Below, one piece after another: positions 1 through 64,000 of a stretch of DNA of 64,000 bases; within the stretch, counting starts at the first letter, position 1, and each line of letters opens with the position of its first letter. The notes beneath the pieces were generated by a model. The model saw nothing but the letters and a program-made list of their open reading frames with translations, was not told the origin of the DNA and searched no databases. The stretch is taken from the NCBI GenBank assembly GCA_964483175.1, contig CAZAAT010000001.1:7292-71291 (forward strand), written 5' to 3'. Origin of the DNA: an uncultured Bacilli bacterium (GTDB lineage: Bacteria > Bacillota > UBA5301). Made by a program: the position numbers and the translations under genes.

Positions 1-636
1 AGCAGGTGGGGGATGACCGCTACCGATAATTACGGCTTAAGCGAGATTGGCGGTCCCGGTTTTGCTGGGGAGTGTCTCTGCCGCTGTGGCATGCACATCT
101 CAGAAGATCACTTCATCGCCGAAATTCTTGATCGCACGGATTTTCAACCACTTGAGCCAGGAGAATATGGGGAGCTGGTAATTACCACCCTGACCAAAGA
201 GGCGCTGCCGATCATCAGGTATCGCACCAAAGACATCACCAGACTATTTACTGAACCATGTGCGTGTGGGCGGACTACCGCTAGAATGGAAAAGGTAACC
301 GGCCGAACCGACGATATGCTCATTATCCGAGGTATTAACGTCTTCCCATCACAGATTGAATCGGTTTTGATGGAGATTAAAGGGGTATCCCCCTTCTATC
401 AGCTGGTTGTCGACCGCCAAGGATACCTTGACACCCTTGAGGTTGATGTGGAATTGCTGCCTGATTACTTCACAGATAATTACGCAGATTTGAAGGCTTT
501 AGAGCACCAAATCGAGAAGAGGCTTTATGCGGTTTTATCGGTTACAGCCAAAGTAAAACTGTTAGAGTATAATTCAATAGAACGAACTACCGGTAAGGCC
601 AAAAGGGTTATCGACAAACGACCGAAACTTGTTTAA
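1..636 (+). CDS. paaK: Phenylacetate-CoA ligase (PaaK family), C-terminal ~210 aa; 5-prime end lies outside the window (frame open from nt 1)
   Basis: Translation YRTKDITRL...GRTDDMLIIRGINVFPSQIE...YQLVVDRQGYLDTLEVDVE matches the conserved C-terminal half of the PaaK/adenylate-forming family. The reading frame continues upstream to position 1 without a stop. Confidence 0.7.
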   Translation, partial: SRWGMTATDNYGLSEIGGPGFAGECLCRCGMHISEDHFIAEILDRTDFQPLEPGEYGELVITTLTKEALPIIRYRTKDITRLFTEPCACGRTTARMEKVTGRTDDMLIIRGINVFPSQIESVLMEIKGVSPFYQLVVDRQGYLDTLEVDVELLPDYFTDNYADLKALEHQIEKRLYAVLSVTAKVKLLEYNSIERTTGKAKRVIDKRPKLV

Positions 637-662
637 CCGTAGAAATATAGGGGGTAACATTT

Positions 663-2402
663 GTGAAAGTACTTCTCTCCGGCAATGAGGCAATCAGCCG
701 CGGCGCCTATGAGGCCAACGTAACGGTGGCAACCGCCTACCCCGGGACACCGAGTACCGAAATTCTCGAAACGATGAAAAAATACCCGGAAATCAAAGCG
801 CAGTGGGCACCCAACGAAAAGGTAGCCCTCGAGGTCGCTATTGGCGCCTCGCTCGGCGGTGCCCGTAGCTTAGTGGCGATGAAACATGTGGGGCTAAATG
901 TGGCAGCCGATCCGTTTTTAACTTTGAGCTATACCGGCGTAGGTGGTGGCCTGGTGCTGGTCTCAGCTGACGACCCAGGTTTGCACAGCTCACAAAATGA
1001 GCAGGACAACCGCCACTATGCTCGTCTAGCGAAAGTCCCGATTCTGGAGCCGTCGAACAGTCAAGAAGCCAAAGACTATGTCGGCATCGCCTTGAAGCTC
1101 AGCGAAGAATTTGAGACCCCGGTGATGTTACGAACCACCACCCGCATCTCACACTCCAAAAGCCTCGTCGAGCTTGGCGAACATCGTTGGTCTTCGCGTG
1201 TGCCATATGAAAAAGATCCGACCAAGTGGGTGATGGTTCCGGCTCATGCCAAATTCCGCCATCTCTTCGTCGAAGCTCGCCTTGAAGATTTAGCCGAATG
1301 GATCTGGAAAAGCAAGCTAAACACCTATGATTTTAACGACCGCTCCATCGGCATCATTACCTCAGGCGTCTCGTATCAGTATGTGAAAGAAGCTCTCCCG
1401 GAGGCTTCAATCCTAAAACTGGGGATTACTTATCCTCTCTGCGAAAAGCAAATCCGGATCTTCGCCAATGAAGTTGAAAAAGTGTATGTGGTCGAAGAGT
1501 TAGATCCATTTTTAGAAGAACAAATCCGTGCGCTAGGCATTGAGGTTACCGGTAAAGAAATCATCCCGAAGACCGGGGAGCTCAGCACTGATATCGTCCG
1601 GAAAGCCTTTTATCCAACGGACTACGAGTTGTTTGGCAACCACCCCAAGCCTTTGGCTAAACGTCCACCGGTACTGTGCGCCGGGTGTCCTCATCGCGCC
1701 AGCATCTATGGGTTAAAGCGTCTGGGAGTAAAGGTCACCGGCGACATCGGCTGCTATACTTTGGGAGCCCTGCCTCCGATCGCCGGAATCGACTCCTGTG
1801 TCTGTATGGGAGCCAGTATCGGTATGGCTGAAGGCTTAACTCTGGCCGATCCAAATTATGCCGGAAACACAGTGGCGGTCATCGGCGACTCGACCTTTTT
1901 GCACTCCGGCATTCAGGGGCTGTTGGACGCCGTTTACAACCAGGCGAAGATCACCGTAGTCATCTTGGATAACCGGACCACCGCCATGACCGGGCACCAA
2001 GACCATCCTGGTACCGGCGTAACCCTCCATGGCGAGCGAACCAAAGCGGTCAACCTGTCCAAGCTGGTCGAAGCCCTCGGGGTGGAGCATGTCGCTGTGG
2101 TCGATCCGCTTAATCAGGAAAAATTCAAAGCCATGGTCGAAGAAGCCCTCGCCTTTGACGGCCCGTCAGTCGTTATCTCGCGACATCCGTGCATCCTCAA
2201 GGTTCGCAAAAGCCGGGACCCGTATTACATCGACCCTGCGCAGTGTACTGGGTGTAACTCTTGTATCCAGATCGGCTGTCCGGCAATCTCAGTCGCCGGG
2301 TGCCATAATGCGATCAACCAGACTGCATGTATAGGCTGTGCTCTCTGTGTACAGATTTGTCCGGAAGGCGCTATTAAGAAAGTAGGTGAAGCCAGTGCCT
2401 AA
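663..2402 (+). CDS. iorA: Indolepyruvate:ferredoxin oxidoreductase alpha subunit (TPP-binding, two C-terminal 4Fe-4S ferredoxin motifs)
   Basis: 579 aa with a GTG start preceded by GGGGGTAA. Contains thiamine-PP binding region GDIGCYTLGA...GDSTFLHSG and two CxxCxxCxxxCP motifs (CTGCNSCIQIGCP, CIGCALCVQICP). Adjacent to iorB and paaK as in known ior loci. Confidence 0.85.
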   Translation: MKVLLSGNEAISRGAYEANVTVATAYPGTPSTEILETMKKYPEIKAQWAPNEKVALEVAIGASLGGARSLVAMKHVGLNVAADPFLTLSYTGVGGGLVLVSADDPGLHSSQNEQDNRHYARLAKVPILEPSNSQEAKDYVGIALKLSEEFETPVMLRTTTRISHSKSLVELGEHRWSSRVPYEKDPTKWVMVPAHAKFRHLFVEARLEDLAEWIWKSKLNTYDFNDRSIGIITSGVSYQYVKEALPEASILKLGITYPLCEKQIRIFANEVEKVYVVEELDPFLEEQIRALGIEVTGKEIIPKTGELSTDIVRKAFYPTDYELFGNHPKPLAKRPPVLCAGCPHRASIYGLKRLGVKVTGDIGCYTLGALPPIAGIDSCVCMGASIGMAEGLTLADPNYAGNTVAVIGDSTFLHSGIQGLLDAVYNQAKITVVILDNRTTAMTGHQDHPGTGVTLHGERTKAVNLSKLVEALGVEHVAVVDPLNQEKFKAMVEEALAFDGPSVVISRHPCILKVRKSRDPYYIDPAQCTGCNSCIQIGCPAISVAGCHNAINQTACIGCALCVQICPEGAIKKVGEASA

Positions 2403-3000
2403 GGTAACTAATATCGCTCTCGTTGGTGTCGGTGGCCAAGGAATCATCCTAGCAGGTAAAGTTCTTGCTCAAGCCGCGGTAAACGCTGGCTTTGACGTTA
2501 AAGTCGCAGAAATCCATGGGATGGCGCAACGTGGTGGCAGCGTCATTACCCAGGTTCGTTATGGGGAAGCAGTCTTTGCCCCAACCTTTGGGGACGGAAC
2601 CGCTGATTATCTAGTGGCCTTTGAACGATTAGAAGCTCTACGGCATTTCCCGTTACTATCTGATGAAGGAGTCTTACTGCTTAGTGACACGATGCTGCAG
2701 CCGATAACCACCGCCACCGGAATGGCAGCCTATCCCAGAGATATCATTGAGCAGCTTACAGAAAAATGCCCTCAGTTTGCTAGCTTTAGCGCTGAGTTTG
2801 CGGCTGAAAAACTAGGCAACGTTAAAGTAGCCAACATCCTCATGCTGGGCATCCTCTCGACTTATCTTAGAGATATCCCGGAGACAGCCTGGCAGGAGGC
2901 TATTGACCAACTTATTCCAGAGAAGTTTCTTGAGCTAAACAAGCAAGCTTTCGCCGCCGGGGTAGATCTGGCTGCCCAACAAAAAGAAGCCGCAGTTTAG
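2386..3000 (+). CDS. iorB: Indolepyruvate:ferredoxin oxidoreductase beta subunit
   Basis: 204 aa; N-terminus IALVGVGGQGIILAGKVLAQAA (pyruvate/ketoisovalerate oxidoreductase gamma-like fold). Overlaps iorA stop by 17 nt. Confidence 0.8.
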   Translation: MKPVPKVTNIALVGVGGQGIILAGKVLAQAAVNAGFDVKVAEIHGMAQRGGSVITQVRYGEAVFAPTFGDGTADYLVAFERLEALRHFPLLSDEGVLLLSDTMLQPITTATGMAAYPRDIIEQLTEKCPQFASFSAEFAAEKLGNVKVANILMLGILSTYLRDIPETAWQEAIDQLIPEKFLELNKQAFAAGVDLAAQQKEAAV

Positions 3001-3013
3001 ATTCACTAGTCTT

Positions 3014-3044
3014 GGCCGGCAGACAACCTGCCGGCCTTTACAAT
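3014..3044. terminator. Intrinsic terminator hairpin between iorB (+) and the minus-strand ger operon
   Basis: Perfect 9-bp inverted repeat GGCCGGCAG-acaac-CTGCCGGCC followed by TTTACAATTTT; A-rich on the other side. Sits just after iorB stop. Confidence 0.55.
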
Positions 3045-3268
3045 TTTATCAGTTCGAAAAAGCCCGGAAAGATTGCTTTATACAGGTTGGTAATAGCCGT
3101 TCCGTGTGGCGGCCAAGGCTTACCAATCATAATGAGCAGGTTCATGACAAAGCCGATCACCAACAAGATGCCAAAGACCACCAGTTCCCGCCAATATTTT
3201 CGGTGGATCAAACCGGGGACTTCAAATAGCGCTATTAGCACAAAGGTCAGTACCAACAAAATTATCAT
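3038..3268 (-). CDS. Small hydrophobic membrane protein (2 predicted TM helices), last gene of the ger operon; function unknown
   Basis: 76 aa with mostly hydrophobic/aromatic composition. Start overlaps the gerAB-type gene stop by 4 nt (translational coupling). Competing plus-strand ORF 3012..3317 is low-complexity and judged spurious. Confidence 0.35.
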   Translation of the reverse strand: MIILLVLTFVLIALFEVPGLIHRKYWRELVVFGILLVIGFVMNLLIMIGKPWPPHGTAITNLYKAIFPGFFELIKL

Positions 3269-3269
3269 T

Positions 3270-4361
3270 CTACTCCTTGCTCTCCTTGGGCAGCTTGCGA
3301 ATGATCGCGATTACTAAGGTCAACAGCGGTATTCCGAATTCATAAATCGGGTGCCGCAAGAGCATAGTTTTGTAGACAAACTCCATATATTCTGAGGTAT
3401 TAATAAAGTTATTGGCAAATAAGGCCACCAGAATCGCGCCGATCGGCAGTACCAGAGGTAGATATGACCGGAGACCCAGGATCTGGGCCAGCCCTAGACA
3501 GGTACAATAGTAAAATACTGAGAGTTTAAGAAAACCTGTCATCAAAAACTCAAAAGCAACCAGCAGCTCCAGACGAGTAAACGTTTCACCGTAATTGATC
3601 CGGCGCGCCGCAGTAAAAGAGGGATAGACATACATGCCTGCATCCGGGCCGAGAACAGCGGTATTGCGGGCAGTAATGAGCGCCAAGAATAATCCGACAA
3701 AGACGATCCCCTTTAAGACTGCACGCCGACCTTCATGCTGATCATTTAGAAATGGCATGACCATTAAAAAGACGACCGTCTCGGCCAAGGGGAAAACTGT
3801 GGCATCATGAGCAGCCAAGAACAACCGCAGGAGCGGGGTCTCCAGTATCGGTTCTATATATTCCGGATGGACCTCTTTGAACAGTAGTACGGTGACCCCG
3901 ACAATGCTGACCACTACCAACGGTACCAAGATCTGGCTGCAGCGAGCGATAACCTCAATGCCATTACGAACAGCCGTAGCGCAAACCAATAATAAGGCAG
4001 CTGCAATGACCCAACGAGGTGTCTCAGGCATCACGATGTTGATAAACTTCGTACAATCCCACATCACCAGTGACCCAAGAAATAGGAAAAACCAGACATA
4101 TAGCGCGGCAACTACCGTACCCAAATACTTGCCATAGACAGTGGTCCCAATCTCCACCAAATTTTGACCTTTAAACCGACGGGCTAAGGCTAGAAAAACC
4201 AGGGCAAAAAGTACCGCCTCAACAATTGCCACTAGAATAGCAATCCAGGCATCCCGCTCCGCCAGCCTAGCCGGGGGGACTATCAGGGCACTGCCAAAGA
4301 TAAAGCCAATTGCTAAGGTGGTCAATTGAGCGCCGGAAATAAGACCCTGTTCTAATTTCAT
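3270..4361 (-). CDS. Spore germination protein, GerAB/GerKB family (amino-acid-permease-like integral membrane subunit)
   Basis: 363 aa multi-TM protein with Spore_permease-like N-terminus MKLEQGLISGAQLTTLAIGFIFGSALIV. Downstream of GerAA and GerAC homologues. Confidence 0.8.
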   Translation of the reverse strand: MKLEQGLISGAQLTTLAIGFIFGSALIVPPARLAERDAWIAILVAIVEAVLFALVFLALARRFKGQNLVEIGTTVYGKYLGTVVAALYVWFFLFLGSLVMWDCTKFINIVMPETPRWVIAAALLLVCATAVRNGIEVIARCSQILVPLVVVSIVGVTVLLFKEVHPEYIEPILETPLLRLFLAAHDATVFPLAETVVFLMVMPFLNDQHEGRRAVLKGIVFVGLFLALITARNTAVLGPDAGMYVYPSFTAARRINYGETFTRLELLVAFEFLMTGFLKLSVFYYCTCLGLAQILGLRSYLPLVLPIGAILVALFANNFINTSEYMEFVYKTMLLRHPIYEFGIPLLTLVIAIIRKLPKESKE

Positions 4362-4375
4362 AGTTACTACACCCT

Positions 4376-5524
4376 TTATTGAGGCCAGACCGGATTAGTT
4401 GTCAACCCAATCGACTTTACCTCGGACTGGACCTCGATTTGGACATCAATATTGGGAAAGACCTCATCCCATCTTGGCTCAAGCTCCTTCCACGCCTTAG
4501 GAAACTTACGGTGAACGGCCTCGGCAAACTCAAAAACATCGGTGTTCCACTGTTTTGCCTGTTCCACCGCTTGCATAATCTCGTTGCGCACCACGGTGGC
4601 CTGCCTGCGCCTAAGCGAAGCCATAAACAGCGGAGTGGTTAGCTCGGTAACACCCGTCTGGCCACCGAGGTTACTGGAAATCGCTACCTCGATAGTGATG
4701 GAAACCTGTCCATCCTTGACCAACGGAGTAATCTTGGTCGTGGAGTCAATAATTTCGAGACTAGCTTTACCGCTGCCAGGGGAATCAACCACAATGATCC
4801 CGCCTTCTAACCGGTTAGTCACAAAAAGCATCCCACGGGTCTGGGCCCTATCAAAGTTTCCGATAAGCCTGCCCTCTTTAAAGACAGAAGTGCCAATAAT
4901 ACGCGCCTTTCTTTGACCCTTTTCTTCGTAAACTTCCACATGCGAGGCGTGGGCAGCAGTAGTTTTGCTCGCCAACATCTGGACAAACTCCGAAAATTTC
5001 CTGACGCAAGCCAGACCGGTAGCCTTATAGGTTATCGCTAGCTTTGCCAGACCCAAGGCCGGTATCTGCTCGAGATTAGGCTCTGCCTCGAGCAAATCTT
5101 TGGCTTTCCCAGCCGCGATCAGAATACTCATATCTGCACGTGGTTCCGGATCGCGGGCAAAAAAATCTAATAGAGGTCTGATATCCTGCTGCGCGGCAAG
5201 CTCATGACCGATGATTACGACCTTGGCATGCGGAAAATAGAGTTCCCGGTCGAACTCCGTGGTTGCTAGGCGCACCGACTCAAATGGGGTGTATCCGGGG
5301 GCACCCACATTTAAATAAGCAGCCTCGCTACTTGACCCTTGGATTTGTCCCGGTTTAATTACTTGCGAGGTAATCAAAATTTTGTCCGGTTCATCCGCCA
5401 GGTCAATGGCGATCCCCGCTACAATGGCCAAATCGTTAAGTTCACGATAATCCCAGCACCCGGTCAACACTAAAGTAAGCGGGAGGATTAGGATGATCGG
5501 TAGCAGCACGCGAAACTCGCTCAC
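4376..5524 (-). CDS. Spore germination protein, GerAC family lipoprotein
   Basis: 382 aa with N-terminal lipoprotein signal and lipobox LTGC. Ger(x)C-like; overlaps GerAA-type gene by 4 nt. Confidence 0.8.
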   Translation of the reverse strand: MSEFRVLLPIILILPLTLVLTGCWDYRELNDLAIVAGIAIDLADEPDKILITSQVIKPGQIQGSSSEAAYLNVGAPGYTPFESVRLATTEFDRELYFPHAKVVIIGHELAAQQDIRPLLDFFARDPEPRADMSILIAAGKAKDLLEAEPNLEQIPALGLAKLAITYKATGLACVRKFSEFVQMLASKTTAAHASHVEVYEEKGQRKARIIGTSVFKEGRLIGNFDRAQTRGMLFVTNRLEGGIIVVDSPGSGKASLEIIDSTTKITPLVKDGQVSITIEVAISSNLGGQTGVTELTTPLFMASLRRRQATVVRNEIMQAVEQAKQWNTDVFEFAEAVHRKFPKAWKELEPRWDEVFPNIDVQIEVQSEVKSIGLTTNPVWPQ

Positions 5525-7128
5525 GATTCACCCCCGCCCTTGTGATTAGGAGGAGCCGGCATTTGCCCTGTGTCTTGCCGTTGGGGGTCACGCCAGCCAA
5601 CCAACCGTGGTCTATATCTCATCGTCCACAATGGTGCGCGGACAAGAACATCCTTAAGATCACCAGTACTTAGGGGCGCTAAGGGGCTAAGAAACGGTGT
5701 CCCAAACGAGCGCAACGAAGCCAGATGTACCAACAGTGCCATCAGAGCCAGCATGAGTCCATAACCGCCTAAGATTCCCGCTGCTACAGTAAAACTGAAC
5801 CGTAAAAAGACCCCTGAGTCTGTCTGTGGTGGATTCACAAAGGAGGCAACTACCGTTAAAGCGACTATGATAACCATTAACGGTGCAATTAATCTCGCCG
5901 AGACAGCAGCTTCACCGATCACCAGCGCTCCGACGATGCTTACCGCTTGCCCTACCGGGCGCGGCATGCGAACACCAGCCTCGCGCAATATTTCAAAAAC
6001 CGCTCCCATGACCAGAGCCTCAATAACTACCGGGAAAGGTATCCCATCGCGCGCGGCGGACATAGCCAGCAGCAAAGGGGTCGGAATTATCTCCTGGTGA
6101 TAAGTCGTCAAAGCTACATAGATAGCGGGGAGCAGGATGCTAATAAAAAAAGAAAGATACCTCAGCCAGCGGATGCCCGTGCTGTAATAGGGGCGCGAAT
6201 AATAGTCTTCTGGACTCTGAAAACTTTCCACAAACAAATACGGGACAGTAAGTACAATGGGGGTATTGTCACAAAATATTGCCACTCGACCTTCGAGTAG
6301 CTTAGCCTCCACGACGTCTGGCCGTTCGCTGTTACCGATCGTCGGAAAAATTGAGAATGGAGCATCTTCGATGAATTCTTCGATGTAACCCGATTCGATA
6401 ATCGTGTCTGTCTTGATGCTCTGTATTCTGCGTCTAACCTCTTCGACCAGTTTCGGATTGGCTATACCCTTAAGGTAGACAATGTCAACCTCGGTCTTTT
6501 CAGTTTCACCAACATACAGGTACTCAACCCTCAGATCCGGACTACGCAGACGTTTCCGCAACAAACCTACATTTAACCGAATGCTCTCGACAAAACCCTC
6601 GCGCGGACCCCGCACCACACTCTCTGTATCTGGCTCTCCGATATTCCGATGAGGCCATTCCAGAGAAGTAATACTAATGGCTTCGCAGGTGTGGTCAACT
6701 AACAGTATGGTATTACCGTCAATAATCTGATCGATGATTTGGCTAAATCGATTAACTACTTTTAGCTCGGCACCGGCTATTTGTGATTGTAAAGCGGTAA
6801 TCAAGTCGGGAGGCGAAAATTTCCCTGCATATAAGGATTCAATATTGGTCAGTAAAGGCCGGAGGACCGCCTCTGTATTTGGATCACTACTAAGCTTGCC
6901 GCAAAGCGTAATCGTGGCTGCTTTGCACGGATTATCGGTCTTTAACTCAAACCGGCGAACAATCAAGTCGTCAGTATTGGCCAAACCCTCTTGGATTATC
7001 TGCAGATTATGTTCAAGACTCTTCGAGAGAAGGTCGGCACTATCGGAGCTTTGTTGGTTATCTCCCTTACCGCTAACCTGCCCTAACAGCTGCCAAAATT
7101 TAAGTTTTCGCCAGAGCATGCGAAACAT
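5521..7128 (-). CDS. Spore germination protein, GerAA family (A subunit of germinant receptor)
   Basis: 535 aa with large N-terminal soluble domain and C-terminal multi-TM region typical of GerA/GerKA. Heads an A-C-B operon. Confidence 0.8.
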   Translation of the reverse strand: MFRMLWRKLKFWQLLGQVSGKGDNQQSSDSADLLSKSLEHNLQIIQEGLANTDDLIVRRFELKTDNPCKAATITLCGKLSSDPNTEAVLRPLLTNIESLYAGKFSPPDLITALQSQIAGAELKVVNRFSQIIDQIIDGNTILLVDHTCEAISITSLEWPHRNIGEPDTESVVRGPREGFVESIRLNVGLLRKRLRSPDLRVEYLYVGETEKTEVDIVYLKGIANPKLVEEVRRRIQSIKTDTIIESGYIEEFIEDAPFSIFPTIGNSERPDVVEAKLLEGRVAIFCDNTPIVLTVPYLFVESFQSPEDYYSRPYYSTGIRWLRYLSFFISILLPAIYVALTTYHQEIIPTPLLLAMSAARDGIPFPVVIEALVMGAVFEILREAGVRMPRPVGQAVSIVGALVIGEAAVSARLIAPLMVIIVALTVVASFVNPPQTDSGVFLRFSFTVAAGILGGYGLMLALMALLVHLASLRSFGTPFLSPLAPLSTGDLKDVLVRAPLWTMRYRPRLVGWRDPQRQDTGQMPAPPNHKGGGES

Positions 7129-7197
7129 AAATTACCTCCATTTGTCCAGTATTACCAGTTGATAGGCTGATAATACCAACGGAGGTTAATATCGGAG

Positions 7198-7656
7198 TTA
7201 GGGCCGATAGTAGTGGTGCTCTAAGACCTTAAAGAGGGGTACTCCCAATAATAGAACTACTACAGCTTCACTGATGCCGATACTCAAGACCATGGCCCAA
7301 TATGGCAGGGTGAAGATATAGTGTAAGTATAAGCTAATCAGAAAGGCATTGAGGACAATTGGCGAGAGAATAGCGATGACCGGTTTGGCCCGAAAACGCC
7401 AGGTGATATAGGCCGCTAACAGGGTTACCAGGCTGCCGCCGAAGACATCCCAAAGGCCTAAACCGCCCAGGAGATTGGCCAGCAACACACCTACGAACAA
7501 GCCCGGAACCGCTTCGGCGTAGATCATCGGCAATAACGTGAGGGCCTCGGCCAAGCGAAACTGGATCGGCCCAAAACTTATCGGCGCCAACAGCCAGACT
7601 AGGATAACATAAAGGGCAGCGATAATCGCCGCCCGTAATAATCCGCGTAAAGGCAT
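7198..7656 (-). CDS. QueT-like small integral membrane protein (queuosine-precursor ECF S-component family); assignment tentative
   Basis: 152 aa with 5 hydrophobic segments; motif ...ISFGPIQFRLAEALTLLP... resembles the QueT family. Only 18 nt downstream of degV with no room for a preQ1 riboswitch. Confidence 0.4.
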   Translation of the reverse strand: MPLRGLLRAAIIAALYVILVWLLAPISFGPIQFRLAEALTLLPMIYAEAVPGLFVGVLLANLLGGLGLWDVFGGSLVTLLAAYITWRFRAKPVIAILSPIVLNAFLISLYLHYIFTLPYWAMVLSIGISEAVVVLLLGVPLFKVLEHHYYRP

Positions 7657-7674
7657 TTCTCCAAATCCTACTTT

Positions 7675-8517
7675 CTAGTAATAAGCAATCGCCAGCGCAC
7701 CCGGTCCAACATGGGTGCCAAGTACTGCTCCAGCCTCGGTCACGGGGGGCAACTCGGTCAAACCTAGTTTTTCCTTTAACAGCAGTCTTAATTCTGCTGC
7801 CTTTTCTGGCGCAGCCGTATGGATTACCCCGATCCGGATCTTACCGCGGGTCTTAAGCGCCTCCTCTGCTAGCTCAACGAGTTTATTCATCACCTGCTTC
7901 TGTGAACGAACTCGTGCAAAGGGAACCAAACCGCCATTTTCAATAGTAATAATCGGTTTGAAATTGAGCATAGTTCCCAAAAATGCTGCAACCTTGCCGA
8001 TCCTGCCTCCCTTGTACAAGTACTCAAGGGTATCGATAGCAAAGTAGAGCTTTACCTGGGCACCAATCTCCCGGATCAAGGTGACAATATCATCAAGATC
8101 CCAGCCTTTGGCAGCGGCCTCGGCAGCTGCTATCACTTGCCACCCCAAACTGAGGGTGACATTAGCAGAATCGATAACCTCAACTTGCCCCGCGGGGACA
8201 GAAAGTTTGGCCAAACTCGCACTCTGAAAGGTTCCTGATAATACAGATGAGAGGTGGATTGAAACCACTTTTTTGCCCTCGGAAATCAACTTCTCATACA
8301 GACGGACAAATTCACCGACAGCCGGCTGGGAAGTCGTCGGTGTCTCTACCGACTCAGTTAACATGGGGAAGAATGTCTCCGGTGGAAGCTCTACGCCATC
8401 TTGATATGACTTGCTCCCGAAATGAACGTAAAGCGGTACTACGTGGATCTCGTATTTTTCTAGGTACTCGGCTGGAACATCTGCTGTACTGTCTGTCACA
8501 ATGGCTACGCGAGACAA
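7675..8517 (-). CDS. degV: DegV family fatty-acid-binding protein
   Basis: DegV signature (R)VAIVTDSTADVP near the N-terminus. The longest ORF starts at GTG 8541 but lacks an RBS. AAGGAGG lies 8 nt before a TTG at 8517, which gives the typical M-x-x-IAIVTDS N-terminus, so 8517 is preferred. Confidence 0.75.
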   Translation of the reverse strand: MSRVAIVTDSTADVPAEYLEKYEIHVVPLYVHFGSKSYQDGVELPPETFFPMLTESVETPTTSQPAVGEFVRLYEKLISEGKKVVSIHLSSVLSGTFQSASLAKLSVPAGQVEVIDSANVTLSLGWQVIAAAEAAAKGWDLDDIVTLIREIGAQVKLYFAIDTLEYLYKGGRIGKVAAFLGTMLNFKPIITIENGGLVPFARVRSQKQVMNKLVELAEEALKTRGKIRIGVIHTAAPEKAAELRLLLKEKLGLTELPPVTEAGAVLGTHVGPGALAIAYY

Positions 8518-8621
8518 GCCAAAAACCTCCTTGGACAACACTAATAGCTTTTTTATTCATCAATACCTAGGCGAATACCTGCAAGCCGACCGGGACAGGA
8601 ATAAAGTAGAAAGGAGAGACA

Positions 8622-9014
8622 ATGATGAGAAGCGTACTTGCCTATTTCCCTTCATCCCAAAAAGCCCAAGCGGTCGCCGAGATCCTAACTCAAAAAGGCT
8701 ATGAAACCCAGATCGACTCGGTTCATAAGTATGCCGGCGAGGGGACCACTACACAAATGAACCCACTCACCGGACGCTTCGCTTCACTGGCCAGCCTGAG
8801 CCTTGGCCTTAACCCTGACGATCTGTATACCAATGATGACCACCAATACATCGGCCAGGCATTAGCTGCCGATCCTGCCGCCAGCGGAATGGCCGGATCG
8901 CCCGAGTCCGAGCCGATAGATCAGGGGCATTGGCAATTGACGGTAGTAGTCAAAGATGACGCTGATGCTGAACAGGTGAATAGAATTTGCGAAGAGCACG
9001 GGGCGCTCTTTTAG
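8622..9014 (+). CDS. Hypothetical protein (130 aa, acidic, no recognisable domain)
   Basis: Strong RBS GAAAGGAGAG 6 nt upstream of ATG. Stop overlaps the stop of the convergent gene 9011..10057 by 4 nt. Confidence 0.5.
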   Translation: MMRSVLAYFPSSQKAQAVAEILTQKGYETQIDSVHKYAGEGTTTQMNPLTGRFASLASLSLGLNPDDLYTNDDHQYIGQALAADPAASGMAGSPESEPIDQGHWQLTVVVKDDADAEQVNRICEEHGALF

Positions 9015-10057
9015 ATTGCCGGCAGGGGAAGAAATCCGCCTCCTGCTAACAAACCAAAAGATCCGGAAAGCATCATGTCACCACAGGGAACAGCAAAATA
9101 ATAGCCCAAACCCTCTACCATCGCCCGGTTGGGGCCGGTGACAACTATCTGATCAAAACAGCCGGGGGGTAGCTGTGCAAATTCCGGTCGCAGGGATGCG
9201 CCATGCCCCCCGTCATCATAGATTTCCTGGTGGGTTAGTTCTCCCACTTGCATCTTTTTGAGGAATTTGATCAGTTTCTCCGGGGTCAATTTCCGTGTAT
9301 GGTGCTCTAATAAGCCCCAAATCTGCTCTCCCCGGACCAAGAAAGCAATGGTATGTCCATTGCCGATGTTTAACAAGGTAAAGCCGTTGGCCTGCTTGGC
9401 TCTTACCACTGGATCGCAAAGCGCTCCCCACACAGCGGCCCCACCGGTATCCATTAAAACTGCACCGGGAACAGTTTCTTGTACCGACCGCATCCGATTA
9501 TAAACTTCGGGAACCTCCCGGTAAACTAAGTCTTTTAACCATCCACCACGCTCCAGAAAATCACGCCACAGCTTAAAACGAAAATCCCGATTGCTCTGGT
9601 TGGGTGCAAAACCATGATCCTGAACAGCAACGGCAAATTGCTTCGGCAGACTAATGCCAAAAGGTTCTAACCCCGCCTGTAAAGCTGTTAGATCAATATC
9701 CGCCATCCAAACCCGTTCGACATCAGATGGTAGCTCCTGGACGATTTGTACTCCAGACTCCTCTACCTCTTCAAGGTTATCCCCGATTGTCAAGGCAGCT
9801 TTTTCGGTGGCATAGACCGGCAGACCGGCCGCCAAGTGCTGGCGCACCGCCTTAGAACATGGTCCACCGCCCATGGTTACACCTCCAAGACCAAGTGGCC
9901 TGCCTTTCTGGGTGATCTGCTTAATCCGATTGGCGACCAAAACCGTTGGGGAGGGGAGCACCATTTTCACACAGTTTTCTACCGGAATACCTGGCTCATA
10001 AATGATAATATCTTGGGTCCCAGTCCCGACATCAATTGCCATCACTCGATCCATCAA
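9011..10057 (-). CDS. DUF1786-like protein (ASKHA/acetate-kinase-like fold; putative sugar or acid kinase/activase of unknown substrate)
   Basis: 348 aa; N-terminal phosphate-1 like motif AIDVGTGTQDIIIY and later DTGGAAVWGAL, reminiscent of ASKHA superfamily ATPases. Assignment from memory only. Confidence 0.4.
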   Translation of the reverse strand: MMDRVMAIDVGTGTQDIIIYEPGIPVENCVKMVLPSPTVLVANRIKQITQKGRPLGLGGVTMGGGPCSKAVRQHLAAGLPVYATEKAALTIGDNLEEVEESGVQIVQELPSDVERVWMADIDLTALQAGLEPFGISLPKQFAVAVQDHGFAPNQSNRDFRFKLWRDFLERGGWLKDLVYREVPEVYNRMRSVQETVPGAVLMDTGGAAVWGALCDPVVRAKQANGFTLLNIGNGHTIAFLVRGEQIWGLLEHHTRKLTPEKLIKFLKKMQVGELTHQEIYDDGGHGASLRPEFAQLPPGCFDQIVVTGPNRAMVEGLGYYFAVPCGDMMLSGSFGLLAGGGFLPLPAI

Positions 10058-10446
10058 CTTTTCTTACGCTCCTTTACCTCAAGACGGCGCAGCTCCTTGA
10101 CTAACCTGCGCTTCTCGAGAATAAGTTCATTTAGTCGTTTAATCGCCTCTTCATCTGTCTTCCACCGTCTCCAACGCGGCATCCTAGTAGCTTGGACCAT
10201 TAACCATAAAATCCCCGGGGTTGCAATGCCAAAAATAAATAAATAGGCCAGAGGCCCTTGCCCAACCGAAAAATATACGAGGGTGAAGCCTAAGAGCCCC
10301 ACCAAAAACAAGCCGAGCGGACCCGCCGACCGCAAACCCCGACTGGGCTTTTGCTCTGTTGGGTCACGGCGAAGATCTGTAGTGGTTAACAGCTCTATCT
10401 CTCGAGTAAGATCAATAATCCGTTGTTGCAGCTCATCTTTTTTCAT
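10054..10446 (-). CDS. Hypothetical membrane protein with flanking coiled-coil/basic segments
   Basis: 130 aa with two central hydrophobic helices and charged coiled-coil termini. Overlaps the upstream gene by 4 nt. Confidence 0.4.
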   Translation of the reverse strand: MKKDELQQRIIDLTREIELLTTTDLRRDPTEQKPSRGLRSAGPLGLFLVGLLGFTLVYFSVGQGPLAYLFIFGIATPGILWLMVQATRMPRWRRWKTDEEAIKRLNELILEKRRLVKELRRLEVKERKKS

Positions 10447-10449
10447 CGG

Positions 10450-11448
10450 TTACACGCTCAATTCCCTGCTACGTTTTTTGGATCGCACCGTCTTAAATCG
10501 CAAATCATGGTGTGATTCGACAAAGCGCACCGTCCGAGTCTTGGCCCGCATTACGATAGAATGAGTAATCGCTCGATCCCCATGGTAACGGACACCCCGT
10601 AGTAGCTCGCCATCGGTAATTCCGGTAGCCGCAAATACAATCTGGTCACCGGAGGCGAGGTTTTCTGTGTAATAGATCTTGTCAGGATCAAAACCCTCTT
10701 GGATAGCATTCTCGCGAGCTTGGTCATCAGGGAACCACAACTTGGCCTGGATTTCCCCGCCCAAACACTTGAAAGCGGCAGCAGTTAAAACCCCCTCCGG
10801 AGCACCACCGATACCCATTAACATATCGACCCCGGTGTCAGGAAGGGCGGTGGAAATACTCCCCGCGACATCACCATCAGTAATTAATTTAATTCGTGCG
10901 CCGCAATCTCGAACCTCCTGAATCAGCTTGGCATGCCTGGGACGATCAAGAATCACTACCGTTAAGTCCCGGACTTTTTTGCGTAAAGTAGCCGCTACAA
11001 CTCTGAGGTTCTCGCGTACCGAGGCGTTGATATCAATCTGTCCCGCAGCCTCGGGTCCAACTGCGATCTTATTCATATACCAGGCGGTAATAGGCGCCAA
11101 AGATCCTTTTTTAGCAGCTACAAGCACCGATAACGCATTGGGCAATCCTAGGGCTACCAACCGTGTCCCTTCTAGCGGGTCTACCGCAATATCGACCTCT
11201 GGACCATCGCCATCCCACATTCCAACCCGTTCGCCTATATATAGCATGGGAGCCTTGTCTTTTTCTCCCTCACCAATAACTACGGTACCTTTAATGTTAA
11301 CGAGGTCTAACATCCCCCGCATTCCATCTACCGCTGCTTCATCTGCAGCCTCCTTATCGCCCCGGCCCATCAAACGGCCAGAGCGCAGCGCTGCTGTCTC
11401 CGTAACCCGTACGAAATCCAGCATAACTCCGCGTTCAATATCGACCAA
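10450..11448 (-). CDS. glpX: Fructose-1,6-bisphosphatase class II (GlpX)
   Basis: 332 aa; GlpX-family N-terminus VTETAALRSGRLMGRGDKEAADEAAVDGMR and metal-binding D/E motifs. Length is typical. Confidence 0.85.
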   Translation of the reverse strand: MVDIERGVMLDFVRVTETAALRSGRLMGRGDKEAADEAAVDGMRGMLDLVNIKGTVVIGEGEKDKAPMLYIGERVGMWDGDGPEVDIAVDPLEGTRLVALGLPNALSVLVAAKKGSLAPITAWYMNKIAVGPEAAGQIDINASVRENLRVVAATLRKKVRDLTVVILDRPRHAKLIQEVRDCGARIKLITDGDVAGSISTALPDTGVDMLMGIGGAPEGVLTAAAFKCLGGEIQAKLWFPDDQARENAIQEGFDPDKIYYTENLASGDQIVFAATGITDGELLRGVRYHGDRAITHSIVMRAKTRTVRFVESHHDLRFKTVRSKKRSRELSV

Positions 11449-11513
11449 AATAGTTCTCCCCCTAGCTAAATAGATACTATCTCAGATTATCCAAGCCCGC
11501 TGAATTTTCCTTC

Positions 11514-11545
11514 CAACAAGAAATAAAGCGACCATTTAAGGTCGC
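11514..11545 (-). terminator. Intrinsic terminator downstream of the 11563..11880 gene
   Basis: On the minus strand: GCGACC-uuaaau-GGUCGC followed by UUUAUUUCUUGUUGG; 18 nt after the TAA stop. Confidence 0.5.
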
Positions 11546-11562
11546 CAGAAAACTATCTTGCT

Positions 11563-11880
11563 TTAATACCTCTTGTGATGTTTGGTCTGTTCTTCTCCTT
11601 CGGGTGGACTGCCCAACTCGGCGGCAATCTCCTCCATGTAGCGCGCTCGAGAAATATCACTTGGGTCCAAAGTGGACCAGTGCCACCCCATAATCATCGG
11701 TAAGACAATACCATCTTCGACCCCTACCCGGTGTAAAGTAACCTCTTTAGATTCGCCCTGATCCTTATCCCGTCCGACTCTGAGTTCGCCCTTATCACCT
11801 GTCTTTCTCACAGTCTGACCTCCTTTGCCAAGCCAGGCTATACCTTTAGGTGTAGGGTGACCCGATAAGCACCCGGACAT
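11563..11880 (-). CDS. Hypothetical protein (105 aa)
   Basis: Intact ORF between the RsfA-like gene and a terminator. No recognisable domain. Confidence 0.4.
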   Translation of the reverse strand: MSGCLSGHPTPKGIAWLGKGGQTVRKTGDKGELRVGRDKDQGESKEVTLHRVGVEDGIVLPMIMGWHWSTLDPSDISRARYMEEIAAELGSPPEGEEQTKHHKRY

Positions 11881-11895
11881 GCAGGAGGATACTTC

Positions 11896-12627
11896 CTAAA
11901 CCGAACGTTTCAGCTTAACCACGTTTCCGAATTTATCTACTGTAACTTCTAGGCGGGAAGCAAAATCACCCAAGACTCTGATTTTATCCACCGAACTTAG
12001 CCGCATAAACTCGCTAAAAATCGCTTCCAAGTCATCGTAGACTTGGCGTAGCTCTTTTCGTTCCTCCTCCAAAGATTTCTGCTCGACTTTGACCTGCTCC
12101 AACAAGGCCTCCTTCTCAGCCTCTAACTGCGTTAACCGATCCTTTAAGCGAAGATTTTCTTGTCTGAGTTCATCCATTTTTTTGAAATTACCCAGAAATT
12201 CAGGCAATCCGATGGCGCGTTCCTCACGGAGCCCAGCCAACTCTGCCTTGATTAGCTCTAGCTCCCGTTCCAATTTTCTAGCCCTGTCAGGGAAATACTT
12301 TAGCGCCTCTAATAGATCATCTTGTAATCCATCCGCTTCCTTTTGGCTCGCTTCAGATGCCAGGATCTTCTTCAACTGGCCTTGCTTAGCTAGCCGACGA
12401 TATTCTTTTGGGTCAAGGTTTCGCTCCTTGAGTAGCTGGTAAAAGCGGTAAGCCAGCCCTCCCAGCGGGCGATCTAACTTCTCGGCCAAGGCCTCACGTT
12501 GGTTCTTATCAAACCAATTTTGTAATATTAGGTTGTCCTCCTCTTCGGTATAACGTCGCAACGTAGCGGTTTCTGACAAACTAAATCCCTCCCTAATCAG
12601 GTGCTTTAATATAAAGATGCCCAGCAT
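11896..12627 (-). CDS. RsfA-like Myb/SANT-domain transcription regulator with long C-terminal coiled coil (sporulation-associated family)
   Basis: N-terminal TEEEDNLILQNWFDKNQREALAEKL...LAYRFYQLL looks like a Myb-like HTH. The remainder is E/K/L-rich heptad coiled coil. Confidence 0.4.
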   Translation of the reverse strand: MLGIFILKHLIREGFSLSETATLRRYTEEEDNLILQNWFDKNQREALAEKLDRPLGGLAYRFYQLLKERNLDPKEYRRLAKQGQLKKILASEASQKEADGLQDDLLEALKYFPDRARKLERELELIKAELAGLREERAIGLPEFLGNFKKMDELRQENLRLKDRLTQLEAEKEALLEQVKVEQKSLEEERKELRQVYDDLEAIFSEFMRLSSVDKIRVLGDFASRLEVTVDKFGNVVKLKRSV

Positions 12628-12745
12628 TCGGAAAATAATACCATCATAAACAGTGCTATGATCGATTAGGGAGATTTATGACAAAATTGGTCTGAGCAGG
12701 AAAAGCACTCGGCAAGCAAGAAAAAGGTACGCGGAGGTGATTCTA

Positions 12746-13147
12746 ATGGCAGAGTGGACACCAGATTTGGCTGTTGGCATACCCAAGATTGATGAGCAGC
12801 ATCAAGAGTTATACCGTCAAATTAATAAACTAATCGATGCGTGCAATGAAGGAAAAGGCAAAGAAGCTGTCGGTGAGGTCATTACCTTTCTCGGAGACTA
12901 TGTTGTCCGGCACTTTAAATGCGAAGAAGAGTACATGCAAAAACATAACTATCCTGAGTTTGCAAAACACAAGGCCATACATGATGCCTTTGTGCAAAGC
13001 TTTCTTGACTTAAAAGCAAAATTTGAGAACGAGGGTCCTGGGATCCACATCGTGGTCCTAACCAATCGAGTTGTGGTAGACTGGCTAAACAATCACATCT
13101 CGAAGACGGATAAAGCTCTAGGATCCTTCTTAAAGACTAAAATTTAG
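12746..13147 (+). CDS. Hemerythrin-like metal-binding domain protein (bacteriohemerythrin)
   Basis: MAEWTPDLAVGIPKIDEQHQELYRQINKL... with His/Glu ligand pattern (H..H, HxxxE, H..D) of hemerythrin. ATG at 12746 has GGAGG 7 nt upstream, so the GTG at 12737 in the ORF track is less likely. Confidence 0.7.
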   Translation: MAEWTPDLAVGIPKIDEQHQELYRQINKLIDACNEGKGKEAVGEVITFLGDYVVRHFKCEEEYMQKHNYPEFAKHKAIHDAFVQSFLDLKAKFENEGPGIHIVVLTNRVVVDWLNNHISKTDKALGSFLKTKI

Positions 13148-14060
13148 TATTCACGAACCAATTGTAGGTTTGGGCAATTCCATCTAGGAGATCGATTTCG
13201 GCCTGCCAATTGAGGCAGGCTTTTGCATTTTTCGGATCCAAACAGCTATGGATAATTTCACCCGAACGAGACGGAGCATATTCACATCGCGCCGAATCAC
13301 CCACAACCTGCCTGAACAGATCAAAAAGTTTATTAATCGAAATTCGCTCACCGGTGCTGATATTAAAGATTCCATCACAGTTAGCATGCAGCGCGGCTAA
13401 ATTGGCCTTGGCTACATCCTGGACATAAATAAAGTCTCGCGTTTGCTCGCCATCGCCAAAGATGGTTACTGGCTTGCCGGCAGCTAAACGGCTTGAAAAG
13501 ATCGCCACCACACCACCTTCACCGCTGGCATTTTGTCTGGGTCCGTAGACATTCGCGTACCGGAGGATAGTATAATGGCTATTTGCAGCTGCGGCAAATA
13601 AGCGTAGATAGTGCTCGGGAGCGTATTTGCTGACCCCATAGGGAGAAAGTGGCTCGATCTTGACATCTTCGGCAAGGGGCAACATAACCGGATCTCCATA
13701 AATAGCTGCAGAAGAGGCATAGACTATCCTTTTCACTCCACCCCGGTAAGCTGCTTGAAAAAGATTGATACTGCCAAGAATATTCGTCGATGCGTCCACC
13801 ACCGGGTTCGTCAAAGATGTAGCCACATCTACTTGGGCGGCAAGATGGATCAGATAATCCGGCCTAACCGCCTCAACGACCTGCCGGACTTCGTCAAAAT
13901 CAGTTAGGTCAACATGAAAAAACGTTGCCTCCTGGGAAAGATTACTCAACCGGCCCGTGCTCAAGTTATCGATGATCGAAACTGTATATCCCTGCGCACA
14001 AAGCAAATCTGCGACATGTGAACCAATAAAGCCTGCGCCCCCAGTTACCAGGACTTTCAA
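13137..14060 (-). CDS. NAD-dependent epimerase/dehydratase (UDP-glucose 4-epimerase GalE-like SDR)
   Basis: N-terminal Rossmann motif VLVTGGAGFIGSH and YxxxK catalytic pair. 307 aa. Confidence 0.8.
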   Translation of the reverse strand: MKVLVTGGAGFIGSHVADLLCAQGYTVSIIDNLSTGRLSNLSQEATFFHVDLTDFDEVRQVVEAVRPDYLIHLAAQVDVATSLTNPVVDASTNILGSINLFQAAYRGGVKRIVYASSAAIYGDPVMLPLAEDVKIEPLSPYGVSKYAPEHYLRLFAAAANSHYTILRYANVYGPRQNASGEGGVVAIFSSRLAAGKPVTIFGDGEQTRDFIYVQDVAKANLAALHANCDGIFNISTGERISINKLFDLFRQVVGDSARCEYAPSRSGEIIHSCLDPKNAKACLNWQAEIDLLDGIAQTYNWFVNTKF

Positions 14061-14179
14061 AGCTAGCCCCCCCTTATTTACCCCACTTCGTTATCTGGCT
14101 ATGATTTCCTCTGTTCCCATCCTAGCGATACTCCACATATAATAATCTGGTTTTACTTTTAGGGCAAGGAGTGGTCTAG

Positions 14180-14524
14180 ATGCAGAAGAAGCACCTCTTT
14201 GATCTGCAGTTTTTTGCCGACAATGAAACCGATAACGAGGTAACAGACAAGCCCGGCAAGCCTAAGCGAAAAACGCCGACCAAACGAGAAACGGCTGTTC
14301 CAAAGAAAAGCCGTTCATATAATACCCGTAAGAAGAAAAAAAAGATTGTTCCTGATTTTGATGAAGATAACCTGATCCGTTATGTGGTTCAACCCGGAGA
14401 TACGATTTATAAGCTCGCTCGTAGGTTTCATTCAACTCCACGGCAAATTTGCGAGCTAAATAACCTGCATAAACCAACCCTGCTCGTCCCGGGCGATGTT
14501 ATTGTGTTGCCGGAAGACTTCTAA
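14180..14524 (+). CDS. Small LysM-domain protein with lysine-rich N-terminal tail
   Basis: C-terminal LysM VVQPGDTIYKLARRFHSTPRQICELNNL...GDVIVLP and basic N-terminal half. RBS AAGGAG. Confidence 0.6.
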   Translation: MQKKHLFDLQFFADNETDNEVTDKPGKPKRKTPTKRETAVPKKSRSYNTRKKKKKIVPDFDEDNLIRYVVQPGDTIYKLARRFHSTPRQICELNNLHKPTLLVPGDVIVLPEDF

Positions 14525-14540
14525 AGCCAGGTAAAATGAA

Positions 14541-14588
14541 GGGGCTGTCTCAAAAAATTATCAGTATTGAGACAGCCCTCTATTTTTA
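14541..14588. terminator. Bidirectional intrinsic terminator between convergent LysM genes
   Basis: 12-bp perfect inverted repeat GGGCTGTCTCAA-(13 nt)-TTGAGACAGCCC flanked by T-run (TCTATTTTT) on the plus side and A-run on the minus side. Confidence 0.6.
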
Positions 14589-16256
14589 GAATGTTGACGG
14601 GATGCGCAGGCGTTGTCCGGTTGTGAGTTCTTCAGCGTCACCGAGTTTATTATATGCCGCCAGATACTCAACCGTCGTCCCATACTTGCGAGCAAGTTTC
14701 CACAAGGTATCGCCCTTCTGGACTACAACAACTCTGATGCTGGCCGAGTCTTTCGGCGCCGGTACCGCTACAGCAGCCTCCAAGACAATCTCTCTTTGAA
14801 CTAGATCACAGACTTCAATATTGAAGATGGTGAGTAAATTTGCCTCTAAGGTAAAGGGATCAACGATACTTACCGCCACAGTCGGAACTTCTGCATCTAC
14901 TTTCACCAACATTCCGGGCTCGATGCCGGGCAGGTCGATAATCTCCTTAAAATCAAAGCCTTTATCGATAACAAGATGATCGACGGTTTCTTCGCCAAGC
15001 TCATTTTCCCCTAAGTACAATAGGTCAAGAAGCACCTTGCCAGCGACCGTGAGTTTATCTTGAGCAACCTTACACTGGCTGATGACGGGTTTAGCTGCGC
15101 TAAAGAGAAGCTCCTTTAACTCTGCTTTGGCAGCGGAGATGCCAGGATTTCCGGAAACAACTAGTTCTTTAGCGGTACCGGCAATTCTTTGCGGCACCAT
15201 CAGCATCCGACGGTTCAAGTCAATCCGCTCATCCCCGTCGAGTTCCGCGGCTATTACCGCTTCCAGCAACAGCTCTTGGGCTACCTTACCCTGACCCTTT
15301 AGTTTCACCGTTAACTCGACTGTATTACCAGCTGCAACTGTAGCTCCAACTCCGGTCACAAAAACCCGGGCTTCGACCTTCTTTTCGGGGTTTGCTCCGA
15401 CCAAGTCTGCATTGAGGACAAATTTAATGGCATTACGAATGACCTTATTGGCAATTTTGGGTACTACCGGAGCCGGGGTCTCCACGAAATCAATTGAAAA
15501 CTCGTCGACTTGACCTTCGCCCTCTTCTGAAGTAGGTGGCTCAGGTTCGGGAACTGCTGCCGGTTGGGCGGGAACATAGGCCAATTCCACGTCCAAGCTG
15601 CCTTCGATGACCACCTTCCCAGCTAAGCAACGGCTGTTCTCGACCCTTGGTTTGAGCCCGACCCGAATCAACTCCGCGATTGGCAGATCGCTCTGGGCGA
15701 GGCTAATGGCTGCATCAAGCGTTTTTTCAATCGTAACGGTACCGACAAAATCTTTGACCTCAAAACTATCTTTGCTAACCTGGACTTTTTTGTCAACGGC
15801 AGTGATGTCGGTGACCAAACCAGTTTCCTGGATCCGTACGGCTTCGACCTCGTAGGCCAAGACAACATCGCAGTTAATTGCCCCATCTTTACCAACTGCC
15901 GCTGTGATTGTCTCCACCTCGACCACCGCTGATACAAGGGCATCTGGGGTAATATCAGCGACTTCTGCTGGAATGGTGAACTCGAGGGCTTGCGGGAATG
16001 CAACTCCCTTGTAAAGCACTTCGGCCCCTTGCTGTGACTGGTACATCAGCATGATATCCACTGTTCCTGCCAACACTACCTGGCCGAACTCGACAACCGG
16101 CTCACCAAAATCGACTATGCCCTCCGCATAGACGACCTTTACTATACCTGGATATCCAGCAGGCAGCTGTAGTGAGCATTCTTCAATAATATTGCCTTCA
16201 GTGCCACTCAGCGGAATCGGTATTTTCAGCGCCCGCTCCTGGACATTGATGCTCAT
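14586..16256 (-). CDS. SpoVID-like spore-coat morphogenetic protein (N-terminal SPOCS/DUF3794-type repeats, C-terminal LysM)
   Basis: 556 aa; C-terminal LysM IRVVVVQKGDTLWKLARKYGTTVEYLAAYNKL...GQRLRIP. The long N-terminal region is acidic and V/E-rich, as in SpoVID/SafA SPOCS domains. Architecture and length match SpoVID. Confidence 0.45.
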   Translation of the reverse strand: MSINVQERALKIPIPLSGTEGNIIEECSLQLPAGYPGIVKVVYAEGIVDFGEPVVEFGQVVLAGTVDIMLMYQSQQGAEVLYKGVAFPQALEFTIPAEVADITPDALVSAVVEVETITAAVGKDGAINCDVVLAYEVEAVRIQETGLVTDITAVDKKVQVSKDSFEVKDFVGTVTIEKTLDAAISLAQSDLPIAELIRVGLKPRVENSRCLAGKVVIEGSLDVELAYVPAQPAAVPEPEPPTSEEGEGQVDEFSIDFVETPAPVVPKIANKVIRNAIKFVLNADLVGANPEKKVEARVFVTGVGATVAAGNTVELTVKLKGQGKVAQELLLEAVIAAELDGDERIDLNRRMLMVPQRIAGTAKELVVSGNPGISAAKAELKELLFSAAKPVISQCKVAQDKLTVAGKVLLDLLYLGENELGEETVDHLVIDKGFDFKEIIDLPGIEPGMLVKVDAEVPTVAVSIVDPFTLEANLLTIFNIEVCDLVQREIVLEAAVAVPAPKDSASIRVVVVQKGDTLWKLARKYGTTVEYLAAYNKLGDAEELTTGQRLRIPSTF

Positions 16257-16290
16257 GCTCCTTCCCCCTTTATCAAACTATCTGTACATC

Positions 16291-17406
16291 CTATGAATCA
16301 GATAGCGAATTTATATCACCACTAAGAAACTCTTCGCGCAAGCTCGCCCAGATAGATTCTCCTTCCCTGCCAAACCCTAAAATCACAGCGCCACCGAGAT
16401 TATATTTGTTCACCAAGGAAATGCATTCACGATTTCTCCTAGTGCTAGGGGCCGAATGTAAGCCCAGGAGTATCTGCCAGCACCCTACTTCGCGTAGCAC
16501 CCGGCGGATTCCTGAGCGAAAATCTGTGGTCGTTGGCTCAGGTTGGAGCAAGATCCACCGACACCACCTGGCTAAATCTTGGTAATCAAGTGAAATGGCT
16601 CTTGAATCTGTCGGTAGGGGAAGAGCCGCGGCCAATTGCAGCTCAGGTAAGCTGGCACTCAGCCGCTTAAAAAAGCGATTTAAATAGAAGCGATGCCGGG
16701 CGAGAACCGTAGTAGGCATCATCACGACCACCCCGTTGGACCCGACTGAACGTACAGCTCTGGCTACTTCGTGAATTGCTCGGTCAAGATTTTTCCGTAC
16801 GAAAAGGAGGTTCTCTAGTTCAGAGCGATCTGAAGGTAAATCAATAGCTAACCACAGCTCTATTTGGTGTTGTTTAACCCAGTTTTGCAAATCCTCACGC
16901 AGGTAAATGGAGCCTACCAACCCATTCTGCGCCGTAAGGGCAAGCCCCGCCGAAATCACCGCATCAAGTCGATTTACATGGCGGAAAAGACTTTCCGCCG
17001 GCTGAGATGCCGAAGAACAAAAACCGACCACTAGGCGCTTTGGGATCCTCAGCACTTGGCCGGCAGAGACACGGAAATCAGGAAGTTTGTTAATTTCGAT
17101 GATTACCCTCGGTGAGAGAGCATACTGGTTGGAAATGGTTCGCAAGTCCTCTTCGGGTTTAACCCGGTGGATCAAAAACTTTGATTCGAGCCGCGAGTTG
17201 AGCAGAGCAGCAGTCTTGGCGCCGACTATACCATCCGGAGTCAACTGAAAATCGCGCTGAAATGCTTGGACAGCCTCCTCAGTCACCAGCCCAAACTCCC
17301 CATCCGCCACTCCAACCTCGTATCCTAATTTGGCTAGCGAATGTTGGATCTGCTTGACCCGACGACCTTTATCACCATATTTGACACTTCGGCTCTGTCC
17401 AAACAT
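16291..17406 (-). CDS. Peptidoglycan-binding (PG_binding_1) + LysM + GH18-like domain protein (YaaH/SleL-like spore cortex hydrolase family, catalytic motif not evident)
   Basis: N-terminal KYGDKGRRVKQIQHSLAKLGY...DGEFGLVTEEAVQAFQ (PG_binding_1), then a LysM-like segment (VKPEEDLRTISNQY...GQVLRIP), then a C-terminal region ending ...YNLGGAVILGFGRE typical of GH18 folds. DxxDxDxE was not found. Start moved to ATG 17406, which has GGGGAGGGTGG upstream; the longest ORF start at 17454 has no RBS. Confidence 0.45.
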   Translation of the reverse strand: MFGQSRSVKYGDKGRRVKQIQHSLAKLGYEVGVADGEFGLVTEEAVQAFQRDFQLTPDGIVGAKTAALLNSRLESKFLIHRVKPEEDLRTISNQYALSPRVIIEINKLPDFRVSAGQVLRIPKRLVVGFCSSASQPAESLFRHVNRLDAVISAGLALTAQNGLVGSIYLREDLQNWVKQHQIELWLAIDLPSDRSELENLLFVRKNLDRAIHEVARAVRSVGSNGVVVMMPTTVLARHRFYLNRFFKRLSASLPELQLAAALPLPTDSRAISLDYQDLARWCRWILLQPEPTTTDFRSGIRRVLREVGCWQILLGLHSAPSTRRNRECISLVNKYNLGGAVILGFGREGESIWASLREEFLSGDINSLSDS

Positions 17407-17490
17407 CAAAAACCACCCTCCCCAAAGCGGCATTGCTAAGCCACCAGCCAGCATATGCGCTAATAAGGAGGGTGGTGCGAGTCCTACTAT

Positions 17491-19461
17491 TTATCCGGCG
17501 ATATTTTCACCTTTGAGGTCAACGTCGCCGAAGAAGTGAGGTAGAGCCTCACTAACCGAAGCAACCGGGATAATCTCAACCCCCCGGATGTTTGGTGGAA
17601 TATCGGAGGTATTTTCCTGCGGGATTAAAACCTTTTTAATGCCGGCTTGTTTAGCCCCATAAATCTTCTCGTAAACCCCACCGACCGGCCTAATCTTGCC
17701 CTGAATCGAGATCTCACCAGTCATCGCTACATTCTGATGGATCGGCCAACCTTCAATAGCACTGATTATCGCAATCAGAATGGCAGCCCCGGCAGAAGGG
17801 CCGTCGATCCGGCCGCCGCCCACCACATTCACATGAACATCATAATCCCTGATCTCCTTACCGGTTAGCCGCCGCAGTACCGAAGCCGCATTAAATACTG
17901 AATCTTTGGCCATGCTTCCGGCGGTCTCGTTGAATCGCAGCTGGCCCTTGCCCGTCTCTCGGGCTGGAAAAGCTACAGCTTCAATCTCAATTACCGAACC
18001 GATAAACCCTGCTACCCCGAGGCCAAAGATATGTCCGACCTCTCTGGTATCAGATCCCTTCAAAGTGACATAAGGTGTCAGCCGGGAAGACTGGAAAACC
18101 TCGGTCAAGTCGGCGATGCTAATCTCGACCCTTTGCTCGAGCTCCTCGGTGGATTCGGAGCTACTGTTCAAACGATAAAGAGCGATCCCGTAAGCATCAG
18201 CCAATAATCGAGTAGCCTGGCGCCCCTCAATGGTATAATCGGCAATCAGTTCTGCCACCCCAGGTTCGAGTTGAGCCCCGATTCGTTCAGCCGATTCCTT
18301 GACGATCTGCTGAACATGGATCGGCGTCAAAGGTTCGAAGTAAATCTCGGCGCACCTAGATCGTAAAGCCGGGTTGATCTCGGAAGGTTCTCTGGTTGTA
18401 GCACCGATTAGAATAAAATCAGCTGGTGCTCCTTCTTCGAATAGTTTCTTAATGTATTTCGGGATGTTGGGATCCTCCGGATCATAATAAGCTGAATCAA
18501 AATATACCCGCTTATCCTCCAAGACCTTTAGCAGTTTATTCTGCAGCATCAGATCCATCTCACCAATTTCGTCGATGAACAGAATGCCACCATGTGCCTC
18601 TGTAACTAAGCCCGGTTTTGGCTCCGGAATGCCGCTTTCAGCTAAGTCACGCCGCGCCCCCTGGTAAATCGGATCATGAACAGAACCTAGCAAGGGGTTG
18701 GTAACCTCCCGCGGATCCCAGCGTAATGTCGTTCCATCGACCTCTACAAACTTGGCCGTCTCGTCAAACGGGGTATATTTTAATTGTTTGGCAGCTTCTA
18801 AGGCCAACCGCGCAACCGTGGTCTTGCCTACCCCTGGTGGTCCGTACAAGATTACATGCTGCGGAAACGGAGAAGCAATCTTAGACATAATCCCTCGTAC
18901 CGCCCGGTCTTGACCGACAACCTCGGCAATAGTCTTGGGTCGGAAGGCCTCCACAGCCGATTTGGAGAGAGCCTTCTGTTCAAGAATCTCTAATTCAGCG
19001 TACTTTTTCAGGGTCTGGGCATTATCCGGCCCGGCATCTTCTTTAAGCACCTGCATCCGAATTTCTCGGACATATTCCTCATGGCGCTCTTGCATCTTTT
19101 CGGCAATTTTCTTTTCAATCTGCTCCTCAACCGTGCGACGAGCCAATATTTCGGCGATTTCAGTCTGAAGCTCATCCAAGATCTGCGGAATCTCATCATG
19201 ACGAGGCAGATCCTCAATGGTTGGATCTTCAAAAATAATCCGCTCCAGCGCTAACACCCGATCTCGAACGTCATCTGAACGCATCAAGTGCAAAGCCTCT
19301 AATTTGCCGGCCCGCAGGACCAAACGGTCAGAACCAAAAATATCCGAAAGCAAACCAAAGAGCGCATTGACTTGCAGAACCAACTGATCTTCGGATAAAA
19401 AATCTCGCCCAAATACGTCCTTCTCTTCCCCTTTACGAAACCGTTCAACAAAACCCCTCAT
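17491..19461 (-). CDS. Lon-family ATP-dependent protease (AAA+ module plus S16 Ser-Lys protease domain; LonB/LonC-like)
   Basis: Walker A ILYGPPGVGKTT, sensor/arginine-finger region, and C-terminal protease motif IDGPSAGAAILIAIISA. 656 aa. Confidence 0.8.
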   Translation of the reverse strand: MRGFVERFRKGEEKDVFGRDFLSEDQLVLQVNALFGLLSDIFGSDRLVLRAGKLEALHLMRSDDVRDRVLALERIIFEDPTIEDLPRHDEIPQILDELQTEIAEILARRTVEEQIEKKIAEKMQERHEEYVREIRMQVLKEDAGPDNAQTLKKYAELEILEQKALSKSAVEAFRPKTIAEVVGQDRAVRGIMSKIASPFPQHVILYGPPGVGKTTVARLALEAAKQLKYTPFDETAKFVEVDGTTLRWDPREVTNPLLGSVHDPIYQGARRDLAESGIPEPKPGLVTEAHGGILFIDEIGEMDLMLQNKLLKVLEDKRVYFDSAYYDPEDPNIPKYIKKLFEEGAPADFILIGATTREPSEINPALRSRCAEIYFEPLTPIHVQQIVKESAERIGAQLEPGVAELIADYTIEGRQATRLLADAYGIALYRLNSSSESTEELEQRVEISIADLTEVFQSSRLTPYVTLKGSDTREVGHIFGLGVAGFIGSVIEIEAVAFPARETGKGQLRFNETAGSMAKDSVFNAASVLRRLTGKEIRDYDVHVNVVGGGRIDGPSAGAAILIAIISAIEGWPIHQNVAMTGEISIQGKIRPVGGVYEKIYGAKQAGIKKVLIPQENTSDIPPNIRGVEIIPVASVSEALPHFFGDVDLKGENIAG

Positions 19462-19499
19462 GGCAAACCCCTCTCTTGCTTGCCATCCGTAGCAATTGG

Positions 19500-19946
19500 T
19501 TACTCCGCAACTACTTGCAAATCAATTTTAGCAGTAACTTCTGGATGGATCTTTACTTCTACTTGGTAGCCACCCAAGTTTTTTATTGGCTCACTTAATT
19601 CTACTTTACGTCGGTCGATTGTGACCTGGAATGTCTTGGTTATTGCTTCCGCTATGTCTTTGGTAGTGATCGAACCAAAAAGCTTGCCATTTTCCCCAGT
19701 TTTCACCTTGACCACAACCGTCTGCCCGTTAATCTTTTCGGCCACAGCTTGTGCCGCGAGCAGGTCCCGTTTGGCTTGCGCCTTTTGAGCTGCTTTTTTC
19801 TGCTCCAATTCTTTAAGAGCAGCGGTTGAAGCCTCTACCGCCAGGCCACGTGGGAACAAAAAGTTTTGGGCATATCCATCTTTGACTTCCACTGCCGAAC
19901 CGGCCTTGCCAATGCCTTTAACGTCAGCTTTTAAAATAACTTTCAT
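19500..19946 (-). CDS. rplI: 50S ribosomal protein L9
   Basis: [36 protein letters not shown]... The ORF-track start at 19991 adds 15 non-conserved residues. The ATG at 19946 has GGAGG 7 nt upstream. Confidence 0.9.
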
Positions 19947-20868
19947 CGCGTCCCCTCCTAAGTCCACGATAATCCGCGAAATTATCGGCAAACCCTACCC
20001 AAACTAAGAGCCAGGGTGCCAGCAAAAACAGGAAAACTAACAAAACCACTTTGACCACCTTACCGACCGTAAGCTTGGAAATCAGGTGCCACGCCAAAGC
20101 CAAGCCTTCTAAGGCCAACAACAAGAAGCCTATATAATACAGGTTGGTGATAATGACGTTGAGCCACGGCGGGACCGGAGCCAGCAGGGCCAGCATTAGT
20201 CCGAGTGTACCAAAACCTAGCCAGCGCGGAAAGATCCACGCAGCTAGTTTGGGAAGTCGTGCTATTGGGCTACCCAATTTACCAAGAACCATACCACCCA
20301 ACCAGTAGCTGAGACAAGCGATGGTCGCTGAACTCACAACCATCGTCGCCGGAAAAATCAGGCGCACCATCTGGCCAAACTGCTCAGCTGACATCGGCAT
20401 GGCCTCGGTGTTCAGCCCCATATTTTGGTACAGCTCCGTAACCATGGTGAAGCTCTCGGTAATAGATTTCACCATCGTTTCCAAACTGTTAATTCCCGTG
20501 ATCCACAGAGTGATAAAAAACGTAGCTACACTGACAATAGTCATTACCAGTGTGCCCCAAAAAAGCGTGCGGATCGGACCAAAGCCCTGACGCAGCCCCT
20601 CACCTAAGGCTAACCCTAAGGCTCCCATCGATAATACCAACACTACCCCTTGCACCAAGTGTGAAAATAACCCGGCCAATAGTGCGGCGACAAAAGCCAC
20701 CGGTATCGCAGAGCCAATCCCATGGCGATAAGTAAGCACTAATAAGGGTACCGGTATCGCAACCAATAGGGGTAACGGTAGGTAGAGATATAAGGTGGAT
20801 ATAAGCACCGTAAGGGCAGCAAGCACTGCCCCTTCGGTCAAAGTTTTCGTATCTTTATTCATCCTCAC
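19924..20868 (-). CDS. YybS-family integral membrane protein (DUF2232)
   Basis: 314 aa with about 8 TM helices. Position between rpsR and rplI as yybS in Bacillus. Stop overlaps the rplI start region by 23 nt. Confidence 0.6.
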
Positions 20869-20881
20869 CGGAAAAACCTTT

Positions 20882-21361
20882 CTACATCAATTTGCCATGC
20901 AGATAATTGGAGAGCGCCGTAAAATCACCATACCACTGTTCAATCTCATGCCCTTTGGAAATATTAGCTCGCACCTTATTATCAACCTTAATATCTAAGC
21001 GAGAAAAAGGAATCCCCATGCGTTTACCCAGTAAAAAGCAGGCGACAACGATATTGGCTAAAGAATCAGTTATCGCTTCCTCGTGGTTTTTTAACATCGC
21101 TTTAAATAATGCAGATATGCCACCAACGAGTTCTGCCTTTAGCCACTCGATAGTCTTGGCGTTCCGGGCAATGTCTACCAGTTCTGAATGGCTTGTCATC
21201 GAAACCCCTCCTTGAGGATGGATGACTATAAGTTCTCCAAGAGAGAAAACATGTCCTTCCGGCGCCAAATGGACAATTAGTGCCATTAAATGCAGGATAT
21301 TCTCGGTTTTGCTTCCGATAAAAAAGGCTGCCCATCTCACACGAGCAGCCTTGCTAATCAA
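20882..21361 (-). CDS. MazG-like nucleotide pyrophosphohydrolase family protein (tentative)
   Basis: Two helix motifs SLGELIV and NHEEAITDSLANIVVACFLLGKRMGI resemble the EExxE/D metal-binding helices of all-alpha NTP-PPases. The start codon is uncertain: there is no good RBS at either the TTG at 21361 or the ATG at 21286. Confidence 0.35.
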   Translation of the reverse strand: MISKAARVRWAAFFIGSKTENILHLMALIVHLAPEGHVFSLGELIVIHPQGGVSMTSHSELVDIARNAKTIEWLKAELVGGISALFKAMLKNHEEAITDSLANIVVACFLLGKRMGIPFSRLDIKVDNKVRANISKGHEIEQWYGDFTALSNYLHGKLM

Positions 21362-21371
21362 GCGACCATGA

Positions 21372-21608
21372 TTATTCTACAGTGTAAGGCAACAGAGCAA
21401 CCTGACGAGCCCGTTTAATCGCGATGGTCATTTGCCGCTGGTGCTTAGCACAGTTGCCGGAGATCCGCCTGGGGAGAATCTTGCCACGCTCGGTCAAATA
21501 CCGACGTAACCGGCTGGCCTCTTTATAGTCGATATGCTCTACTTTATCTGAGCAGAAACTACAAACGCGTTTCCGACGTCTGCGGCCTCCACGTTCAGGA
21601 CGAGCCAT
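21372..21608 (-). CDS. rpsR: 30S ribosomal protein S18
   Basis: 78 aa: ...[61 protein letters not shown]. Confidence 0.9.
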
Positions 21609-21625
21609 AATCTATTCCTCCAATC

Positions 21626-22024
21626 TTAGAAAGGTAAATCATCTTCGAATGTCTGCCCACCACCGAAATCATCGTTGATGCTAGGCGAGGCAGCACCACT
21701 ATCTTTTGGCCGATCCAAAAATTGTGTCGAATCGGCTACGACCTCATATGCCTTGCGTTTGCTGCCATCCTGGGCCTCGTAGCTTCGAACCTGCAGACGG
21801 CCATCAACAGCAACCAACCTACCTTTAGCAAGGTGGTTAGCTACTAGTTCTGCTTGGCGGCGCCAAACAACAATATCGATGAAATCGACGTCGCGCTCAC
21901 CGCTCTGGGATTTGAAGGGCCGCTCCACTGCCAAAGTGAAATTGGCCACGGGAATACCATTGGGTGTATAGCGCAAGGCTGGGTCAGCAGTTAGCCGACC
22001 GATTAAAACTACTCTGTTGAGCAT
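21626..22024 (-). CDS. ssb: Single-stranded DNA-binding protein
   Basis: OB-fold N-terminus MLNRVVLIGRLTADPALRYTPNGIPVANFTLAV and acidic C-terminal tail ending DDLPF. Confidence 0.9.
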   Translation of the reverse strand: MLNRVVLIGRLTADPALRYTPNGIPVANFTLAVERPFKSQSGERDVDFIDIVVWRRQAELVANHLAKGRLVAVDGRLQVRSYEAQDGSKRKAYEVVADSTQFLDRPKDSGAASPSINDDFGGGQTFEDDLPF

Positions 22025-22047
22025 TACCCTCACTCCTTTGCCGGGGC

Positions 22048-22335
22048 CTACTGCTCATCCGCAACAATTAAGTAGCGCAAGGTCTCATTAGTGATCTTCA
22101 ACACCCGGTTTAACTCCTCGATTGCTGCCGGAGTAGCCGTTGTGTTAAGCACTACATAGTAACCCTCGGTGATGTCATCAATTTCGTAGGCCAAACGCCG
22201 TTTGCCCCATTTGTTGATGTTGGTTATCTCACCGCCAAGGCCGCCTAAGATTTCTCCATAGCGGGCGAGAGCAGCATCGATAGCCTCATCATCCAATTGG
22301 GGTTTAAATACGAGCATGATTTCGTAATTGCGCAC
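22048..22335 (-). CDS. rpsF: 30S ribosomal protein S6
   Basis: 95 aa: MRNYEIMLVFKPQLDDEA... GTG start with strong RBS GGAGGAGGTGG. Confidence 0.9.
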   Translation of the reverse strand: MRNYEIMLVFKPQLDDEAIDAALARYGEILGGLGGEITNINKWGKRRLAYEIDDITEGYYVVLNTTATPAAIEELNRVLKITNETLRYLIVADEQ

Positions 22336-22445
22336 CGAGATCCACCTCCTCCCTCTGGACTATGGCCCCACCACATCGGATGGAGCAGGGATGTAGACTT
22401 TCGTCTACACGTGCTTTACTAGTTTATCACTTGTCTGGGAATTGA
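22336..22445 (-). promoter_or_regulatory. rpsF promoter and structured 5-prime leader (candidate S6:S18 autoregulatory element)
   Basis: Minus-strand TTGCTC-17nt-TGaTAAACT (extended -10) followed by a perfect hairpin GUAGAC-GAAA-GUCUAC and G-rich tract before the RBS. Its position matches the known S6 operon leader in Firmicutes. Not verified against a covariance model. Confidence 0.3.
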
Positions 22446-22452
22446 GCAACCC

Positions 22453-22668
22453 TCAGTTGTCCACATCTTTGGCAACCGAGACTACCTTTTTCAGCCCTTT
22501 TTCGAATTTGGGCCTGGCTAACATCACTAGGCGTCCGCAACCGAGACATTTCAACCGGAAATCCATGCCCACTCGCAAGATCTCCCAGCGATCACTTCCA
22601 CACGGATGGCTTTTTTTCATCTGCACGATATCACCGATCTGATATACGCCAGGCATGGTGGCCCTCAC
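22453..22668 (-). CDS. DUF951 family small protein
   Basis: 71 aa with conserved core IVQMKKSHPCGSDRWEILRVGMDFRLKCLGCGRLVML, as in the DUF951 family found next to the rpsF operon in Firmicutes. Confidence 0.6.
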   Translation of the reverse strand: MRATMPGVYQIGDIVQMKKSHPCGSDRWEILRVGMDFRLKCLGCGRLVMLARPKFEKGLKKVVSVAKDVDN

Positions 22669-22715
22669 CCCTTACTCTTCATTAGTCGGGTCTCAATAGT
22701 CCGCGAAGATGCACT

Positions 22716-23561
22716 TCACTGAGGGAAGGATATTTCGATCCCAGCTGCATCCAACGCCTCTTTGATTTTTTTCTGGAGCATGCGGCTTGCTAACCACTGC
22801 TGCATCGGTTGGGTTTGCCCCCAAACCTTAATATTTACAAACGAGTCAGCCGATTCTTCCATCCCCAAAACAACCGGTTTTTCCACAAACAGTTCTTTGT
22901 GTCCATTGGCAACCTCAGCCACCGCTTGTTGAACTACCGCAATTGCCTGATCCACATCGGCCTCCTGGTTCACCCGAACATCAAGCTGCACCCGCATTTT
23001 CGGACCCATATAGTTGGTGACCTGGTTCACACTGCCATTAGGGATGATGTGTAGCTGACCGCCAAAATCTCTGATCTTGGTAGTCCTAAGACCCATCTCT
23101 TCGACAATTCCGCTCTTACCGGCTATCTGAACATAATCTCCCACATTGTACTGCTCCTCGAAGAGAATGAAGAATCCGGTAATGATATCCTTGACCAGGC
23201 TCTGAGCACCAAAGCCAACGGCCAAGCCGCCGATTCCGGCTGCGGTCAAGAGTGAGGTAACTGAGATGCCGAGCTGCTGCAGGATCGTTACTCCGCCGAT
23301 GAAATAGATGATATATCGGGCGATGCTTTTGACCAAAGTCCCGATGGTTTTAGCTCTGCCTTCGGCAGAAGCAGCAAATCTCTCATTGCCGGTTATTACC
23401 CGGTCAATCGCCACCTCAGCAAATTTTAACAAAACCCGCGTGATAATTAAAACAACAATAATTGAAATGATCCGACCGGAAAATGCCATAAGGTTTTCTG
23501 GCGAAAGAGCATGACCAACATAATCTCCGACATTAGCCATGGTTGTTACAGCCGATTCCAT
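22716..23561 (-). CDS. Small-conductance mechanosensitive channel (MscS family)
   Basis: 281 aa; 3 TM helices followed by MscS beta-domain motif ...GDYVQIAGKSGIVEEMGLRTTKIRDFGGQLHIIPNGSV. Confidence 0.8.
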   Translation of the reverse strand: MESAVTTMANVGDYVGHALSPENLMAFSGRIISIIVVLIITRVLLKFAEVAIDRVITGNERFAASAEGRAKTIGTLVKSIARYIIYFIGGVTILQQLGISVTSLLTAAGIGGLAVGFGAQSLVKDIITGFFILFEEQYNVGDYVQIAGKSGIVEEMGLRTTKIRDFGGQLHIIPNGSVNQVTNYMGPKMRVQLDVRVNQEADVDQAIAVVQQAVAEVANGHKELFVEKPVVLGMEESADSFVNIKVWGQTQPMQQWLASRMLQKKIKEALDAAGIEISFPQ

Positions 23562-23574
23562 TCGCTATCCCCCA

Positions 23575-24441
23575 TTATTCTCCTATTACTTTCAGAGCTA
23601 ATTCAGGTTTGCCCATCGGAAAGATGTGTGCTCCCGCCGCCCGCGTACGAAGATACGCAAGTATTTCCCGGGCAATAAGCACGCCCTCTTCAGAATTACC
23701 TGATTTCACCCGCTCGAGCACCTCGGCAGGAATATTAATTCCTGGCACCTTTTCTGCCAGGTATTTAGCTGAACGAAAATTCTTCAAGGGGAGAATACCA
23801 TAGAGAATCGGCAACTGCAAGTGGGCAGTAGCTGCTTGAAAACGCTCGAACTGCTCCGGAGAAAAGATTGGCTGAGTCTGTACAAATCCGGCCCCGGCCT
23901 TGGCTTTTCTTTCTAGTCTGGCTACTTCTGCTGCCAAGTCAGGAGCGGTCGGATTAGCTACCGTTCCAATGAAAAAATCAGTCGGCGCAGCCAATTCCTT
24001 CTGTGAGAGGGCAACACCCCGGTTTAAGGAGTCGGCCATGGCAATAAGACCAACCGAATCGACATCGAAGACACCGGTAGCTGAGGGATGGTCGCCATTT
24101 TCGGGAGGATCGCCTGTTAAAGCGAGGATATTCTGCACCCCCAAAGCCGCGGCACCAAGTAGCTCTGCCTGCAACCCCAGCAAATTACGATCCCGGCAGG
24201 TTAAGTGAAAAATGACCTCCAGACCCCATTTTTCTTGAATTAGATAGGCTAAGGCAATCGGACTCATCCGTAAGGTAGCCATCGGACTATCAGCAATATT
24301 TACCGCTGCAAACCGCTCAGTTAATGGGCCAATCTCTGCAAGTGTCTGACTCGGATCGGAGCCGGCTGGGGGCTCCATCTCCACCGTCAGGACAAACTCC
24401 CCCTTGGCTAACCGCTCCCGTAGCGATAATTGCGTCTTCAC
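23575..24441 (-). CDS. metF: 5,10-methylenetetrahydrofolate reductase
   Basis: 288 aa MetF fold with FAD-binding/TIM barrel motifs (...FHLTCRD..., ...LALTGD...). Overlaps the metH stop by 4 nt. Confidence 0.85.
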   Translation of the reverse strand: MKTQLSLRERLAKGEFVLTVEMEPPAGSDPSQTLAEIGPLTERFAAVNIADSPMATLRMSPIALAYLIQEKWGLEVIFHLTCRDRNLLGLQAELLGAAALGVQNILALTGDPPENGDHPSATGVFDVDSVGLIAMADSLNRGVALSQKELAAPTDFFIGTVANPTAPDLAAEVARLERKAKAGAGFVQTQPIFSPEQFERFQAATAHLQLPILYGILPLKNFRSAKYLAEKVPGINIPAEVLERVKSGNSEEGVLIAREILAYLRTRAAGAHIFPMGKPELALKVIGE

Positions 24442-26873
24442 TTCCCCATCCCCCTTACCTGTTTTAACAGGCGCTTCGCCTCCTGAACACCGGCTACAGC
24501 ATCCTTACCATAACCCGCTGCCCCGATCTCTTTGGCGTAATCTGCCGTTACTACTGCTCCGCCAACTAAAACAGGTAGTTGTGGAGCTGCTTCCCGTAGC
24601 CTCTGCACGGTTTTGGCCATCGCCGGTAGGGTCGTGGTCATCAAAGCACTCAATAAGACAAGGTCAACCTGTTCAGCCACGGCCACACGAACAATTTCCT
24701 CTACCGGTACATCCTTACCCAAATCCAGCATGCTAAAGCCGTGATTCTCCAAGATCACCTTGACGATGTTCTTGCCGATATCATGGATATCTCCTTCGAC
24801 GGTAGCGATAAGCGCCCGGCCAGCCACAACCCGATCATCCAGCGGAAAGCGGTCCTTAATTATGGCAAAAGCTTTTTGGGCGGCCTCTGCTGACAGCAAG
24901 AGGTTGGGTAAAAAATACTCGCCCTGTTCATACTTGGCTCCCACTACTTCCAGGGCCGGCGTTAAGATCTCGGTTACCAGCTTCAGCGGATCCATTCCCG
25001 CTGATAATAGTCTTTCGACCACCGGAGCTACCCCCTCACGATCCCCCGAAACCACTTGCTTTGCTAACAGCTGGTGGTCATTGTTGGACCGTGTCTCTCT
25101 CTGCGGGGCTTTGTTCTGGGCTTCTTTGCCGCCGAAAACAGAGAGATATCTGGTAGCGCCCTGATCACGCCCTGCCAGTAAGTTTGCTGCAACAATAGTA
25201 TCTCTGGTTGAATCGATTAAGGGGTTTATTATGGCAGCATCAAGGCCGCTGCTGATAGCCATGGCTAAAAAAGCATCATTTAGCGGAATCCGATTGGGTA
25301 GACCATGAGAGATGTTGCTAATGCCGAGGACACAACAGACCCCGAGTTCTTGCTTAATTAGTTGAATTGCTTTGAGCGTCTCCCGGGCGGACTGCTGATC
25401 CACTCCGACCGTCATGGTTAAACAATCGATCATGATCTCACTGGGGTCGAGTCCATAACTCTGCGCGGTCCGGACAATCAGCTCCGCGGCAGCAAGTCGT
25501 TCTCTAGCCGACTGAGGGATGCCTTGCTCAGTAATCGTCAACCCAATAACAGCCGCACCATATTTTTTAGCAATCGGCAAGAGCTGAGCAAGACTTTCCT
25601 TTTTGGCCGTAACCGAATTCAGCAAAGCCTTGCCTTGATAAATGGAAACTCCGGCCCGTAAGACCTCCGGAGTAGCGCTATCGAGTACCAGAGGCAAACC
25701 GGTAACTCGTTCGACCGCCGGAACCGCTTGTCTAATTGCCGCAACCTGATCAATACCGGCGACGCCAACATTAAGATCTAATAGTTCGGCCCCGATTTCT
25801 GCCTGCTGCCGGGCCTCCCGAGATACCTCAATCATGGCCCCGCTTGCAATATCAGCGGCTAACTGTTTTCGTCCGGTTGGATTAAGGCGCTCCCCGATTA
25901 TGCGCACCGGTTGATTGGCCCCAATGGCAACATGCTCAGTACGTGAGGCCAAATAGAGCACACCTTGTGGTCTGGGAGAGGAGACCACCGGGGTACCGCC
26001 AAGGTGAGCGGCGAATCTAAGATGATCCGGAGTTGTGCCACAACATCCACCAACAATTGCTGCCCCGCTCGATTGGAGTCGTTCCAGTCCGGCTACGAAC
26101 TCTTCCGGATTAGCTGGAAAAACGGTGCGTCCCCCTTCTAGTCTCGGCAGGCCAGCATTCGGCTCGGCGAGGATCGGGGATAGACCCAGTGCAGCCATTC
26201 GCTCGATGATCGGTACCAGTTCTTGCGGACCGAGAGAGCAGTTGGCGCCTACCACACTCGCTCCAGCCGCGCTCAAGGAAATGACCGCAGCCTCCGGAGT
26301 TGCTCCGGTTAGCGTGCGCCCCGAAGCCTCAAAGTTCATACTGCACCAAACCAGCACCCCAAGCTCTTTAGCTGCCAGAATAGCCTGGCGTGCCTCGGCT
26401 AAATCGCTCATGGTCTGGATGTAAATCAGATCTGCACCGGCTTCGACCAAAGACCTTGCCTGCCGGAGAAACGCGGTATAGGCGGTCTGTAGCGGGAGGG
26501 ATCCATATGGTTCTAGTAGCTCCCCAAGTGGGCCGATAACACCAGCGACCCCGGCCGTGCCATCTCGTCCGGCTTGAACAATCGCTTGCCGCGCTAATTT
26601 AACCCCGTGCCAATTGAATGTCTCAACCTCTTCAGCCAGCCCAAACTGGGCTAATTTGAATTGGTTAGCACCAAAGGTGTTGGTCTCAATGATTTGTGCC
26701 CCTGCCTGGAGGTAGGATTGGTGCACCGACTGGACCAGATCGGGCCGGCTAACATTCCACGCTTCGGGACACTCCTTCACCGACAAGCCGAGGGCCTGTA
26801 AAGTCGTACCCATAGCCCCATCCAGAAGGATCAATCCCCGGCCAAGCTGCGCCGTTAGCGAAGAAGCGTTCAC
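24438..26873 (-). CDS. metH: Cobalamin-dependent methionine synthase (homocysteine-binding, pterin-binding, B12-cap and B12-binding modules; no activation domain)
   Basis: 811 aa; Hcy domain (GGCCGTTPDH), pterin-binding domain, and C-terminal B12-binding DxHxxG (GDIHDIGKNIV) with Rossmann segment. Ends after the cobalamin domain. Confidence 0.9.
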   Translation of the reverse strand: MNASSLTAQLGRGLILLDGAMGTTLQALGLSVKECPEAWNVSRPDLVQSVHQSYLQAGAQIIETNTFGANQFKLAQFGLAEEVETFNWHGVKLARQAIVQAGRDGTAGVAGVIGPLGELLEPYGSLPLQTAYTAFLRQARSLVEAGADLIYIQTMSDLAEARQAILAAKELGVLVWCSMNFEASGRTLTGATPEAAVISLSAAGASVVGANCSLGPQELVPIIERMAALGLSPILAEPNAGLPRLEGGRTVFPANPEEFVAGLERLQSSGAAIVGGCCGTTPDHLRFAAHLGGTPVVSSPRPQGVLYLASRTEHVAIGANQPVRIIGERLNPTGRKQLAADIASGAMIEVSREARQQAEIGAELLDLNVGVAGIDQVAAIRQAVPAVERVTGLPLVLDSATPEVLRAGVSIYQGKALLNSVTAKKESLAQLLPIAKKYGAAVIGLTITEQGIPQSARERLAAAELIVRTAQSYGLDPSEIMIDCLTMTVGVDQQSARETLKAIQLIKQELGVCCVLGISNISHGLPNRIPLNDAFLAMAISSGLDAAIINPLIDSTRDTIVAANLLAGRDQGATRYLSVFGGKEAQNKAPQRETRSNNDHQLLAKQVVSGDREGVAPVVERLLSAGMDPLKLVTEILTPALEVVGAKYEQGEYFLPNLLLSAEAAQKAFAIIKDRFPLDDRVVAGRALIATVEGDIHDIGKNIVKVILENHGFSMLDLGKDVPVEEIVRVAVAEQVDLVLLSALMTTTLPAMAKTVQRLREAAPQLPVLVGGAVVTADYAKEIGAAGYGKDAVAGVQEAKRLLKQVRGMGK

Positions 26874-26902
26874 AAATACCCCCCCATTGTCATGACTTGA
26901 AG

Positions 26903-27592
26903 CTAGTCACGAAATTGGCAGTCTTCTAACGAACATCGGCTGCACTCGCTTTTTCCCTGTTGCTTTAGGTCGTTAGTTCCAATCCCGATTAACGCAGTAA
27001 TCGATTTGCGCGGAACTAACAGCCCGGATTTATTTAGGCTAATCCCAACCCGATCTCCCTGGGTTAATGGGAATAGGCTGTGTTGTGCTTCTAGTGGCCA
27101 ATCATTGTACCCGGGACTGATGCGATCACCAGCGATTAATCCGATCTGCCCAGCTCGTTGGCGCACTGTTTGATTGACCCTCTCCGCTAAGGATTCGACT
27201 GCCACCGACCCCGCGGCGTCTAATACAGCGCCCTTAGTGTATTCGCCCCGCTCGAAAAGGGAATTTACCTCATCCTCAAGTTTGGAGCCAATAGTTACAG
27301 CAAAAAGATATGCCCGACTGATTCGGCCAAGACGCCGAATAGTTCGGGCCCCGGATATTTGCAGGCTGTCGCCGATTCTGATCTCCTGTTCAGAGATTAC
27401 CGCAGGATAGTCAAGGCCGATCCCCGCTGGTCTGACGAGCTCAAAGGCGAACTCACACATTTGCCGGCAAACTGCCATTGCTTCGGGGGTCGGGGGGCTT
27501 TTCTGAGCGCGATGACCCAGGTACCGTAAGACCTCGGAGAGTTCGATCCGAACCTCAAGATCTGTCCACTGCCCGTCTAACCCGATGCGCAT
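26903..27592 (-). CDS. Stand-alone methionine synthase activation-domain protein (Met_synt_B12 / AdoMet-binding reactivation module)
   Basis: 229 aa; motifs ...YLFAVTIGSKLED..., ...RISPGYNDWPLEAQHSLFPL... characteristic of the MetH C-terminal reactivation domain. ATG has GGAGG 8 nt upstream. Immediately upstream of metH, as in Clostridia/Thermotoga split MetH. Confidence 0.75.
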   Translation of the reverse strand: MRIGLDGQWTDLEVRIELSEVLRYLGHRAQKSPPTPEAMAVCRQMCEFAFELVRPAGIGLDYPAVISEQEIRIGDSLQISGARTIRRLGRISRAYLFAVTIGSKLEDEVNSLFERGEYTKGAVLDAAGSVAVESLAERVNQTVRQRAGQIGLIAGDRISPGYNDWPLEAQHSLFPLTQGDRVGISLNKSGLLVPRKSITALIGIGTNDLKQQGKSECSRCSLEDCQFRD

Positions 27593-28391
27593 TCCAATCC
27601 TCCGAACTGTATTTGCTCAGTACCAAATCATTCGCCAAGCGGCGTTCTGAGGACGACAATTTTGAACTAATCAAGGAGATCTCAAAGGTATGTTCCCAAC
27701 CGAAAGATAAAGCATCTACCACCTCATCGAAACATACATTGCGCCCTAAAGTGGTATGTAAATCTGCTACTGAGGCTTGCAAGGTTTCGGCGAGCTCAGG
27801 GTGTTGTTGGCCAGATAGTAGATAGACAAGGCGAGCCGCATCAAAGCGGAGCAATATCGAACCGTGCTGGAGGATTACCCCATGTTGGCGAAGCTGCGCG
27901 CTACCGACGAGTTTGCGGCCAGCCACTACAATCTCGTAGGAACTGGTGGCATCAAAGCAAGCTGCCGAGGCAGGTGTAGATTTTTTGCGCCGACCGGGAA
28001 CCATCTCAGCCGGGACACCCAGATCCCTTAGTCCCTGCAGAATACCCTGGCTTAAAACCCGATAGGAATCGGTCACCCCACCAGAAGATAGCAAGCGATG
28101 ATTCTCCGGCAGAATCAGCGCATAGGTGACCTCATGGTCATGTAAAACCGCACGCCCACCGGTTGGCCGTCGCACGCAGTCCACCCCGAGCTCACGGCAG
28201 GCCTCCAAACTTACCGAACGGCCTCGGTCCTGGAAATGGCCCAGGCTGATACAAGGGGGGGACCACCCGTAAAACCGGATGATCGGCAGGCTATGACCAG
28301 TTGCCACCTGGTTAAGCAGCATCTCGTCGATGGCCATATTTTCCGCCCCCGTACGGAAACCGGTGTTGAGCAACCTCCACTCATTACTCAT
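27555..28391 (-). CDS. Lipoate/octanoate-protein ligase, LplA/LipM family (catalytic BPL/LPL domain only, ~278 aa)
   Basis: WRLLNTGFRTGAENMAIDEMLL...RFYGWSPPCISLGHFQ...RRPTGGRAVLHDHEVTYALIL...RKLVGSAQ (catalytic Lys in K-x-x-GSAQ). The ATG at 28391 has GGTGGAG upstream. Length equals Bacillus LipM-type octanoyltransferases and lacks the LplA C-terminal accessory domain. Confidence 0.75.
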   Translation of the reverse strand: MSNEWRLLNTGFRTGAENMAIDEMLLNQVATGHSLPIIRFYGWSPPCISLGHFQDRGRSVSLEACRELGVDCVRRPTGGRAVLHDHEVTYALILPENHRLLSSGGVTDSYRVLSQGILQGLRDLGVPAEMVPGRRKKSTPASAACFDATSSYEIVVAGRKLVGSAQLRQHGVILQHGSILLRFDAARLVYLLSGQQHPELAETLQASVADLHTTLGRNVCFDEVVDALSFGWEHTFEISLISSKLSSSERRLANDLVLSKYSSEDWNAHRVRRAVDRS

Positions 28392-28432
28392 TTTTAACTC
28401 CACCAACCTTGCCAGTTATACCCAATTATACA

Positions 28433-29389
28433 CTACAGATCCAGGTCTGCAAAGGCCTTTTCGATCTCAATACCGGTCAAAGGTCGGGGATAATTGTAAA
28501 AGGTCTGTCCGGGGCGCTCATTGTAATAGGGGCGATTGCATCCGGGACAACCGCTGGTACGAAAAGCTGTACCGGCGGAGAGCAACCCCTCCAACTCGGA
28601 ACGAGAATAGCCGAAATCGCGGATCTGACCGTCCGCAGAAAAAGATAGCTCTAAGGGCAACCCCGAAGCCAACAAGTAATTTAGCACCTGAATCCGACGG
28701 TACTGATCAAGCGGTGGTGGAGGTAGCTTGGCTAACCTGGTCCCGGGAACCGGGGTGAAGGCGAAAAGACCCACCCGCACTCCAACAGACCAAAAATCCT
28801 TTAGGATCTCGGCAGCATCTGCCTCGGTCTCACCAAGTCCGATGATCAAATGGGTCGATATCTTGCCTGGATAAGTTAGGGCTGCCTCTTTAATTAAACG
28901 GTAAACTCGGGAGTAGTCCCCGTTTTTGGTCTGGTGAAAAACCCAAGGAGTCGCGGCATCAAGTGGAATACCGATCCGGTCCAATCCGGCTTGCAGTAGT
29001 CGGCCAACCTCTTCCGTGCTTTCCGGTAGGAGTGAGCTACTGATCGGAATTTCTGCCAGACCCGGAGTTTTCCTAATCTTCCCAACAAGCTCATGCAACT
29101 GGCTCACCCGCTGCGGCCCGATTACGGTTTGGATACAAATGCGGGCAAATGAATTCTGCAGCAATTGCACTTGTTCCGGGCGGAGCAAATCCGCAACCTC
29201 AAAGGTCGGCCAAGAAATCCGCGACAACCACTTGTGGTCACTCTGGCTGGACCTGGCTTGCGGGCAGAAGCCACAATCGCTACGACAGTCACCTGCCATC
29301 AATAAGTAACAGGTCGACGGCTTCTCTACCATCTTTGCCCGAGCGAGGCCCAGGACAACGGCGCTGCCTAAACTGACTCTAATCTGCAT
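28433..29389 (-). CDS. Radical SAM protein, second of a tandem pair in the gcv operon; candidate LipS-type lipoyl synthase subunit
   Basis: Single CxxxCxxC (CRSDCGFC) about 30-50 aa from the N-terminus, a GLGE-type glycine-rich segment, and extra Cys pair CPGC near the C-terminus. The start is ambiguous: 29389 ATG, 29410 GTG or 29332 ATG. No LipA-type N-terminal CX4CX5C. Function inferred from context. Confidence 0.5.
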   Translation of the reverse strand: MQIRVSLGSAVVLGLARAKMVEKPSTCYLLMAGDCRSDCGFCPQARSSQSDHKWLSRISWPTFEVADLLRPEQVQLLQNSFARICIQTVIGPQRVSQLHELVGKIRKTPGLAEIPISSSLLPESTEEVGRLLQAGLDRIGIPLDAATPWVFHQTKNGDYSRVYRLIKEAALTYPGKISTHLIIGLGETEADAAEILKDFWSVGVRVGLFAFTPVPGTRLAKLPPPPLDQYRRIQVLNYLLASGLPLELSFSADGQIRDFGYSRSELEGLLSAGTAFRTSGCPGCNRPYYNERPGQTFYNYPRPLTGIEIEKAFADLDL

Positions 29390-30278
29390 CTCCATCACCA
29401 TAAAGAACACAACACTGCCAAAAATCTTCTTGCAGCATGCCTAGATATTCTGCTAACTGAAGCGCCCCGGGAGTTGGTTGAACTATCGCGTTTACCCCTG
29501 CCAACACGGCATAACGGTCAACTTCTTGACGATATCTGCCCGCCGGCCGCATACAGCCAAGGGTTACCCGCAGTTGCGGATAGTCGCGGCCCAGGGTGGC
29601 AAAGAACTCCGCTACCTCCGAAGGCTGAGGTGGTTGGCGATCAGCCAATCTTGTCCCCTTGGTGGGAATGAAGATCAGTACCACTAATTCACGAAATCCA
29701 GCCTTTTCTAGCAGCTTGACCGCATTTAATTCCGAGCTGAGCCCAGGCTCTTCAGACAGGCCCAGACAGAGATGTGGCACGACGCGCCGAAATCGGGATA
29801 ACAACAACAGCGAGTCCAATGCTTCAGCAACTGAGTAGTTCAAACCATAAATCTTCCGTAGGGTAGATTCATCACCGACAAAATCACAGGAAAAGACGGA
29901 GGCTACCTCAGCAAGTTGCTGAGCAGCCTCGAGACTCTGCACATAACCAGGGTGCAAGTTTAATTTATATTTCTTCCTTAGGGTCTTGATCGTTGCCAAG
30001 TGCGGCAGGATCGGAACAACCCCGGCTCCATCACAAGCCCCGCTAATCAGAAGACTTTTCCACGGGGAGGATTCCCTTTGCGCAACCTCCAGCAGAGGTT
30101 TCATCGCCTTTAGGTAGTGCCCTCCACAATGGGCACAATCCTGTGGACAAGCCTCCGAGGTAACCCTAACGGTTGCGGTGCCTGTCGGACGAACCGCGAG
30201 TAAAGTCGGGGCATGGTATTTTAACCGCTCCTGACGGACCTCCAACAAGCCAAGTTCGAGTTGGCTAAACCTCTCCAC
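29379..30278 (-). CDS. Radical SAM protein, first of a tandem pair in the gcv operon; candidate LipS-type lipoyl synthase subunit
   Basis: 299 aa with GTG start 2 nt after the gcvPB stop (UAAuGUG). CxxxCxxC (CPQDCAHC), ISGACDG SAM-binding-like motif, and additional cysteines (CLGLS, GCMRPAG, C-terminal QCC) that could ligate an auxiliary cluster. Confidence 0.5.
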   Translation of the reverse strand: MERFSQLELGLLEVRQERLKYHAPTLLAVRPTGTATVRVTSEACPQDCAHCGGHYLKAMKPLLEVAQRESSPWKSLLISGACDGAGVVPILPHLATIKTLRKKYKLNLHPGYVQSLEAAQQLAEVASVFSCDFVGDESTLRKIYGLNYSVAEALDSLLLLSRFRRVVPHLCLGLSEEPGLSSELNAVKLLEKAGFRELVVLIFIPTKGTRLADRQPPQPSEVAEFFATLGRDYPQLRVTLGCMRPAGRYRQEVDRYAVLAGVNAIVQPTPGALQLAEYLGMLQEDFWQCCVLYGDGDAD

Positions 30279-30279
30279 A

Positions 30280-31749
30280 TTAACCCCGCCATCTCAGATC
30301 CGGATTGCGAGCTGCCGCGGTTTCATCTAACCTGTACACCGGCAGCTTAGTTGGTGCCTGCTGTAATAGCTCCGGATTTTGCTCGGCTTCGTGGGCAATT
30401 TGACGCATCACCTTGACAAAATCATCCAAGGTCTCTTTGCTCTCCGTCTCCGTAGGCTCGATCATCATCGCCTCCTCGACAATCAGCGGGAAGTAGATCG
30501 TCGGAGCATGAATACCAAAATCGAGCAATCGTTTGGCCATATCCAGAGTTTTCACCCCGTTGGCCTTTTGCCGTGAACCGGATAGCACAAACTCGTGCAT
30601 ACAGCGGCGCTGATACGGCAGATCAAAGTAGTCTTTTAATTGTTCTAACAAATAGTTGGCGTTGAGCACCGCATTTTCCGCAACCGCCTTCAGCCCGCTA
30701 GAGCCCATTTGTCGGATGTAGGTGTAAGCCTTCAACGCTACGAGAAAATTACCGTAGTAACCCTTGACTCTGCCGATTGACTGCGGTAAATCGTAATTAA
30801 ACTGGTAATTATCCGCCGCTTTGATCACTCGTGGTAGCGGCAGAAACGGCTCAAGTATCTTTTTGACACCGACCGGACCGGAGCCCGGGCCGCCGCCGCC
30901 ATGCGGTGCCGCGAAGGTCTTGTGCAAATTTAGATGGATTACATCAAAGCCCATATCTCCCGGACGGGTGATCCCGAGAATGGCGTTGGCATTTGCTCCA
31001 TCATAATACAAGAGTCCGCCGGCATTATGAATAATCTCAGCTATCTCCAGAATGTTCTCTTCAAACAAGCCCAGAGTATTCGGGTTGGTTAACATCAGTG
31101 CTGCTGTTTGCGGACCAACGACCCGCCGCAAAGCCTCAATATCGACATTGCCCCGGTCATCGGATGGCACCTCCACCACTTTGAAACCGCACATAGCCGC
31201 GCTGGCCGGATTGGTTCCGTGCGCCGAGTCCGGAACAATTACCTCTCGGCGCATCGCCAACTCCCCGCGATGGCGATGGTAAGCCTTGATCAACATCAGC
31301 CCTGTCAACTCGCCATGAGCTCCGGCGGCTGGTTGCAGAGTAAAAGCATCCATACCCGTTATTTCACAGAGGTACTGCTCGAGCTCAAAGATCACCTGTA
31401 AAGAACCCTGGCAAGTCTCTTCTGGTTGGAGGGGATGAATACCGGCAAACCCATCCAAGCTGGCCACATCTTCGTTGATCTTCGGATTGTATTTCATTGT
31501 ACAGGAACCAAGAGGATAAAAACCCCTATCTACGCTATGGTTGAGCTCTGACAGTCTGGTAAAATGGCGAACAACCCCGAGCTCACTCACCTCCGGTAAG
31601 ACCGGAGGATTTTGCCGCAACAAGTTTTCTGGGAGGATGGCTGATAAAGGTTGGGCTGGAACATCTAAAGCCGGCAGTGAGAAACCGGTCCGCCCGGGGA
31701 CGCTTTCGGCAAAGATCGGCTTAACTCCAGCGGTATGACTGACTCTCAT
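30280..31749 (-). CDS. gcvPB: Glycine dehydrogenase (decarboxylating) subunit 2 (P-protein C-terminal half, PLP-binding)
   Basis: 489 aa with PLP-lysine motif [18 protein letters not shown]. Overlaps gcvPA by 4 nt. Confidence 0.9.
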
Positions 31750-33089
31750 AACAACCCCCCCATTACTTTAACCAGATAATCCAGCTCTTCTTTGGTCCGC
31801 TGCTCGGTAACGCAAAAGAGCACTAGATCATCGAGCTCAGGATAGTATCTGGCCAGAGGAAGCGGTCCAAGGATTCCATATTCGACCAACCGGCTGAACA
31901 GCTCTTCCGGGTTGGCCTTGACCCGTAGGGTAAACTCATGGAAAAATGGGCCCGGTAAACCTGGACTGACCCCTTCAATGTTCAACAGTTGATCGTACAA
32001 ATAATGTGCTTTCTGGACGGAATGCTCAGCTACCTTCGCCAAGCCTTGCGGGCCTAACAGCGAAAGATATACTGTTGCCGCCAACGCATTAAGGGCTTGG
32101 TTCGAACAAATATTCGAAGTGGCCTTCTGGCGCCTGATATGCTGTTCTCTCGCCTGCAGAGTCAATACGTACCCGCGGTTTCCTGCGGCATCAGTTGTAG
32201 CCCCGACAATTCGCCCCGGCATGCGCCGCAGATACTTTTCGCGGCAGGCCAGATAGCCCAAGTGAGGGCCGCCAAAAGCCATCGGATTCCCCAACGCTTG
32301 CCCCTCACCACAGGCGATATCTACACCTAATTCTCCTGGTGGTTTCAGTAGACCGAGAGCGATCGGATTGGCCGCACAGATCAGCAAAGCTCCGTGGGCG
32401 TGCGCGATTTCAGCTAGTTGCTCGATACCTTCTTCAATTTGACCAAAAAAATTGGGATATTGCACGATAACTGCAGCGGTTTGCTCATCGACAAGATCCC
32501 GAAGCTGTTCCACAGAAGGCTTTCCGTCACTAAGTGCCCCAACAACCAGCTGTAAATCCAGGAAGTCACAATAAGTCGCTAAAACGCGTTGGTACTCCGG
32601 ATTAATGCTGGCTGAGGCCACAACTTTGGATCGCCGGGTAGCTCCCGTAGCCATTAAGGCCGCCTCCACCAACGCAGTAGCTCCATCATACAAAGATGCG
32701 TTAGAGACATCGAGTCCAGTAAGGTTGCAAATCATGGTCTGATACTCGTAAATAGCCTGGAGGGTTCCTTGGCTAATCTCTGCTTGGTACGGAGTATAGG
32801 CGGTATAGAACTCGGAGCGCCCCAAAATATGCCGAACAACGCTCGGGATATAGTGGTCATATGTACCAGCGCCTAAAAAAACCATAGCCTCAGCTGAACT
32901 AATATTTCGCGCAGCCAAAGACTTCAGGTTTTTTATCAAGATCGGTTCCGGTTCCGGCGCGGGTAATTTCAGCTCTCTGGTCAAGCGCAGACTAGCCGGG
33001 ATATCCGCAAAAAGCTCGGCAACCTGCTCTACGCCAATAGCTGCCAGCATCTCAGCTTGATCGGCAGGGGTATTTGCGATAAATGACAC
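31746..33089 (-). CDS. gcvPA: Glycine dehydrogenase (decarboxylating) subunit 1 (P-protein N-terminal half)
   Basis: 447 aa with N-terminal region ...[15 protein letters not shown]...[13 protein letters not shown] typical of GcvPA. Confidence 0.9.
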
Positions 33090-33093
33090 AGGC

Positions 33094-33477
33094 TCACTCT
33101 CCTTCTATAAAAGCCTCATACTCCTGGTTAGTCATCAGCTTATCGAGTTCGGTTAGGTCCAGCATCTCAATTACCGCAATCCATCCATCGTTATAGGGAT
33201 CCTGATTTAATAATTCCGGACTATCTTCCAAATTGTCATTGACCTCAACAACTGTTCCAGAAATCGGTGCATAAACATCCGATACGGCTTTAACTGACTC
33301 GACCACCGCAAAATCATCGCCCTTAACGACCTCCTGACCGGGCGAGGGAAGGTCGACAAAGACTACATCACCTAATTCTTTTTGCGCATAATCGGTAATC
33401 CCGACAATGGCCCGTTTTCCACTGATTCTAATCCATTCGTGTTCCTTGGTGTACTTTAAATCAGAAGGGTTCATCAC
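33094..33477 (-). CDS. gcvH: Glycine cleavage system H protein (lipoyl carrier)
   Basis: 127 aa with lipoyl-lysine motif FAVVESVKAVSDVYAPISG. Confidence 0.9.
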   Translation of the reverse strand: MMNPSDLKYTKEHEWIRISGKRAIVGITDYAQKELGDVVFVDLPSPGQEVVKGDDFAVVESVKAVSDVYAPISGTVVEVNDNLEDSPELLNQDPYNDGWIAVIEMLDLTELDKLMTNQEYEAFIEGE

Positions 33478-33489
33478 TAATACCTCCGT

Positions 33490-34599
33490 TTACGATCTTT
33501 TTGTATATGGTTGAACAAATGGGACCGAAACTACTTGGGCTTCAACCAGTTTTTCGCGGATCTTGACCCAAATCCTACTTCCCGGCTCTGAATAGGGAAG
33601 GGTTACATAACCAAGGCCGATATTCTCCTCCAAAGTTGGTGCGAAAGAACCACTGGTTACCGACCCAATAACCTCCGCAGAACTATTTAAGATTTCATAT
33701 CCGTGACGGCAGACACCCCGCCCGATCATTTTGAACCCAATCAAAGATCTAGAAAGACCTTCTTCTTTCTTGGCGACTAACGCTTTTTTACCGATAAAAT
33801 CGCCTTTATCTAATTTCACCGTCCAACCCAAACCGGCTTCCCACGGGCTTATTTCCTCAGTCAACTCCTGGCCGTACAACGGATAAGCCAATTCTAAACG
33901 CAAGGTGTCCCGGGCCCCGAGTCCAACGGGCACAAGCCCGGTACCAGCACCGGCCTGCCTCAGCTCTTGCCAGAGAAAGCTTGCATCAGCTGCATCGACA
34001 TATAGCTCAAAACCGCGCTCCCCGGTATAGCCAGTTGCCGAAATCATGGCCGGCCGACCAGCCACCCTGCCCTCGACAAACGAATAGAACTTTAATTGGG
34101 AGAGATCCTCAGAACAAAGCTTGCCTAAAATCTCCTCGCTCTTGGGGCCTTGGATCGCTAACAAGGCGGTTTCGGCCGACTGGTTAACCAAATTAACGCC
34201 GGTACTCGGCAAATAATTGGCGAACCACTCCCAATCCTTGTCGGTATTGGCTGCATTAACCACCACCAGATACCGTTCACGATCGTAGCAATAGACAATG
34301 AGGTCGTCGACGACCCCACCATTTTCAGTACAGACTAAATTATACTGCGCCTTACCTGGCATCAACTTTGCCAGGTTGTTGGTCAAAAGTCGGTTCAAAT
34401 AATCATAAGCTCCCGGCCCTGATACATAGAATTCACCCATATGTGAAAGATCAAACAGTCCTGCGCTATTACGTACCGCCCGATGCTCCTCTAGGATCGC
34501 GGTATATTGAACCGGCATTTCCCAACCGCCAAAAGGAATCATCTTGGCTTTTAGGCCCACATGTTCTGCATAAAGCGGAGTTCTTTTCCATTCAGACAT
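33490..34599 (-). CDS. gcvT: Glycine cleavage system T protein (aminomethyltransferase)
   Basis: 369 aa with the GcvT fold. RBS GGAGG 8 nt before ATG. Confidence 0.9.
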   Translation of the reverse strand: MSEWKRTPLYAEHVGLKAKMIPFGGWEMPVQYTAILEEHRAVRNSAGLFDLSHMGEFYVSGPGAYDYLNRLLTNNLAKLMPGKAQYNLVCTENGGVVDDLIVYCYDRERYLVVVNAANTDKDWEWFANYLPSTGVNLVNQSAETALLAIQGPKSEEILGKLCSEDLSQLKFYSFVEGRVAGRPAMISATGYTGERGFELYVDAADASFLWQELRQAGAGTGLVPVGLGARDTLRLELAYPLYGQELTEEISPWEAGLGWTVKLDKGDFIGKKALVAKKEEGLSRSLIGFKMIGRGVCRHGYEILNSSAEVIGSVTSGSFAPTLEENIGLGYVTLPYSEPGSRIWVKIREKLVEAQVVSVPFVQPYTKRS

Positions 34600-34620
34600 A
34601 CGTCGCCCTCCTTCGCTGAA

Positions 34621-34710
34621 TAAAAAACAGAGTAGAGAATTGGCTCTCCTCTGTCCTGATGCCTGAGAGATAAACTGCTCTGATCGCTACACAGAGGTCT
34701 CTCTTAACTA
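34621..34710 (-). promoter_or_regulatory. Glycine-riboswitch-like leader element with intrinsic terminator (ON-switch architecture) upstream of gcvT
   Basis: Minus-strand RNA reads AAGAGAGACCUCUGUGUAGCGAUCAGAGCAGUUUAUCUCUCAGGCAUCAGGACAGAGGAGAGCCAAUUCUCUACUCUGUUUUUA. The block UCUCUCAGGCAUCAGGACAGAG is identical at 19 of 22 positions to the glycine aptamer 3-prime consensus ACUCUCAGGCAAAAGGACAGAG, and a GAGAGA lies upstream. CAGAGGAGAG/CUCUaCUCUG forms a terminator stem followed by UUUUUA and overlaps the aptamer P1 3-prime strand. The P2/P3a segments and a GCCGAAGGAGCAA core could not be located by eye, so this is a variant, a singlet, or only partly recognised. Confidence 0.4.
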
Positions 34711-34980
34711 GAATCACCCGGCGGGGATGATATTTATTTGCAGTCCACCATCATCTGCTATTATTTTATCTCTTTACTGGATATTCCTACCGCTAAGCCA
34801 AAAGATTTGCTCAAATAGACCAAAAAGCCGACCGAGCTATATAATATGAACGGGTTAGTTCCGTCGGCTGAGGGGGGATACTATGGAACGCATACTCCAA
34901 CTATTACTAAACCCAATCTTAAAAAGGGCACAAAAGACCGTCATTATCATTAGAAAGCGCAGAGCATAGAGTAATTATAA

Positions 34981-35030
34981 CCACCGGAAGTGCGGAAGCA
35001 CCAAGGTGGTGTTTTTTATCCGCACTTCGA
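34981..35030. terminator. Nested inverted repeats spanning the nrdJ stop codon: bidirectional terminator-like structure
   Basis: CCACC(34981-85)...GGTGG(35005-09) hairpin followed by TGTTTTTT on the plus strand. Perfect 10-bp arms GAAGTGCGGA (34987-96) / TCCGCACTTC (35019-28) give a long hairpin on the minus strand after the nrdJ TAA. Confidence 0.45.
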
Positions 35031-37277
35031 ATATCCGCAGGCAATACAGGTAATACAGCCGCTCTCATGGCTCAATTTATGCCCACACTCCGGGCACAAG
35101 GCGAAATCTTCAGCAATGGCCGCTTCTTGCTGGGCAGCCTGAGCACCCTGCGGTTTAAAAGGTAACTGCGGCTGAAAACCACCAAGAACCTGATCCTGGA
35201 ACTTCTTGATCGCTCGGGCAATGGCATCAGGACAAGAGGTCACATTAACCTCCTTACGGCGTACGCAGGCGGCACACCGGATGCCCCGGAGCTGTTCATA
35301 AATGGTTTGCACGGAAATACCGGAGCGCAAGGAGATCGAGATCAGACGGCTGGTAGCCTCAGACTGTGAAGAACAGCCACCCTCTTTGCCGGTATTGGTA
35401 AAGACCTCACAAATCCCGAATTCATCAGCATTTACACTGACGTATAAGGTTCCGCAGCCGACTTTTACCCGTTCGGTCGAACCGGTTGTTAGATCAGGGC
35501 GTGGACGTGGGGTTATATTAGTCGGATAAAGCGGTGCTGCCTCCTCTGTACTGGACTGTTGGGTCGCTTTGGTACCGGCCGTTAACACCTGTGATTCACG
35601 ACTGCCATCCCGGTAAACGGTGACCCCTTTACACCCTTCTTGATAGGCGAGTAGATATGCCTTGGCCACATCTTCCCGGGTAGCGCTCTTGGCAAAGTTA
35701 ATCGTCTTGCTCACAGCATTATCGGTATATTTCTGGAAAGCAGCCTGGATCCTGATGTGCCATTCCGGTTCGATATCGTGGGCGGTTACAAATATCCGCC
35801 GGAACTTCTCCGGAATCGACTCAATTTCTTGAACTGAGCCATGTTCAGCAACTTTCTCCATCAGCTGCGGAGTATAAAAACCCTCTTTCTTGGCGATCTC
35901 CTCGAACAATGGATTAACTTCGACCAATTTCGTGTTATCCATAACATTGCGCACGAAGGCTAAGGCAAATAGCGGCTCGATTCCACCTGATGCCTCAGCA
36001 ATGATGCTGATCGTGCCGGTCGGAGCGATGGTTGTGGTGGTAGCATTACGAACCTTAACTCCCAACGGTTCATAGGTGCTACCCTCATAATTCGGAAAGA
36101 CTCCGCGCTCCTCAGCCAAATCAGCCGAAGCAGCCCGAGCGGTCTGCTGAATGAAAGACATAACCGCTTCTGCTGTTTCTACAGCTTTTTCGGAGTTATA
36201 GGGGACCCCTAATCTAATTAGCAAGTCGGCAAAGCCCATCACGCCCAGTCCGATTTTGCGGTTGGCCTTGACCATTTCAGTAATCCGTTCTAACGGATAC
36301 TTACTGGCATCGATGACGTTGTCGAGGAAGCGAACGGCGATCGTAATTACGCGCTCTAACCGTTCCCAGTCAATTTCCGCGTCCTCGGTGACCATCTTGG
36401 CTAAATTGATAGAGCCGAGATTGCAGGCTTCATAGGGAAGAAGCGGCTGTTCTCCGCATGGGTTTGTGCTCTCAATCTCACCAACTTGGGGAGTAGGATT
36501 GTCCCGGTTAATCTGGTCGATAAAAATAACCCCTGGCTCGCCATTGCGCCAAGCCGCGTCAACGATTTGGTCAAAAACGTCTTGTGCAGAGAGTTTACCC
36601 ACAACTTGGCCATTTCTCGGGTTAATTAACTCATAGTCTCGGTGTTCTTTGAGAGCTACCATAAACTCATCGGTGATGGCAACCGAGATGTTGAAGTTGG
36701 TCAAGTCATCATTATTCTCTTTGGCATTAATAAAAGCGAGAATATCAGGATGGTCAACCCGGAGGATACCCATGTTAGCACCGCGACGAGTGCCGCCCTG
36801 CTTAACAGCGTCTGTCGCGGCATTAAAGACTTTCATAAATGAGATCGGACCGCTGGCAACGCCACCGGTTGATAGTACTTCATCATTACAGGGCCGTAGC
36901 CGGGAGAAGCTAAATCCAGTACCGCCACCGCTCTTATGAATCAATGCGGCATGCTTAATCGAATCAAAAATTGACTCCATCGAGTCCTCAACCGGCAAAA
37001 CAAAACAAGCCGCCAACTGTTGAAGTTCACGGCCGGCATTCATCAGGGTAGGGGAGTTTGGCATAAACTCCAAATTGGTCATAATTTCCAGGAACTGCTG
37101 CTTAATAGCTTCAACAGTCTCCTGGTCTTTGCCGTAACATTCGCTTTCGACATTAGCAATGTTTTCGGCAACACGGTTAAACATCTCATCGGGAGTCTCA
37201 ACTGCCTGTCCATTAACCTTTTTTAGATATCGTTTTTCCAAAACATTCAAGGCATTTTGCGATAACTTAACTCCCAT
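35016..37277 (-). CDS. nrdJ: Adenosylcobalamin-dependent ribonucleotide reductase (class II, NrdJ) with C-terminal Cys4 zinc ribbon
   Basis: 753 aa; class II hallmarks ...MNAGRELQQLAACFVLPVEDSMESI..., thiyl-radical loop ...STNPCGEQPL..., C-terminal CPECGHK...CITCIACGYSKCG. Confidence 0.88.
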   Translation of the reverse strand: MGVKLSQNALNVLEKRYLKKVNGQAVETPDEMFNRVAENIANVESECYGKDQETVEAIKQQFLEIMTNLEFMPNSPTLMNAGRELQQLAACFVLPVEDSMESIFDSIKHAALIHKSGGGTGFSFSRLRPCNDEVLSTGGVASGPISFMKVFNAATDAVKQGGTRRGANMGILRVDHPDILAFINAKENNDDLTNFNISVAITDEFMVALKEHRDYELINPRNGQVVGKLSAQDVFDQIVDAAWRNGEPGVIFIDQINRDNPTPQVGEIESTNPCGEQPLLPYEACNLGSINLAKMVTEDAEIDWERLERVITIAVRFLDNVIDASKYPLERITEMVKANRKIGLGVMGFADLLIRLGVPYNSEKAVETAEAVMSFIQQTARAASADLAEERGVFPNYEGSTYEPLGVKVRNATTTTIAPTGTISIIAEASGGIEPLFALAFVRNVMDNTKLVEVNPLFEEIAKKEGFYTPQLMEKVAEHGSVQEIESIPEKFRRIFVTAHDIEPEWHIRIQAAFQKYTDNAVSKTINFAKSATREDVAKAYLLAYQEGCKGVTVYRDGSRESQVLTAGTKATQQSSTEEAAPLYPTNITPRPRPDLTTGSTERVKVGCGTLYVSVNADEFGICEVFTNTGKEGGCSSQSEATSRLISISLRSGISVQTIYEQLRGIRCAACVRRKEVNVTSCPDAIARAIKKFQDQVLGGFQPQLPFKPQGAQAAQQEAAIAEDFALCPECGHKLSHESGCITCIACGYSKCG

Positions 37278-37316
37278 CGATAATCCCCCTGTATAAAAAA
37301 AGAAAAATGGCTAAAA

Positions 37317-37403
37317 CTACTACATGTAGTAGATAGTTCTAACCTATGATACTATATGTTGTGTTCTGTTGCAAGGATGGTTTGTCATCACCATATATCA
37401 TTA
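37317..37403 (-). promoter_or_regulatory. nrdJ upstream regulatory region: perfect 16-bp palindrome plus two NrdR-box-like sites
   Basis: CTACTACATGTAGTAG (37317-37332) is a perfect palindrome about 40 nt upstream of the nrdJ ATG. aTACTATATgTTGTGt (37349-37364, 14/16 to NrdR box acaCwAtATaTwGtgt) and tCACCATATATCAtta (37388-37403) are spaced about 39 bp start to start. Confidence 0.35.
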
Positions 37404-37448
37404 TTCGCCTCTGATATCATCCTTCCCTATCTGGGTTTTATTTTTCGA

Positions 37449-39116
37449 CTACTCAAAAAAATCATCGATTGAGCAAACCAGATCTTTGCCCATCGCTTTG
37501 GCTCGATACATCGCGCGATCGGCACATTCGATTAACTCGCGGGCCGTCTGCGCATGGTCAGGATAAGTTGCCACACCGATACTGAGAGTAACCACTTGTT
37601 TAGTCGGCGCATCTTGTGACTGAACCTCCCTAAAACGACGGCGCAACCTCTCCGCCAGGACTATCGCCTCTTGAGTCGTGGTGTCAGGTAAAATCACGGT
37701 AAATTCTTCGCCTCCATACCTGGCAACCAGATCCCCTTCCCGGACATTGCCCGCCAAGACTCGGGCTGCTTGGCAAAGCAAGCTATCACCAGCCTGATGT
37801 CCGTAAGTGTCATTGTACTCTTTAAACCAATCCATATCGATCATTAAGAGAGTAAGAACCCCGTTTTTTCGTTCAACTTTGGCGATCTCCTCTGACAGCC
37901 GATCGTGAAAGTGGCGGACATTATACAAGCTTGTAAGCCCATCAGTAATCGCTTGCTTTTTCATTTGTTCATACATGATGGCTTTCTCGATCGCCAAACT
38001 AACCTGAGATGAAACAATGCGGAAAAAATCTCGCTCTTTAATGACATCTTTTAGGCCTACATTAATTAAAGCCATCATTCCCCGAACCTCTCCCCGCACC
38101 AACAGCGGTGTGGCTAAAAACCCGGTGATCCCTGCGTTGAGCAAGTCGTTGTGAATCCCTGCTATCGGTGGGGTCACCCCATGCCTCCAGACTAAAACCT
38201 CCCTAGTTTCGGTTAATAGAGGCTTAACCTTGCTAGCCAGATGCAAGCTCTCAAGCTCGCTTATCTCCTGGCAGATTACCATCTCAGAATCTACCAGTTC
38301 ACCCGGTCCGTTAAGCACAATGAAGGCGGAACTAACTCCAAAAAGCTCAACCGTCTTTTGGAGGGTATGGTTTAACAGGCTATGCAAATCCAGGGTTGCA
38401 GTTGTCGTCTTCAGAACCTCGGTTAATAGGCCAAGCTCCTGATTTCGCCTTACCAGCTCGCCTTGATAAGCTTCGAGGGCCGCAGTATGCTTTTTCAACT
38501 GATCATTCATCTTTTCAAGCTCTAAAGCTCCGGCAACTTGTTCTTGAAACGATTTTTTTAGTTCTTTTAACAGCAAATCTCGCTTCTTGCGCTCTCGCTC
38601 ACTTTCAGCAATCATCCTAGCAAATAAAGATACATACAAGCCCATGACGACCATTGCTATTAGCTGTTTTAACAAGACAACGGAAAGCATGCCCTTGACC
38701 CAACAGGCTAGGGCATAGACCAAAAATACCGTCAGACTAAAAATAAAAGCATTGGAAACGGTCATAAATCGAGCAGACCAAACCACCGCCAGATAAAATA
38801 GGAACGGACCTAAATGGCTGGGATTGGTAACCGATAAAAAGACGAAAACTGCGGCCAACAAATCCAATCCGGCATATACCAGCGATAAAATTGGCTTATC
38901 GGGCTCTTGTTTCTTGCTCCCCAGGGGAAGCAAGAAACAAGTAACCAATAAATAGATAGCCAGCGCGATCGGAGTATATAAAGTCGGACACTCCGCACAA
39001 AAAAAATTAATATCAAAAAAAATCCAGATGCTGGCTGCTATCCGCACGCTTACCAGAATTTTTTCGCCGCTATTTAACTGTCGAAAGGTCTCAATCGGAA
39101 ATTTCAAGATCTGCAC
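37449..39116 (-). CDS. Membrane-anchored diguanylate cyclase (N-terminal multi-TM sensor, GAF domain, GGDEF domain)
   Basis: 555 aa; 5-6 N-terminal TM helices, coiled-coil linker, GAF-like middle, and C-terminal GGDEF with RYGGEEF active site and I-site-like RxxD. Confidence 0.8.
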   Translation of the reverse strand: MQILKFPIETFRQLNSGEKILVSVRIAASIWIFFDINFFCAECPTLYTPIALAIYLLVTCFLLPLGSKKQEPDKPILSLVYAGLDLLAAVFVFLSVTNPSHLGPFLFYLAVVWSARFMTVSNAFIFSLTVFLVYALACWVKGMLSVVLLKQLIAMVVMGLYVSLFARMIAESERERKKRDLLLKELKKSFQEQVAGALELEKMNDQLKKHTAALEAYQGELVRRNQELGLLTEVLKTTTATLDLHSLLNHTLQKTVELFGVSSAFIVLNGPGELVDSEMVICQEISELESLHLASKVKPLLTETREVLVWRHGVTPPIAGIHNDLLNAGITGFLATPLLVRGEVRGMMALINVGLKDVIKERDFFRIVSSQVSLAIEKAIMYEQMKKQAITDGLTSLYNVRHFHDRLSEEIAKVERKNGVLTLLMIDMDWFKEYNDTYGHQAGDSLLCQAARVLAGNVREGDLVARYGGEEFTVILPDTTTQEAIVLAERLRRRFREVQSQDAPTKQVVTLSIGVATYPDHAQTARELIECADRAMYRAKAMGKDLVCSIDDFFE

Positions 39117-39162
39117 TCAGCCTTTGCTTTGTTATCTCCTATCTCAAATGTTTCCATAAATG

Positions 39163-40023
39163 TTAAAAACATCCTGCAGGCTTTTCGAATCTCACTTGAC
39201 ACATTTCAAAGACAGAACATCTGGTTTGGCAGAGATCAGAATCGCCAAAATGACATCCGCGCCTAGCTAGAGCAACCAATGGTAAAACATCGCCAGCAAA
39301 ATAATCGCTAACAACTTTGAGACAGTCTGAACTCCGGATGTCGCGGAGAAAAAACAAGTCTGCGCCCACAAAGCCTAGAAACCAAAGGGGGATTTTCACA
39401 TCATTATCAACAGCCAGACAAGCTTTTTTGTCTAAATCCGGCCAAACCCCGGCATATTTCATCTCCCGGCAATACCAATAAGCGCGCTGGTCAATCCCTG
39501 CAAACTGCCGCAGTGTGGTCACCACATCTGTATCCATATGATGCCGCCCGTAGACCTGTCTGATATCCCCACCATAGTCCGACTGTACTCGCACCGCCGC
39601 TTGCACCAAAGCCTCCGCCTTGCGCTGACGTGGGGTCAAAGCCCGATAATAACGGGATAATACAGATAAGACCTTAATCACCGCACCGGGCTCAACCAAG
39701 CGGTTGATCGCTGTTAGTCCGGCTTGACGCAAGTGCCAAAAAGTTGTGCTAACAACGGACTGTTGCACTTTGGCCCCTAAGAGGATTGCGTAAAGTAATA
39801 ATTCAAAACACCCATCCGCTGTTGTTAGGTTAATTTGCCACCTTTGGTCATCAAGGGGGAATACCTGCTGAGGTTGGGGATAACGCTGATAATCCTCTAT
39901 GACCAAGTTTGCTATTTTCATTAAATCAGTACAATTTGATCTAATCCCAAACAAAAAAACCAGCCTCCTCCTGGATTGGCTGGCTCTAAATATAGCTATA
40001 GCATTATTTATCATTATTGTCAA
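39163..40023 (-). CDS. Hypothetical protein, possibly HhH-GPD-type DNA glycosylase-like, with C-terminal 4-Cys cluster (CX7CX3CX5C)
   Basis: 286 aa; C-terminal CHFGDSDLCQTRCSVFEMC resembles the [4Fe-4S] loop of the EndoIII/MutY family. The helix-hairpin-helix assignment is weak (LRQFAGIDQ). Confidence 0.3.
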   Translation of the reverse strand: MTIMINNAIAIFRASQSRRRLVFLFGIRSNCTDLMKIANLVIEDYQRYPQPQQVFPLDDQRWQINLTTADGCFELLLYAILLGAKVQQSVVSTTFWHLRQAGLTAINRLVEPGAVIKVLSVLSRYYRALTPRQRKAEALVQAAVRVQSDYGGDIRQVYGRHHMDTDVVTTLRQFAGIDQRAYWYCREMKYAGVWPDLDKKACLAVDNDVKIPLWFLGFVGADLFFLRDIRSSDCLKVVSDYFAGDVLPLVALARRGCHFGDSDLCQTRCSVFEMCQVRFEKPAGCF

Positions 40024-40026
40024 TAA

Positions 40027-41526
40027 TTATCTAAGCAATAGGCAAGATAGTATTATCGCTACCGTAGCAGACCAGGCTGAGGCGATCAGATTAACCCAAT
40101 TATTATTTAGCCACCGCAATCCCTTGACAGCCTTGGTTTGACAACCACAGCCATGGATCAACTTCTCGGTATACTTTAAGCAGTATTCGCAATAATACTG
40201 AACTTGCAGGGTCGCACCGATCAGACTGTCCAATAATGCCCCACTCACCCCGGCCACGAAAACTATGGCTGTCCCGATCAAGGTTGATCCCCAATTAAGA
40301 CCACCGATTATACTGAGAACAAATCCGCTCAAAGCCAAAATTCCACTGCCAAAGACAGACCCCCAGATGCCAGCTTTGGTAATACCCCCGGACGTCCCGG
40401 GCAGTACTTCTTTACGAGAGGTTATCAGCCGGGGTTTCCCCCCTAGGGCCTGTCCAATCTCGGTTGCCCAGGTATCAGCGGTTACACCGGCTAGAGAGCC
40501 TAAAAATCCAAGATACAGTAGATATAGATCAGCTATATTCAGAAAGGACAGAATTGCTAAGACGATGCCAATTCCCCCGTTGGCTAAGACCTGATTAACA
40601 CCTCTGCGTGTATCCGTTCTATCTTCGATCTCATCTGAGCTACGCCGGCGACTCCAATAACTCAAGATACTAGAAGAAACGAAGAAAACTAAGATCGGCG
40701 GAATCCAATTCCAGCCACCAAAGGTGTACAGAAAAGAACCGACCAAAATGGCCCCGGCGACCCCGCCTTCATCGAGTGCCTTGAGCCAATAAGCAAGAAG
40801 CGAGAACAGAAAACTCCCGACGATCCCGGTTACAAAGACACTAATTTGTGCAATCGGAATGTTCGTTTGAATTAAATAATAGAGGAAAAACGCTGTTCCC
40901 ACCGGGACAATAAAATTATCGGTCCCGCGTATACTGACCGCTTCGAGTAATGCGGCAAACGCTGAAGTTAAAGTGACATAACTGATTAATTCTTGGTCGG
41001 AGAGCCCCATTATTTGAGCAGCGACAACTGCCAATGCTCCCCAGGAGCCGGCGAACATACCAAGGGTGCCTTCCCAGCTCTTCGTTTCGTCATAGATAAA
41101 ATATTTATGTTTACCCCAGTAACTACCGATTAGCGCAGCTAGGGTATCGCCCCAGCCAAAAACTAATAGCCCGGCGATGGCATAAACCTGCTGATCTTTT
41201 CCCCAGAAAAGGTTAAACAAAAAGATAATGGCGAGAAAAATATAGACGATGCCGAATACACTTTGTCGCTGGCTGGCGCTCTTTAATCCGCTCCCAACAG
41301 CCAAGTAGATCAGGCCAAAAATTCCGGGGGCGATGATAAACCAGTGCCATTCGGAAAATAATGGCGGCAAAATCAGCGCGCTGCTGGCTAGGCCGATAAT
41401 CGTCAAGCGACGAACCATTAAGGAGCTCAGGCGAAACCAAATTCGCAGTAACTCGGCTCCCAATAATACTATGACAAAATAGAATAAACTAACAACAACT
41501 GCAACCGCACTATTTAAGGACATCAA
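40027..41526 (-). CDS. Polytopic membrane protein: CTP-dependent prenol-kinase/CdsA-like N-terminal half fused to a DUF92 (TMEM19-like) C-terminal half, ending in a Cys-x2-Cys...Cys-x-Cys motif
   Basis: 499 aa with about 12 TM helices. N-terminal half has FGWGDTLAALIGSYWGKHKY (CdsA/VTE5/dolichol-kinase-like). C-terminal half has DUF92 hallmarks ADTWATEIG and PGTSGGITKAG, then CEYC...CGC. Confidence 0.45.
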   Translation of the reverse strand: MMSLNSAVAVVVSLFYFVIVLLGAELLRIWFRLSSLMVRRLTIIGLASSALILPPLFSEWHWFIIAPGIFGLIYLAVGSGLKSASQRQSVFGIVYIFLAIIFLFNLFWGKDQQVYAIAGLLVFGWGDTLAALIGSYWGKHKYFIYDETKSWEGTLGMFAGSWGALAVVAAQIMGLSDQELISYVTLTSAFAALLEAVSIRGTDNFIVPVGTAFFLYYLIQTNIPIAQISVFVTGIVGSFLFSLLAYWLKALDEGGVAGAILVGSFLYTFGGWNWIPPILVFFVSSSILSYWSRRRSSDEIEDRTDTRRGVNQVLANGGIGIVLAILSFLNIADLYLLYLGFLGSLAGVTADTWATEIGQALGGKPRLITSRKEVLPGTSGGITKAGIWGSVFGSGILALSGFVLSIIGGLNWGSTLIGTAIVFVAGVSGALLDSLIGATLQVQYYCEYCLKYTEKLIHGCGCQTKAVKGLRWLNNNWVNLIASAWSATVAIILSCLLLR

Positions 41527-42191
41527 ATACCACTCTTTTCTGTCAACAGTTGCGCAAAATGCTTTAAAATATCGGCAAAAGTCTCGTATGGTACATAGCT
41601 AATCCCTTGCTCCTGACAGTAGCGGGCCAATGTTCCCTTGGCATATACCAGATCCGCCTCTTTGACAGCACATTCATCGCTAATCCCATCACCGATGTAA
41701 ACAATAAACCAATTCTGCCCTTTGCGGGCAGTTACAATCTGCTTTTTGCAAGTCCCACATTTGCCGCATTCCAAGTTTTCGTAAGGATGGGTAAACACAA
41801 CACCCTGAGGCCCCACCTCAACGGTGTTGGCATAGAAGACTAAGTCCTGCAGCCCGGTGCGCTCCAAATAGTCCTCAATATAAATATTCATACCGTCGCT
41901 GATGATTTCTAACGGTACATCATGCTCGCTGCAATAACGCACAAACTGAGGGAAAAATGGATCTGGGCGAACATTCTCGCGAAGATACTCGATAATCTCC
42001 TGAGTACTGTAAGCTCCAAAGTTGCGATAAATAACCGGCAGATACTGGCGTGATTTGCCGCCAGCCTCGAGAATGGCGTATTCTTTTTCTCGCCAATAGG
42101 CATCCGCAAACTTATCCAGTAATTTGACCTGGTTATCATCAAGCGTTATCGTCCCATCAAAATCGCTATATACCCAATATGGTTTGGCCAC
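41523..42191 (-). CDS. HAD-IB family phosphatase, MtnX-like (2-hydroxy-3-keto-5-methylthiopentenyl-1-phosphate phosphatase family)
   Basis: N-terminal HAD motif I VYSDFDGTIT, motif IV IGDGISDECAVKEADLVYAKG, and Cys cluster CGKCGTCKKQ as in Bacillus MtnX. Confidence 0.55.
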   Translation of the reverse strand: MAKPYWVYSDFDGTITLDDNQVKLLDKFADAYWREKEYAILEAGGKSRQYLPVIYRNFGAYSTQEIIEYLRENVRPDPFFPQFVRYCSEHDVPLEIISDGMNIYIEDYLERTGLQDLVFYANTVEVGPQGVVFTHPYENLECGKCGTCKKQIVTARKGQNWFIVYIGDGISDECAVKEADLVYAKGTLARYCQEQGISYVPYETFADILKHFAQLLTEKSGI

Positions 42192-42211
42192 TTGTCTCCC
42201 CCTACCGCGAC

Positions 42212-42997
42212 CTACTGATTATAGGTGTATATTCCAAAGAGTTCAGCTACATTCTGATTAACCTGTTCGCGTAGTTCTGGTTCTGAAATTCCCTTGATGC
42301 TAGCCAGTTTCGTCAATATGGCGGGCACGAATTTTGGCTCATTTCGTCTGCCGCGGTACGGAACCGGCGCCAAATACGGTGAGTCGGTCTCCAGCAGAAT
42401 GCTTTCAAGCGGTACTGCTCGCGCCACCTCAACCGGTTTTTTCGCATTTTTAAAGGTTACAGTCCCCCCGATTCCGATATAGTAGCCCAACTTTACACAT
42501 TCCGCAGCCAACTCCGGGCTACCGGAAAAACAGTGCAATACGCCTCGCACCACCCCTTGGAATTCCTTGAGGATTTCAAGCGTATCGGCATGAGCCTCCC
42601 GATTATGAATTATCACCGGCAGACCTTTTTCCGAAGCCAGGGCCATCTGATCGCGAAAAACCGCCAACTGCGTCTCTCGGGGGGAGAAGTTGTAATAATA
42701 GTCCAACCCGATCTCCCCAATAGCAACCACTTTTTCGTTGGCAGCCAGCTCGCTCAGGGATAATCGTGTTTCCTGATCGTAACTACTGGCCTCATGGGGA
42801 TGAACCCCCACAGCAGCAAATAAGCCCGGATACTGTTGGGCCTGAACAATCGCCCGACGTGAAGTAACAAGGTCTGAGCCGGGAATCACAATTTGGCTCA
42901 CCCCGGCAGCGGCGGCTTCCCTGACAACCTCCTGCCAATCAACGGCAAACTGCTCATCGTTCAGATGGGCATGGGTATCGGCCAAAGGGGTGGTCAT
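42212..42997 (-). CDS. tatD: TatD-family metal-dependent hydrolase (DNase)
   Basis: N-terminal DTHAHLND and the conserved His/Glu/Asp ligands. 261 aa. Follows metG as yabD does in Bacillus. Confidence 0.85.
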   Translation of the reverse strand: MTTPLADTHAHLNDEQFAVDWQEVVREAAAAGVSQIVIPGSDLVTSRRAIVQAQQYPGLFAAVGVHPHEASSYDQETRLSLSELAANEKVVAIGEIGLDYYYNFSPRETQLAVFRDQMALASEKGLPVIIHNREAHADTLEILKEFQGVVRGVLHCFSGSPELAAECVKLGYYIGIGGTVTFKNAKKPVEVARAVPLESILLETDSPYLAPVPYRGRRNEPKFVPAILTKLASIKGISEPELREQVNQNVAELFGIYTYNQ

Positions 42998-44916
42998 TTC
43001 ACCCGTCCCCCAGAAGGAATCTCCCTTTCTGGAGTAATCAGAGCTAACTGGTCATCACTGGAGGCGGCCAAGAGCATTCCCTGTGAAAGCTCACCGCGAA
43101 GTTTGGCCGGTTTAAGATTGGCAACAATCACGATCTCTTTGCCGACCAACTCCTCCGGCTTGTAGTGTTCGGCGATACCAGCCACAATCTGGCGCTGCTC
43201 CGGTCCGACCTGGACTTGAAGCTTTAACAATCTATCCGCATTAGGATGCTGCTGGGCCTGGATTATTTTGGCTACCCGTAGATCAATCTTAGCAAAATCG
43301 TCAATGGTGATTTCTTCTTTGAGGTCGGTCAAGGTCTGCGGTGCTTCTGCCTCCATCGGCGTTTCCTCCTCTGCTACTGTCTCCGCCTCAACCCGTGGAA
43401 AGAGAGGCGGGCCCTGAATAATCTTGTTTCCTGCCGGATAGCCCCCCCAAGATTCAAGTTGACTAAAACGATAGTCCTGAACGCTACCGGCAAGCCCCAA
43501 TAGCCCCCACATTTTGTCCGCGGTTGAAGGCATTAGTGGCCCGATTAGCACCGCCACTTGGCGAAGCGTTTCGAATAGAGTATACATTACCGTCGCCAGT
43601 CGTTGACGATCCGTTTTGGCCAACACCCAGGGGGCTGATTCATCGATGTATTTGTTAGCGGCGGCGATCAACCGCCAGACCTCGGCAACGGCTTGGTTGA
43701 TCTCGAGGTTGTCAAATAAAGTCCGGTAGTTGTCCAGCACCTCTCGGGATAGCGTTTGCAGCTTGCGATCAAGATCCTGATATTCACCGGACTCAGGAAC
43801 GATAAAATCAAAGTATTTACCCAGCATTGCGGTTGATCGATGTAGCAGATTGCCCAAGTCATTGGCCAGATCTGAATTCAACCTTTTGATTAGAGCTTCA
43901 CGTGAGAAGTGGCCATCACTACCGAAAGAGATTTCGCGGAGCAAGAAGTAGCGGAGCGGATCAGCTCCAAATTCGTTAATCAGCTCAATCGGGTCGATGA
44001 CATTGCCCTTGGACTTGGACATCTTGCCACCGTCTAAGACCAGCCACCCATGGCCAAAGACGGTCTTGGGAAGCGGCAAATCCAAGGCCATCAACATAAT
44101 CGGCCAAATAATCGTGTGAAACCGCATAATCTCCTTGCCAACCAGATGGAGATCGGCCGGCCAAAACTGAGCAAAGCGCTCCGCATCTTGATATATACCG
44201 GCGGAAGTCACATAGTTTGAAAGAGCGTCAAACCAGACATAGATCACATGCCCCTCGTCAATTGGGACAGGAATTCCCCAATCAAAGGTAGTTCTGGAAA
44301 TACACAGATCCTCGAGGCCACTCTTAATAAAGGCAACCATCTCATTTTTACGGGACTCCGGCCGGATAAACTCCGGATGAGTCTCAATATGCTCCAGAAG
44401 GCGATCCGCGTATTTGGACAGCCGGAAAAAGTAGGACTCTTCTTTGGTTAACTCCACCGGTCTTTGGCAATCGGGGTTCGGGCACTTACCATCGACCAAT
44501 TGTCGCTCCAACCAGAAGGTTTCACAAGGAGTGCAATACCACCCCTCATATTCGCTCTTGTAAATATCGCCCTTCTCCCAAATCCGCCGGAAGATCTCTT
44601 GGACTACCTTCTGATGTCGGGGCTCGGTGGTCCGAATAAAATCGTCGTATGAGATATCAAGCAATCTCCACAGCTCTTTGAAACTATCAACAATAGGATC
44701 AACATACTCAATGGGAGTAGCCCCTTTTTCCTTGGCTTTGCGTTCAATTTTCTGGCCATGCTCATCTGAGCCGGTCATAAACAAAACCTTGTATCCGCTC
44801 ATTCGGCGATACCGGGCTATCACATCGGCGATAGTAGTAGTATAGGAGTGGCCGATATGCAGCTTATCACTGGGATAGTAAATTGGTGTGCTTAGACAAT
44901 ACGTCTTCTCCGACAT
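42994..44916 (-). CDS. metG: Methionine--tRNA ligase with C-terminal tRNA-binding (EMAP-like) domain
   Basis: HIGH motif PIYYPSDKLHIGH, KMSKS motif, zinc knuckle CTPCETF...CPNPDC, and C-terminal tRNA-binding domain. Confidence 0.95.
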   Translation of the reverse strand: MSEKTYCLSTPIYYPSDKLHIGHSYTTTIADVIARYRRMSGYKVLFMTGSDEHGQKIERKAKEKGATPIEYVDPIVDSFKELWRLLDISYDDFIRTTEPRHQKVVQEIFRRIWEKGDIYKSEYEGWYCTPCETFWLERQLVDGKCPNPDCQRPVELTKEESYFFRLSKYADRLLEHIETHPEFIRPESRKNEMVAFIKSGLEDLCISRTTFDWGIPVPIDEGHVIYVWFDALSNYVTSAGIYQDAERFAQFWPADLHLVGKEIMRFHTIIWPIMLMALDLPLPKTVFGHGWLVLDGGKMSKSKGNVIDPIELINEFGADPLRYFLLREISFGSDGHFSREALIKRLNSDLANDLGNLLHRSTAMLGKYFDFIVPESGEYQDLDRKLQTLSREVLDNYRTLFDNLEINQAVAEVWRLIAAANKYIDESAPWVLAKTDRQRLATVMYTLFETLRQVAVLIGPLMPSTADKMWGLLGLAGSVQDYRFSQLESWGGYPAGNKIIQGPPLFPRVEAETVAEEETPMEAEAPQTLTDLKEEITIDDFAKIDLRVAKIIQAQQHPNADRLLKLQVQVGPEQRQIVAGIAEHYKPEELVGKEIVIVANLKPAKLRGELSQGMLLAASSDDQLALITPEREIPSGGRVK

Positions 44917-44919
44917 AAA

Positions 44920-45441
44920 TTAGACCTCCTTATCACCTACAGCATCTTCGGAAAATCGCCGGATGAACCAGGCAAAAAACAGACCAGATAGCAAGGTCAG
45001 CACGGCAAAGGTCGTCAGCTTAAATAAAATGCCCCCTGACTCGATGGTCAAGTACCCGTACATCGCCGATCCACCAAGATCATACACCAAAGCCAGTAGA
45101 GCCAAGCCTAGCTGGGCTAAAGCCACCTGTCCCTGGCCGCGCGCTTGAAAGTACTGTTGAATTAGAGCCGCACCCGAACCGAAAATCACTGCCATCGCAA
45201 CCATCACATCAACGGGGATGCCGAAAATGGCAAATCCCTCGGCCTGATAAGACCAGAATCCTTGCAGGTAAGCGATGATTTCAAAGGGCAGGCGCACTAC
45301 GAAGAAGATCAGTCCGGTAGCCCAAATCCCCTGCTTCTCTACTGAAGAAAGCTTCTCCCGCTTAATTAATAAGTACACGACCAAAATGCTAATTGCAAGG
45401 GTTCGCACTCGAAAACCTGAAAATCCTGACAACCAGCTCAT
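44920..45441 (-). CDS. Hypothetical integral membrane protein (5 TM)
   Basis: 173 aa. Stop is 3 nt before the metG start, so the metG RBS lies inside it and the two are co-transcribed. Confidence 0.5.
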   Translation of the reverse strand: MSWLSGFSGFRVRTLAISILVVYLLIKREKLSSVEKQGIWATGLIFFVVRLPFEIIAYLQGFWSYQAEGFAIFGIPVDVMVAMAVIFGSGAALIQQYFQARGQGQVALAQLGLALLALVYDLGGSAMYGYLTIESGGILFKLTTFAVLTLLSGLFFAWFIRRFSEDAVGDKEV

Positions 45442-45453
45442 GCGAGCCCCCCC

Positions 45454-46779
45454 TTATGATCGTGATTCAACCACCGTCAAGACATCATCCAAGGCGGAGA
45501 CCAATTGATCTACGTCGTCCTTGGTAATGACCAATGGCGGCTGAAAAGCCAATACGTTACGGTCGATTCCGTTTTTCCCAATTAATATGCCACGATCTTT
45601 TAGTTGCTCGAGGATCAAATCCGTCTCCTCGCTCGCCGGTACTTTAGCAGGATCGTTTTTATCTTTCACCAGTTCGGCCCCTACCATTAACCCTAATCCG
45701 CGAATATCCCCGATGAGCCTGTGTTTCTCGGCCAAACCGCTAAGCTGCTCACGCAAATATCCGCCAAGCTCGGTCGCTCTAGCCGCTAAGTTCTCTTCGA
45801 TAAGATAATCAATCACTGCCAGACCAGCTGTTGCGGAAACAGGGTTGCCACCCAAGGTGGAAGCCCCCGGCCGGGTATAACTCTTGGCGATCTCATCGGT
45901 AGTAATGAATGCGCTTATTGGTGCTCCATTGCCCAAGGCCTTGGCCACAGTCATAATATCGGGAGCGACATCCCAGTGCTCGATGGCAAACATCTTACCG
46001 GTACGGGCAAACCCGGTTTGCACCTCATCTACGATTAAGAGGATCCCGTACTTGTCCAGAATCTCCCGCACTCGTTCAAAGTAACCAGGCGGAGGGGTAA
46101 TAATGCCTCCATTACCTTGAATCGGCTCGACAAACATCGCCGCGACCTCGCGGGAGGTCTGGGTTTGAATAGCCCTTTCAACAGCATCAGCACACTTAAG
46201 ATCACACCCCGGATAGCTTAAGCCTAATGGGCAGCGGTAACAGTAAGCATTCGGAACAAAGCTGATCCCACCAACCGGATTGAGGTCGGTCCGCCACATC
46301 GATAAGCCGGTCAGGCTCATCGTAAACGACGTCCGCCCGTGCAAACCCTGCTGGAGCGCTAAAAACTCATACCTTTTAGTATGCAATTTAGCCAAGACCG
46401 CCGCTCCGTCATTGGCCTCACTGCCGGTAGAACAGAAAAAGCTGCGTTTCAAGTTGCCAGGGGTTACTTGCGCCAACCGTTCGGCAAGATTAACAATCGG
46501 CTCAGTCAGATAAATGTTACAGACATGTTGGAGCGTCTGAACCTGCTCGCCAACCCGATCAGTGATCACCGGGTTGCAGTGTCCGCAGTTAATTACCGAT
46601 ACCCCGGCATAAAAATCAAGGTACTGGCGGCCTTCATGATCGTAGACATACTGCATATCACCTTTAACTAGTTGCATCGGTTCGGCGTAAAAGTGATATA
46701 AGCACGGAATTAAATACTCCTGTTTTTTGCGGAGAATCTCCTCCGGACCTAGATAGCTCATGGTACCTCTCCTCCCCAA
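45454..46779 (-). CDS. Class-III pyridoxal-phosphate-dependent aminotransferase (omega-/GABA-/acetylornithine-aminotransferase family)
   Basis: 441 aa; PLP-lysine region DEVQTGFARTGKMFA and GSEANDGA motif. Confidence 0.8.
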   Translation of the reverse strand: MGRRGTMSYLGPEEILRKKQEYLIPCLYHFYAEPMQLVKGDMQYVYDHEGRQYLDFYAGVSVINCGHCNPVITDRVGEQVQTLQHVCNIYLTEPIVNLAERLAQVTPGNLKRSFFCSTGSEANDGAAVLAKLHTKRYEFLALQQGLHGRTSFTMSLTGLSMWRTDLNPVGGISFVPNAYCYRCPLGLSYPGCDLKCADAVERAIQTQTSREVAAMFVEPIQGNGGIITPPPGYFERVREILDKYGILLIVDEVQTGFARTGKMFAIEHWDVAPDIMTVAKALGNGAPISAFITTDEIAKSYTRPGASTLGGNPVSATAGLAVIDYLIEENLAARATELGGYLREQLSGLAEKHRLIGDIRGLGLMVGAELVKDKNDPAKVPASEETDLILEQLKDRGILIGKNGIDRNVLAFQPPLVITKDDVDQLVSALDDVLTVVESRS

Positions 46780-46786
46780 AAATAGT

Positions 46787-48775
46787 TTATCTTAAACCGA
46801 CAACACCCCTGGGATAAGCCCCTAAACCCAACGGACGAGGTGCTTGACGCACAAAATCACGGATCAGCTCGGATTGCTCAGCCATTGTTCCGGAATAAAC
46901 CGCATCCAAAACTCGTCTGTAAGCTGAAACAATCGGACCAACTTCGGCAGAATCGGTAAAGTGAAGTTCTAGTCGCAAACTAGCTACTTTTAATTTGGCA
47001 AATGACTCCAAAAAGGGCAGGACACAAAGGTCATTGGCCAATAAGAAATGGTTGCGACAATACTGGTCAATCACGACCTCGCGGCGTCCCCCCCGAATGT
47101 CTTTCAAGGCATATCGGCGCTGGCGACAGAGGGTAGAGCAGATATCCTGCTTGGTCAAGCCCTCAAGTAGAGCTGCCGGCAGACAATGTTCCATCACCAT
47201 GGTGGTCAATCTGCCGTGAGCCAAGACTTCAATGGGCAGCTCCGAATCGGCCGCGAGCTCTTTGAGCTGAGCAAAAGAGCTCTCTATCTGTGCTGTTACT
47301 TGGACTACCCCTGCTTCTTTGAGCAATTCCAGGGCCTTTTGGTTAAATGCATTGAGCGAATAATCCCCGTAAATCGGTAACTGTGTCAGCTGTTTTGTCA
47401 ATTGAAGAGTTCCGACATTAGAGACCATTACTCCTGCCGGTCTCAGCTCCCCAAGCCCCTCAAGCCACTCCAGCAAAACTTGAAGTTCAGCGATTTCGCG
47501 CGACATCGTAATCCTCGGAGTGACCACAATACCCGGTACCTTTGCTTGAGCCAGCAATTGGAGGGCAGTAGTCATGTTCTTTTTCGACCAAGCAAAATCA
47601 AGATCAACCGGAGACTCTCCGCCAAAATAAACCCGGTCGGCTCCGGCCGCGATTGCAGATTCGAGAGCCTCTAAATCACTCACCCGCACTGATAACACGG
47701 GTTTAGCTGCTAGTTCATCATCTTGCACCTGCTTGGCAAAGGGGTCTTTGGTGAGCAGACGCTCGTCGATGGTCAACTCTTTAACCCCGGTACTAAAAAA
47801 CTGAGGCTCTTTCGCTCCGGTATAGCCAATTCCTACTGGCCCCGGGTGTTTTAAGGCATAGCAGGTGGTAAAATCCCGCACTTGGATTTTGTTCATCCGT
47901 TCCTGTAACTCACAATCAAGTCGGTATGCGAATGGTTCTCGTAGGTAAGAATCCAACGCTTGCCGATAAACCGAGACGATCTCCGCTAAAAACTCGGCTT
48001 CCCGCATTCTCCCTTCAATCTTAAAGGAACAGATTCCGGAGTGAACCAATTCCGGAATGTGGTTTAGCACATACATATCGCCCAAGGCCAAAAAGTACGG
48101 GCCATCGGCCTTGGTCTGCAAAACCTCAGCGGTCCGGGCATCAATGAACTCATAGGCCCAGCGACACGGTTTCATACAGCGGCCGCGGTTAGAGCTCTGC
48201 CCTAATAGTAAGCCACTAGCATAACATTGGCCGCTTTGGGCGATACACATATCCCCATGAATAAAATACTCAATCTCCAAACCGGATTCATCTCGTAACT
48301 TAGCAATCTCCGAAAAAGGAATCTCCCGGTTTAATACCACCCTGGTAACGCCATGTTCCTTTAGGAAATTAAGCATTGGCAAGCTATGCGAGTTCAGCAT
48401 CACACTGGCATGCAACGGTACCGTTAACCCAATCTGATTGGCCAGTTTGATTAAGCCCAAATCTTGCACAATCAGCGAATCGGGCTGGGCTTCCTCTAAA
48501 AATTCGAGATACTCCTGCTGCTCTTGGAGTTCCTGATCGCTGTGCAAGTTGTTTACGGTCACATAAACCTTGACATTGCGTGCGTGGGCATAAGCGATCG
48601 CCTCGGTCAAACTTTCATTAGTGAAGTTATAATCATCGCGGAACATCCGCATGTTAAACTTCTTGCCACCCAAGTAAACCGCATCTGCTCCAGCAGCTAT
48701 TACCGCCTCCAGAACATCCCACCGCCCTACCGGCGCCAATAGTTCTAGTTCGGAACTTTTTAGATTTATCGCCAC
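46787..48775 (-). CDS. Peptidase U32 family protein (double-domain collagenase/RlhA-TrhP-like)
   Basis: U32 signatures (E-x-F-x2-G-[SA]-[LIVM]-C-x4-G-x-C-x-[LIVM]-S-like region ...GQCYASGLLLGQSSNRGRCMKPCRW). The start is reassigned to GTG 48775, which has GAAGGAAGG 8 nt upstream, because the longer ORF-track start at 48844 overlaps the upstream gene by 70 nt. Confidence 0.75.
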   Translation of the reverse strand: MAINLKSSELELLAPVGRWDVLEAVIAAGADAVYLGGKKFNMRMFRDDYNFTNESLTEAIAYAHARNVKVYVTVNNLHSDQELQEQQEYLEFLEEAQPDSLIVQDLGLIKLANQIGLTVPLHASVMLNSHSLPMLNFLKEHGVTRVVLNREIPFSEIAKLRDESGLEIEYFIHGDMCIAQSGQCYASGLLLGQSSNRGRCMKPCRWAYEFIDARTAEVLQTKADGPYFLALGDMYVLNHIPELVHSGICSFKIEGRMREAEFLAEIVSVYRQALDSYLREPFAYRLDCELQERMNKIQVRDFTTCYALKHPGPVGIGYTGAKEPQFFSTGVKELTIDERLLTKDPFAKQVQDDELAAKPVLSVRVSDLEALESAIAAGADRVYFGGESPVDLDFAWSKKNMTTALQLLAQAKVPGIVVTPRITMSREIAELQVLLEWLEGLGELRPAGVMVSNVGTLQLTKQLTQLPIYGDYSLNAFNQKALELLKEAGVVQVTAQIESSFAQLKELAADSELPIEVLAHGRLTTMVMEHCLPAALLEGLTKQDICSTLCRQRRYALKDIRGGRREVVIDQYCRNHFLLANDLCVLPFLESFAKLKVASLRLELHFTDSAEVGPIVSAYRRVLDAVYSGTMAEQSELIRDFVRQAPRPLGLGAYPRGVVGLR

Positions 48776-49662
48776 TATCGATACCTTCCTTCGATGATCT
48801 CGGCCTCTGGAATTGCCTTGAGATCTAGCTTTAACCGGTCGCAAGTTACCCGATTGAGATAAACCCGAGGGTTATCCGGTAATTGGATGGGGAGCTCCGC
48901 GGGGTCCTCTCCATGTAGAATCCGGGCGGCAATTTTACCAGCCTGGTATCCCAGTTCTGATAAGGGAGCTTCTACACAGCAAGCCGCTCCAGCAAGCACC
49001 GCTGTTAGATTATGGCCACAAAGGGGAATACCCTGGGCTACGCAGTTTCCGGCCAATTCAGGTAAATGTTCTTCGAGCATCCGGCCGATGGTAGCAAAGA
49101 CGAATTGGCAATCCGGCAAGAACTCCATGTTGGCTAAGACCGCGGGATTTTGTACCTTAACCGGAGTGACGATGATTCCCTGCTCAGTAGCGACCTGGCG
49201 TAAGTCATTCAGCTCCAATACTGAGTTAGGGTCATCAGGATCATAAACCACTGAAAAATGGGTCAATCCCGGTACTAGACTCTGCATCGCCGCTAGTTTC
49301 CGCTCGGCATCAACCTTACCGCTGACCCCGCCCAAATGGTTCCCAGATCTTTCCCAGCTATCAACTAAGCCGACCGAGACCGGATCATACACCGGCGTGA
49401 ATACAACCGGAATCCCGTAAAATTCAGCCGCTTCCTTGGCGAATTTGGCTGCCGGGGTTGTACACGCAAAAATTAAATCAACACCTTGAGCGACGAGATC
49501 ATCGGCCTCTTGTCCAAAACTTGGCACATTTTCTTCTACATTGCGATAATCAAAAGTAACCTCTGCTGAGGCAAATCCGGACTCAGATAGTCCTTTTTTA
49601 AACCCTTCCACCGCTTCATCAAGTTCTGCTTTGAGCTGAAGAATTCCTATGGTTACACCCAT
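48775..49662 (-). CDS. PF04392-type (ABC_sub_bind) solute-binding-protein homologue lacking any signal peptide
   Basis: MGVTIGILQLKAELDEAVEGFKKGL...TTPAAKFAKEAAEFYGIPVVFTPVYDPVSVGLV matches the ABC_sub_bind family core. ATG at 49662 has GGGGGGAG upstream; the ORF-track N-terminal extension is not hydrophobic either. Stop UAG overlaps the U32 GTG start. Confidence 0.6.
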   Translation of the reverse strand: MGVTIGILQLKAELDEAVEGFKKGLSESGFASAEVTFDYRNVEENVPSFGQEADDLVAQGVDLIFACTTPAAKFAKEAAEFYGIPVVFTPVYDPVSVGLVDSWERSGNHLGGVSGKVDAERKLAAMQSLVPGLTHFSVVYDPDDPNSVLELNDLRQVATEQGIIVTPVKVQNPAVLANMEFLPDCQFVFATIGRMLEEHLPELAGNCVAQGIPLCGHNLTAVLAGAACCVEAPLSELGYQAGKIAARILHGEDPAELPIQLPDNPRVYLNRVTCDRLKLDLKAIPEAEIIEGRYR

Positions 49663-49711
49663 ATGCTCCCCCCCAATATACGATATCACTGGTATACCTT
49701 GCCTGGTAGGC

Positions 49712-49740
49712 ATTATATCACTGCCCGACGGGCCTTTCAA
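49712..49740 (-). promoter_or_regulatory. Sigma-A-type promoter for the minus-strand binding-protein/U32/aminotransferase/metG operon
   Basis: Minus-strand TTGAAA-17 nt-TATAAT, about 45 nt upstream of the RBS of the 49662 start. Confidence 0.5.
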
Positions 49741-49775
49741 TCCGGCTCCGCCCCTAAAATAGGGACAAATGACCT

Positions 49776-49817
49776 TTGACTTTAACTGGAAAAATCGGTA
49801 CAATCTACCTGTATAAT
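49776..49817 (+). promoter_or_regulatory. abrB promoter region (tandem -10 elements)
   Basis: TTGACT(49776-81)-17 nt-TACAAT(49799-804) and a second TATAAT at 49812-17. Lies 40-80 nt upstream of abrB and divergent from the promoter above. Confidence 0.5.
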
Positions 49818-49855
49818 TTTATCGGATAACCTACTACGGAAGGAGTTGTCAGTCC

Positions 49856-50101
49856 ATGAAATCTACTGGTATCGTCCGCAAAGTCGATGAATTAGGTCGT
49901 GTCGTTATTCCAATTGAACTCCGCCGTACACTGGATATCGAAGAGCGTGACTCTTTGGAAATCTACGTTGACGGTGAACAAATCATCTTGAAAAAGTATC
50001 AGCCGGCCTGTATCTTCTGCGGAAATGCTAAAGAAGTTCGGAACTTTAAGGACAAGATGATTTGCCCTGATTGTCTGGAGCTTATGAAGCAGGTTTCCTA
50101 A
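49856..50101 (+). CDS. abrB: Transition-state regulator AbrB (SpoVT/AbrB swapped-hairpin DNA-binding protein)
   Basis: MKSTGIVRKVDELGRVVIPIELRRTLDIEERDSLEIYVDGEQIILKKYQPAC... 81 aa. Confidence 0.9.
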   Translation: MKSTGIVRKVDELGRVVIPIELRRTLDIEERDSLEIYVDGEQIILKKYQPACIFCGNAKEVRNFKDKMICPDCLELMKQVS

Positions 50102-50122
50102 TTTTAGTCAAAACACGATTGT

Positions 50123-50152
50123 GCCGCAGTTACTGCTGCGGCTTATTTTTTT
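50123..50152 (+). terminator. abrB intrinsic terminator (overlaps the 3-prime end of convergent rsmI)
   Basis: GCCGCAG-ttactg-CTGCGGC followed by TTATTTTTTT. Confidence 0.65.
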
Positions 50153-50996
50153 CCAGCTCGGTGGCGAGTCGATACACTACATTGCGTCTAATTCCCGTTT
50201 CACCGACGATTATTTTAATTGCGTCTTTGGTTGAATAGCCGCTCTGCAGTAATTCCTGCAAACGGTCTTTCACCAGATCACAATCGATCGGGGCCTGTCC
50301 AGGTTCGGACTTGGCAACACCCCCAAGCACTATCGTAATCTCTCCCTTTACACCTCGATTTTGGAAATGCTCCAAAGCTTCAGAGACCGTGCCCCGAAAA
50401 ACTTCCTCATGTTGCTTGGTTAGTTCCCGACATACGGCAATCGCCCGTTCCGGCATGATCTCGGCTAAATCAGTCAGAGCATCAACTAGCCGGTGTGGTG
50501 CTTCGTAGAAGACAATTGTCCGCTCTTCGGTATCAATCTCTGCAAAATATTTAACCCTGCCTTTACGCGTCCGCGGCAAGAACCCATCAAAGATAAAACG
50601 TTCCATCGGCAGCCCGGAGAGCGAAAGGGCCGTTATCACCGCAGAAGGACCCGGAACCGCTTCAACCTTAATCCCGTTCGCCAGAGCTTTCGCTATCAAC
50701 AATCCTCCCGGATCCGAAATGCCTGGCATACCGGCATCTGAAACCACGGCCACATCTTTGCCGTCTTGGAGTTTTTGCAAAATCAGACCGCTCTTGCGCC
50801 GCTCGTTATGTTCGTGCAGACTCGTCAGTGGAGTACCGATATCATAGTGATTCAAGAGTTTACGCGTATGCCGCGTATCTTCTGCGGCGATCAACTCCGC
50901 CTCCTTCAAAACTTGGAGGCAACGGAGGGTGATATCCTGTAAATTTCCGATTGGGGTCGCACAGATATATAAACGACCGTAATCATCTGAAACCAT
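50130..50996 (-). CDS. rsmI: 16S rRNA (cytidine1402-2'-O)-methyltransferase RsmI
   Basis: RLYICATPIGNLQDITLRCLQVLKEAELIAAEDTRHTRKLL... tetrapyrrole-methylase fold. ATG at 50996 has AAAGGAG 7 nt upstream; the ORF-track start at 51089 adds 31 unsupported residues. Confidence 0.85.
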   Translation of the reverse strand: MVSDDYGRLYICATPIGNLQDITLRCLQVLKEAELIAAEDTRHTRKLLNHYDIGTPLTSLHEHNERRKSGLILQKLQDGKDVAVVSDAGMPGISDPGGLLIAKALANGIKVEAVPGPSAVITALSLSGLPMERFIFDGFLPRTRKGRVKYFAEIDTEERTIVFYEAPHRLVDALTDLAEIMPERAIAVCRELTKQHEEVFRGTVSEALEHFQNRGVKGEITIVLGGVAKSEPGQAPIDCDLVKDRLQELLQSGYSTKDAIKIIVGETGIRRNVVYRLATELEKNKPQQ

Positions 50997-51100
50997 TGGA
51001 TAACTCCTTTCAATCTTAGAGAAAAGGGTGCCCAACGTATAATTCTCTCCATGTAGGTAAAAAATCCAATCGTTGGGTACCTGCAACAAAGGGTGATCAT

Positions 51101-52687
51101 ATGCGCTTAGCGACAGTTGCTCAAATTCTTGCCAGACACCAGCTACTCGTGGGTGCTGCCGATCTTGATCTGCCGGATCTGGAAATCACTGCGATCAAAA
51201 CCGACTCTCGAGCAGTAACACCTGGCTCGCTTTTTATTGCCATTGCCGGACTGCAATATGACGGGCATGATTTTATCAATCAAGCTATTCAAAATGGAGC
51301 CGCGGCAATTGTCTGCGAGAAACCTGTCCATATACCCGTTCCAACGCTCACCGTAGTTAATTCTCGACAAGCCTCAGCGATCCTCTCCGCATTTTGGTGG
51401 GGAAATCCGGCTGATGATCTTATCTGTATCGGAGTAACCGGCACCAACGGTAAGACAACAACTTCATTTATGATCGATGCCATCTTGGAGGAAGCCGGAT
51501 ATACCACCGGAATAATCGGTACCATTATCACCAAGATTGGCCACCGCCTAACCGAATCTAAGATGACAACCCCTGATCCCTGGGACTTGGCGCATCTACT
51601 TCATCATCTCGTTGAACAACAGGCTGAAGTGGTCACGATGGAAGTATCCTCTCATGCCATTACCCAAGATCGTTGCTTTGGCTTAGCCTTTCAAATCGGG
51701 ATCTTAACCAATATCTCTCCAGATCATTTCGACTTGCATTCCGGCTTGAACGAGTATATCCAGGCCAAAGCAGACTTCTTTAAGCTGGTCGACCCTCAGG
51801 GACGAACACTGGCCAATGGCGACGATCCGCTAGTCCGCCAAGCGCTAGCTGTCGGCTCAGCACAAAACCCGATATTTTTCGGACTATCATCTGACTGCCA
51901 AATCCGGGGAGAAGACCTCGTAATCAACTCTACCGGATCGAGCTTTACCTTGCTCTGGAATGACCTGACCGGCATCGGAGGCAACCCAATTCCAGCCGAT
52001 TCACTACTGGTCAGCCTCAAGATGCCCGGCCGTCACAATGTTTATAACGCCATCGCCGCCGCCGCAACCGGTTTGCTGTTAGGAATCCGCCCCACCGTAA
52101 TCAAACGGGCCTTGGCTACCTTCTCCGGGGTAGCACGGAGGTTGCAATACATCTATCAGGGAGATGTCTCGATCATCGATGATTTTGCCCATAATCCCGC
52201 TAGTTTGCAAGCAGCTATTGCCGCTTGTTCGCCACTCGCCTCCCGCCAGCTGATTTTGGTACACGCCATCCGTGGCAACCGAGGGGTAAGCATCAACCGA
52301 CAAAATGCAGAGGCGATTGCAGCCAGTATCAAACAGAAGAACCTTCCTGTAAAATGCATCCTAACCGCCAGTGAAGATGTCGTAACAGAGCAGGACCGCG
52401 TCAGCCCGGATGAAAAACAAGTCTTTTTTGACACATTTCAGCAAGCTAAGGTGCCGTATCGCTATTATCCGAAACTCCGTCACGCCTTGGATAGTGCGCT
52501 TGCCAGTGCTGCTCGAGGGGACGTCATTTTGCTGTTGGGGGCCCAAGGCATGAATGCCGGCAACCGCCTTTTTCACCAGATTGCCGCGGATCACCCCCAA
52601 ATCGCAATAGCCGACCCTTATGATGAACTATCCAGTGAGCCGGCTATCATCGCAATCCCAGATTATCTTCAATTAACTAGTCATTAG
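51101..52687 (+). CDS. Mur-ligase family protein (MurE-like three-domain ADP-forming amide ligase paralog) outside the dcw cluster
   Basis: N-terminal MurE-type domain, central P-loop IGVTGTNGKTTTSFMI, C-terminal domain with HNPAS where MurE has DNPR/DNPA. 528 aa. Confidence 0.65.
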   Translation: MRLATVAQILARHQLLVGAADLDLPDLEITAIKTDSRAVTPGSLFIAIAGLQYDGHDFINQAIQNGAAAIVCEKPVHIPVPTLTVVNSRQASAILSAFWWGNPADDLICIGVTGTNGKTTTSFMIDAILEEAGYTTGIIGTIITKIGHRLTESKMTTPDPWDLAHLLHHLVEQQAEVVTMEVSSHAITQDRCFGLAFQIGILTNISPDHFDLHSGLNEYIQAKADFFKLVDPQGRTLANGDDPLVRQALAVGSAQNPIFFGLSSDCQIRGEDLVINSTGSSFTLLWNDLTGIGGNPIPADSLLVSLKMPGRHNVYNAIAAAATGLLLGIRPTVIKRALATFSGVARRLQYIYQGDVSIIDDFAHNPASLQAAIAACSPLASRQLILVHAIRGNRGVSINRQNAEAIAASIKQKNLPVKCILTASEDVVTEQDRVSPDEKQVFFDTFQQAKVPYRYYPKLRHALDSALASAARGDVILLLGAQGMNAGNRLFHQIAADHPQIAIADPYDELSSEPAIIAIPDYLQLTSH

Positions 52688-53849
52688 TCTGTTGTTTCTC
52701 AGCAGGCTGCCGCTTTTTGGGCCGACGTCTTTTTCTAGCTTGACCACCCTGGTTTCCCTGTTGTTTATTGTTTTTGGGCTTCACCGACGCGTCGGAAGAG
52801 CCGGGCTCTGGGTTACCCGAATGGCCCGCTGCCCCTTTTTTCTGCCCGCTTTTGGATTTACGCCTGCGCCGATTACGGTTTTTAGGTTTATCGGGTTGCT
52901 TTTCCGTATCCTCATCCGGCCTTGGGGTTTCCGGCTCGGGCGGGGACGGCTCCTCATGAATGATAACTAGCGGCTCCTCTTCTTGTTGAGTCAAGGGGCA
53001 ATCAGCCGTAGTCACCTGGTGTCGAACGGAACAGCAGTGTCCGCACCCCTCACACTTGGCCGCATCATCACCAAGGTTGAGGACCACCTCTACACCCTCA
53101 TCCACTTCCACATGGACCTCACCGGTTAACGGATTAACCTCGGTAACGCGACCTTGACCCTGAGGGGTGTCGATCTGATCCCCTACATTAGGCAACAGCT
53201 CAAGAGCATCCTTATAGGTATCGGCCTCATACTGTAGGCAGCACATCAGCCGTCCGCACAACCCAGAAATCTTGGTGGGGTTTAACGACAAATTTTGATC
53301 CTTGGCCATACGGATGGAAACCGGCTCAAAATCACCTAAAAAGGTATGACAACAAACCGGTCGGCCACATAAGCCAAGCCCGCCAACCATCTTGGCCTCA
53401 TCGCGCACGCCGATCTGGCGCAACTCGATTCTCGTCCGGAAAACACTGGCTAGATCCTTTACCAATTCTCGAAAGTCAACGCGCCCTTCGGCGGTAAAAT
53501 AAAAGATGATTTTTTTCGTGTCAAAGGTATATTCAACATTAACTAGTTTCATCGGCAAGCCGTGTTTGGCGATTTTCTCGACCCCGATCTGGTAAGCCTC
53601 TTTAGCTTTAAGCTCATTTTCTTCGACTTTTTTGAAATCGCTTTCATCAGCTTTGCGGATGACCTTTTTTAATGGAGTGACGATCTCCTCATCTGTGACC
53701 ATTTTGGGGCCCACGACCAAATAGCCAAACTCGATACCCCTTGCGGTCTCGACGATCACCCCATCCCCGAGGGCTAGCTCAATATCTCCAGGGTCAAAAT
53801 AATATATCTTTCCAGCTTTCTTAAAGCGGATCCCTACAACTTTATTCAT
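52677..53849 (-). CDS. ricT: PSP1-domain protein YaaT/RicT (stage 0 sporulation, RNase Y specificity complex) with long basic low-complexity C-terminal tail
   Basis: N-terminal 280 aa PSP1 domain with Cys cluster (CGRPVCC...CGRLMCC). The last ~100 aa are P/K/R/Q-rich. Confidence 0.8.
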   Translation of the reverse strand: MNKVVGIRFKKAGKIYYFDPGDIELALGDGVIVETARGIEFGYLVVGPKMVTDEEIVTPLKKVIRKADESDFKKVEENELKAKEAYQIGVEKIAKHGLPMKLVNVEYTFDTKKIIFYFTAEGRVDFRELVKDLASVFRTRIELRQIGVRDEAKMVGGLGLCGRPVCCHTFLGDFEPVSIRMAKDQNLSLNPTKISGLCGRLMCCLQYEADTYKDALELLPNVGDQIDTPQGQGRVTEVNPLTGEVHVEVDEGVEVVLNLGDDAAKCEGCGHCCSVRHQVTTADCPLTQQEEEPLVIIHEEPSPPEPETPRPDEDTEKQPDKPKNRNRRRRKSKSGQKKGAAGHSGNPEPGSSDASVKPKNNKQQGNQGGQARKRRRPKKRQPAEKQQTND

Positions 53850-54739
53850 TAATTTGCGCTCCTTTGGTCCTTGGCCAAGCGAATAGCCAAACTTCGCAGT
53901 ACTGCATCAGGGCCGACGTTGGCCTTAAGCATTTCCCTGGCCGAATTGATAGCTGTCAGTGCAAAGACACTAGTTGTCTTATACTTTTGTTCACATAATT
54001 CGAGAAAATACCGGCGGAACTCCTGGTTCTCCTTGAATCGGGAGTAGATACTGGTATTAATATTCCAAGCCTGATCAGAACGGATAGCCTCTAAAAAGGT
54101 CTGAACCGCCTCAGCAACTTCCGACCAGATCTCCGCCAAGCGTAGAGCGTTACCAATAGATCCCCCGCTAACAGCAGCAACCTCTGTCGCCGCTGTTATG
54201 CCTTTCTGGCTCAAGTACTGCTCAACCGTTTCCTGTGGCAAGGGCTGAAAATGCACTAGCGTACAACGCGAAGTGATCGTCGGCAACAAAGCACTATCAT
54301 CCGCCAGCAGGATCAACACCGAATAGGCGGGCGGCTCTTCGAGGGTCTTGAGCAAGCTATTGGCTGCCTGCTCGGTAAAGGCCTCAGCCCCATCAAGAAT
54401 AAAGATCTTCGACCGCGCCTCGTAAGGCTTGAGCGAGATGAGTTGTTGAACCTGTCTGATCTGGTCGATCTTAAAGCTCCGCCCCTCCGGCTGAAACACA
54501 GTCACATCCGGATGATTACCCTCGGCAATCCTCCGGCAGTTACGGCAGCTTCCGCAGGGTCGTTGGTCTTCTAAACAGTTTAGAGCAGCCGCGAATTCTA
54601 AGGCTAAAGTGCGTTTCCCGGTTCCGGTAGGTCCGACAAACAAGTAGGCATGGCTAATCCGCTTCCGCTCTAAAGAATGCTGCAAGATGGTTTTCGCCCG
54701 ACCCTGACCAATGAGTTGTGAAAAAGAATAGGTATGCAA
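53849..54739 (-). CDS. holB: DNA polymerase III delta-prime subunit
   Basis: AAA+ motif LFVGPTGTGKRTLALEFAAALNC and zinc module CGSCRNC. Confidence 0.85.
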   Translation of the reverse strand: MHTYSFSQLIGQGRAKTILQHSLERKRISHAYLFVGPTGTGKRTLALEFAAALNCLEDQRPCGSCRNCRRIAEGNHPDVTVFQPEGRSFKIDQIRQVQQLISLKPYEARSKIFILDGAEAFTEQAANSLLKTLEEPPAYSVLILLADDSALLPTITSRCTLVHFQPLPQETVEQYLSQKGITAATEVAAVSGGSIGNALRLAEIWSEVAEAVQTFLEAIRSDQAWNINTSIYSRFKENQEFRRYFLELCEQKYKTTSVFALTAINSAREMLKANVGPDAVLRSLAIRLAKDQRSAN

Positions 54740-54755
54740 ATGTTGTTCCCCTCAA

Positions 54756-55208
54756 TTAAGTATATAAATCCAGGAGCAATCCCCGGATTTCATCGACGAT
54801 CCTCAGCAACCGCAATCCCTCGGCATGGGCGTCCATAACCTCACGTCCCAGCTGGTCGAGGGCTGCGTTTACCTTTTGCACTACAACCATTATTTTATGC
54901 CGGCCACCGCTAAAACCAGAAATCTCCCGAACCTGACTAGTCTCGCGCATTATTCGGTCTAGGAACTCCCGTACTAGCTCGCGATAGCGATTAAAATTCC
55001 GCAGGGTTCGGGTGTTGATCAAATCAGCCGCTGCCTGGTCAAGCTGAGGAATTAGCTCATCCAGGCTGCGCCGAAGATGCTCACTCTCTACCTTGTGCAA
55101 ACTCTCAACAAAGGTTGCTCCGGAGCTGCCAACCGATTTCTGTCTTGTCCGCTCTGGGGCTCCTCTACTGCCGGCACTACGCCGCGAACGTCCGCTAGAA
55201 ATTTTCAC
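54756..55208 (-). CDS. YaaR-like protein (DUF327)
   Basis: 150 aa helical protein in the conserved slot between darA(yaaQ) and holB. Confidence 0.55.
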   Translation of the reverse strand: MKISSGRSRRSAGSRGAPERTRQKSVGSSGATFVESLHKVESEHLRRSLDELIPQLDQAAADLINTRTLRNFNRYRELVREFLDRIMRETSQVREISGFSGGRHKIMVVVQKVNAALDQLGREVMDAHAEGLRLLRIVDEIRGLLLDLYT

Positions 55209-55214
55209 CTCTGG

Positions 55215-55544
55215 TTACACCTTTACAAATTGGTCTACATCTAGGACAAAGACTGTAGCCCCACCAACCGTAATTTCGATCGGTGACGGTAAGAAAGTGT
55301 GAATCGATCGACCAACAGCGGAGACAGGTGAAATCAGTTGTTTTCGCGTTGAGCAGGATTTGCGCACGATCTCGATTACCGAATCAACCAACTCATCGTC
55401 AACCCCTACTAATACAGTACTGTTTCCCTCGCGCAGCAAACCACCAGTACTGGCCAATTTCGTAGCACGAAATTCTGCCTTAATCAGTTGGTCAATCAGC
55501 CCATGAGCATCTTGATCCTGAACTATCGCAATAACCAGCTTCAT
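55215..55544 (-). CDS. darA: Cyclic-di-AMP receptor DarA (PII-like, YaaQ/PstA family)
   Basis: MKLVIAIVQDQDAHGLIDQLIKAEFRATKLASTGGLLREGNSTVLVGVDDELVDSVIEIVRK... 109 aa. Confidence 0.8.
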   Translation of the reverse strand: MKLVIAIVQDQDAHGLIDQLIKAEFRATKLASTGGLLREGNSTVLVGVDDELVDSVIEIVRKSCSTRKQLISPVSAVGRSIHTFLPSPIEITVGGATVFVLDVDQFVKV

Positions 55545-55564
55545 AACACCTTCCCCCTCTCAAG

Positions 55565-56236
55565 TTAAAACCGACCGGGAAATCGCTGACCTAGAGCAGC
55601 AATGCTCTCGGCAAAGATTTGCTCGGGTGCTTTATCTTTGGTGCTAATCACAACGAACCGCTCCGGTTCTGCGGCCGCTAACTGTAAATACCCCCAACGT
55701 ACCCTGGCATGGTAGGCCGGTGCTCTGCGCTCAATCCGGTCGCCGCCGGCGATCCCCTCGAGCGAACTTGCACCGATGGCTCGATTAATTACGCTTTGCG
55801 GATCGACATCGTATAACAAGGTAAGATGGGGCTTTAATCCTCCGGTGGCAGCTTCATTAATTAATTTAACTTTTTGCAGATACTGCCGGCCTAATCCATA
55901 ACCCTGATAAGCGATGCTCGAATCCACATAGCGTTCTGAAATCACAACTTTACCTTGTTGGAGAGCCGGTAAAATCACCTGTTTGACTAGCTGCGCCCGG
56001 GAGGCTGCGTAGAGCAACATCTCGGTCTCGGGAACCATATCGGTATACCGAGGATCGAGGATAATTGCCCGGGTCGCCTCTCCGATCAGAGTTCCGCCAG
56101 GCTCTCTTGTTACCAGGAAATCAATCCCCTGGTTAGCAAGATATTCTTTTAATAAGTTGGCTTGGGTAGTTTTACCAGAACCATCACTACCCTCTAACGT
56201 AATAAACAAGCCCTCAGCACTGACTGCTGCAGTCAT
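55565..56236 (-). CDS. tmk: Thymidylate kinase
   Basis: P-loop ITLEGSDGSGKTT, DRY-like and lid motifs. 223 aa. Confidence 0.9.
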   Translation of the reverse strand: MTAAVSAEGLFITLEGSDGSGKTTQANLLKEYLANQGIDFLVTREPGGTLIGEATRAIILDPRYTDMVPETEMLLYAASRAQLVKQVILPALQQGKVVISERYVDSSIAYQGYGLGRQYLQKVKLINEAATGGLKPHLTLLYDVDPQSVINRAIGASSLEGIAGGDRIERRAPAYHARVRWGYLQLAAAEPERFVVISTKDKAPEQIFAESIAALGQRFPGRF

Positions 56237-57834
56237 GAAAGATCCCCTCTGTCGTCCGGAGCAGTGATCACCACATGGCGATATGGTTCTTCTCCGATAC
56301 TCTGAGAGGTCAGGTTGTAGCTAGCTGCCAATTGATGTTGAAGCCGCCGGATATAGGAATTCTGTGGTTTTAATGCTACCGGATGACGCTCAGCCAAGAC
56401 AGTTTTGGCCGCGTCTTCAGCTTCGATAATTGGTTCGTCTATCCCATCATACAACAGATCTTGCAGATACTTTTCCATCTGCGTAACCGTATTGCTACGG
56501 ATAGGATAAATCGGCAGATTGCGCCCGGCCCCCTCTTTGAGCTTTTTCGGCATCTTGTGGTATTGTCCCTTTAGGGTCAGAATAACATCGGCCAACTGCA
56601 AATCCTTGACAATATGCACCGGCGCCCGCAAGTTGCTAATTGCCTTCTCCAACCTGTTGCGGCTGATCCCGTAGGGATAAATATGTAAAATGCGATCTAC
56701 TGATGTAGCTGGATGAGCAAATCGCGAGTCTTTTTGGATCCTTTTCCCATTACTACGATCACGGCGGAAATTTGGCTGATATGACAGATAATCTGCTTGA
56801 GCCTCTTTTTCCTTTATCTCCAGCGGGCCGGCATTTTGGATAACTTCTATCTCACCCTCCGGAAAACGCTGCCTGATCTCGGGTTGGGGGTCGTAACCCC
56901 GTAGTAAGAGGTCTACGGTGGCGGCCACATCATGATGAATGGCAAACCGATCCCGTTCTTGGATCTCGACAAGGATATCAAAGGTCGGCGGATGCTTGCG
57001 TTCTAAAACCGTCTTTTGTGTGCCCCGACGCTTAGCTTCCTCATCCCCCAAGGTCACAGCTTGGATACCGCCCACCAAATCCGAAAGAGTTGGGTTGGCT
57101 ATCAGATTTTCAAGGGTGTTTCCATGTGCCGTGCCCACCAGTTGGACGCCACGCTCAGCAATTGTCCTTGCTGCCTCAGCCTCAGCTTGGGTCCCAATCT
57201 CATCAATGACAATAACCTCGGGCATATGATTCTCGACCGCTTCAATCATGACCTCTGCTTGCAACTCGGCCCGCCCTACCTGCATGCGCCGGGCTCGGCC
57301 TATTGCCGGGTGCGGAATATCACCGTCTCCGGCGATTTCGTTTGAGGTATCTACAATGACCACCCGTTTGCCAAACTCGGTCGATAAAATGCGCGCTGTT
57401 TCCCTAAGCAAAGTAGTTTTGCCCACACCCGGACGACCCAATAATAATACACTCTTCCCGGTTTCAATCACATCGCGCACGATATCGAGCGTACCATAGA
57501 CTGCCCGTCCAATCCGACAGGTAAGGCCGATCACATCACCCCGACGATTGCGAATCGCCGAAATCCGATGCAAGGTGCGTTCGATCCCAGCTCGGTTATC
57601 AGATCCAAATGAGCCTAGTCTGGCCGTTACATAATCAAGATCTTCCCTGGTTACCGAGATTTCGGAGACATAATCGCGTCCATGGTCAAAACGTAATTCT
57701 AGTTGACGGCCCAGATCCATAACGATCTCAACTAGCTCTTGTTTGTCGGGCGAATCAACGATGATCTTGGTGATATGGGGCGGCAATACCTCTAATAGCA
57801 GATCAAGGTTATCCGTAACTGAGCCTTTTTTCAC
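56233..57834 (-). CDS. SpoIIIAA-like P-loop ATPase fused to a C-terminal R3H-type nucleic-acid-binding region (Ycf45-like family)
   Basis: Walker A LLLGRPGVGKTTLLRE, SpoIIIAA-like core VVIVDTSNEIAGDGDIPHPAIGRARRMQV...EVIVIDEIGTQAEAEAARTIAERGVQLVGTAHG, and about 200 aa of C-terminal basic/aromatic region. Overlaps tmk by 4 nt. Confidence 0.5.
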   Translation of the reverse strand: MKKGSVTDNLDLLLEVLPPHITKIIVDSPDKQELVEIVMDLGRQLELRFDHGRDYVSEISVTREDLDYVTARLGSFGSDNRAGIERTLHRISAIRNRRGDVIGLTCRIGRAVYGTLDIVRDVIETGKSVLLLGRPGVGKTTLLRETARILSTEFGKRVVIVDTSNEIAGDGDIPHPAIGRARRMQVGRAELQAEVMIEAVENHMPEVIVIDEIGTQAEAEAARTIAERGVQLVGTAHGNTLENLIANPTLSDLVGGIQAVTLGDEEAKRRGTQKTVLERKHPPTFDILVEIQERDRFAIHHDVAATVDLLLRGYDPQPEIRQRFPEGEIEVIQNAGPLEIKEKEAQADYLSYQPNFRRDRSNGKRIQKDSRFAHPATSVDRILHIYPYGISRNRLEKAISNLRAPVHIVKDLQLADVILTLKGQYHKMPKKLKEGAGRNLPIYPIRSNTVTQMEKYLQDLLYDGIDEPIIEAEDAAKTVLAERHPVALKPQNSYIRRLQHQLAASYNLTSQSIGEEPYRHVVITAPDDRGDLS

Positions 57835-57856
57835 GCAGCAATCACCCTTTGTTAAA

Positions 57857-59302
57857 TTATATCACTACTCTAATCTGACGGGGAACCCCGCCATTGGTAC
57901 CAGCTATGTTAAATCCATAGATCGCGAGCTCCTGTAAATATTGTATTTGCTCCTGAGTGATAATTTCCCCCGGAATCACTACCGGAATCCCTGGCGGATA
58001 AGGTGCTATAATTTCAGCGGCAATCCTCCCTGCCGCTTGAGTCAGCGAGACTTCGGCCGAATCGGCAAAAAAGGCTTCGCGCGGCGTCATGGCCAGGTCT
58101 GAAAATCCCGGCATCACCGGCGGATCAGGTAACCTGCCCCCCTGGTTATACTTTGCTGCCATATGGCGTAAAGCCTGCTCAAAACGGTTTGTTCCGTCTC
58201 TGGTATCGCCCGGCCCCAATACAGCTAGCACCCGCCGGAAATCAGCCATCTCTGTCTGAATTTGGTGTTCTTGGCGCAAAATAGCAGCAGCTTCCAAGCC
58301 GGAAAGGCCTAAGTCGGAAAAATCCAGGACCAATTTGGTGCGGTCATAGTCCGGATAGCCCAAGGATCGGATTTCCTCGTCGCCAAGCACTTTAATTCCT
58401 GGGAGATCTTTGACCCTGGTCCGAAAATCAATGGCCAGGTCAAGGGTATCGCCTACCAGTTGCTCACCGGCCTCGGCTAATTGAAATACAGCCGCCTCTA
58501 AAGAAGCCAAGAGCAAAAACGACGGGCTCGTCGATTGGATGACATCGACAAATCGTCCTATGTTTATATGGCGCCAATCTTCGGCGACATGCAACATCGA
58601 GCTGCCGGTTAGGGAGGTTAAGAGCTTATGGGTACTCTGAGCTACTAGATCTGCTCCAGCCTGCAGGGCCGCCAGCGGCAGATCGGCAGAAAAACAAAAA
58701 TGAGGGCCATGAGCCTCATCAACCAATAATGGAACCCGATATTCATGGGCAATTTGAGCTATTTGAGTCAAATCAGCTGCGAAACCATAATAACTGGGAT
58801 TTTGGGTGAAAACCGCGGAAATGCCATCGGTCGTACTAAGCACATAACGTAACTGGTCGGGGTCAAGCCGAGAGTCTGGTAGGTCAGGGCTTGTCCGTTG
58901 TGGGTTTAATAAAATAGGGGTACAACCGGTGATAATTGCGGCGCTGATGACCGAAGTATGAACCTGCCGTGGCATAATAACTTTGCCTTGTTTGCCGACG
59001 GCCATAAACATAGCTTGGATACCGGCAGAAGTCCCATTAGTCAGAAAAAAAGTCTCAGCAGCTCCAAACAATGCAGCTGCTTTCTTTTGGGCGGTGGTTA
59101 AAAGCGCGGTCGGAAGAACCCATCTTTGCCCGCATGGTAATAACGGCGGATCAATATCCAGTTTCAATCCCCACCGTTCTAAAGCTGCTTTTAATTTGGC
59201 TTCTATCCCCGCACCCTGTTTATGACCCGGGGTATGCAGAGGCAAAATACCCTGGCTACAGTAATCAATGACTGCATCCAAAAAAGGTTGTTTCAGTGCC
59301 AA
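57857..59302 (-). CDS. Orn/Lys/Arg decarboxylase family protein (YaaO-like, PLP fold type I)
   Basis: 481 aa; major-domain motifs ...STHKLLTSLTGSSMLH (PLP-Lys). Conserved position upstream of tmk as Bacillus yaaO. Confidence 0.8.
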   Translation of the reverse strand: MALKQPFLDAVIDYCSQGILPLHTPGHKQGAGIEAKLKAALERWGLKLDIDPPLLPCGQRWVLPTALLTTAQKKAAALFGAAETFFLTNGTSAGIQAMFMAVGKQGKVIMPRQVHTSVISAAIITGCTPILLNPQRTSPDLPDSRLDPDQLRYVLSTTDGISAVFTQNPSYYGFAADLTQIAQIAHEYRVPLLVDEAHGPHFCFSADLPLAALQAGADLVAQSTHKLLTSLTGSSMLHVAEDWRHINIGRFVDVIQSTSPSFLLLASLEAAVFQLAEAGEQLVGDTLDLAIDFRTRVKDLPGIKVLGDEEIRSLGYPDYDRTKLVLDFSDLGLSGLEAAAILRQEHQIQTEMADFRRVLAVLGPGDTRDGTNRFEQALRHMAAKYNQGGRLPDPPVMPGFSDLAMTPREAFFADSAEVSLTQAAGRIAAEIIAPYPPGIPVVIPGEIITQEQIQYLQELAIYGFNIAGTNGGVPRQIRVVI

Positions 59303-59508
59303 TCACCTCTAAGTAAGTGCTGAACCTCGTTGAAAAAACACTCCCCGATTAACCTGGCTCTTAACAGATAGCCATACTGCTGAGGGGTAGAGGCTAACAG
59401 ATCCTCTTCGCACTGCCGACACAAACACCCCGCACCGACCCTAGTAAAAGGGGCTCGGATGCTACCGCAAATCACACATCTTAAACCAGTCATCGCCATT
59501 TGACCCAC
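59293..59508 (-). CDS. Gin/CsfB-like small zinc-ribbon protein (anti-sigma-G family), tentative
   Basis: 71 aa with C-V-I-C ... C-x2-C-E-E-D pattern (CVICGS...CLCRQCEED) matching the CsfB zinc-binding spacing. AAGGAG RBS. Lies upstream of yaaO-tmk as csfB does in Bacillus. Confidence 0.45.
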   Translation of the reverse strand: MGQMAMTGLRCVICGSIRAPFTRVGAGCLCRQCEEDLLASTPQQYGYLLRARLIGECFFNEVQHLLRGDWH

Positions 59509-59574
59509 TCCTTAAGGGTAAGAGTCCCCCCTAGGTACCACCCTATTCCCTCCAGCAAGGAGCGGTGCTTGTCG

Positions 59575-61500
59575 TCAGCTTCCTTTTTCTTCCCGCATAG
59601 CCGGACCGGCCAGCCGTCTATCCCCGACTCGCTTGGTCCATTTGATTCCGTCAAAATATTCTAGTAAAGCAATAGCATACTTGCGGCTACTATTGGTTCG
59701 GTCACGAAAATCAGCCGCATCAAAATTACCTTGTTCCTGCACCAGAGTTTTCGCCACCTCTTTGGCCACCGAAAGATTGGTCGTGTGAAAATAAAGATTA
59801 TCTGAAACTTTAACCAATACCTCACGCAGAATTAGGTAATTCAGAATCTCGTTTAAACTCTTTTCGGAGAGTTGGAATTCCGCGGCTACATCAACCAGAT
59901 TCGGCGGGGTTAAGCCACTGTTCAAAAACTCGGTACCAATCCGCTCAGCTAAAGCCGCTTCATCCGGGCTCAATTGCAGACCCTTGCCCGGCAATCCGAT
60001 CTCTTTATCATAAACAACGATCTCTCCCCGTTCGGCCCAGATGGCTAGCAGATTGCTGAAATGGCGGTTCTCCCAAGTCGGAACCAAGCGGCTCCGCAGT
60101 TCTTCTTTTGAATATCCCTTGCGCAAGGGATATTGTTCGTGAAACGCGTCTAAGAGATCCTTAGCCTCCGACCACAGCTCCTGTTCACCGCTGGAAAACA
60201 AGAATACTTGGTTATTCTCTAAATCGATAATCTCCTCTTGTCTAAGCAAGTTTCGTAGTTCTGTCCGGATCGTGGCAGGATCAAGTAAAGTTTTTTTCCT
60301 TAACCGCTCCCGGGTAAAAGTATCCCGTGGTGCACCCTCAAAAGCCAGGCGCAACAAATCAGCCGGATCACCGGCCTCTTCCCGGCGCAGAATCTCAGAA
60401 GTTTTGGGATTATTACGTTTCCAGCGTAGAGGATTGCTACTTAAAACCTTGCCTCCGCCAATGGTATGGGCTGGGGAGTAAGATCTGATTACAAAAAGAT
60501 CTCCTCTTGCTGCCACTATCGGCTCCTCAAAGATAATTTGACAATATCCTGAACCACCTGGCTCGATCTGGTCGGCTTCTAAAGTCCGCAATCTAGCTAA
60601 GACCTCGCTAGTGCCGATATGCACCCGAATCCGTTCTCGGTGGATAAGTTCTTTACCACTAGCCAGAACGGATATTTTGGCATCGATCATTTCCGTTGGT
60701 TCGATGACCTCAGGCTCTAAAATAACATCTCCCCGCTTGAGTTCGCTTTTTTCCACTCCGGTTAAGTTCAGGGCGACGCGATGGCCAGCACCGATTGACT
60801 CTACCGGCTCGTCATGAACCTGGATCTGACGGATCTTAGCCCGAACTCCAGCGGGCAGGATCTCCACTTCATCCTTAAGGTTAAGGGTGCCCCCAAGCAG
60901 AGTGCCGGTAACCACCGTGCCATGACCGGAGATTTGAAAGACTCGATCAATCGGCATCCGCAGCAATTTAGATGGCTCGCTTTTGGCCGCCTCAGCAACC
61001 ACCGACTCCACCTTGGCCAGAAGTTCTTGAACCCCTTCGCCTGTAACCGCGGAAACAGGCACCAACGGCGCCTCGGCCAGGCTCGTCCCGACCAATTGCT
61101 CGCGGATTTCCTCCTGAACCAGTTCAAGGAGTTCTTCATCAACAAGATCCATTTTGGTTACCGCCACAACCCCATATTTGACCTGAAGGATATCAATGAT
61201 ATCCAGGTGTTCTCTGGTTTGCGGCATTACTCCCTCATCAGCAGCCACCACCAGGATCACGACATCGATACTGCTAACCCCGGCTAGCATATTCTTAATG
61301 AAGCGCTCATGACCGGGAACATCAATGATCGCCGCGCGTTTTCCGCTAGGCAGAATAAAAGGGGCGAACCCCAAATCTATCGTTAGTCCGCGTTTCTGTT
61401 CCTCGGCCCATCTATCGGTGTTGATGCCGGTTATCGCCTTGACCAGGGTAGTCTTGCCATGATCAACGTGGCCGGCGGTACCGATAATAATCCTACGCAT
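59575..61500 (-). CDS. selB: Selenocysteine-specific translation elongation factor SelB
   Basis: GTPase N-terminus [17 protein letters not shown]-Tu-like domains II/III and C-terminal winged-helix SECIS-binding domains. 641 aa. Confidence 0.9.
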
Positions 61501-62913
61501 CTACTTACTTACCTCCCGGCTCTTACTGAGCAGACTTGCGATCACGGGAATTTCTTCATCAAAGATCGTCCGTGCACTAATTAGCAAGCGCTCCTGATTA
61601 AGCCGCCCGATGAGCGGCGGTGTTTGTTGACGTAACCATCTTTCAAGATGCAGCGGTGTTATCCAGGGCAAGGCCACGGAAACCGCTTTGCTCGGTATTT
61701 CGGTGCCAGGCAAAGACCCGCCGCCAGCCTCGGAAATGTCGTCAATTACTTCGACCATCGCATCTTGACCACAGTGTTGCCTGATCACCTCGGCCAATTT
61801 TTGCGCCCGTAACTCGACCACTTTTATGGGTTCGGTCAGCATCCGTAAGGTCGGGATCTGCTGGAGCGCTAGGCTGGGGACCAAATACAATTTAAGGGTT
61901 GCCTCCAGCGCCGCAAGGGTCATTTTGTCAATCCGCAATGCCCGAGTCAGTTGGTTTTGCTTAATTCGCTGAATCAAGTCGCGTTTACCGACGATAATCC
62001 CGGCTTGCGGTCCTCCCAAGAGCTTGTCTCCACTAAAAGTGACAATATCTACACCCGCCTGAACACTCTGCTGTACCGTAGGTTCAGCTGGAAGCCCGTA
62101 AGCCGCAAGGTCTACCAATACGCCGCTTCCTAGGTCTTCGATCAGCAATTTTCCCTGATTATGAGCAAGCTCTGCCAATTGCGCCAGATCAACCGAAGCA
62201 GTAAAACCTTGAATGCGGAAATTGCTCGTATGAACCTTTAAAATCACTTTGGTCTCAGGTGATATCGCCTCGGCATAATCCCTGAGGTGCGTCTTATTGG
62301 TAGTTCCAACTTCGCGCAAAATGGCTCCGCTGCGCGCCATTACCTCTGGAACCCTAAAGGATCCACCGATTTCAACTAGCTCACCCCGGGATACGATCGC
62401 CTCTCCGCCTTTGGCGAAGGTATCTAAGGCTAGCATAATGGCTGCGGCATTGTTGTTTACTACTAAGCCGGCCTCGGCTCCAGTAACCTGAACAAGTAAC
62501 TTTTCAACATGGGAATACCGCGATCCCCTCTCGCCTTCTGCTAGATCATACTCCAAATTAGAAAAAGATGCGGCGATTCGGCTTACTGCCGCCTGGGCTG
62601 TAGGAGCTAGCGGCGACCGGCCAAGATTGGTATGGATAATGACCCCTGTCCCATTAATCGCTGGTCGTAGATGCAAATCCTGCTCCCAGTTTGCAAAAAA
62701 TTCGGCCAGCCGACCATCCCAGCCCGTACTGTCATCCGGGACCTGGGCCAGTCCGGAAAGAACCTGCTGCCGCAGTTCACCAATGTATAGGCGGATCAGG
62801 TCCACCACCGCGTCGCGCTGCCAACGCTCGGCTTGTCTAACAGCAGAAGGCAATTCGAGCAGCTCATTAACTGGGGGAATACGTCGCAGTTGTACATTTG
62901 GCTCTTGTTCCAC
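61501..62913 (-). CDS. selA: L-seryl-tRNA(Sec) selenium transferase SelA
   Basis: 470 aa; PLP-lysine region ...DIVTFSGDKLLGGPQAGIIVGK... Abuts the selB start. Confidence 0.9.
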   Translation of the reverse strand: MEQEPNVQLRRIPPVNELLELPSAVRQAERWQRDAVVDLIRLYIGELRQQVLSGLAQVPDDSTGWDGRLAEFFANWEQDLHLRPAINGTGVIIHTNLGRSPLAPTAQAAVSRIAASFSNLEYDLAEGERGSRYSHVEKLLVQVTGAEAGLVVNNNAAAIMLALDTFAKGGEAIVSRGELVEIGGSFRVPEVMARSGAILREVGTTNKTHLRDYAEAISPETKVILKVHTSNFRIQGFTASVDLAQLAELAHNQGKLLIEDLGSGVLVDLAAYGLPAEPTVQQSVQAGVDIVTFSGDKLLGGPQAGIIVGKRDLIQRIKQNQLTRALRIDKMTLAALEATLKLYLVPSLALQQIPTLRMLTEPIKVVELRAQKLAEVIRQHCGQDAMVEVIDDISEAGGGSLPGTEIPSKAVSVALPWITPLHLERWLRQQTPPLIGRLNQERLLISARTIFDEEIPVIASLLSKSREVSK

Positions 62914-62917
62914 TTCC

Positions 62918-63964
62918 TTATCCCTCCAAGAACAGGGTCTTTGACTCTTGTTCGCAAAATTCGCCTACTACCGCAGCCGGAATGCCCTGATGTTGCAATG
63001 CCTGCAGCAGCGGTTGTTCCTGGTCAGCCGGGATGGCAAAGAGCAACCCACCTGAGGTCTGCGGGTCAGCGGCTAACTCGACATAAACTGGATCTACTGA
63101 GGAGGCAATCTCCATCCGCTCCTCAAAAAAATGAAGGTTGGCCATCAATCCGCCAGGCAAATAACCTTGCTTAGCATATTCAAACGCCCCAGGCAACAAC
63201 GGTAGCTGACTGGTAAAGATCTTAACACTGACATTACTACCTGCCGCCATCTCACCCAGATGCCCCAAAAAGCCGAATCCGGTAATGTCGGTACAGGCGC
63301 GAACAGAAAATTCGGCGGCGGTTTCGGCGGCTAGTTTATTAAGTGTAGCCATTGATTCTACCATCGCCTTGATATGCTCCGCATCTGCTTTGCCTTTTTT
63401 CACAGCTGTGCTAATAACCCCGGTTCCGAGTGGTTTGGTCAGGATTAAACGATCTCCCGGTCGAGCACCCGCATTAGACCATACCTTTTCCGGATGAACT
63501 ATCCCGGTAACCGCCAAACCGTACTTGGGCTCGTCATCTTGTACGGTGTGGCCGCCCAATAGCAATGCCCCCGCCTCCTGAACCTTCTCTGCCCCGCCAC
63601 GGAGAATCTCGCCGAGAATAGCCAGATCCAAGTTACACGGAAAGCAGACGATATTTAATGCTATCAAGGGACGACCACCCATCGCCCAGACATCGCTGAG
63701 CGAATTGGCCGCTGCAACCTGTCCATACCAATATGGATCATCTACAATCGGAGTAAAAAAATCTAACGTTTGCACTAAAGCTGTATTGTCGTCGAGCTTA
63801 TATACTGCGGCATCGTCTACAGTGTTAATTCCAACCAACACATTCTCATCGAAAGGTATTTGCGGTAAGTGGCGAAGCACTTGATCCAAGGCCCCTGGAC
63901 CAAATTTAGCTGCTCAACCAGCCTTCGATGAGAGCTGGGTCAATTTGACTTGTTCTACACTCAT
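62918..63964 (-). CDS. selD: Selenide, water dikinase SelD, itself a selenoprotein (in-frame UGA = Sec at 63914-63916)
   Basis: The ORF track begins at a TTG at 63889. Reading the same frame upstream gives MSVEQVKLTQLSSKAG-U-AAKFGPGALDQVL..., starting at ATG 63964 with AGGAGG 8 nt upstream. The single TGA sits exactly where E. coli SelD has GAG-C-GCK. AIR-synthase-like fold downstream. Confidence 0.85.
63883..63913 (-). promoter_or_regulatory. Candidate bacterial SECIS hairpin immediately 3-prime of the selD UGA codon
   Basis: mRNA UGA-GCAGCUAAAUUU-GGUCCA-GGGGCC-UGGAUC: a 6-bp stem (one G-U pair) with G-rich apical loop starting 12 nt after UGA, the spacing expected for SelB-dependent recoding. 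Confidence 0.4.
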
Positions 63965-64000
63965 TGCTGCAACCTCCTTACTATGAGTCTTTGCACAAAC

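Follow-up and report, generated by a model that had tools for sequence, protein, structure and literature searches.

In this uncultured Bacilli bacterium, the genes for glycine cleavage, lipoylation and methionine synthesis stand in one co-directional row, and the leader at its head has lost both glycine-binding cores of a tandem riboswitch and kept the terminator. We consider it rather probable that the row reflects a clade-specific joining of known modules, in which the methionine genes and lplA are served by a promoter of their own. With the riboswitch gutted by deletions and an internal promoter probable, the glycine-controlled operon put forward in the initial annotation is not supported for this genome.

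Results

Ten open reading frames, called on the window (the whole stretch of 64,000 nucleotides analysed) and all on its minus strand, follow one another in the order gcvT-gcvH-gcvPA-gcvPB-lipS1-lipS2-lplA-MetH reactivation gene-metH-metF, and both their coordinates and their Pfam and NCBIfam identities agree with the ten genes first named there. When conserved start codons are used, the nine successive junctions measure +12, +4, -4, +1, -23, +41, -38, +29 and -4 nt, the extremes being a 38-nt overlap and a 41-nt gap, and a terminator scan found no terminator-like hairpin at any of them, as had been described. On one strand, with short gaps and no internal terminators, the row has the layout of a single operon. 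It does not end at metF, as first thought: an mscS-family channel gene (22716..23561, minus strand; Pfam MS_channel domains) lies 13 nt further with no terminator between, and holds the same place downstream of the row in every clade member. A DUF951 gene, assigned by Pfam match, and rpsF-ssb-rpsR follow on the minus strand (21324..22668, terminator included), and not until 21352-21324 does the row meet a strong predicted intrinsic terminator, whose stem has 12 bp and whose tail is T-rich. No gene for the L protein (dihydrolipoyl dehydrogenase) was found within the row at 21324-35015. All genes of the row are under purifying selection, with dN/dS values of 0.04-0.15.

The glycine cleavage T, H and P (PA plus PB) proteins all exceed curated Pfam or NCBIfam cutoffs. 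They comprise the aminomethyltransferase GcvT (33490..34599, minus strand; Pfam GCV_T 326 bits, NCBIfam GcvT 465 bits), the lipoyl carrier H protein GcvH (33094..33477, minus; Pfam GCV_H 162 bits), whose translation contains the lipoyl-lysine motif ESVKA, and glycine dehydrogenase subunits 1 and 2, GcvPA (31746..33089, minus; NCBIfam GcvPA 644 bits) and GcvPB (30280..31749, minus; NCBIfam GcvPB 792 bits). Behind them stand two adjacent radical-SAM genes with the CxxxCxxC motif, assigned to the lipoyl synthase subunits lipS1 (29379..30278, minus) and lipS2 (28433..29401, minus). LipS2 scores 337 bits against NCBIfam NF053743 (cutoff 270); LipS1 scores 220.7 bits against NF053742, 9 bits short of the cutoff of 230, and carries a CPQDCAHC motif in which C44, C48 and C51 are invariant in alignment A1. 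An lplA-type gene (27555..28391, minus; Pfam LplA-B_cat 138 bits), encoding the catalytic domain only of a lipoate/octanoate-protein ligase, is located 41 nt downstream of the pair, with gcvH in the same row. The best PDB match of its product is T. acidophilum LplA (2ARS, E=3e-19). As to whether it is a ligase or a LipM octanoyltransferase, its best matches are LplA catalytic subunits, and it reaches 111 bits against NCBIfam LplA_large, far under the cutoff of 480; no LplB or LipT gene was seen in the row. We predict a joint role in building the GcvH lipoyl arm for the ligase and for LipS1 and LipS2, the latter two by sulfur insertion. A pathway of LipS1/LipS2 with a lipoate:protein ligase has been described in Thermococcus kodakarensis (PMC9585515), and a bacterial sLpl(AB)-LipS1/S2 counterpart by Tanabe et al. 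2023 (PMC10332631). As in that pathway, lipS1 and lipS2 are adjacent here and lie beside an LplA-family ligase gene; unlike in it, they are placed directly behind gcvPB in the gcv operon, not beside shdr-lbpA or lipT, and the ligase consists of the catalytic domain only (283/278 aa).

Overlapping lplA by 38 nt is a gene for a stand-alone MetH reactivation (AdoMet-binding) protein of 229 aa (26903..27592, minus), which matches T. maritima PDB entry 1J6R (214 aa) at E=1.7e-11, scores 24.1 bits for Pfam Met_synt_B12, barely under the cutoff of 25, and bears a C-terminal CxxCxxxxC tail. It is followed by metH (24438..26873, minus), encoding an 811-aa cobalamin-dependent methionine synthase with Hcy-methyltransferase, pterin, B12-cap and B12 domains (Pfam S-methyl_trans, Pterin_bind, B12-binding_2 and B12-binding) and a DIHDIG motif in its translation, and by metF (23575..24441, minus), encoding a methylenetetrahydrofolate reductase (Pfam MTHFR 131 bits) that resembles the C-terminal half of YitJ (NCBIfam NF006396 positions 311-599, 306 bits). 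The glycine cleavage system yields methylene-THF, which MetF and then MetH use. The MetH domains together with the separate activation protein, recognized by its structural homologue and below the Pfam cutoff, make up a split methionine synthase. Like the split MetH of Thermotoga maritima (TM0268 with the reactivation protein TM0269, PDB 1J6R), MetH here has no C-terminal AdoMet activation domain, and a homologue of 1J6R of ~220 aa is encoded immediately beside it; unlike in T. maritima, the reactivation gene is upstream of metH, overlaps the ligase gene and encodes the cysteine tail.

MetF has the same pathway role as its nearest counterpart in the S-box (SAM-I) gene yitJ of B. subtilis, a fused Hcy-methyltransferase and MTHFR. 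Unlike the S-box met genes of Bacillota, however, metH and metF form no separate unit and are appended to the gcv/lipoylation row, and neither the window nor the clade relatives searched showed a SAM riboswitch of any class. Neither a SAM riboswitch nor any other Rfam family reached its gathering score in the whole window, no family matched at E<=10 over 22000-38000, and no SAM-class match was found upstream of metH or metF, which bears out the reported lack of an S-box ahead of metH. These searches took in the LplA and MetH-activation coding region, where a SAM riboswitch would have counted against the proposal, and L002, L003, L012, L083, L085 and L088 gave no SAM-class match. Here metH and metF would appear to be under no SAM-responsive RNA.

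Among 80 LipS1 loci annotated by tblastn for synteny, ~50 have gcvTHPAPB-lipS1-lipS2-lplA, a common Bacillota cluster. The coupling of lipoylation to glycine cleavage, one part of the arrangement first described, is widespread, and its novelty is weakened. Only the methionine extension is special: in the LipS1-locus set it occurs solely in L002, L003 and L012, with L082-L095 in addition, always in the same order, and it is confined to one small uncultured Bacillota clade of ~6 lineages. Its conservation in these related lineages argues against a chance juxtaposition.

The leader upstream of gcvT is not the single 400-nt region that had been assumed, since part of it is taken up by a conserved 28-codon small ORF (MERILQLLLNPILKRAQKTVIIIRKRRA; 34883..34969, plus strand, from the ORF list) divergent from gcvT. 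Homologues of its peptide occur in L003, L012, L083 and L085, there is no Pfam match to it, and the promoter scan gave it a plus-strand promoter-like site of its own (34816-34845, TAGACC-18-TATAAT). In relatives, the glycine riboswitch RF00504, with scores spanning 42.8-74.7 bits, is found directly upstream of gcvT in L003 (69.8 bits), L083 (66.3 bits) and L053 (63.1 bits), and also in L024 and L064; the L002 type has it at 42.8 bits upstream of gcvT in four separate assemblies, and in L006, where gcvT was not found, it precedes gcvH. The same row is found in L012 and L085, and there the Rfam search detected no riboswitch at all. The riboswitch of L003, L083 and L053 is a tandem at the position homologous to the window leader. 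In contrast to the glycine-responsive leader expected from the initial annotation, RF00504 did not match the 461-nt leader of the window even at E<=10 (gathering score 32 bits).

This leader nonetheless aligns flank to flank with the L003, L083 and L053 tandems, upstream of gcvT and with the P1-overlapping terminator retained, and alignments to L002 (A2) and to these three (A3, A7) delimit a riboswitch remnant at 34655..34723 (minus). Aptamer 1 is represented in it by the P0 (leader) strand, AGAGAG and the 5' strands of P1 and P2, and aptamer 2 by the P3 3' strand, J3/1 and the P1 3' strand (CUCUCAGGCAUCAGGAC), the two parts being joined at ~34687-34679. In the same three alignments ~113 nt of the riboswitch, both GCCGAAGGAGCA cores included, are deleted from the window, and the flanks and terminator are kept. 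The P3 5' strand with the binding-pocket sequence GCCGAAGGAGCA is absent from 34600-34770, where the window row has gap columns. As for two further conserved features of RF00504, the GGAGAG junction and the 3' strand CUCUCAGGCA...GGAC, the window retains the latter as CUCUCAGGCAUCAGGAC (34669-34653), and its 5' junction reads AGAGAG. The expression platform, a predicted intrinsic terminator at 34621..34654 (minus; ACAGAGGAGAG-CCAAUU-CUCUACUCUGU then U6), lies ~20 nt ahead of the gcvT start codon. Its hairpin has a predicted energy of -12.9 kcal/mol and ensemble pair probabilities of ~1.0, that is, ~100% formed, and in folding of the leader a forced antiterminator costs 6.3 kcal/mol more. Identity to L002 is 87% in the remnant and 94% in the terminator, compared with 56% for neutral-like sequence past the nrdJ stop and ~60% for third codon positions.

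The location upstream of gcvT, the ON-type platform and a terminator 5' arm formed by the aptamer 2 P1 3' strand are shared with the B. subtilis-type tandem glycine riboswitch (RF00504). Such tandems have been proposed to degrade to singlets with 'ghost aptamers' (Ruff et al. 2016, PMC5066625; Crum et al. 2019, PMC6944388). Unlike the singlet and ghost-aptamer forms, the window has lost both aptamers and not one, so that, judged from its sequence, nothing would be left to bind glycine, and the terminator is retained. The L002 intermediate looks like a mid-tandem deletion, a route deemed unlikely by Crum et al. (PMC6944388).

The leader is also not the only regulatory candidate, as had been supposed. 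A putative internal sigma-70-type promoter (28425..28453, minus; TTGCAG-16-TATAAT, 10/12 consensus match) lies at the lipS2-lplA junction, its -35 (TTTGCA/TTGCAG) overlapping the final lipS2 codons and its perfect TATAAT placed 2 nt past the lipS2 stop, in the 41-nt gap. T[GA]TATAATTGG is invariant in the window, L002, L003, L012, L083 and L085 (A4, A6), with the stop position shifted in L083, and these six lineages are saturated at synonymous sites (dS); conservation of the -35 may partly reflect the conserved LipS2 C-terminus. The element is missing where no met genes follow lplA, and is absent from ~45 other Bacillota lipS2-lplA junctions, where the two genes abut or overlap. Only three matches as close as 10/12, this one among them, turned up when 17 kb were scanned on either strand; the scan as a whole gave no enrichment over shuffles (13 found vs 15.4 expected). 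The invariance of the element in six dS-saturated lineages and its absence from other Bacillota point to an internal promoter for lplA and the methionine genes, and a conserved promoter of this kind probably drives the latter. Of the single operon originally envisaged, the co-directional clustering stands, being kept in ~6 lineages, and the single regulatory region is weakened by the invariant TTGCAG/TATAAT.

Discussion

In the explanation we favor, one module is the widespread Bacillota glycine-cleavage and lipoylation cluster gcvT-H-PA-PB-lipS1-lipS2-lplA, and the other a split methionine-synthase set (TM0269-like reactivation protein, MetH, MetF) fused behind lplA. The clade ancestor would have had an ON-type tandem glycine riboswitch heading the row, in whose platform the aptamer 2 P1 3' strand doubled as the terminator 5' arm. 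Two nested deletions, ~60 nt common to the L002 lineage and then 53 nt more in the window, removed both glycine-binding cores. Transcription of gcvT-lipS2 may have thereby lost its glycine switch-on via a canonical aptamer and may rely on polymerase reading through a terminator that is slightly weakened, with lplA, the three methionine genes behind it and probably also mscS transcribed from the sigma-70-type promoter in the lipS2-lplA gap. Given such a separate promoter, methionine synthesis would not hang on the gcv leader; because the junction of lipS2 with lplA holds no terminator, some transcripts started at the gcv promoter may still run on into the met genes, and the long transcript first envisaged may be one of several. 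Several observations speak against this explanation, the unenriched promoter scan and this possible read-through among them. The gcv and lipS genes are without signs of decay, which is hard to square with long-term silencing by the terminator, and the high conservation of the remnant relative to L002 may reflect a residual or new function, or merely a recent second deletion.

The alternative of one long glycine-responsive operon, with a single promoter upstream of gcvT and glycine availability setting MetF and MetH levels, we regard as unlikely. The single strand, the tight or overlapping junctions free of terminators and the gene order kept in ~6 lineages are what it would predict, and in L003 and L083, where an intact tandem riboswitch precedes the row, glycine-dependent read-through could reach metH and metF. 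The window, however, is without a glycine aptamer because both cores are deleted, the conserved promoter-like element stands ahead of lplA, and the occurrence of the same row without a riboswitch in L012 and L085 indicates that the linkage is independent of glycine control.

We attach still less probability to the remnant being a working regulatory RNA, whether as an aptamer, pared down or changed, for glycine or some other ligand or as the target of a protein or sRNA, that controls the retained terminator. Identity to L002 of 87-94% vs ~56-60% at neutral sites is consistent with such a role, as are the predicted re-formation of P1-like and P2-like helices (GAGAGA/UCUCUC, CUCUG/CAGAG) and the purifying selection that persists on the gcv and lipS genes. 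Against this, the P3 5' strand with the most conserved nucleotides of the glycine pocket is gone, GGAGAG has become AGAGAG, and predicted folding gives a formed terminator with no competing structure; a recent deletion in a once-functional L002-type element explains the conservation equally well, and the form is known from one sequence, too few for covariation.

That the deletion arose in assembly or consensus building, or represents a minor variant, the organism really having an L002-type or tandem riboswitch, is just as improbable: the window does derive from a metagenome, no further copy of the leader turned up in the metagenome collections scanned, and contigs of other assemblies break inside gcvT (window 33940-33961), which hints at strain heterogeneity nearby, but the deleted leader is base-for-base the same in two contigs made by different assemblers (Logan, from SRR8449813; ENA, k141), both 100% identical to the window over 33961-40277 (the assemblies that agree, n=3 with the window included, may share source reads), the shared aptamer motifs of only 11-14 nt argue against collapse of a long repeat at the junction, and the first deletion is already present in L002, reproduced in four separate assemblies.

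We put forward, as a tentative and rather speculative idea, that the met genes joined a glycine-riboswitch regulon in this clade and that the window represents the step that came after, the sensor having been discarded and the terminator kept as a fixed attenuator or re-used by another factor. If so, in L003 and L083, with their intact tandem, glycine-induced read-through from gcvT would lift MetF and MetH above the level set by a basal internal promoter. Glycine catabolism would then feed forward to the supply of methyl groups, in place of feedback through a SAM riboswitch.

Results

Composition and distribution of the gene row

Ten open reading frames stand in one row on the minus strand, from 34599 to 23575. 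The glycine cleavage genes gcvT (33490-34599), gcvH (33094-33477), gcvPA (31746-33089) and gcvPB (30280-31749) all score above curated cutoffs, and the two radical SAM genes behind them can now be named as encoding the two-protein lipoyl synthase LipS1/LipS2, described previously from Thermococcus (PMC9585515) and from bacteria (PMC10332631). Of these, lipS2 (28433-29401) matches NF053743 with 337 bits (cutoff 270) and lipS1 (29379-30278) matches NF053742 with 220.7 bits, which is below the cutoff of 230; the CxxxCxxC motif of LipS1 is invariant in an alignment of 15 homologs. They are followed by an lplA-family ligase gene (27555-28391; best solved relative Thermoplasma LplA, 2ARS, E=3e-19) and by metHact (26903-27592), the product of which matches the stand-alone MetH reactivation protein of T. 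maritima (1J6R, E=1.7e-11) and Pfam Met_synt_B12 at 24.1 bits, under the cutoff of 25. This protein ends in a CxxCxxxxC tail (CSRCSLEDC), and its homologs outside the clade described below are few and distant. The row is completed by metH (24438-26873), encoding 811 aa with Hcy-methyltransferase, pterin, B12-cap and B12 domains and without an activation domain, and by metF (23575-24441), closest to the C-terminal half of B. subtilis-type YitJ.

Computed with start codons conserved in relatives, the junctions from gcvT to metF measure +12, +4, -4, +1, -23, +41, -38, +29 and -4 nt, and a scan of all of them found no terminator. The 38-nt overlap between the ligase gene and metHact (27555-27592) is 32-38 nt across all clade members, an odd, conserved translational linkage between unrelated functions. 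The metHact-metH gap holds a conserved ribosome-binding site and nothing else. Coordinates, identities and the terminator scan thus agree with the initial annotation of ten clustered genes, and the clustering is real, the same order being inherited in related lineages. Its boundaries, drawn at metF, were too narrow: mscS (22716-23561) lies 13 nt past metF, a DUF951 gene and rpsF-ssb-rpsR follow, and the first convincing intrinsic terminator, a 12-bp stem with a T-rich tail, is at 21352-21324. The downstream region 17491-22668 is a conserved origin-proximal block of Bacillota (DUF951, rpsF-ssb-rpsR, MazG-like, DUF2232/yybS, rplI, Lon-like protease), which probably places the locus on the leading strand close to the origin of replication. 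The upstream neighbour of the row is a class II ribonucleotide reductase gene (35016-37277).

A scan of a genome collection with the LipS1 alignment yielded 80 loci, which were annotated by tblastn with the window proteins. About 50 of these, all from Bacillota, carry gcvT-H-PA-PB-lipS1-lipS2-lplA in exactly this order, among them Sporomusa, Pelosinus, Propionispira, Desulforudis, Thermincola, Syntrophomonadaceae and Desulfitispora; in Chloroflexota loci the order is lipS1-gcvH-PA-PB. Glycine cleavage and lipoyl assembly are therefore commonly coupled. The metHact-metH-metF extension was found only in a small uncultured Bacillota group, comprising L002 (the closest relative), L003, L012 and the Logan lineages L082-84 and L085-87, with an order invariant through mscS, DUF951 and rpsF. 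Four further separate assemblies (L088-L092) yielded the L002 type as well, a genome present in anaerobic-digester samples (e.g. SRR11356281, SRR31940690), and the related locus L053 has nrdJ and the genes from gcvT to lipS1 up to the end of its contig. Since clade proteins are 50-80% identical and synonymous sites are saturated, the linkage has been stably inherited, though it is narrow in distribution.

The leader is a relic of a tandem glycine riboswitch

The leader had been proposed to respond to glycine. Rfam searches of the 64-kb window at the gathering score matched zero families, and at E<=10 nothing relevant was found in 22000-38000 or in the leader alone; permissive-threshold matches (a snoRNA, HIV SL3, a lncRNA) were discarded as chance. 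Folding of the whole leader against shuffles gave z = 0.0, so that nothing points to a large novel structured RNA, and scans of metagenome contigs with the leader sequences returned no match.

In the relatives, the glycine riboswitch RF00504 lies directly 5' of gcvT, at 69.8 bits in L003, 63.1 in L053, 66.3 in L083 and 42.8 in the L002 type, as it also does in Desulforudis (L024) and Thermincola (L064); in Sporomusa (L006) it precedes gcvH, and gcvT was not found there. In Thermincola ferriacetica L064, another set of glycine aptamers (three matches, 14098-14934) lies ~4 kb downstream of its gcv-lipS-lplA cluster, preceding a second, divergent gcvPA/PB-like pair (15365-18280).

Aligned with the window leader (alignment A7), L003, L083 and L053 have a complete tandem: leader strand, aptamer 1, linker, aptamer 2 and terminator. 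L002 lacks ~60 nt, a stretch that begins in the 3' end of aptamer 1 and takes in the 5' half of aptamer 2. Its riboswitch (5508-5636, equal to 2825-2953 in L088, L091 and L092) has the same form in four separate assemblies: aptamer 1 is nearly whole and just the 3' half of aptamer 2 is left, which Rfam reads as one aptamer with a 51-nt insert. The window leader, 84% identical to that of L002 minus 53 nt, additionally lacks the P2 3' strand and the entire P3 of aptamer 1. The sequence left at 34723-34653 consists of an aptamer 1 part (CGCCGGGUGA, CUAGUUAA, AGAGAG, which is GGAGAG in relatives, and ACCUCUG) fused to an aptamer 2 part (CUCUCAGGCAUCAGGAC-AGAGG). Neither copy of the GCCGAAGGAGCA pocket strand is left, and the proposed glycine response does not hold by any aptamer recognisable in the sequence. 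L012 (5429-5720) and L085 (2774-3065) share the gcv-lip-met row but show neither riboswitch nor terminator relic 5' of gcvT, which implies two or more losses of the riboswitch within the clade.

The deleted leader is not peculiar to a single assembler: over 33961-40277 the window is matched base for base by a Logan contig (SRR8449813) and by one from ENA, though both may share underlying reads with it. In other assemblies of the organism, contigs L096 and L097 stop at 33961 and L001 starts at 33940, so that leader and remaining operon are joined in the window's source only. Across 33940-33961 gcvT is unbroken and keeps collinearity with L002, so the join looks correct; the break suggests strain heterogeneity.

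The expression platform has outlived the sensor

The terminator survives at 34654-34621 (ACAGAGGAGAG-CCAAUU-CUCUACUCUGU followed by U6), ending ~20 nt 5' of the gcvT start codon. In tandem relatives its 5' arm is the P1 3' strand of aptamer 2, an overlap that is the usual gcv ON design (PMC5066625, PMC6944388). Ensemble prediction for the 146-nt 5' region gives its pairs a probability of ~1.0, and in the predicted nascent RNA the 5' arm is left unsequestered. With the aptamers gone, we infer that attenuation is glycine-independent. A constitutive antiterminator created by the deletion (CCUCUG:CAGAGG) was rejected, being 6.3 kcal/mol less stable and absent from the nascent-RNA MFE.

Predicted hairpin energies are -12.9 kcal/mol in the window, -16.9 in L002 and -14.7 in L003, thus weakest in the window and not monotonic, and the pair at stem position 34648/34632, G-C in L003 and G-U in L002, is mismatched (G/A) in the window. 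The weaker terminator may make up for the lost sensor, but this is anecdotal. Several values speak against simple decay: identity to L002 is 87% in the remnant and 94% in the terminator, against 56% in the stretch after the nrdJ stop and ~60% at third codon positions, and dN/dS is 0.04-0.11 in every gcv and lipS gene. The second deletion may be recent or, alternatively, the relic, a form represented by one sequence, may retain a function.

The initial annotation had also treated the region as a single 400-nt leader; it is composite, and the gcv 5' UTR proper is ~160 nt only. Divergent from gcvT is a 28-codon ORF (34883-34969, plus strand; MERILQLLLNPILKRAQKTVIIIRKRRA) with a G-rich ribosome-binding site and its own plus-strand TATAAT in a promoter-like site at 34816-34845. 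Its peptide is conserved in L003 (~5205-5299), L012 (~5500-5587), L083 (~2608-2688; all minus strand) and L085, forming a family of 26-28 codons with the pattern ME[KR]LLQxLLNPIL[KR]..KTVIxIK.. and no match in a Pfam search. A DedA/VTT-family membrane protein gene follows the small ORF in these four relatives and is absent, counted as lost, in the window and L002. The conserved ATATTATATAG block at ~34838-34848 was rejected as the gcv promoter, since it reads as the plus-strand TATAAT before the small ORF. The best candidate, in which we are not confident, is the conserved GTAGGAAT-N15-ATAAAATAA (34790-34761), with a -35 element poor for sigma-70.

A likely promoter inside the row

In a scan of 17 kb, the matches of which were as a whole not enriched over shuffles, the top minus-strand promoter match was TTTGCA-17-TATAAT (10/12) at 28453-28425, spanning the lipS2 stop codon within the 41-nt gap 5' of lplA. 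Past this stop, T[GA]TATAATTGG is invariant in 6/6 clade lineages while the remaining gap varies, and it is unchanged even in L083, despite a moved lipS2 stop codon. In ~45 other Bacillota loci without met genes, lipS2 abuts or overlaps lplA and the element is missing. A promoter before lplA is predicted and likely, and the row probably forms at least two overlapping transcription units. The met module would have been appended to a glycine-gated operon, and a constitutive promoter 5' of lplA would have uncoupled lplA-metHact-metH-metF(-mscS) from glycine control. Of the single unit originally proposed, the terminator-free junctions stand; the predicted promoter is a feature of the kind named at the outset as one that would refute it. 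The initial description largely holds, and its interpretation holds only in part. Outside the met clade, the Peptococcaceae MAG locus L062 has a 91-nt lipS2-lplA gap (11781-11872) with an extended -10-like TGTGTTATAAT, which makes this gap a candidate site of an independent promoter upstream of lplA.

Discussion

The biochemical link from the glycine cleavage system through MetF to MetH is already established, and pathway knowledge is unchanged by this locus. All modules are of known kinds: gcv with a tandem glycine riboswitch, LipS1/LipS2 with a ligase, a Thermotoga-type split MetH and a YitJ-type MTHFR. What is new is their clade-specific concatenation, the riboswitch decay series, and the lack of a SAM-responsive RNA for metH/metF: as the initial annotation had it for the S-box, Rfam searches of the window found no SAM-class RNA, and none was found in the examined clade relatives. 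The most attractive possibility is that MetH and MetF may belong to the glycine regulon in relatives with an intact riboswitch. Tight packing and a long upstream gap alone are not proof of a ligand-controlled operon; in the window the sensor is demonstrably broken and an internal promoter is likely. The genes of the recently described LipS1/LipS2 are a routine part of gcv operons in Bacillota, where a glycine riboswitch usually precedes them, and the cofactor machinery of GcvH is therefore co-expressed with GcvH.

Singlet glycine riboswitches have been proposed to arise via degradation of tandems, with deletion of the middle held unlikely (PMC6944388, Crum et al. 2019). The L002 form looks like just such a middle deletion, and the window relic is one step beyond any singlet. 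Cumulatively, the clade offers a natural decay series, from tandem through a mid-deleted single aptamer to a terminator-only relic, with complete loss in L012 and L085, that is useful for the debate on the origin of singlet glycine riboswitches and for tests of an orphaned expression platform.

Follow-up and report, generated by a model that had tools for sequence, protein, structure and literature searches.

Three consecutive genes directly downstream of gcvPB, on the minus strand of the window (the whole 64-kb stretch of DNA that was analysed), probably form a module for cofactor maturation within the glycine-cleavage operon, in which a LipM-type protein and the radical-SAM proteins LipS2 and LipS1 would together lipoylate the H protein, GcvH. 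The analysis yielded the family assignment of these proteins, their conserved cluster ligands, the gene order, its synteny in many genomes and the absence of LipA-type motifs. In the proposed pathway, LipM would transfer an octanoyl group from octanoyl-ACP to its own active-site cysteine and from there to Lys63 of apo-GcvH; LipS2, with SAM and its radical-SAM [4Fe-4S] cluster, would remove a hydrogen at C8 and add sulfur from an auxiliary cluster (C92, C288, C291); and LipS1 would next perform the same chemistry at C6 with an auxiliary cluster of its own (H169, C242, C289, C290), yielding lipoyl-GcvH. We infer the order of C8 before C6, the sacrificial use of the auxiliary clusters and the identity of octanoyl-ACP as the donor. 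Counted against this module are the score of LipS1, which is 9 bits under the NCBIfam trusted cut-off, an operon leader that keeps a terminator after losing its riboswitch core, and the use of ligases by the characterised LipS1/S2 systems.

Gene order of the module

The ORFs of the window give the order gcvT-gcvH-gcvPA-gcvPB-lipS1-lipS2-lipM, with the following features:

34622..34724, minus strand: operon leader, with a glycine riboswitch remnant and an intrinsic-terminator-like hairpin
33490..34599, minus strand: gcvT, aminomethyltransferase (T protein); NCBIfam NF001567, 465 bits (cut-off 300)
33094..33477, minus strand: gcvH, H protein, the lipoyl carrier; NCBIfam NF002270, 181.6 bits (cut-off 117)
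31746..33089, minus strand: gcvPA, glycine dehydrogenase subunit 1; NF001696, 643.8 bits (cut-off 364)
30280..31749, minus strand: gcvPB, glycine dehydrogenase subunit 2; NF003346, 791.7 bits (cut-off 441)
29379..30278, minus strand: lipS1, radical-SAM protein of 299 aa with a GTG start; NF053742 (LipS1), 220.7 bits
28433..29410, minus strand: lipS2, radical-SAM protein of 325 aa from GTG; NF053743 (LipS2), 337.2 bits
27555..28391, minus strand: lipM-type gene, putative octanoyl transferase of 278 aa from ATG; Pfam PF21948, 137.6 bits
26903-27592, minus strand: MetH-activation-domain-like protein of 229 aa, overlapping lipM by 38 nt
24438-26873, minus strand: MetH-like protein of 811 aa without the activation domain
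23575-24441, minus strand: MTHFR

The two overlapping radical-SAM ORFs that the sequence-only reading had placed right behind gcvPB are indeed there: the TAA of gcvPB is followed by one base and then by the GTG of lipS1, and lipS2 may begin at its GTG (325 aa) or at an ATG at 29401 (322 aa, the choice of the gene callers), which sets the overlap of lipS1 and lipS2 at 32 or 23 nt. None of the seven genes from gcvT to lipM is truncated or interrupted, and all of their catalytic residues are conserved. The gcvH gene lies approximately 3-4 kb upstream of lipS1-lipS2-lipM in the same tightly packed string, in which adjacent genes overlap by up to 38 nt or are separated by up to 41 nt. A scan of the interval from gcvT to lipM found no convincing terminator, promoter-like sites are present within the cluster, and the gcv, lipS1, lipS2 and lipM genes are presumably co-transcribed. 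The block of metH-activation, metH and MTHFR genes (23575..27592) is co-directional with overlapping or very short junctions, and is context outside the lipoylation module.

The lipoyl-lysine of GcvH is K63 in VESVK63A, which is retained in 97% or more of 64 homologues, and because GcvH contains no cysteines, it is not an LbpA-type protein. As had been claimed, it is the only lipoyl-domain protein in Pfam scans of the window ORFs: the 40 other large ORFs and 22 intergenic small ORFs contain no other lipoyl-domain protein, LipA, LipB or LplB domain, and no LipL, E2 protein or lipT was seen within the 64 kb.

Family assignment of the radical-SAM pair

The proposal that the pair is a genuine two-protein LipS1/LipS2 lipoyl synthase, LipA-independent and serving GcvH, is supported because equivalog HMMs, conserved cluster ligands and conserved gcv synteny all point to it. 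LipS2 matches NF053743 over its entire length (E 8.5e-101, model positions 1-292 of 292) and exceeds the cut-off of 270. LipS1 matches positions 6-268 of the 268 in NF053742 (E 2.5e-65) at 9 bits below the trusted cut-off of 230; its closest relative (P0002) scores 210.2 bits and eight other relatives score 239-329, and by these scores the LipS1 of the window is a slightly divergent member of a bacterial clade, not of a different family.

Each of the motifs named beforehand (CPQDCAHC, CRSDCGFC, GCMRP, QCC and CPGC) was recovered by motif search. The radical-SAM cluster ligands of LipS1 are C44/C48/C51 in CPQDCAHC (44-51), and its predicted auxiliary-cluster ligands are H169, C242 (GCMRP) and C289/C290 (QCC), the latter pair followed by a short acidic tail at the C-terminus; none of these seven residues varies among 80 genome homologues, and they are likewise conserved in a separate alignment (A2). 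In LipS2 the corresponding residues are C42/C46/C49 in CRSDCGFC (42-49) and, as predicted auxiliary-cluster ligands, C92 and C288 and C291 of the CPGC at 288-291; these are 98-100% conserved in 58 genomes and invariant in 18 diverse homologues that include archaea (alignment A4). Mutagenesis identified C27/31/34 plus C230, C276, C277 and H159 as the ligands of TkLipS1, and C39/43/46 plus C85, C276 and C279 as those of TkLipS2 (Neti et al. 2022, PMC9585515). The residues of LipS1 were equated with H159/C230/C276/C277 of TkLipS1 from their order and spacing and not from a direct alignment with the Thermococcus sequence, and the cysteines of LipS2 fit the C85 and C-terminal CxxC (C276, C279) of TkLipS2. 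The structure prediction and cysteine mapping suggested by the sequence-only reading thus gave the auxiliary-ligand pattern of the Thermococcus proteins on BioB/HydE-like folds (AF2 models with pLDDT 93.5 for LipS1 and 89.2 for LipS2), and such folds have been published for LipS proteins. In Thermococcus kodakarensis the first sulfur is added by LipS2, at C8 (Neti et al. 2022, PMC9585515); by analogy, LipS2 of the window is predicted to insert sulfur at C8 of octanoyl-GcvH, and LipS1 at C6 of 8-mercapto-octanoyl-GcvH.

Other radical-SAM families were compared with the pair by profile HMM. Classical LipA (TIGR00510) gives 23.4 bits for LipS2 against a cut-off of 310 and no match for LipS1, and the LipA motifs CX4CX5C (already reported as missing) and RSSY are absent from LipS1, LipS2 and the rest of the window by motif search; CX3CX2C occurs only twice in the open frames of the 64 kb, once in each of the two proteins. 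BioB (TIGR00433) gives 19.6 bits for LipS1 and 41.7 for LipS2 against a cut-off of 225, a likeness at the level of the fold only. The fallback proposal of an uncharacterised two-radical-SAM system is excluded.

It is extremely unlikely that the pair belongs to another BioB-like subfamily (biotin synthase, HydE or PylB-like) that lies near gcv by chance, or that it acts on a target other than the octanoyl arm of GcvH. The nearest solved structures to both predicted folds are those of biotin synthases and HydE, LipS1 has no Pfam match at E<=0.01, and homologues are labelled "biotin synthase-related" by JGI, but this label is a historical misannotation that has been corrected (Neti et al., PMC9585515). 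The bioB and lipA HMM scores fall far short of their cut-offs, whereas the LipS HMMs match at full length with E values of 1e-65 and 1e-101; the auxiliary ligands follow the LipS pattern and not that of BioB; and the linkage of the pair to gcvH/gcvP is kept across Bacillota and Chloroflexota.

The probable acyl-loading partner and the operon leader

The third ORF (27555-28406) encodes 283 aa from a TTG or 278 aa from an ATG at 28391, which is the likely start, given the Shine-Dalgarno sequence GGTGGAG 6 nt in front of it. The protein was said to contain RKLVGSAQ and a catalytic domain only, which holds: its sole domain is the LplA/B catalytic domain (PF21948/PF03099, residues 21-233 of 283), and the accessory domain PF10437 was found neither in this protein nor in Pfam scans of the window. 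A putative acyl-thioester cysteine in SAACFD (C150 in ORF numbering, C145 from the ATG) precedes the lysine of GRKLVGSAQ (K165 in the ORF, K160 from the ATG) by 15 residues. C150 is 96% conserved in 50 genomes, and an alignment of 17 homologues (A1), of which several are named LipM, shows no variation at the cysteine of SAAC-F-D or the lysine of GRK. The catalytic residues of Bacillus subtilis LipM are presumably C150 and K165, as annotated in UniProt/HAMAP. LipM has its active-site cysteine on a loop of its own (Cronan 2020, PMC7253636). The closest homologues (43-51% identical) are Bacillales proteins named Octanoyltransferase LipM; no LipM model was among the NCBIfam matches to the protein at E<=10. 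The third gene most plausibly encodes a LipM-type octanoyl transferase, not a ligase, so that of the "LplA/LipM-type ligase" in the sequence-only reading the LipM part stands and the ligase part does not; nor does the loading of free octanoate or lipoate in the manner of sLpl(AB) fit a protein with no accessory domain and a LipM-type invariant cysteine.

Upstream of gcvT, a hairpin is predicted at 34622-34653 (CAGAGGAGAG-CCAA-TTCTCTACTCTG followed by T6), just before the ribosome-binding site. No Rfam match to the glycine riboswitch RF00504 (gathering score 32 bits) was found in 34550-35100 at E<=1, whereas relatives score 42.8-74.7 bits at the same leader position. Alignment with the leaders of two close relatives (L002 and L003) indicates that both ends of the aptamer are kept and approximately 52-65 nt are missing, including the CGCCGAAGGAGCA core. 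Two other assemblies carry exactly the leader of the window, a glycine riboswitch deprived of its ligand-binding core.

Two alternatives leave the identity of the radical-SAM pair intact and concern its partner or its expression. The more credible of these, although still improbable, is that the third protein is the catalytic subunit of an LplA-LplB ligase with LplB encoded elsewhere, or a stand-alone ligase, and that the pathway begins with free octanoate or lipoate and ATP as in sLpl(AB)-LipS1/S2 systems. The best NCBIfam matches of the protein are the ligase models LplA_large (NF053750, 110.7 bits against a cut-off of 480) and LplAB (NF053751, 95.4 against 550, over the catalytic part only, model positions 98-345), but these scores are four- to six-fold below the cut-offs, and TIGR00545 gives 67 against 280. 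Its best PDB sequence match is the LplA ligase subunit of Thermoplasma (E 3e-19), yet that protein has no cysteine at the position of C150, and Tanabe et al. (2023, PMC10332631) explain the likeness to archaeal LplA by proposing that LipM arose from LplAB when LplB was lost. Every LipS1/S2 pathway established by experiment begins with a ligase, and Lpl also occurs in 64 of 106 Firmicutes with LipS1/S2 (Tanabe et al. 2023, PMC10332631); against this stand the Bacillales proteins annotated as LipM that are the nearest homologues, the invariant cysteine, and an accessory domain that is missing from the protein, from the 64-kb window and from beside lipM in relatives, 52 of which contain no conserved small plus-strand ORF after lipM. 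It is very unlikely, in turn, that the operon is decaying or silent, with the genes unexpressed because a terminator remains where the riboswitch core was deleted, and with lipoylation supplied by genes elsewhere. The glycine-binding core that relatives keep is gone, the terminator hairpin and U-tract are still there, and lpd, which comes next after lipM in 34 of 52 relatives, is missing from the window; but the seven genes are undamaged, LipS1, LipS2 and LipM are 81-84% and the Gcv proteins 84-91% identical to those of the related species L002, and promoter-like sites lie within the cluster.

Comparison with known systems

Among the 80 closest species-representative GTDB genomes, gcvPB lies immediately upstream of lipS1 in 50 of 73, lipS2 immediately downstream of it in 57 of 77, 53 of 72 have lipM, and gcvH is at most 10 kb away in 65 of 80. 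The pathway and the gene arrangement are already known and common in anaerobic Bacillota, and the claim of novelty falls: NCBIfam already holds LipS1 and LipS2 models; Neti et al. (2022, PMC9585515) reported that in bacteria LipS1/S2 are encoded in clusters with H protein and a protein of the BPL/LplA type; LipS1 and LipS2 occur in 106 Firmicutes genomes, 83 of them with LipM, and the class "LipS1&LipS2 + LipM" of Firmicutes is in S4 Table of the same study, with Sporomusa named in the text (Tanabe et al. 2023, PMC10332631); and at least 38 of the 80 genomes, with Sporomusa, Propionispira, Desulforudis and Thermincola among them, have the identical order gcvT-H-PA-PB-lipS1-lipS2-lipM.

Like the window proteins, LipS1 (TK2109) and LipS2 (TK2248) of T. 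kodakarensis are two separate radical-SAM polypeptides of the BioB-like type, both of which contain CX3CX2C and a site for an auxiliary [4Fe-4S] cluster (Jin et al. 2020; Neti et al. 2022, PMC9585515), with the same ligand pattern (H + C + CC in LipS1, C + CxxC in LipS2) and without the CX4CX5C or RSSY of LipA. The Thermococcus genes are more than 130 genes apart and function with an Lpl-N/Lpl-C ligase, whereas those of the window overlap within the gcv operon beside a LipM-type protein, and its LipS1 represents a slightly divergent bacterial lineage (220.7 bits versus 239-329 in relatives) with a short acidic tail. The sLpl(AB)-LipS1/S2 systems of the sulfur oxidisers Hyphomicrobium denitrificans and Thioalkalivibrio also place the lipS pair beside an acyl-loading enzyme and a GcvH-family substrate (Cao et al. 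2018; Tanabe et al. 2023, PMC10332631). Theirs is an ATP-dependent ligase with an accessory domain, acting on LbpA substrates of sHdr sulfur oxidation and often accompanied by lipT; the window combines a LipM-like partner with a true GcvH that lacks the cysteines of LbpA, and lipT was not seen in it.

The LipM-LipA(-LipL) system of B. subtilis shares with the window a single-domain LipM with the conserved Cys/Lys pair. B. subtilis LipM octanoylates GcvH specifically, and GcvH is the first protein to be lipoylated. There, the one-polypeptide LipA inserts sulfur and LipL relays the product to E2 proteins; in the window, LipS2 and LipS1 would take the place of LipA. The closest counterparts are the gcvT-H-PA-PB-lipS1-lipS2-lipM(-lpd) operons of Sporomusa, Pelosinus, Propionispira, Desulforudis, Thermincola and Syntrophomonadaceae, which have the order and orientation of the window and encode proteins 38-46% (LipS1), 35-46% (LipS2) and 38-49% (LipM) identical to those described here. 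Most of these relatives continue with lpd, whereas the lineage of the window has metH-activation, metH and MTHFR genes in its place, and among relatives only the closest three (L002, L003 and L011) share this arrangement behind lipM; and six of the seven relatives examined begin the operon with a functional-looking glycine riboswitch, where the window retains a remnant of one.

LipS1/LipS2 pair in the glycine-cleavage gene string

[quoted passage not shown]

33490-34599, minus strand: gcvT, exceeding its NCBIfam cut-off by a wide margin
33094-33477, minus strand: gcvH, exceeding its NCBIfam cut-off by a wide margin
31746-33089, minus strand: gcvPA, exceeding its NCBIfam cut-off by a wide margin
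30280-31749, minus strand: gcvPB, exceeding its NCBIfam cut-off by a wide margin
29379-30278, minus strand: lipS1, radical-SAM open reading frame (ORF) of 299 amino acids
28433-29410, minus strand: lipS2, radical-SAM ORF of 325 amino acids
27555-28406, minus strand: probable lipM, ORF of 283 amino acids with an LplA/B catalytic domain

The GTG start codon of lipS1 lies one base past the stop codon of gcvPB, and lipS1 overlaps lipS2 by 23-32 nt, depending on the choice of lipS2 start codon. For lipM, a GGTGGAG Shine-Dalgarno sequence 6 nt ahead of it makes the ATG at 28391 the most likely start codon, with a predicted protein of 278 amino acids. A sigma-70-like promoter match at 28425-28453 on the minus strand (TTTGCA-17-TATAAT, 10 of 12, a consensus match only) covers the last lipS2 codons, 41 nt ahead of this ATG, and might serve lipM and the metH genes beyond it as a promoter within the string.

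All motifs noted in the sequence-only reading were recovered: CPQDCAHC, GCMRP and a C-terminal QCC in LipS1, CRSDCGFC and CPGC in LipS2, and RKLVGSAQ in the third protein. As it had also claimed, the LipA-type auxiliary motif CX4CX5C is absent from both radical-SAM proteins, and so is RSSY; CX4CX5C was found nowhere in the 64-kb window, and the only copies of CX3CX2C in its open frames are those of LipS1 and LipS2.

With the curated equivalog models of NCBIfam, LipS2 matches the LipS2 model over its full length with 337.2 bits (cut-off 270), and LipS1 matches positions 6-268 of the 268 of NF053742 with 220.7 bits (E 2.5e-65), 9 bits short of the 230-bit cut-off. Of ten LipS1 homologues scored with NF053742, eight gave 239-329 bits; only the closest relative, with 82% identity, likewise came out slightly below the cut-off. 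The LipS1 proteins of the window lineage (P0001, and P0002 of the closest relative) thus score 210-221 bits against a cut-off of 230, and public annotation therefore calls them only 'radical SAM protein'. Judged by these models, the window LipS1 is a slightly divergent lineage within the LipS1 clade and not a member of another family. In P0001 and P0002 the CC pair is also followed by a short acidic stretch at the C-terminus, VLYGDGDAD, that most relatives lack.

The pair had been proposed for comparison with profiles of LipS1, LipS2 and other radical-SAM subfamilies, and the competing models came out far behind those of LipS1 and LipS2. Biotin synthase was rejected (bioB model, 19.6 bits for LipS1 and 41.7 bits for LipS2 against a cut-off of 225), as were LipA (lipA model, 23.4 bits against 310) and HmdB, MoaA and RimO, with model scores far under their cut-offs.

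The candidate iron-sulfur ligands are C44/48/51, H169, C242 and C289-C290 in LipS1, and C42/46/49, C92 and C288-x-x-C291 in LipS2, in the same order as in the Thermococcus kodakarensis proteins TkLipS1 and TkLipS2; equivalence of the residues is based on order, spacing and the family HMM, not on direct alignment. By mutagenesis, TkLipS1 requires C27/C31/C34, C230, C276, C277 and H159, TkLipS2 requires C39/C43/C46, C85, C276 and C279, and both contain auxiliary [4Fe-4S] clusters (Neti et al. 2022, PMC9585515). Each ligand residue is 98-100% conserved among genome-derived homologues (80 of LipS1, 58 of LipS2), and all are invariant in the curated alignments, archaea included. AlphaFold models of LipS1 and LipS2 are confident (pLDDT 93.5 and 89.2, respectively), and a fold search brings up biotin synthases and HydE as their nearest solved structures and LipA as a more distant one, consistent with the literature, which assigns LipS proteins to the BioB-like megacluster. 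PDB sequence searches with LipS1 and LipS2 gave no solved LipS structure and nothing better than E 0.05.

Transferase or ligase function of the third protein

The third protein had been described as an LplA/LipM-type ligase; its LplA-family catalytic domain stands, and the ligase activity gives way, on model scores and a conserved cysteine, to a reading as a LipM-type transferase. The protein consists of the LplA/B catalytic domain only, and its homologues with 43-51% identity are Bacillota proteins of about 275 amino acids, several of which (in Kroppenstedtia, Tumebacillus, Sporomusa and Melghirimyces) bear the UniRef name Octanoyltransferase LipM. In an alignment of 17 homologues, S-A-A-C-F-D is invariant, 15 residues ahead of the invariant lysine of GRKxxGSAQ; across 50 genomes, conservation of the cysteine reaches 96%. 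The same spacing separates C150 and K165 of Bacillus subtilis LipM, which, from UniProt/HAMAP annotation, we take to be its corresponding residues. LipM is known to carry its active-site cysteine on a distinct loop (PMC7253636), and C150 of LipL has been confirmed in a bioRxiv paper.

The best PDB match of the third protein is the LplA ligase subunit of Thermoplasma acidophilum, which has no cysteine at the SAACFD position; the likeness is explained by descent, as LipM is derived from archaeal LplAB via loss of LplB (Tanabe et al. 2023, PMC10332631). The ligase models score far under their cut-offs (LplA_large, 110.7 against 480; lipoyltrans, 67 against 280; LplAB, 95.4 against 550, with the match confined to the catalytic part of the model). 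Nor is an LplB or other accessory domain encoded among the 40 large and 22 small ORFs of the window, and in 52 related loci the stretch after lipM holds no small ORF that is conserved. A ligase, the main rival reading, is thus an unlikely function, and the third gene probably encodes a LipM-type octanoyl transferase, because of its single domain, its invariant cysteine, its LipM-named homologues, the lack of LplB and the origin of LipM by LplB loss. The 229-aa ORF that overlaps lipM was considered as an accessory subunit and rejected; it has a weak MetH-activation-domain signal only and is absent beside lipM in most relatives.

Gene order, leader and neighboring genes

When one genome for each GTDB species was scanned by pattern, 500 confirmed LipS1 relatives emerged, of which the best 80 were taken with 10-kb flanks, and the window proteins were mapped onto these loci, with denominators that include only loci with enough flanking sequence for each feature. 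Among these best 80 of 500, gcvPB is directly upstream of lipS1 in 50/73 loci, lipS2 is directly downstream of lipS1 in 57/77, lipM is present in 53/72, and gcvH lies within 10 kb of lipS1 in 65/80; at least 38 loci have the complete order gcvT-H-PA-PB-lipS1-lipS2-lipM. Carriers of the full order include complete genomes (Sporomusa ovata, S. acidovorans, S. silvacetica, S. malonica, S. rhizae and Desulforudis sp. Tu-874), drafts (Propionispira arboris and P. raffinosivorans) and MAGs (Thermincola and Pelosinus). Family membership by HMM, conserved ligands and gcv synteny are directly observed for this module, and they bear out the sequence-only reading of a LipS1/LipS2-type synthase.

A variant order, lipS1-gcvH-gcvPA-gcvPB, is found in Anaerolineae/Chloroflexota (loci L013, L015, L018, L029, L037, L043, L050, L052, L055, L059 and L073), in which neither lipS2 nor lipM was detected beside lipS1 with a 50% coverage filter; lipS2 may be located elsewhere or be too divergent for this filter. 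In the locus of a Thermincola ferriacetica MAG (L064), the gcv-lipS1-lipS2-lipM operon is followed, after a few kb, by another and divergent pair resembling gcvPA/gcvPB (34-38% identity), and ahead of this pair lie a second tandem glycine riboswitch and one further aptamer (region as a whole, 14098-18280).

The gene directly after lipM is lpd, for dihydrolipoyl dehydrogenase (the L protein), in 34/52 loci, but no lpd was found within the 64-kb window. There, with a 38-nt overlap, lipM is followed on the minus strand (23575-27592) by three genes, whose products are a MetH-activation-domain-like protein of 229 aa, a MetH-like protein of 811 aa and MTHFR; the 811-aa protein has no activation domain and together with the 229-aa protein constitutes a split metH. 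Among the best 80 of 500 relatives, split metH and MTHFR after lipM are common only to the three closest (L002, L003 and L011). By gene order, lpd appears replaced by split metH and MTHFR in the window lineage.

A glycine riboswitch (RF00504, 42.8-74.7 bits) precedes gcvT in 6/7 relatives examined, where lipS1-lipS2-lipM are presumably induced by glycine along with the cleavage enzyme. In the 416-nt gcvT leader of the window, Rfam gave no match even at E<=1, and nothing over the whole window at gathering score. Alignment with L002 and L003 shows that the leader retains the glycine aptamer at its two ends, 5' and 3' (remnant at 34622-34724, minus strand), as well as the terminator hairpin and the T6 tract that belongs to it (34622-34653). 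Missing are about 52-65 nt, the CGCCGAAGGAGCA ligand-binding core among them, and in the conserved GGAGAG one G is replaced by A. Other copies of the leader were located through the upstream ribonucleotide reductase gene, and assembly error is unlikely because the leader is identical in two further assemblies (Logan SRR8449813 and ENA ERZ27247346). The gcvT leader is, by this alignment, best described as a decayed glycine riboswitch.

Other features of the window are:

35016-37277: ribonucleotide reductase carrying a TSCPD domain, immediately ahead of the gcv leader
663-3000: indolepyruvate-type ferredoxin oxidoreductase pair
3270-7128 and 14586-16256: gerA-type spore germination operon (GerA, GerAC, spore permease) and SipL/LysM protein
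59575-63970, minus strand: selenocysteine machinery cluster selB, selA, selD
59575-61500, minus strand: selB
61501-62913, minus strand: selA

The gerA-type operon and the SipL/LysM protein show the organism to be an endospore former. The selD frame runs upstream of the listed ORF across an in-frame TGA (MSVEQVKLTQLSSKAG-U-AAKFGPG), which makes SelD itself a selenoprotein; neither tRNA-Sec nor any other tRNA was found in the window by ARAGORN or Rfam.

Predicted lipoylation route and known systems

In the model with the best support, and by analogy with B. subtilis LipM, the window LipM would transfer octanoyl from octanoyl-ACP, via its own cysteine, onto Lys63 of GcvH, which lies within the conserved VESVKA. 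GcvH has no cysteines and is therefore not an LbpA protein. LipS2 would then insert sulfur at C8 and LipS1 at C6, each insertion consuming one SAM and drawing sulfur from the enzyme's own auxiliary cluster, if the chemistry and step order are those of the Thermococcus enzymes, in which LipS2 acts at C8 first and LipS1 at C6 afterwards (Neti et al. 2022, PMC9585515).

Neither LipA, LipB nor E2 is encoded among the 40 large and 22 small ORFs of the window. A broader scheme can be put forward tentatively, with the balance somewhat against it: LipM, LipS2 and LipS1 in succession might be the only lipoylation route of the lineage (no LipA, no ligase) and GcvH its sole lipoylated protein, and an operon that has neither riboswitch core nor lpd and is joined to split metH and MTHFR might represent a glycine-cleavage system and cofactor supply rewired away from glycine induction towards methyl-group/SAM metabolism. 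Such a sole route would be fed by ACP, proceed entirely de novo and do without LipA, and we know of no organism in which a pathway of this kind has been demonstrated biochemically.

LipS1 and LipS2 were reportedly discovered in T. kodakarensis in 2020. The T. kodakarensis enzymes were characterised in 2022, when bacterial LipS1/S2 were also described in clusters with another radical-SAM protein, an H protein and a BPL/LplA-family protein (Neti et al. 2022, PMC9585515). The bacterial sLpl(AB)-LipS1/S2 pathway was proven by Tanabe et al. 2023 (PMC10332631), who observed linkage of lipS1/S2 with canonical lipoate genes in Sporomusa and described genomes with LipS1/S2 and LipM; their S4 Table holds 106 Firmicutes genomes with LipS1 and LipS2, of which 42 also have LipA, 42 have LipM and Lpl, and 41 have LipM without Lpl. 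Because these two studies precede it, the window is a further example of a known pathway and a known pairing with LipM, and the novelty first attributed to a LipS1/S2-type module in a gcv operon is withdrawn. It is a clear, well-conserved LipS1/LipS2 case in an uncultured spore-forming Bacillota lineage, and it shares LipS1/S2 with the sLpl(AB) pathway but has a putative LipM-type partner instead of a ligase. In the gcv operons of the closest Bacillota, the partner appears as a rule to be LipM and not a ligase. The LipM-fed variant, in which octanoyl-ACP would supply the LipS enzymes, has so far been deduced from genomes only, and bacteria in culture that have this operon, Sporomusa ovata among them, would be convenient for proving it.

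Follow-up and report, generated by a model that had tools for sequence, protein, structure and literature searches.

A tandem glycine riboswitch acting as an ON switch upstream of gcvT is reportedly the arrangement of the Mandal et al. 2004 type. In singlet glycine riboswitches, one aptamer remains complete, has the canonical binding site, and is required for function (Ruff et al. 2016, PMC5066625). In a type-1 singlet, glycine stabilises the antiterminator by only 2–3 kcal/mol (PMC6239177). According to a published model, tandem riboswitches associated with GCV genes degrade and aptamer 1 is the last to be lost, and a route through deletion of the middle part was judged unlikely (Crum et al. 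2019, PMC6944388). The locus described here is the leader of gcvT at approximately 34721-34622 on the minus strand of the window, i.e., of the whole 64-kb stretch of DNA that was analysed. With a probability of roughly 0.8, this leader is a deletion remnant of a tandem glycine ON-riboswitch, most likely acting as a glycine-blind attenuator. It is homologous to tandem riboswitches at the same site, has undergone deletions, has lost its core, and retains its terminator. Very probably it no longer senses glycine, and attenuation would then be constitutive. All leader coordinates below refer to the minus strand and are given in the direction of transcription.

Downstream of the leader lies the operon gcvT-gcvH-gcvPA-gcvPB (30280-34599, minus strand), the genes of which are assigned by Pfam with E-values of 1e-97, 9e-48, 2e-136, and 1e-27, respectively. 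None of the four ORFs is truncated or decaying, and their lengths equal those in the related contigs L081-L086. The first gene of this intact operon, gcvT, spans 33490-34599 (minus strand; ORF and Pfam), and its ribosome-binding site GGAGG (34611-34607) is located 7 nt ahead of the ATG at 34599. According to Pfam, the gene on the upstream side of the leader encodes a class II ribonucleotide reductase (nrdJ).

The original prediction described this region as a non-canonical, glycine-riboswitch-like leader with an ON-type terminator, and all minus-strand elements that it listed are present according to sequence reading and scripted motif location. Thus, UCUCUCAGGCAUCAGGACAGAG at 34670-34649 is identical to ACUCUCAGGCAAAAGGACAGAG at 19 of 22 positions, so that direct comparison reproduces the reported similarity to the conserved 3' strand of glycine aptamers. 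The GAGAGA said to lie about 35 nt upstream was found at 34703-34698, 33 nt before the start of the 22-mer. The block was also held to be too good for chance, which is confirmed by the 21-nt motif CTCTCAGGCAWMAGGACAGAG: with up to 3 mismatches, the 64-kb window contains a single copy of it and none of 100 shuffles contains any, so that it is not a chance match.

Contigs sharing the nrdJ...gcvTHP neighbourhood (L081-L086, L087, L088, and L092) were reached through GcvT homologues. In the first GcvT scan of genome contigs the relatives had at most 54% identity among the matches listed, and some of these loci later served as controls. As for L087 and L088, their GcvT proteins are 68–69% identical to that of the window, and both contigs carry a canonical tandem glycine riboswitch at the orthologous position. 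These riboswitches score 69.8 and 66.3 bits, respectively, with RF00504 and align end to end with the tandem model RF03166, although with 95 and 83 bits they stay under its gathering score of 110. Both are laid out as P0/K-turn, aptamer 1, linker, aptamer 2, and then terminator, with the 5' strand of the terminator overlapping the CAGAG that forms the P1 3' strand of aptamer 2. The overlap of a CAGAG P1-like segment with the terminator, proposed for the window as the classic ON-switch layout, is therefore seen intact in these two orthologous leaders, and the conserved block of the window proves to be of glycine-riboswitch origin, as it corresponds to the 3' strand of aptamer 2 in the tandem form.

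The sister lineage L081-L086 is a Firmicutes/Bacillota MAG lineage with GcvT 84% identical to that of the window. In comparison with the tandem form about 55 nt are missing from its leader, so that it has neither the linker nor the 5' half of aptamer 2. The RF00504 score is 42.8 bits in L081 and L084, and 38.1 bits for L084 aptamer 1 alone. Two alternative RF00504 alignments above the gathering score are reported for L084 2829-2957, and also for L081-L086: one covers aptamer 1 including an altered 3' strand of its own (38.1 bits), and the other is a chimera in which the 5' half of aptamer 1 is joined to the 3' strand of aptamer 2, with an insert of 51 nt (42.8 bits). Judging from its alignments, the L084-type leader is possibly a singlet made by deletion, type-1-like but with an altered J3/1 and no P0 partner, and its CCUCU/AGAGG stem could be a ghost aptamer.

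In L092 (GcvT 67% identical), the gcvT leader at 2709-3000 contains neither a glycine riboswitch nor recognisable remnant motifs. Since GcvT identities are star-like, at about 67–69% among L087, L088, L092, and the window/L084 pair, the loss in L092 is taken to be independent. In loci from Carboxydothermus, Desulfosporosinus, and Halanaerobiales, too, gcvT is preceded by glycine riboswitches. Being common ahead of gcvT in such other Firmicutes-like loci, they indicate that the tandem state is ancestral and that the window is derived from it by deletion. Among these loci, L023 2418-2598 (Carboxydothermus islandicus) and L037 1196-1390 (a Desulfosporosinus MAG) have RF03166 scores of 124 and 112 bits, respectively, at or above gathering; L023 also carries a tRNA-Sec at 201-291.

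Alignment with these relatives allows the leader of the window to be read piece by piece. It begins with CCGGGUGA (34721-34714), the 5' strand of the P0 helix/kink-turn, which is identical to the L087 and L088 sequence aligning to the first RF03166 model positions (alignment A1); the 3' partner of this strand, GGACGG in L087 and L088, is deleted. The following UUCUAGUUAA (34713-34704) is the P1 5' strand of aptamer 1, since cmscan places its equivalents in L087, L088, and L084 in P1, and its 3' partner is missing as well. Position 34704 is A in the window and the first G of the conserved GGAGAG in L084, L087, and L088. The GAGAGA described above is the J1/2 purine stretch of aptamer 1 and aligns with GGAGAGA of bona fide aptamers. 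It is followed by the aptamer-1 P2 5' strand and loop, CCUCUGUGUAG (34697-34687), where P2 is taken from the cmscan alignments. This segment equals L084 up to GUGUAG (alignment A2) and is the final ancestral sequence ahead of the deletion junction.

According to alignments A1 and A2 and a pairwise alignment, the window matches L084 up to ...GAGAGACCUCUGUGUAG and again from GCAGUUUA on. Between these flanks, 61 nt of L084, GGGCGCCGAAGGAGCACGUGGCACGCGCAGGUACCAUGAAACUCUUAGGCCAAACGAACUC (running from GGGCGCCGAAGGAGCA to GGCCAAACGAACUC), are replaced with the 8-nt filler CGAUCAGA at 34686-34679, i.e., with a net loss of 53 nt. The lost 61 nt comprise the P2 3' strand, P3, P3a, P3b, and J3/1 of aptamer 1, and hence the entire glycine pocket. 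Folding, which together with the alignments delimits the filler, shows that it forms a new 5-bp hairpin, CUCUG/CAGAG. If the filler derives from CGAACUC of L084, it contains 3 substitutions and 1 insertion within 8 nt, with flanks about 97% identical. Beyond the junction, GCAGUUUA (34678-34671) is a remnant of the P3b 3' strand of aptamer 2 and the linker; it aligns with GGCAGGGUA of the L087 aptamer 2 and falls within a 5'-truncated RF00504 alignment. The 22-mer at 34670-34649 then supplies the P3a 3', P3 3', J3/1, and P1 3' strands of aptamer 2, as indicated by the RF00504 alignment and by metagenome copies. Apart from the terminator, the window thus retains nothing but the 5' edge of aptamer 1 (34721-34687) and the 3' edge of aptamer 2 (34678-34649). 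This explains why the original prediction saw no evident second aptamer and why P3/P3a and the GCCGAAGG(A/G)GCAA core escaped placement; the cause is physical deletion (61 nt to 8 nt in comparison with the sister lineage), not concealment.

The exact 22-mer CTCTCAGGCAYCAGGACAGAGG was found in 27 metagenome contigs, all of them unrelated full tandem riboswitches. In each of the 25 that extend far enough upstream to be assessed, the aptamer that it closes is the second one of a complete tandem. No deleted-type leader occurs among these 27 contigs, and the databases yielded only near-identical copies of the window allele, with no diverged homologues of the deleted form.

Those copies bear on the possibility that the gap is an assembly or sequencing artefact and that the true leader is L084-like. 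CUCU/GAGA repeats abound here and might, in principle, cause errors in assembly. However, an identical GcvT is encoded on two short contigs, L093 (ERR13909482) and L094 (SRR35904743), which come from sequencing runs unrelated to each other, and their 416-nt intergenic region is base-for-base the same as in the window, junction included. Since two independent assemblies from different sequencing projects contain the same leader, the deletion is not an assembly artefact, and a faulty gap is extremely improbable.

Covariance models speak against the reading put forward in the original prediction, according to which a compact non-canonical singlet aptamer still binds glycine. In cmscan over all 64 kb, neither RF00504 nor RF03166 has a match in the window at gathering threshold (32 bits for RF00504), and with permissive filters over 34550-35100 neither matches at E ≤ 10. 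Other riboswitch classes likewise have no match at E ≤ 10 over 34550-35100. The RF00504 positive controls were the L087, L088, and L084 leaders at the scores given above. Scanning the segment 34678-34641 by itself gives a 5'-truncated RF00504 match of 15.6 bits (E 0.2) to model positions 57-94, and the 5' remnant scanned alone has no glycine match, being too short a piece to score. The conserved 3' strand of RF00504, CUCUCAGGCAAAAGGAC, which covers the P3a and P3 3' strands and J3/1, is present at 34670-34649 with the 19 of 22 identities already noted. In contrast, the pocket core GCCGAAGGRGCAA, which is the P3/P3a 5' strand, is absent from the leader and falls inside the deleted 61 nt. Throughout the window, GCCGAAGGRGCAA has 43 matches with up to 3 mismatches versus 37 expected, which is no more than chance, and none of them is in the proximal leader. 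Nor does the leader contain a P1 closing a three-way junction, as the P1 strands at 34713-34704 and 34653-34649 are each without a partner. The predicted fold is a simple two-hairpin structure with a stability no better than that of shuffles (z = 0.38).

A compact aptamer would be consistent with the 19 of 22 identities to the conserved 3' strand, with the gcvT context and ON-type platform, and with GAGAGA, which can pair with UCUCUC as a P3a mimic. It is nevertheless very unlikely: half of the pocket is deleted with the P3/P3a 5' strand, RF00504 has no match at E ≤ 10, both surviving P1 strands lack partners, and in all characterised singlets one aptamer is still complete and has the canonical binding site (PMC5066625). 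Homology by descent is supported by the orthologous position, the nrdJ...gcvTHP neighbourhood, and flanks that align base for base with riboswitches that do score. The original prediction is therefore partly supported: the origin and the platform layout were right, and the functional compact variant was wrong.

Several other candidates from these searches were rejected. The sole match over the leader at E ≤ 10 is to DGCR5 and is spurious, as is an M-box match of the 5' remnant alone at E 6.4. A displaced core, GCCGACGGAACUA at 34868-34856, has 3 mismatches, which corresponds to chance frequency, and is not conserved in L084. The sequence GCGAAGGAGGGCGA at the ribosome-binding site, considered as a permuted core, is merely the Shine-Dalgarno region and is not conserved in L084 either. 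In the whole 64-kb window no Rfam family, not even tRNA, reaches its gathering score in cmscan.

The intrinsic terminator (34653-34622) consists of CAGAGGAGAG at 34653-34644, the loop CCAAUU, CUCUACUCUG at 34637-34628, and a U-tract at 34627-34622. The hairpin predicted just before the ribosome-binding site thus exists, but the tract following it is U6 and then A, not the U5A originally counted. According to folding, the stem has 5 + 4 bp around one G.A mismatch at the sixth pair, with a loop of 6 nt; the mismatched base at 34633 is A in the window and U in L084. The uninterrupted L084 stem has 14 pairs and is flagged by a simple scan. The stem of the window is not, and this strict scan misses it because of the G.A mismatch. 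The folding energy is −9.8 kcal/mol in the window versus −13.8 kcal/mol in L084, and in the context of the leader the pair probabilities of the terminator are about 1.0. A G+C-containing hairpin with an immediate U-tract upstream of gcvT is what an attenuator consists of, and all of these parts are found here. Covariation of the terminator across the four lineages amounts to a single compensatory pair and is uninformative.

In the predicted fold of the leader, GAGAGA:UCUCUC encloses CUCUG:CAGAG, and the terminator forms downstream. The best antiterminator fold, the 7-bp helix CCUCUGU:ACAGAGG, is less stable than this terminator state by about 5 kcal/mol. Before the 3' strand of the terminator is transcribed, the prefix folds are nearly isoenergetic, and thermodynamics does not predict read-through. 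In a type-1 singlet, terminator mutations far from the base of the stem had little effect on termination (PMC6239177). Given its position at the sixth pair, the mismatch in the window therefore probably has a modest effect.

These properties might suggest that the leader is locked OFF, i.e., that with no aptamer to hold an antiterminator nearly all transcription stops, and that gcv is effectively silent and being lost. The terminator state being the minimum free energy fold with pair probabilities of about 1.0 agrees with this, as do the intact five base pairs at the foot of the stem, the intact U6 tract, and the small effect of distant stem mutations in the type-1 singlet (PMC6239177). Such silencing is nonetheless considered unlikely, since the four gcv ORFs are full length with no decay, the allele is present in at least 3 independent data sets, and the gcvT of L092, having neither riboswitch nor remnant, shows that unregulated expression is viable in the clade.

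The comparison of the window with L084 also gives an indication of age. At four-fold synonymous sites the two are 54% identical, both in nrdJ and in gcvT, and the intergenic region is 83% identical, compared with 37 of 38 and 38 of 40 positions (95–97%) in the two remnant segments. The Jukes-Cantor correction for p = 0.46 yields about 0.7 substitutions per site in total, so that 2–3 derived changes in about 78 remnant positions correspond to approximately a tenth of the window branch. These sequence comparisons point either to a recent deletion or to continuing constraint on the remnant. Two differences are likely derived in the window, namely the first G of GGAGAG (34704) and the 3' strand of the terminator (34633). 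Judged by their positions, these changes look more like relaxed constraint or compensation than like upkeep of a sensor.

The same figures may be taken to mean that the remnant has been re-purposed as an attenuator of a new kind, kept by selection, which works without a ligand or else reacts to something other than direct glycine binding. For instance, the new CUCUG/CAGAG hairpin and the terminator could face competition from the CCUCUGU/ACAGAGG helix. In favour of this, identity to L084 is 95–97% in the remnant, next to 54% at synonymous sites and 83% over the whole intergenic region; the 8-nt filler is unusually dense in changes and completes a perfect 5-bp hairpin, and several folds are nearly isoenergetic before the terminator 3' strand is transcribed. 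However, a deletion within about the last 10% of the branch predicts equal conservation, the derived changes at 34704 and in the terminator stem at 34633 have the look of relaxed constraint, the fold is no stabler than shuffles (z = 0.38), and the lack of diverged homologues of the deleted form also speaks against it. Selection for such a function is therefore regarded as quite improbable. The same low credence applies to the broader idea that an aptamer-less platform was selected as an attenuator re-wired from the leftover helices of two aptamers and, together with L084, forms a datable series of middle deletions. If true, it would mean that glycine riboswitches are remodelled by discrete middle deletions and that an expression platform can outlive its sensor.

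The reading as a glycine-blind remnant has difficulties of its own. Unless the deletion is very recent, identity of 95–97% versus 54% at synonymous sites suggests that some function may persist, and four intact gcv ORFs sit uneasily behind an unregulated terminator. In addition, the filler creates a new hairpin, and the 7-bp CCUCUGU/ACAGAGG helix could be an antiterminator.

As for the course of events under the preferred reading of a deletion remnant, the ancestor had the order kept in L087 and L088: P0/K-turn, aptamer 1, linker, aptamer 2, and an overlapping terminator. The linker and with it the 5' half of aptamer 2 were lost in a first deletion of about 55 nt, which is common to L081-L086. 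In the window lineage, a second deletion reducing 61 nt to 8 then eliminated the P2 3' strand, P3, P3a, P3b, and J3/1 of aptamer 1. With the GCCGAAGGRGCAA strand lost, neither glycine pocket can form. The leader RNA would thus fold alike with or without glycine, and the terminator would form by default. The 22 nt separating the U-tract from the ATG leave no room for a promoter, and all gcvT transcription therefore crosses the terminator. Expression of gcvTHP would be set by glycine-independent read-through at a fixed level, which the mid-stem mismatch may slightly raise.

The surroundings of the leader bear on where its transcription may start. The original prediction assumed a leader of 400 nt, which is too long: the 416-nt intergenic region also holds a 28-aa ORF on the opposite strand, and the gcvT leader probably does not exceed about 170 nt. 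This ORF, MERILQLLLNPILKRAQKTVIIIRKRRA at 34883-34969 (plus strand), is divergent from gcvT and conserved, and is preceded by the Shine-Dalgarno sequence GAGGGGGG. A sigma-70 scan places a promoter-like TAGACC-18-TATAAT at 34816-34845 (plus strand) upstream of it. Orthologues with conservative substitutions, e.g., MEKLLQFLLNPILRKMGKTVIIIKQKNT, are present in L084, L087, L088, and L092, and the ORF has no family in Pfam or NCBIfam. A terminator-like hairpin ACCACC...GGUGGU at 34980-35010 (plus strand), identified by eye, is followed by T6 at 35012-35017 and overlaps the nrdJ stop codon. It is not flagged by the terminator scan owing to its loop of more than 8 nt. From its form and location (34980-35017), it resembles a terminator of the small ORF and may act bidirectionally.

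In L087, L088, and L092, a DedA/VTT-domain gene lies between nrdJ and gcvT (1890-2447, 1888-2481, and 2124-2708, respectively, on the minus strand of each), with the small-ORF orthologues upstream of it. The DedA/VTT gene is missing from the window and from L081-L086, where the small ORF upstream of it is retained, and tblastn reveals no remnants of the gene in the intergenic region of the window. On the minus strand, the window, L084, L087, and L088 share the conserved block GTAGGAAT-N15-ATAAAATAA at 34790-34761 (alignment A3), which contains a −10-like TAAAAT at 34768-34763. The sigma-70 scan finds no minus-strand promoter at 34761-34790, and a sigma-70-like −35 is lacking. Its conservation nevertheless makes this block the best candidate for the gcvT promoter region.

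Regarding annotation, the locus illustrates that even a motif with strong similarity to a riboswitch, located where one would be expected, can be a dead remnant, and a response of gcv to glycine should not be assumed here. Across four related lineages, the gcvT leaders at a single syntenic site range from tandem through one-aptamer and aptamer-less to riboswitch-free. This series makes the published model of tandem degradation concrete and extends it beyond the functional singleton, and its members are natural constructs for measuring the read-through of an ON-switch platform after loss of the sensor. The point is a modest one at specialist level, i.e., a natural snapshot of riboswitch decay.

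In comparison with the tandem RF00504 riboswitch, the leader occupies the orthologous position upstream of gcvT-gcvH-gcvP and keeps the P0/K-turn 5' strand and the P1 5' strand, J1/2, and P2 5' strand of aptamer 1, as well as the aptamer-2 3' strand (model positions 57-94) with a P1-overlapping terminator as in L087 and L088. Unlike the tandem riboswitch, it has lost both cores (GCCGAAGGRGCAA and P3b), the linker, and the partners of both P1 strands. Type-1 singlets with a ghost aptamer (PMC5066625; Torgerson et al. 2018, PMC6239177) are similar in being products of tandem degradation associated with GCV genes and an ON-type terminator, and the sister lineage L081-L086 resembles them in having one scoring aptamer followed by an aptamer-2 remnant. 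The window, however, has no complete aptamer, unlike the singlets (PMC5066625), and is nearer to a state of "ghost plus platform only". As for the glycine-GGAnGA variant RF03166, it belongs to the same clan and its gathering score is reached by the gcvT leaders of L023 and L037, whereas the leader of the window has no match even at E ≤ 10. The order from tandem (L087 and L088) through one aptamer (L084) to none (window), with absence in L092, agrees with the degradation model of PMC6944388. It departs from that model in that the steps are discrete internal deletions of about 53–57 nt, the route judged unlikely there, rather than gradual erosion, and in that the window is past the stage of a functional singleton. 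The feature is thus a degenerate derivative of a well-known riboswitch class and not a new mechanism.
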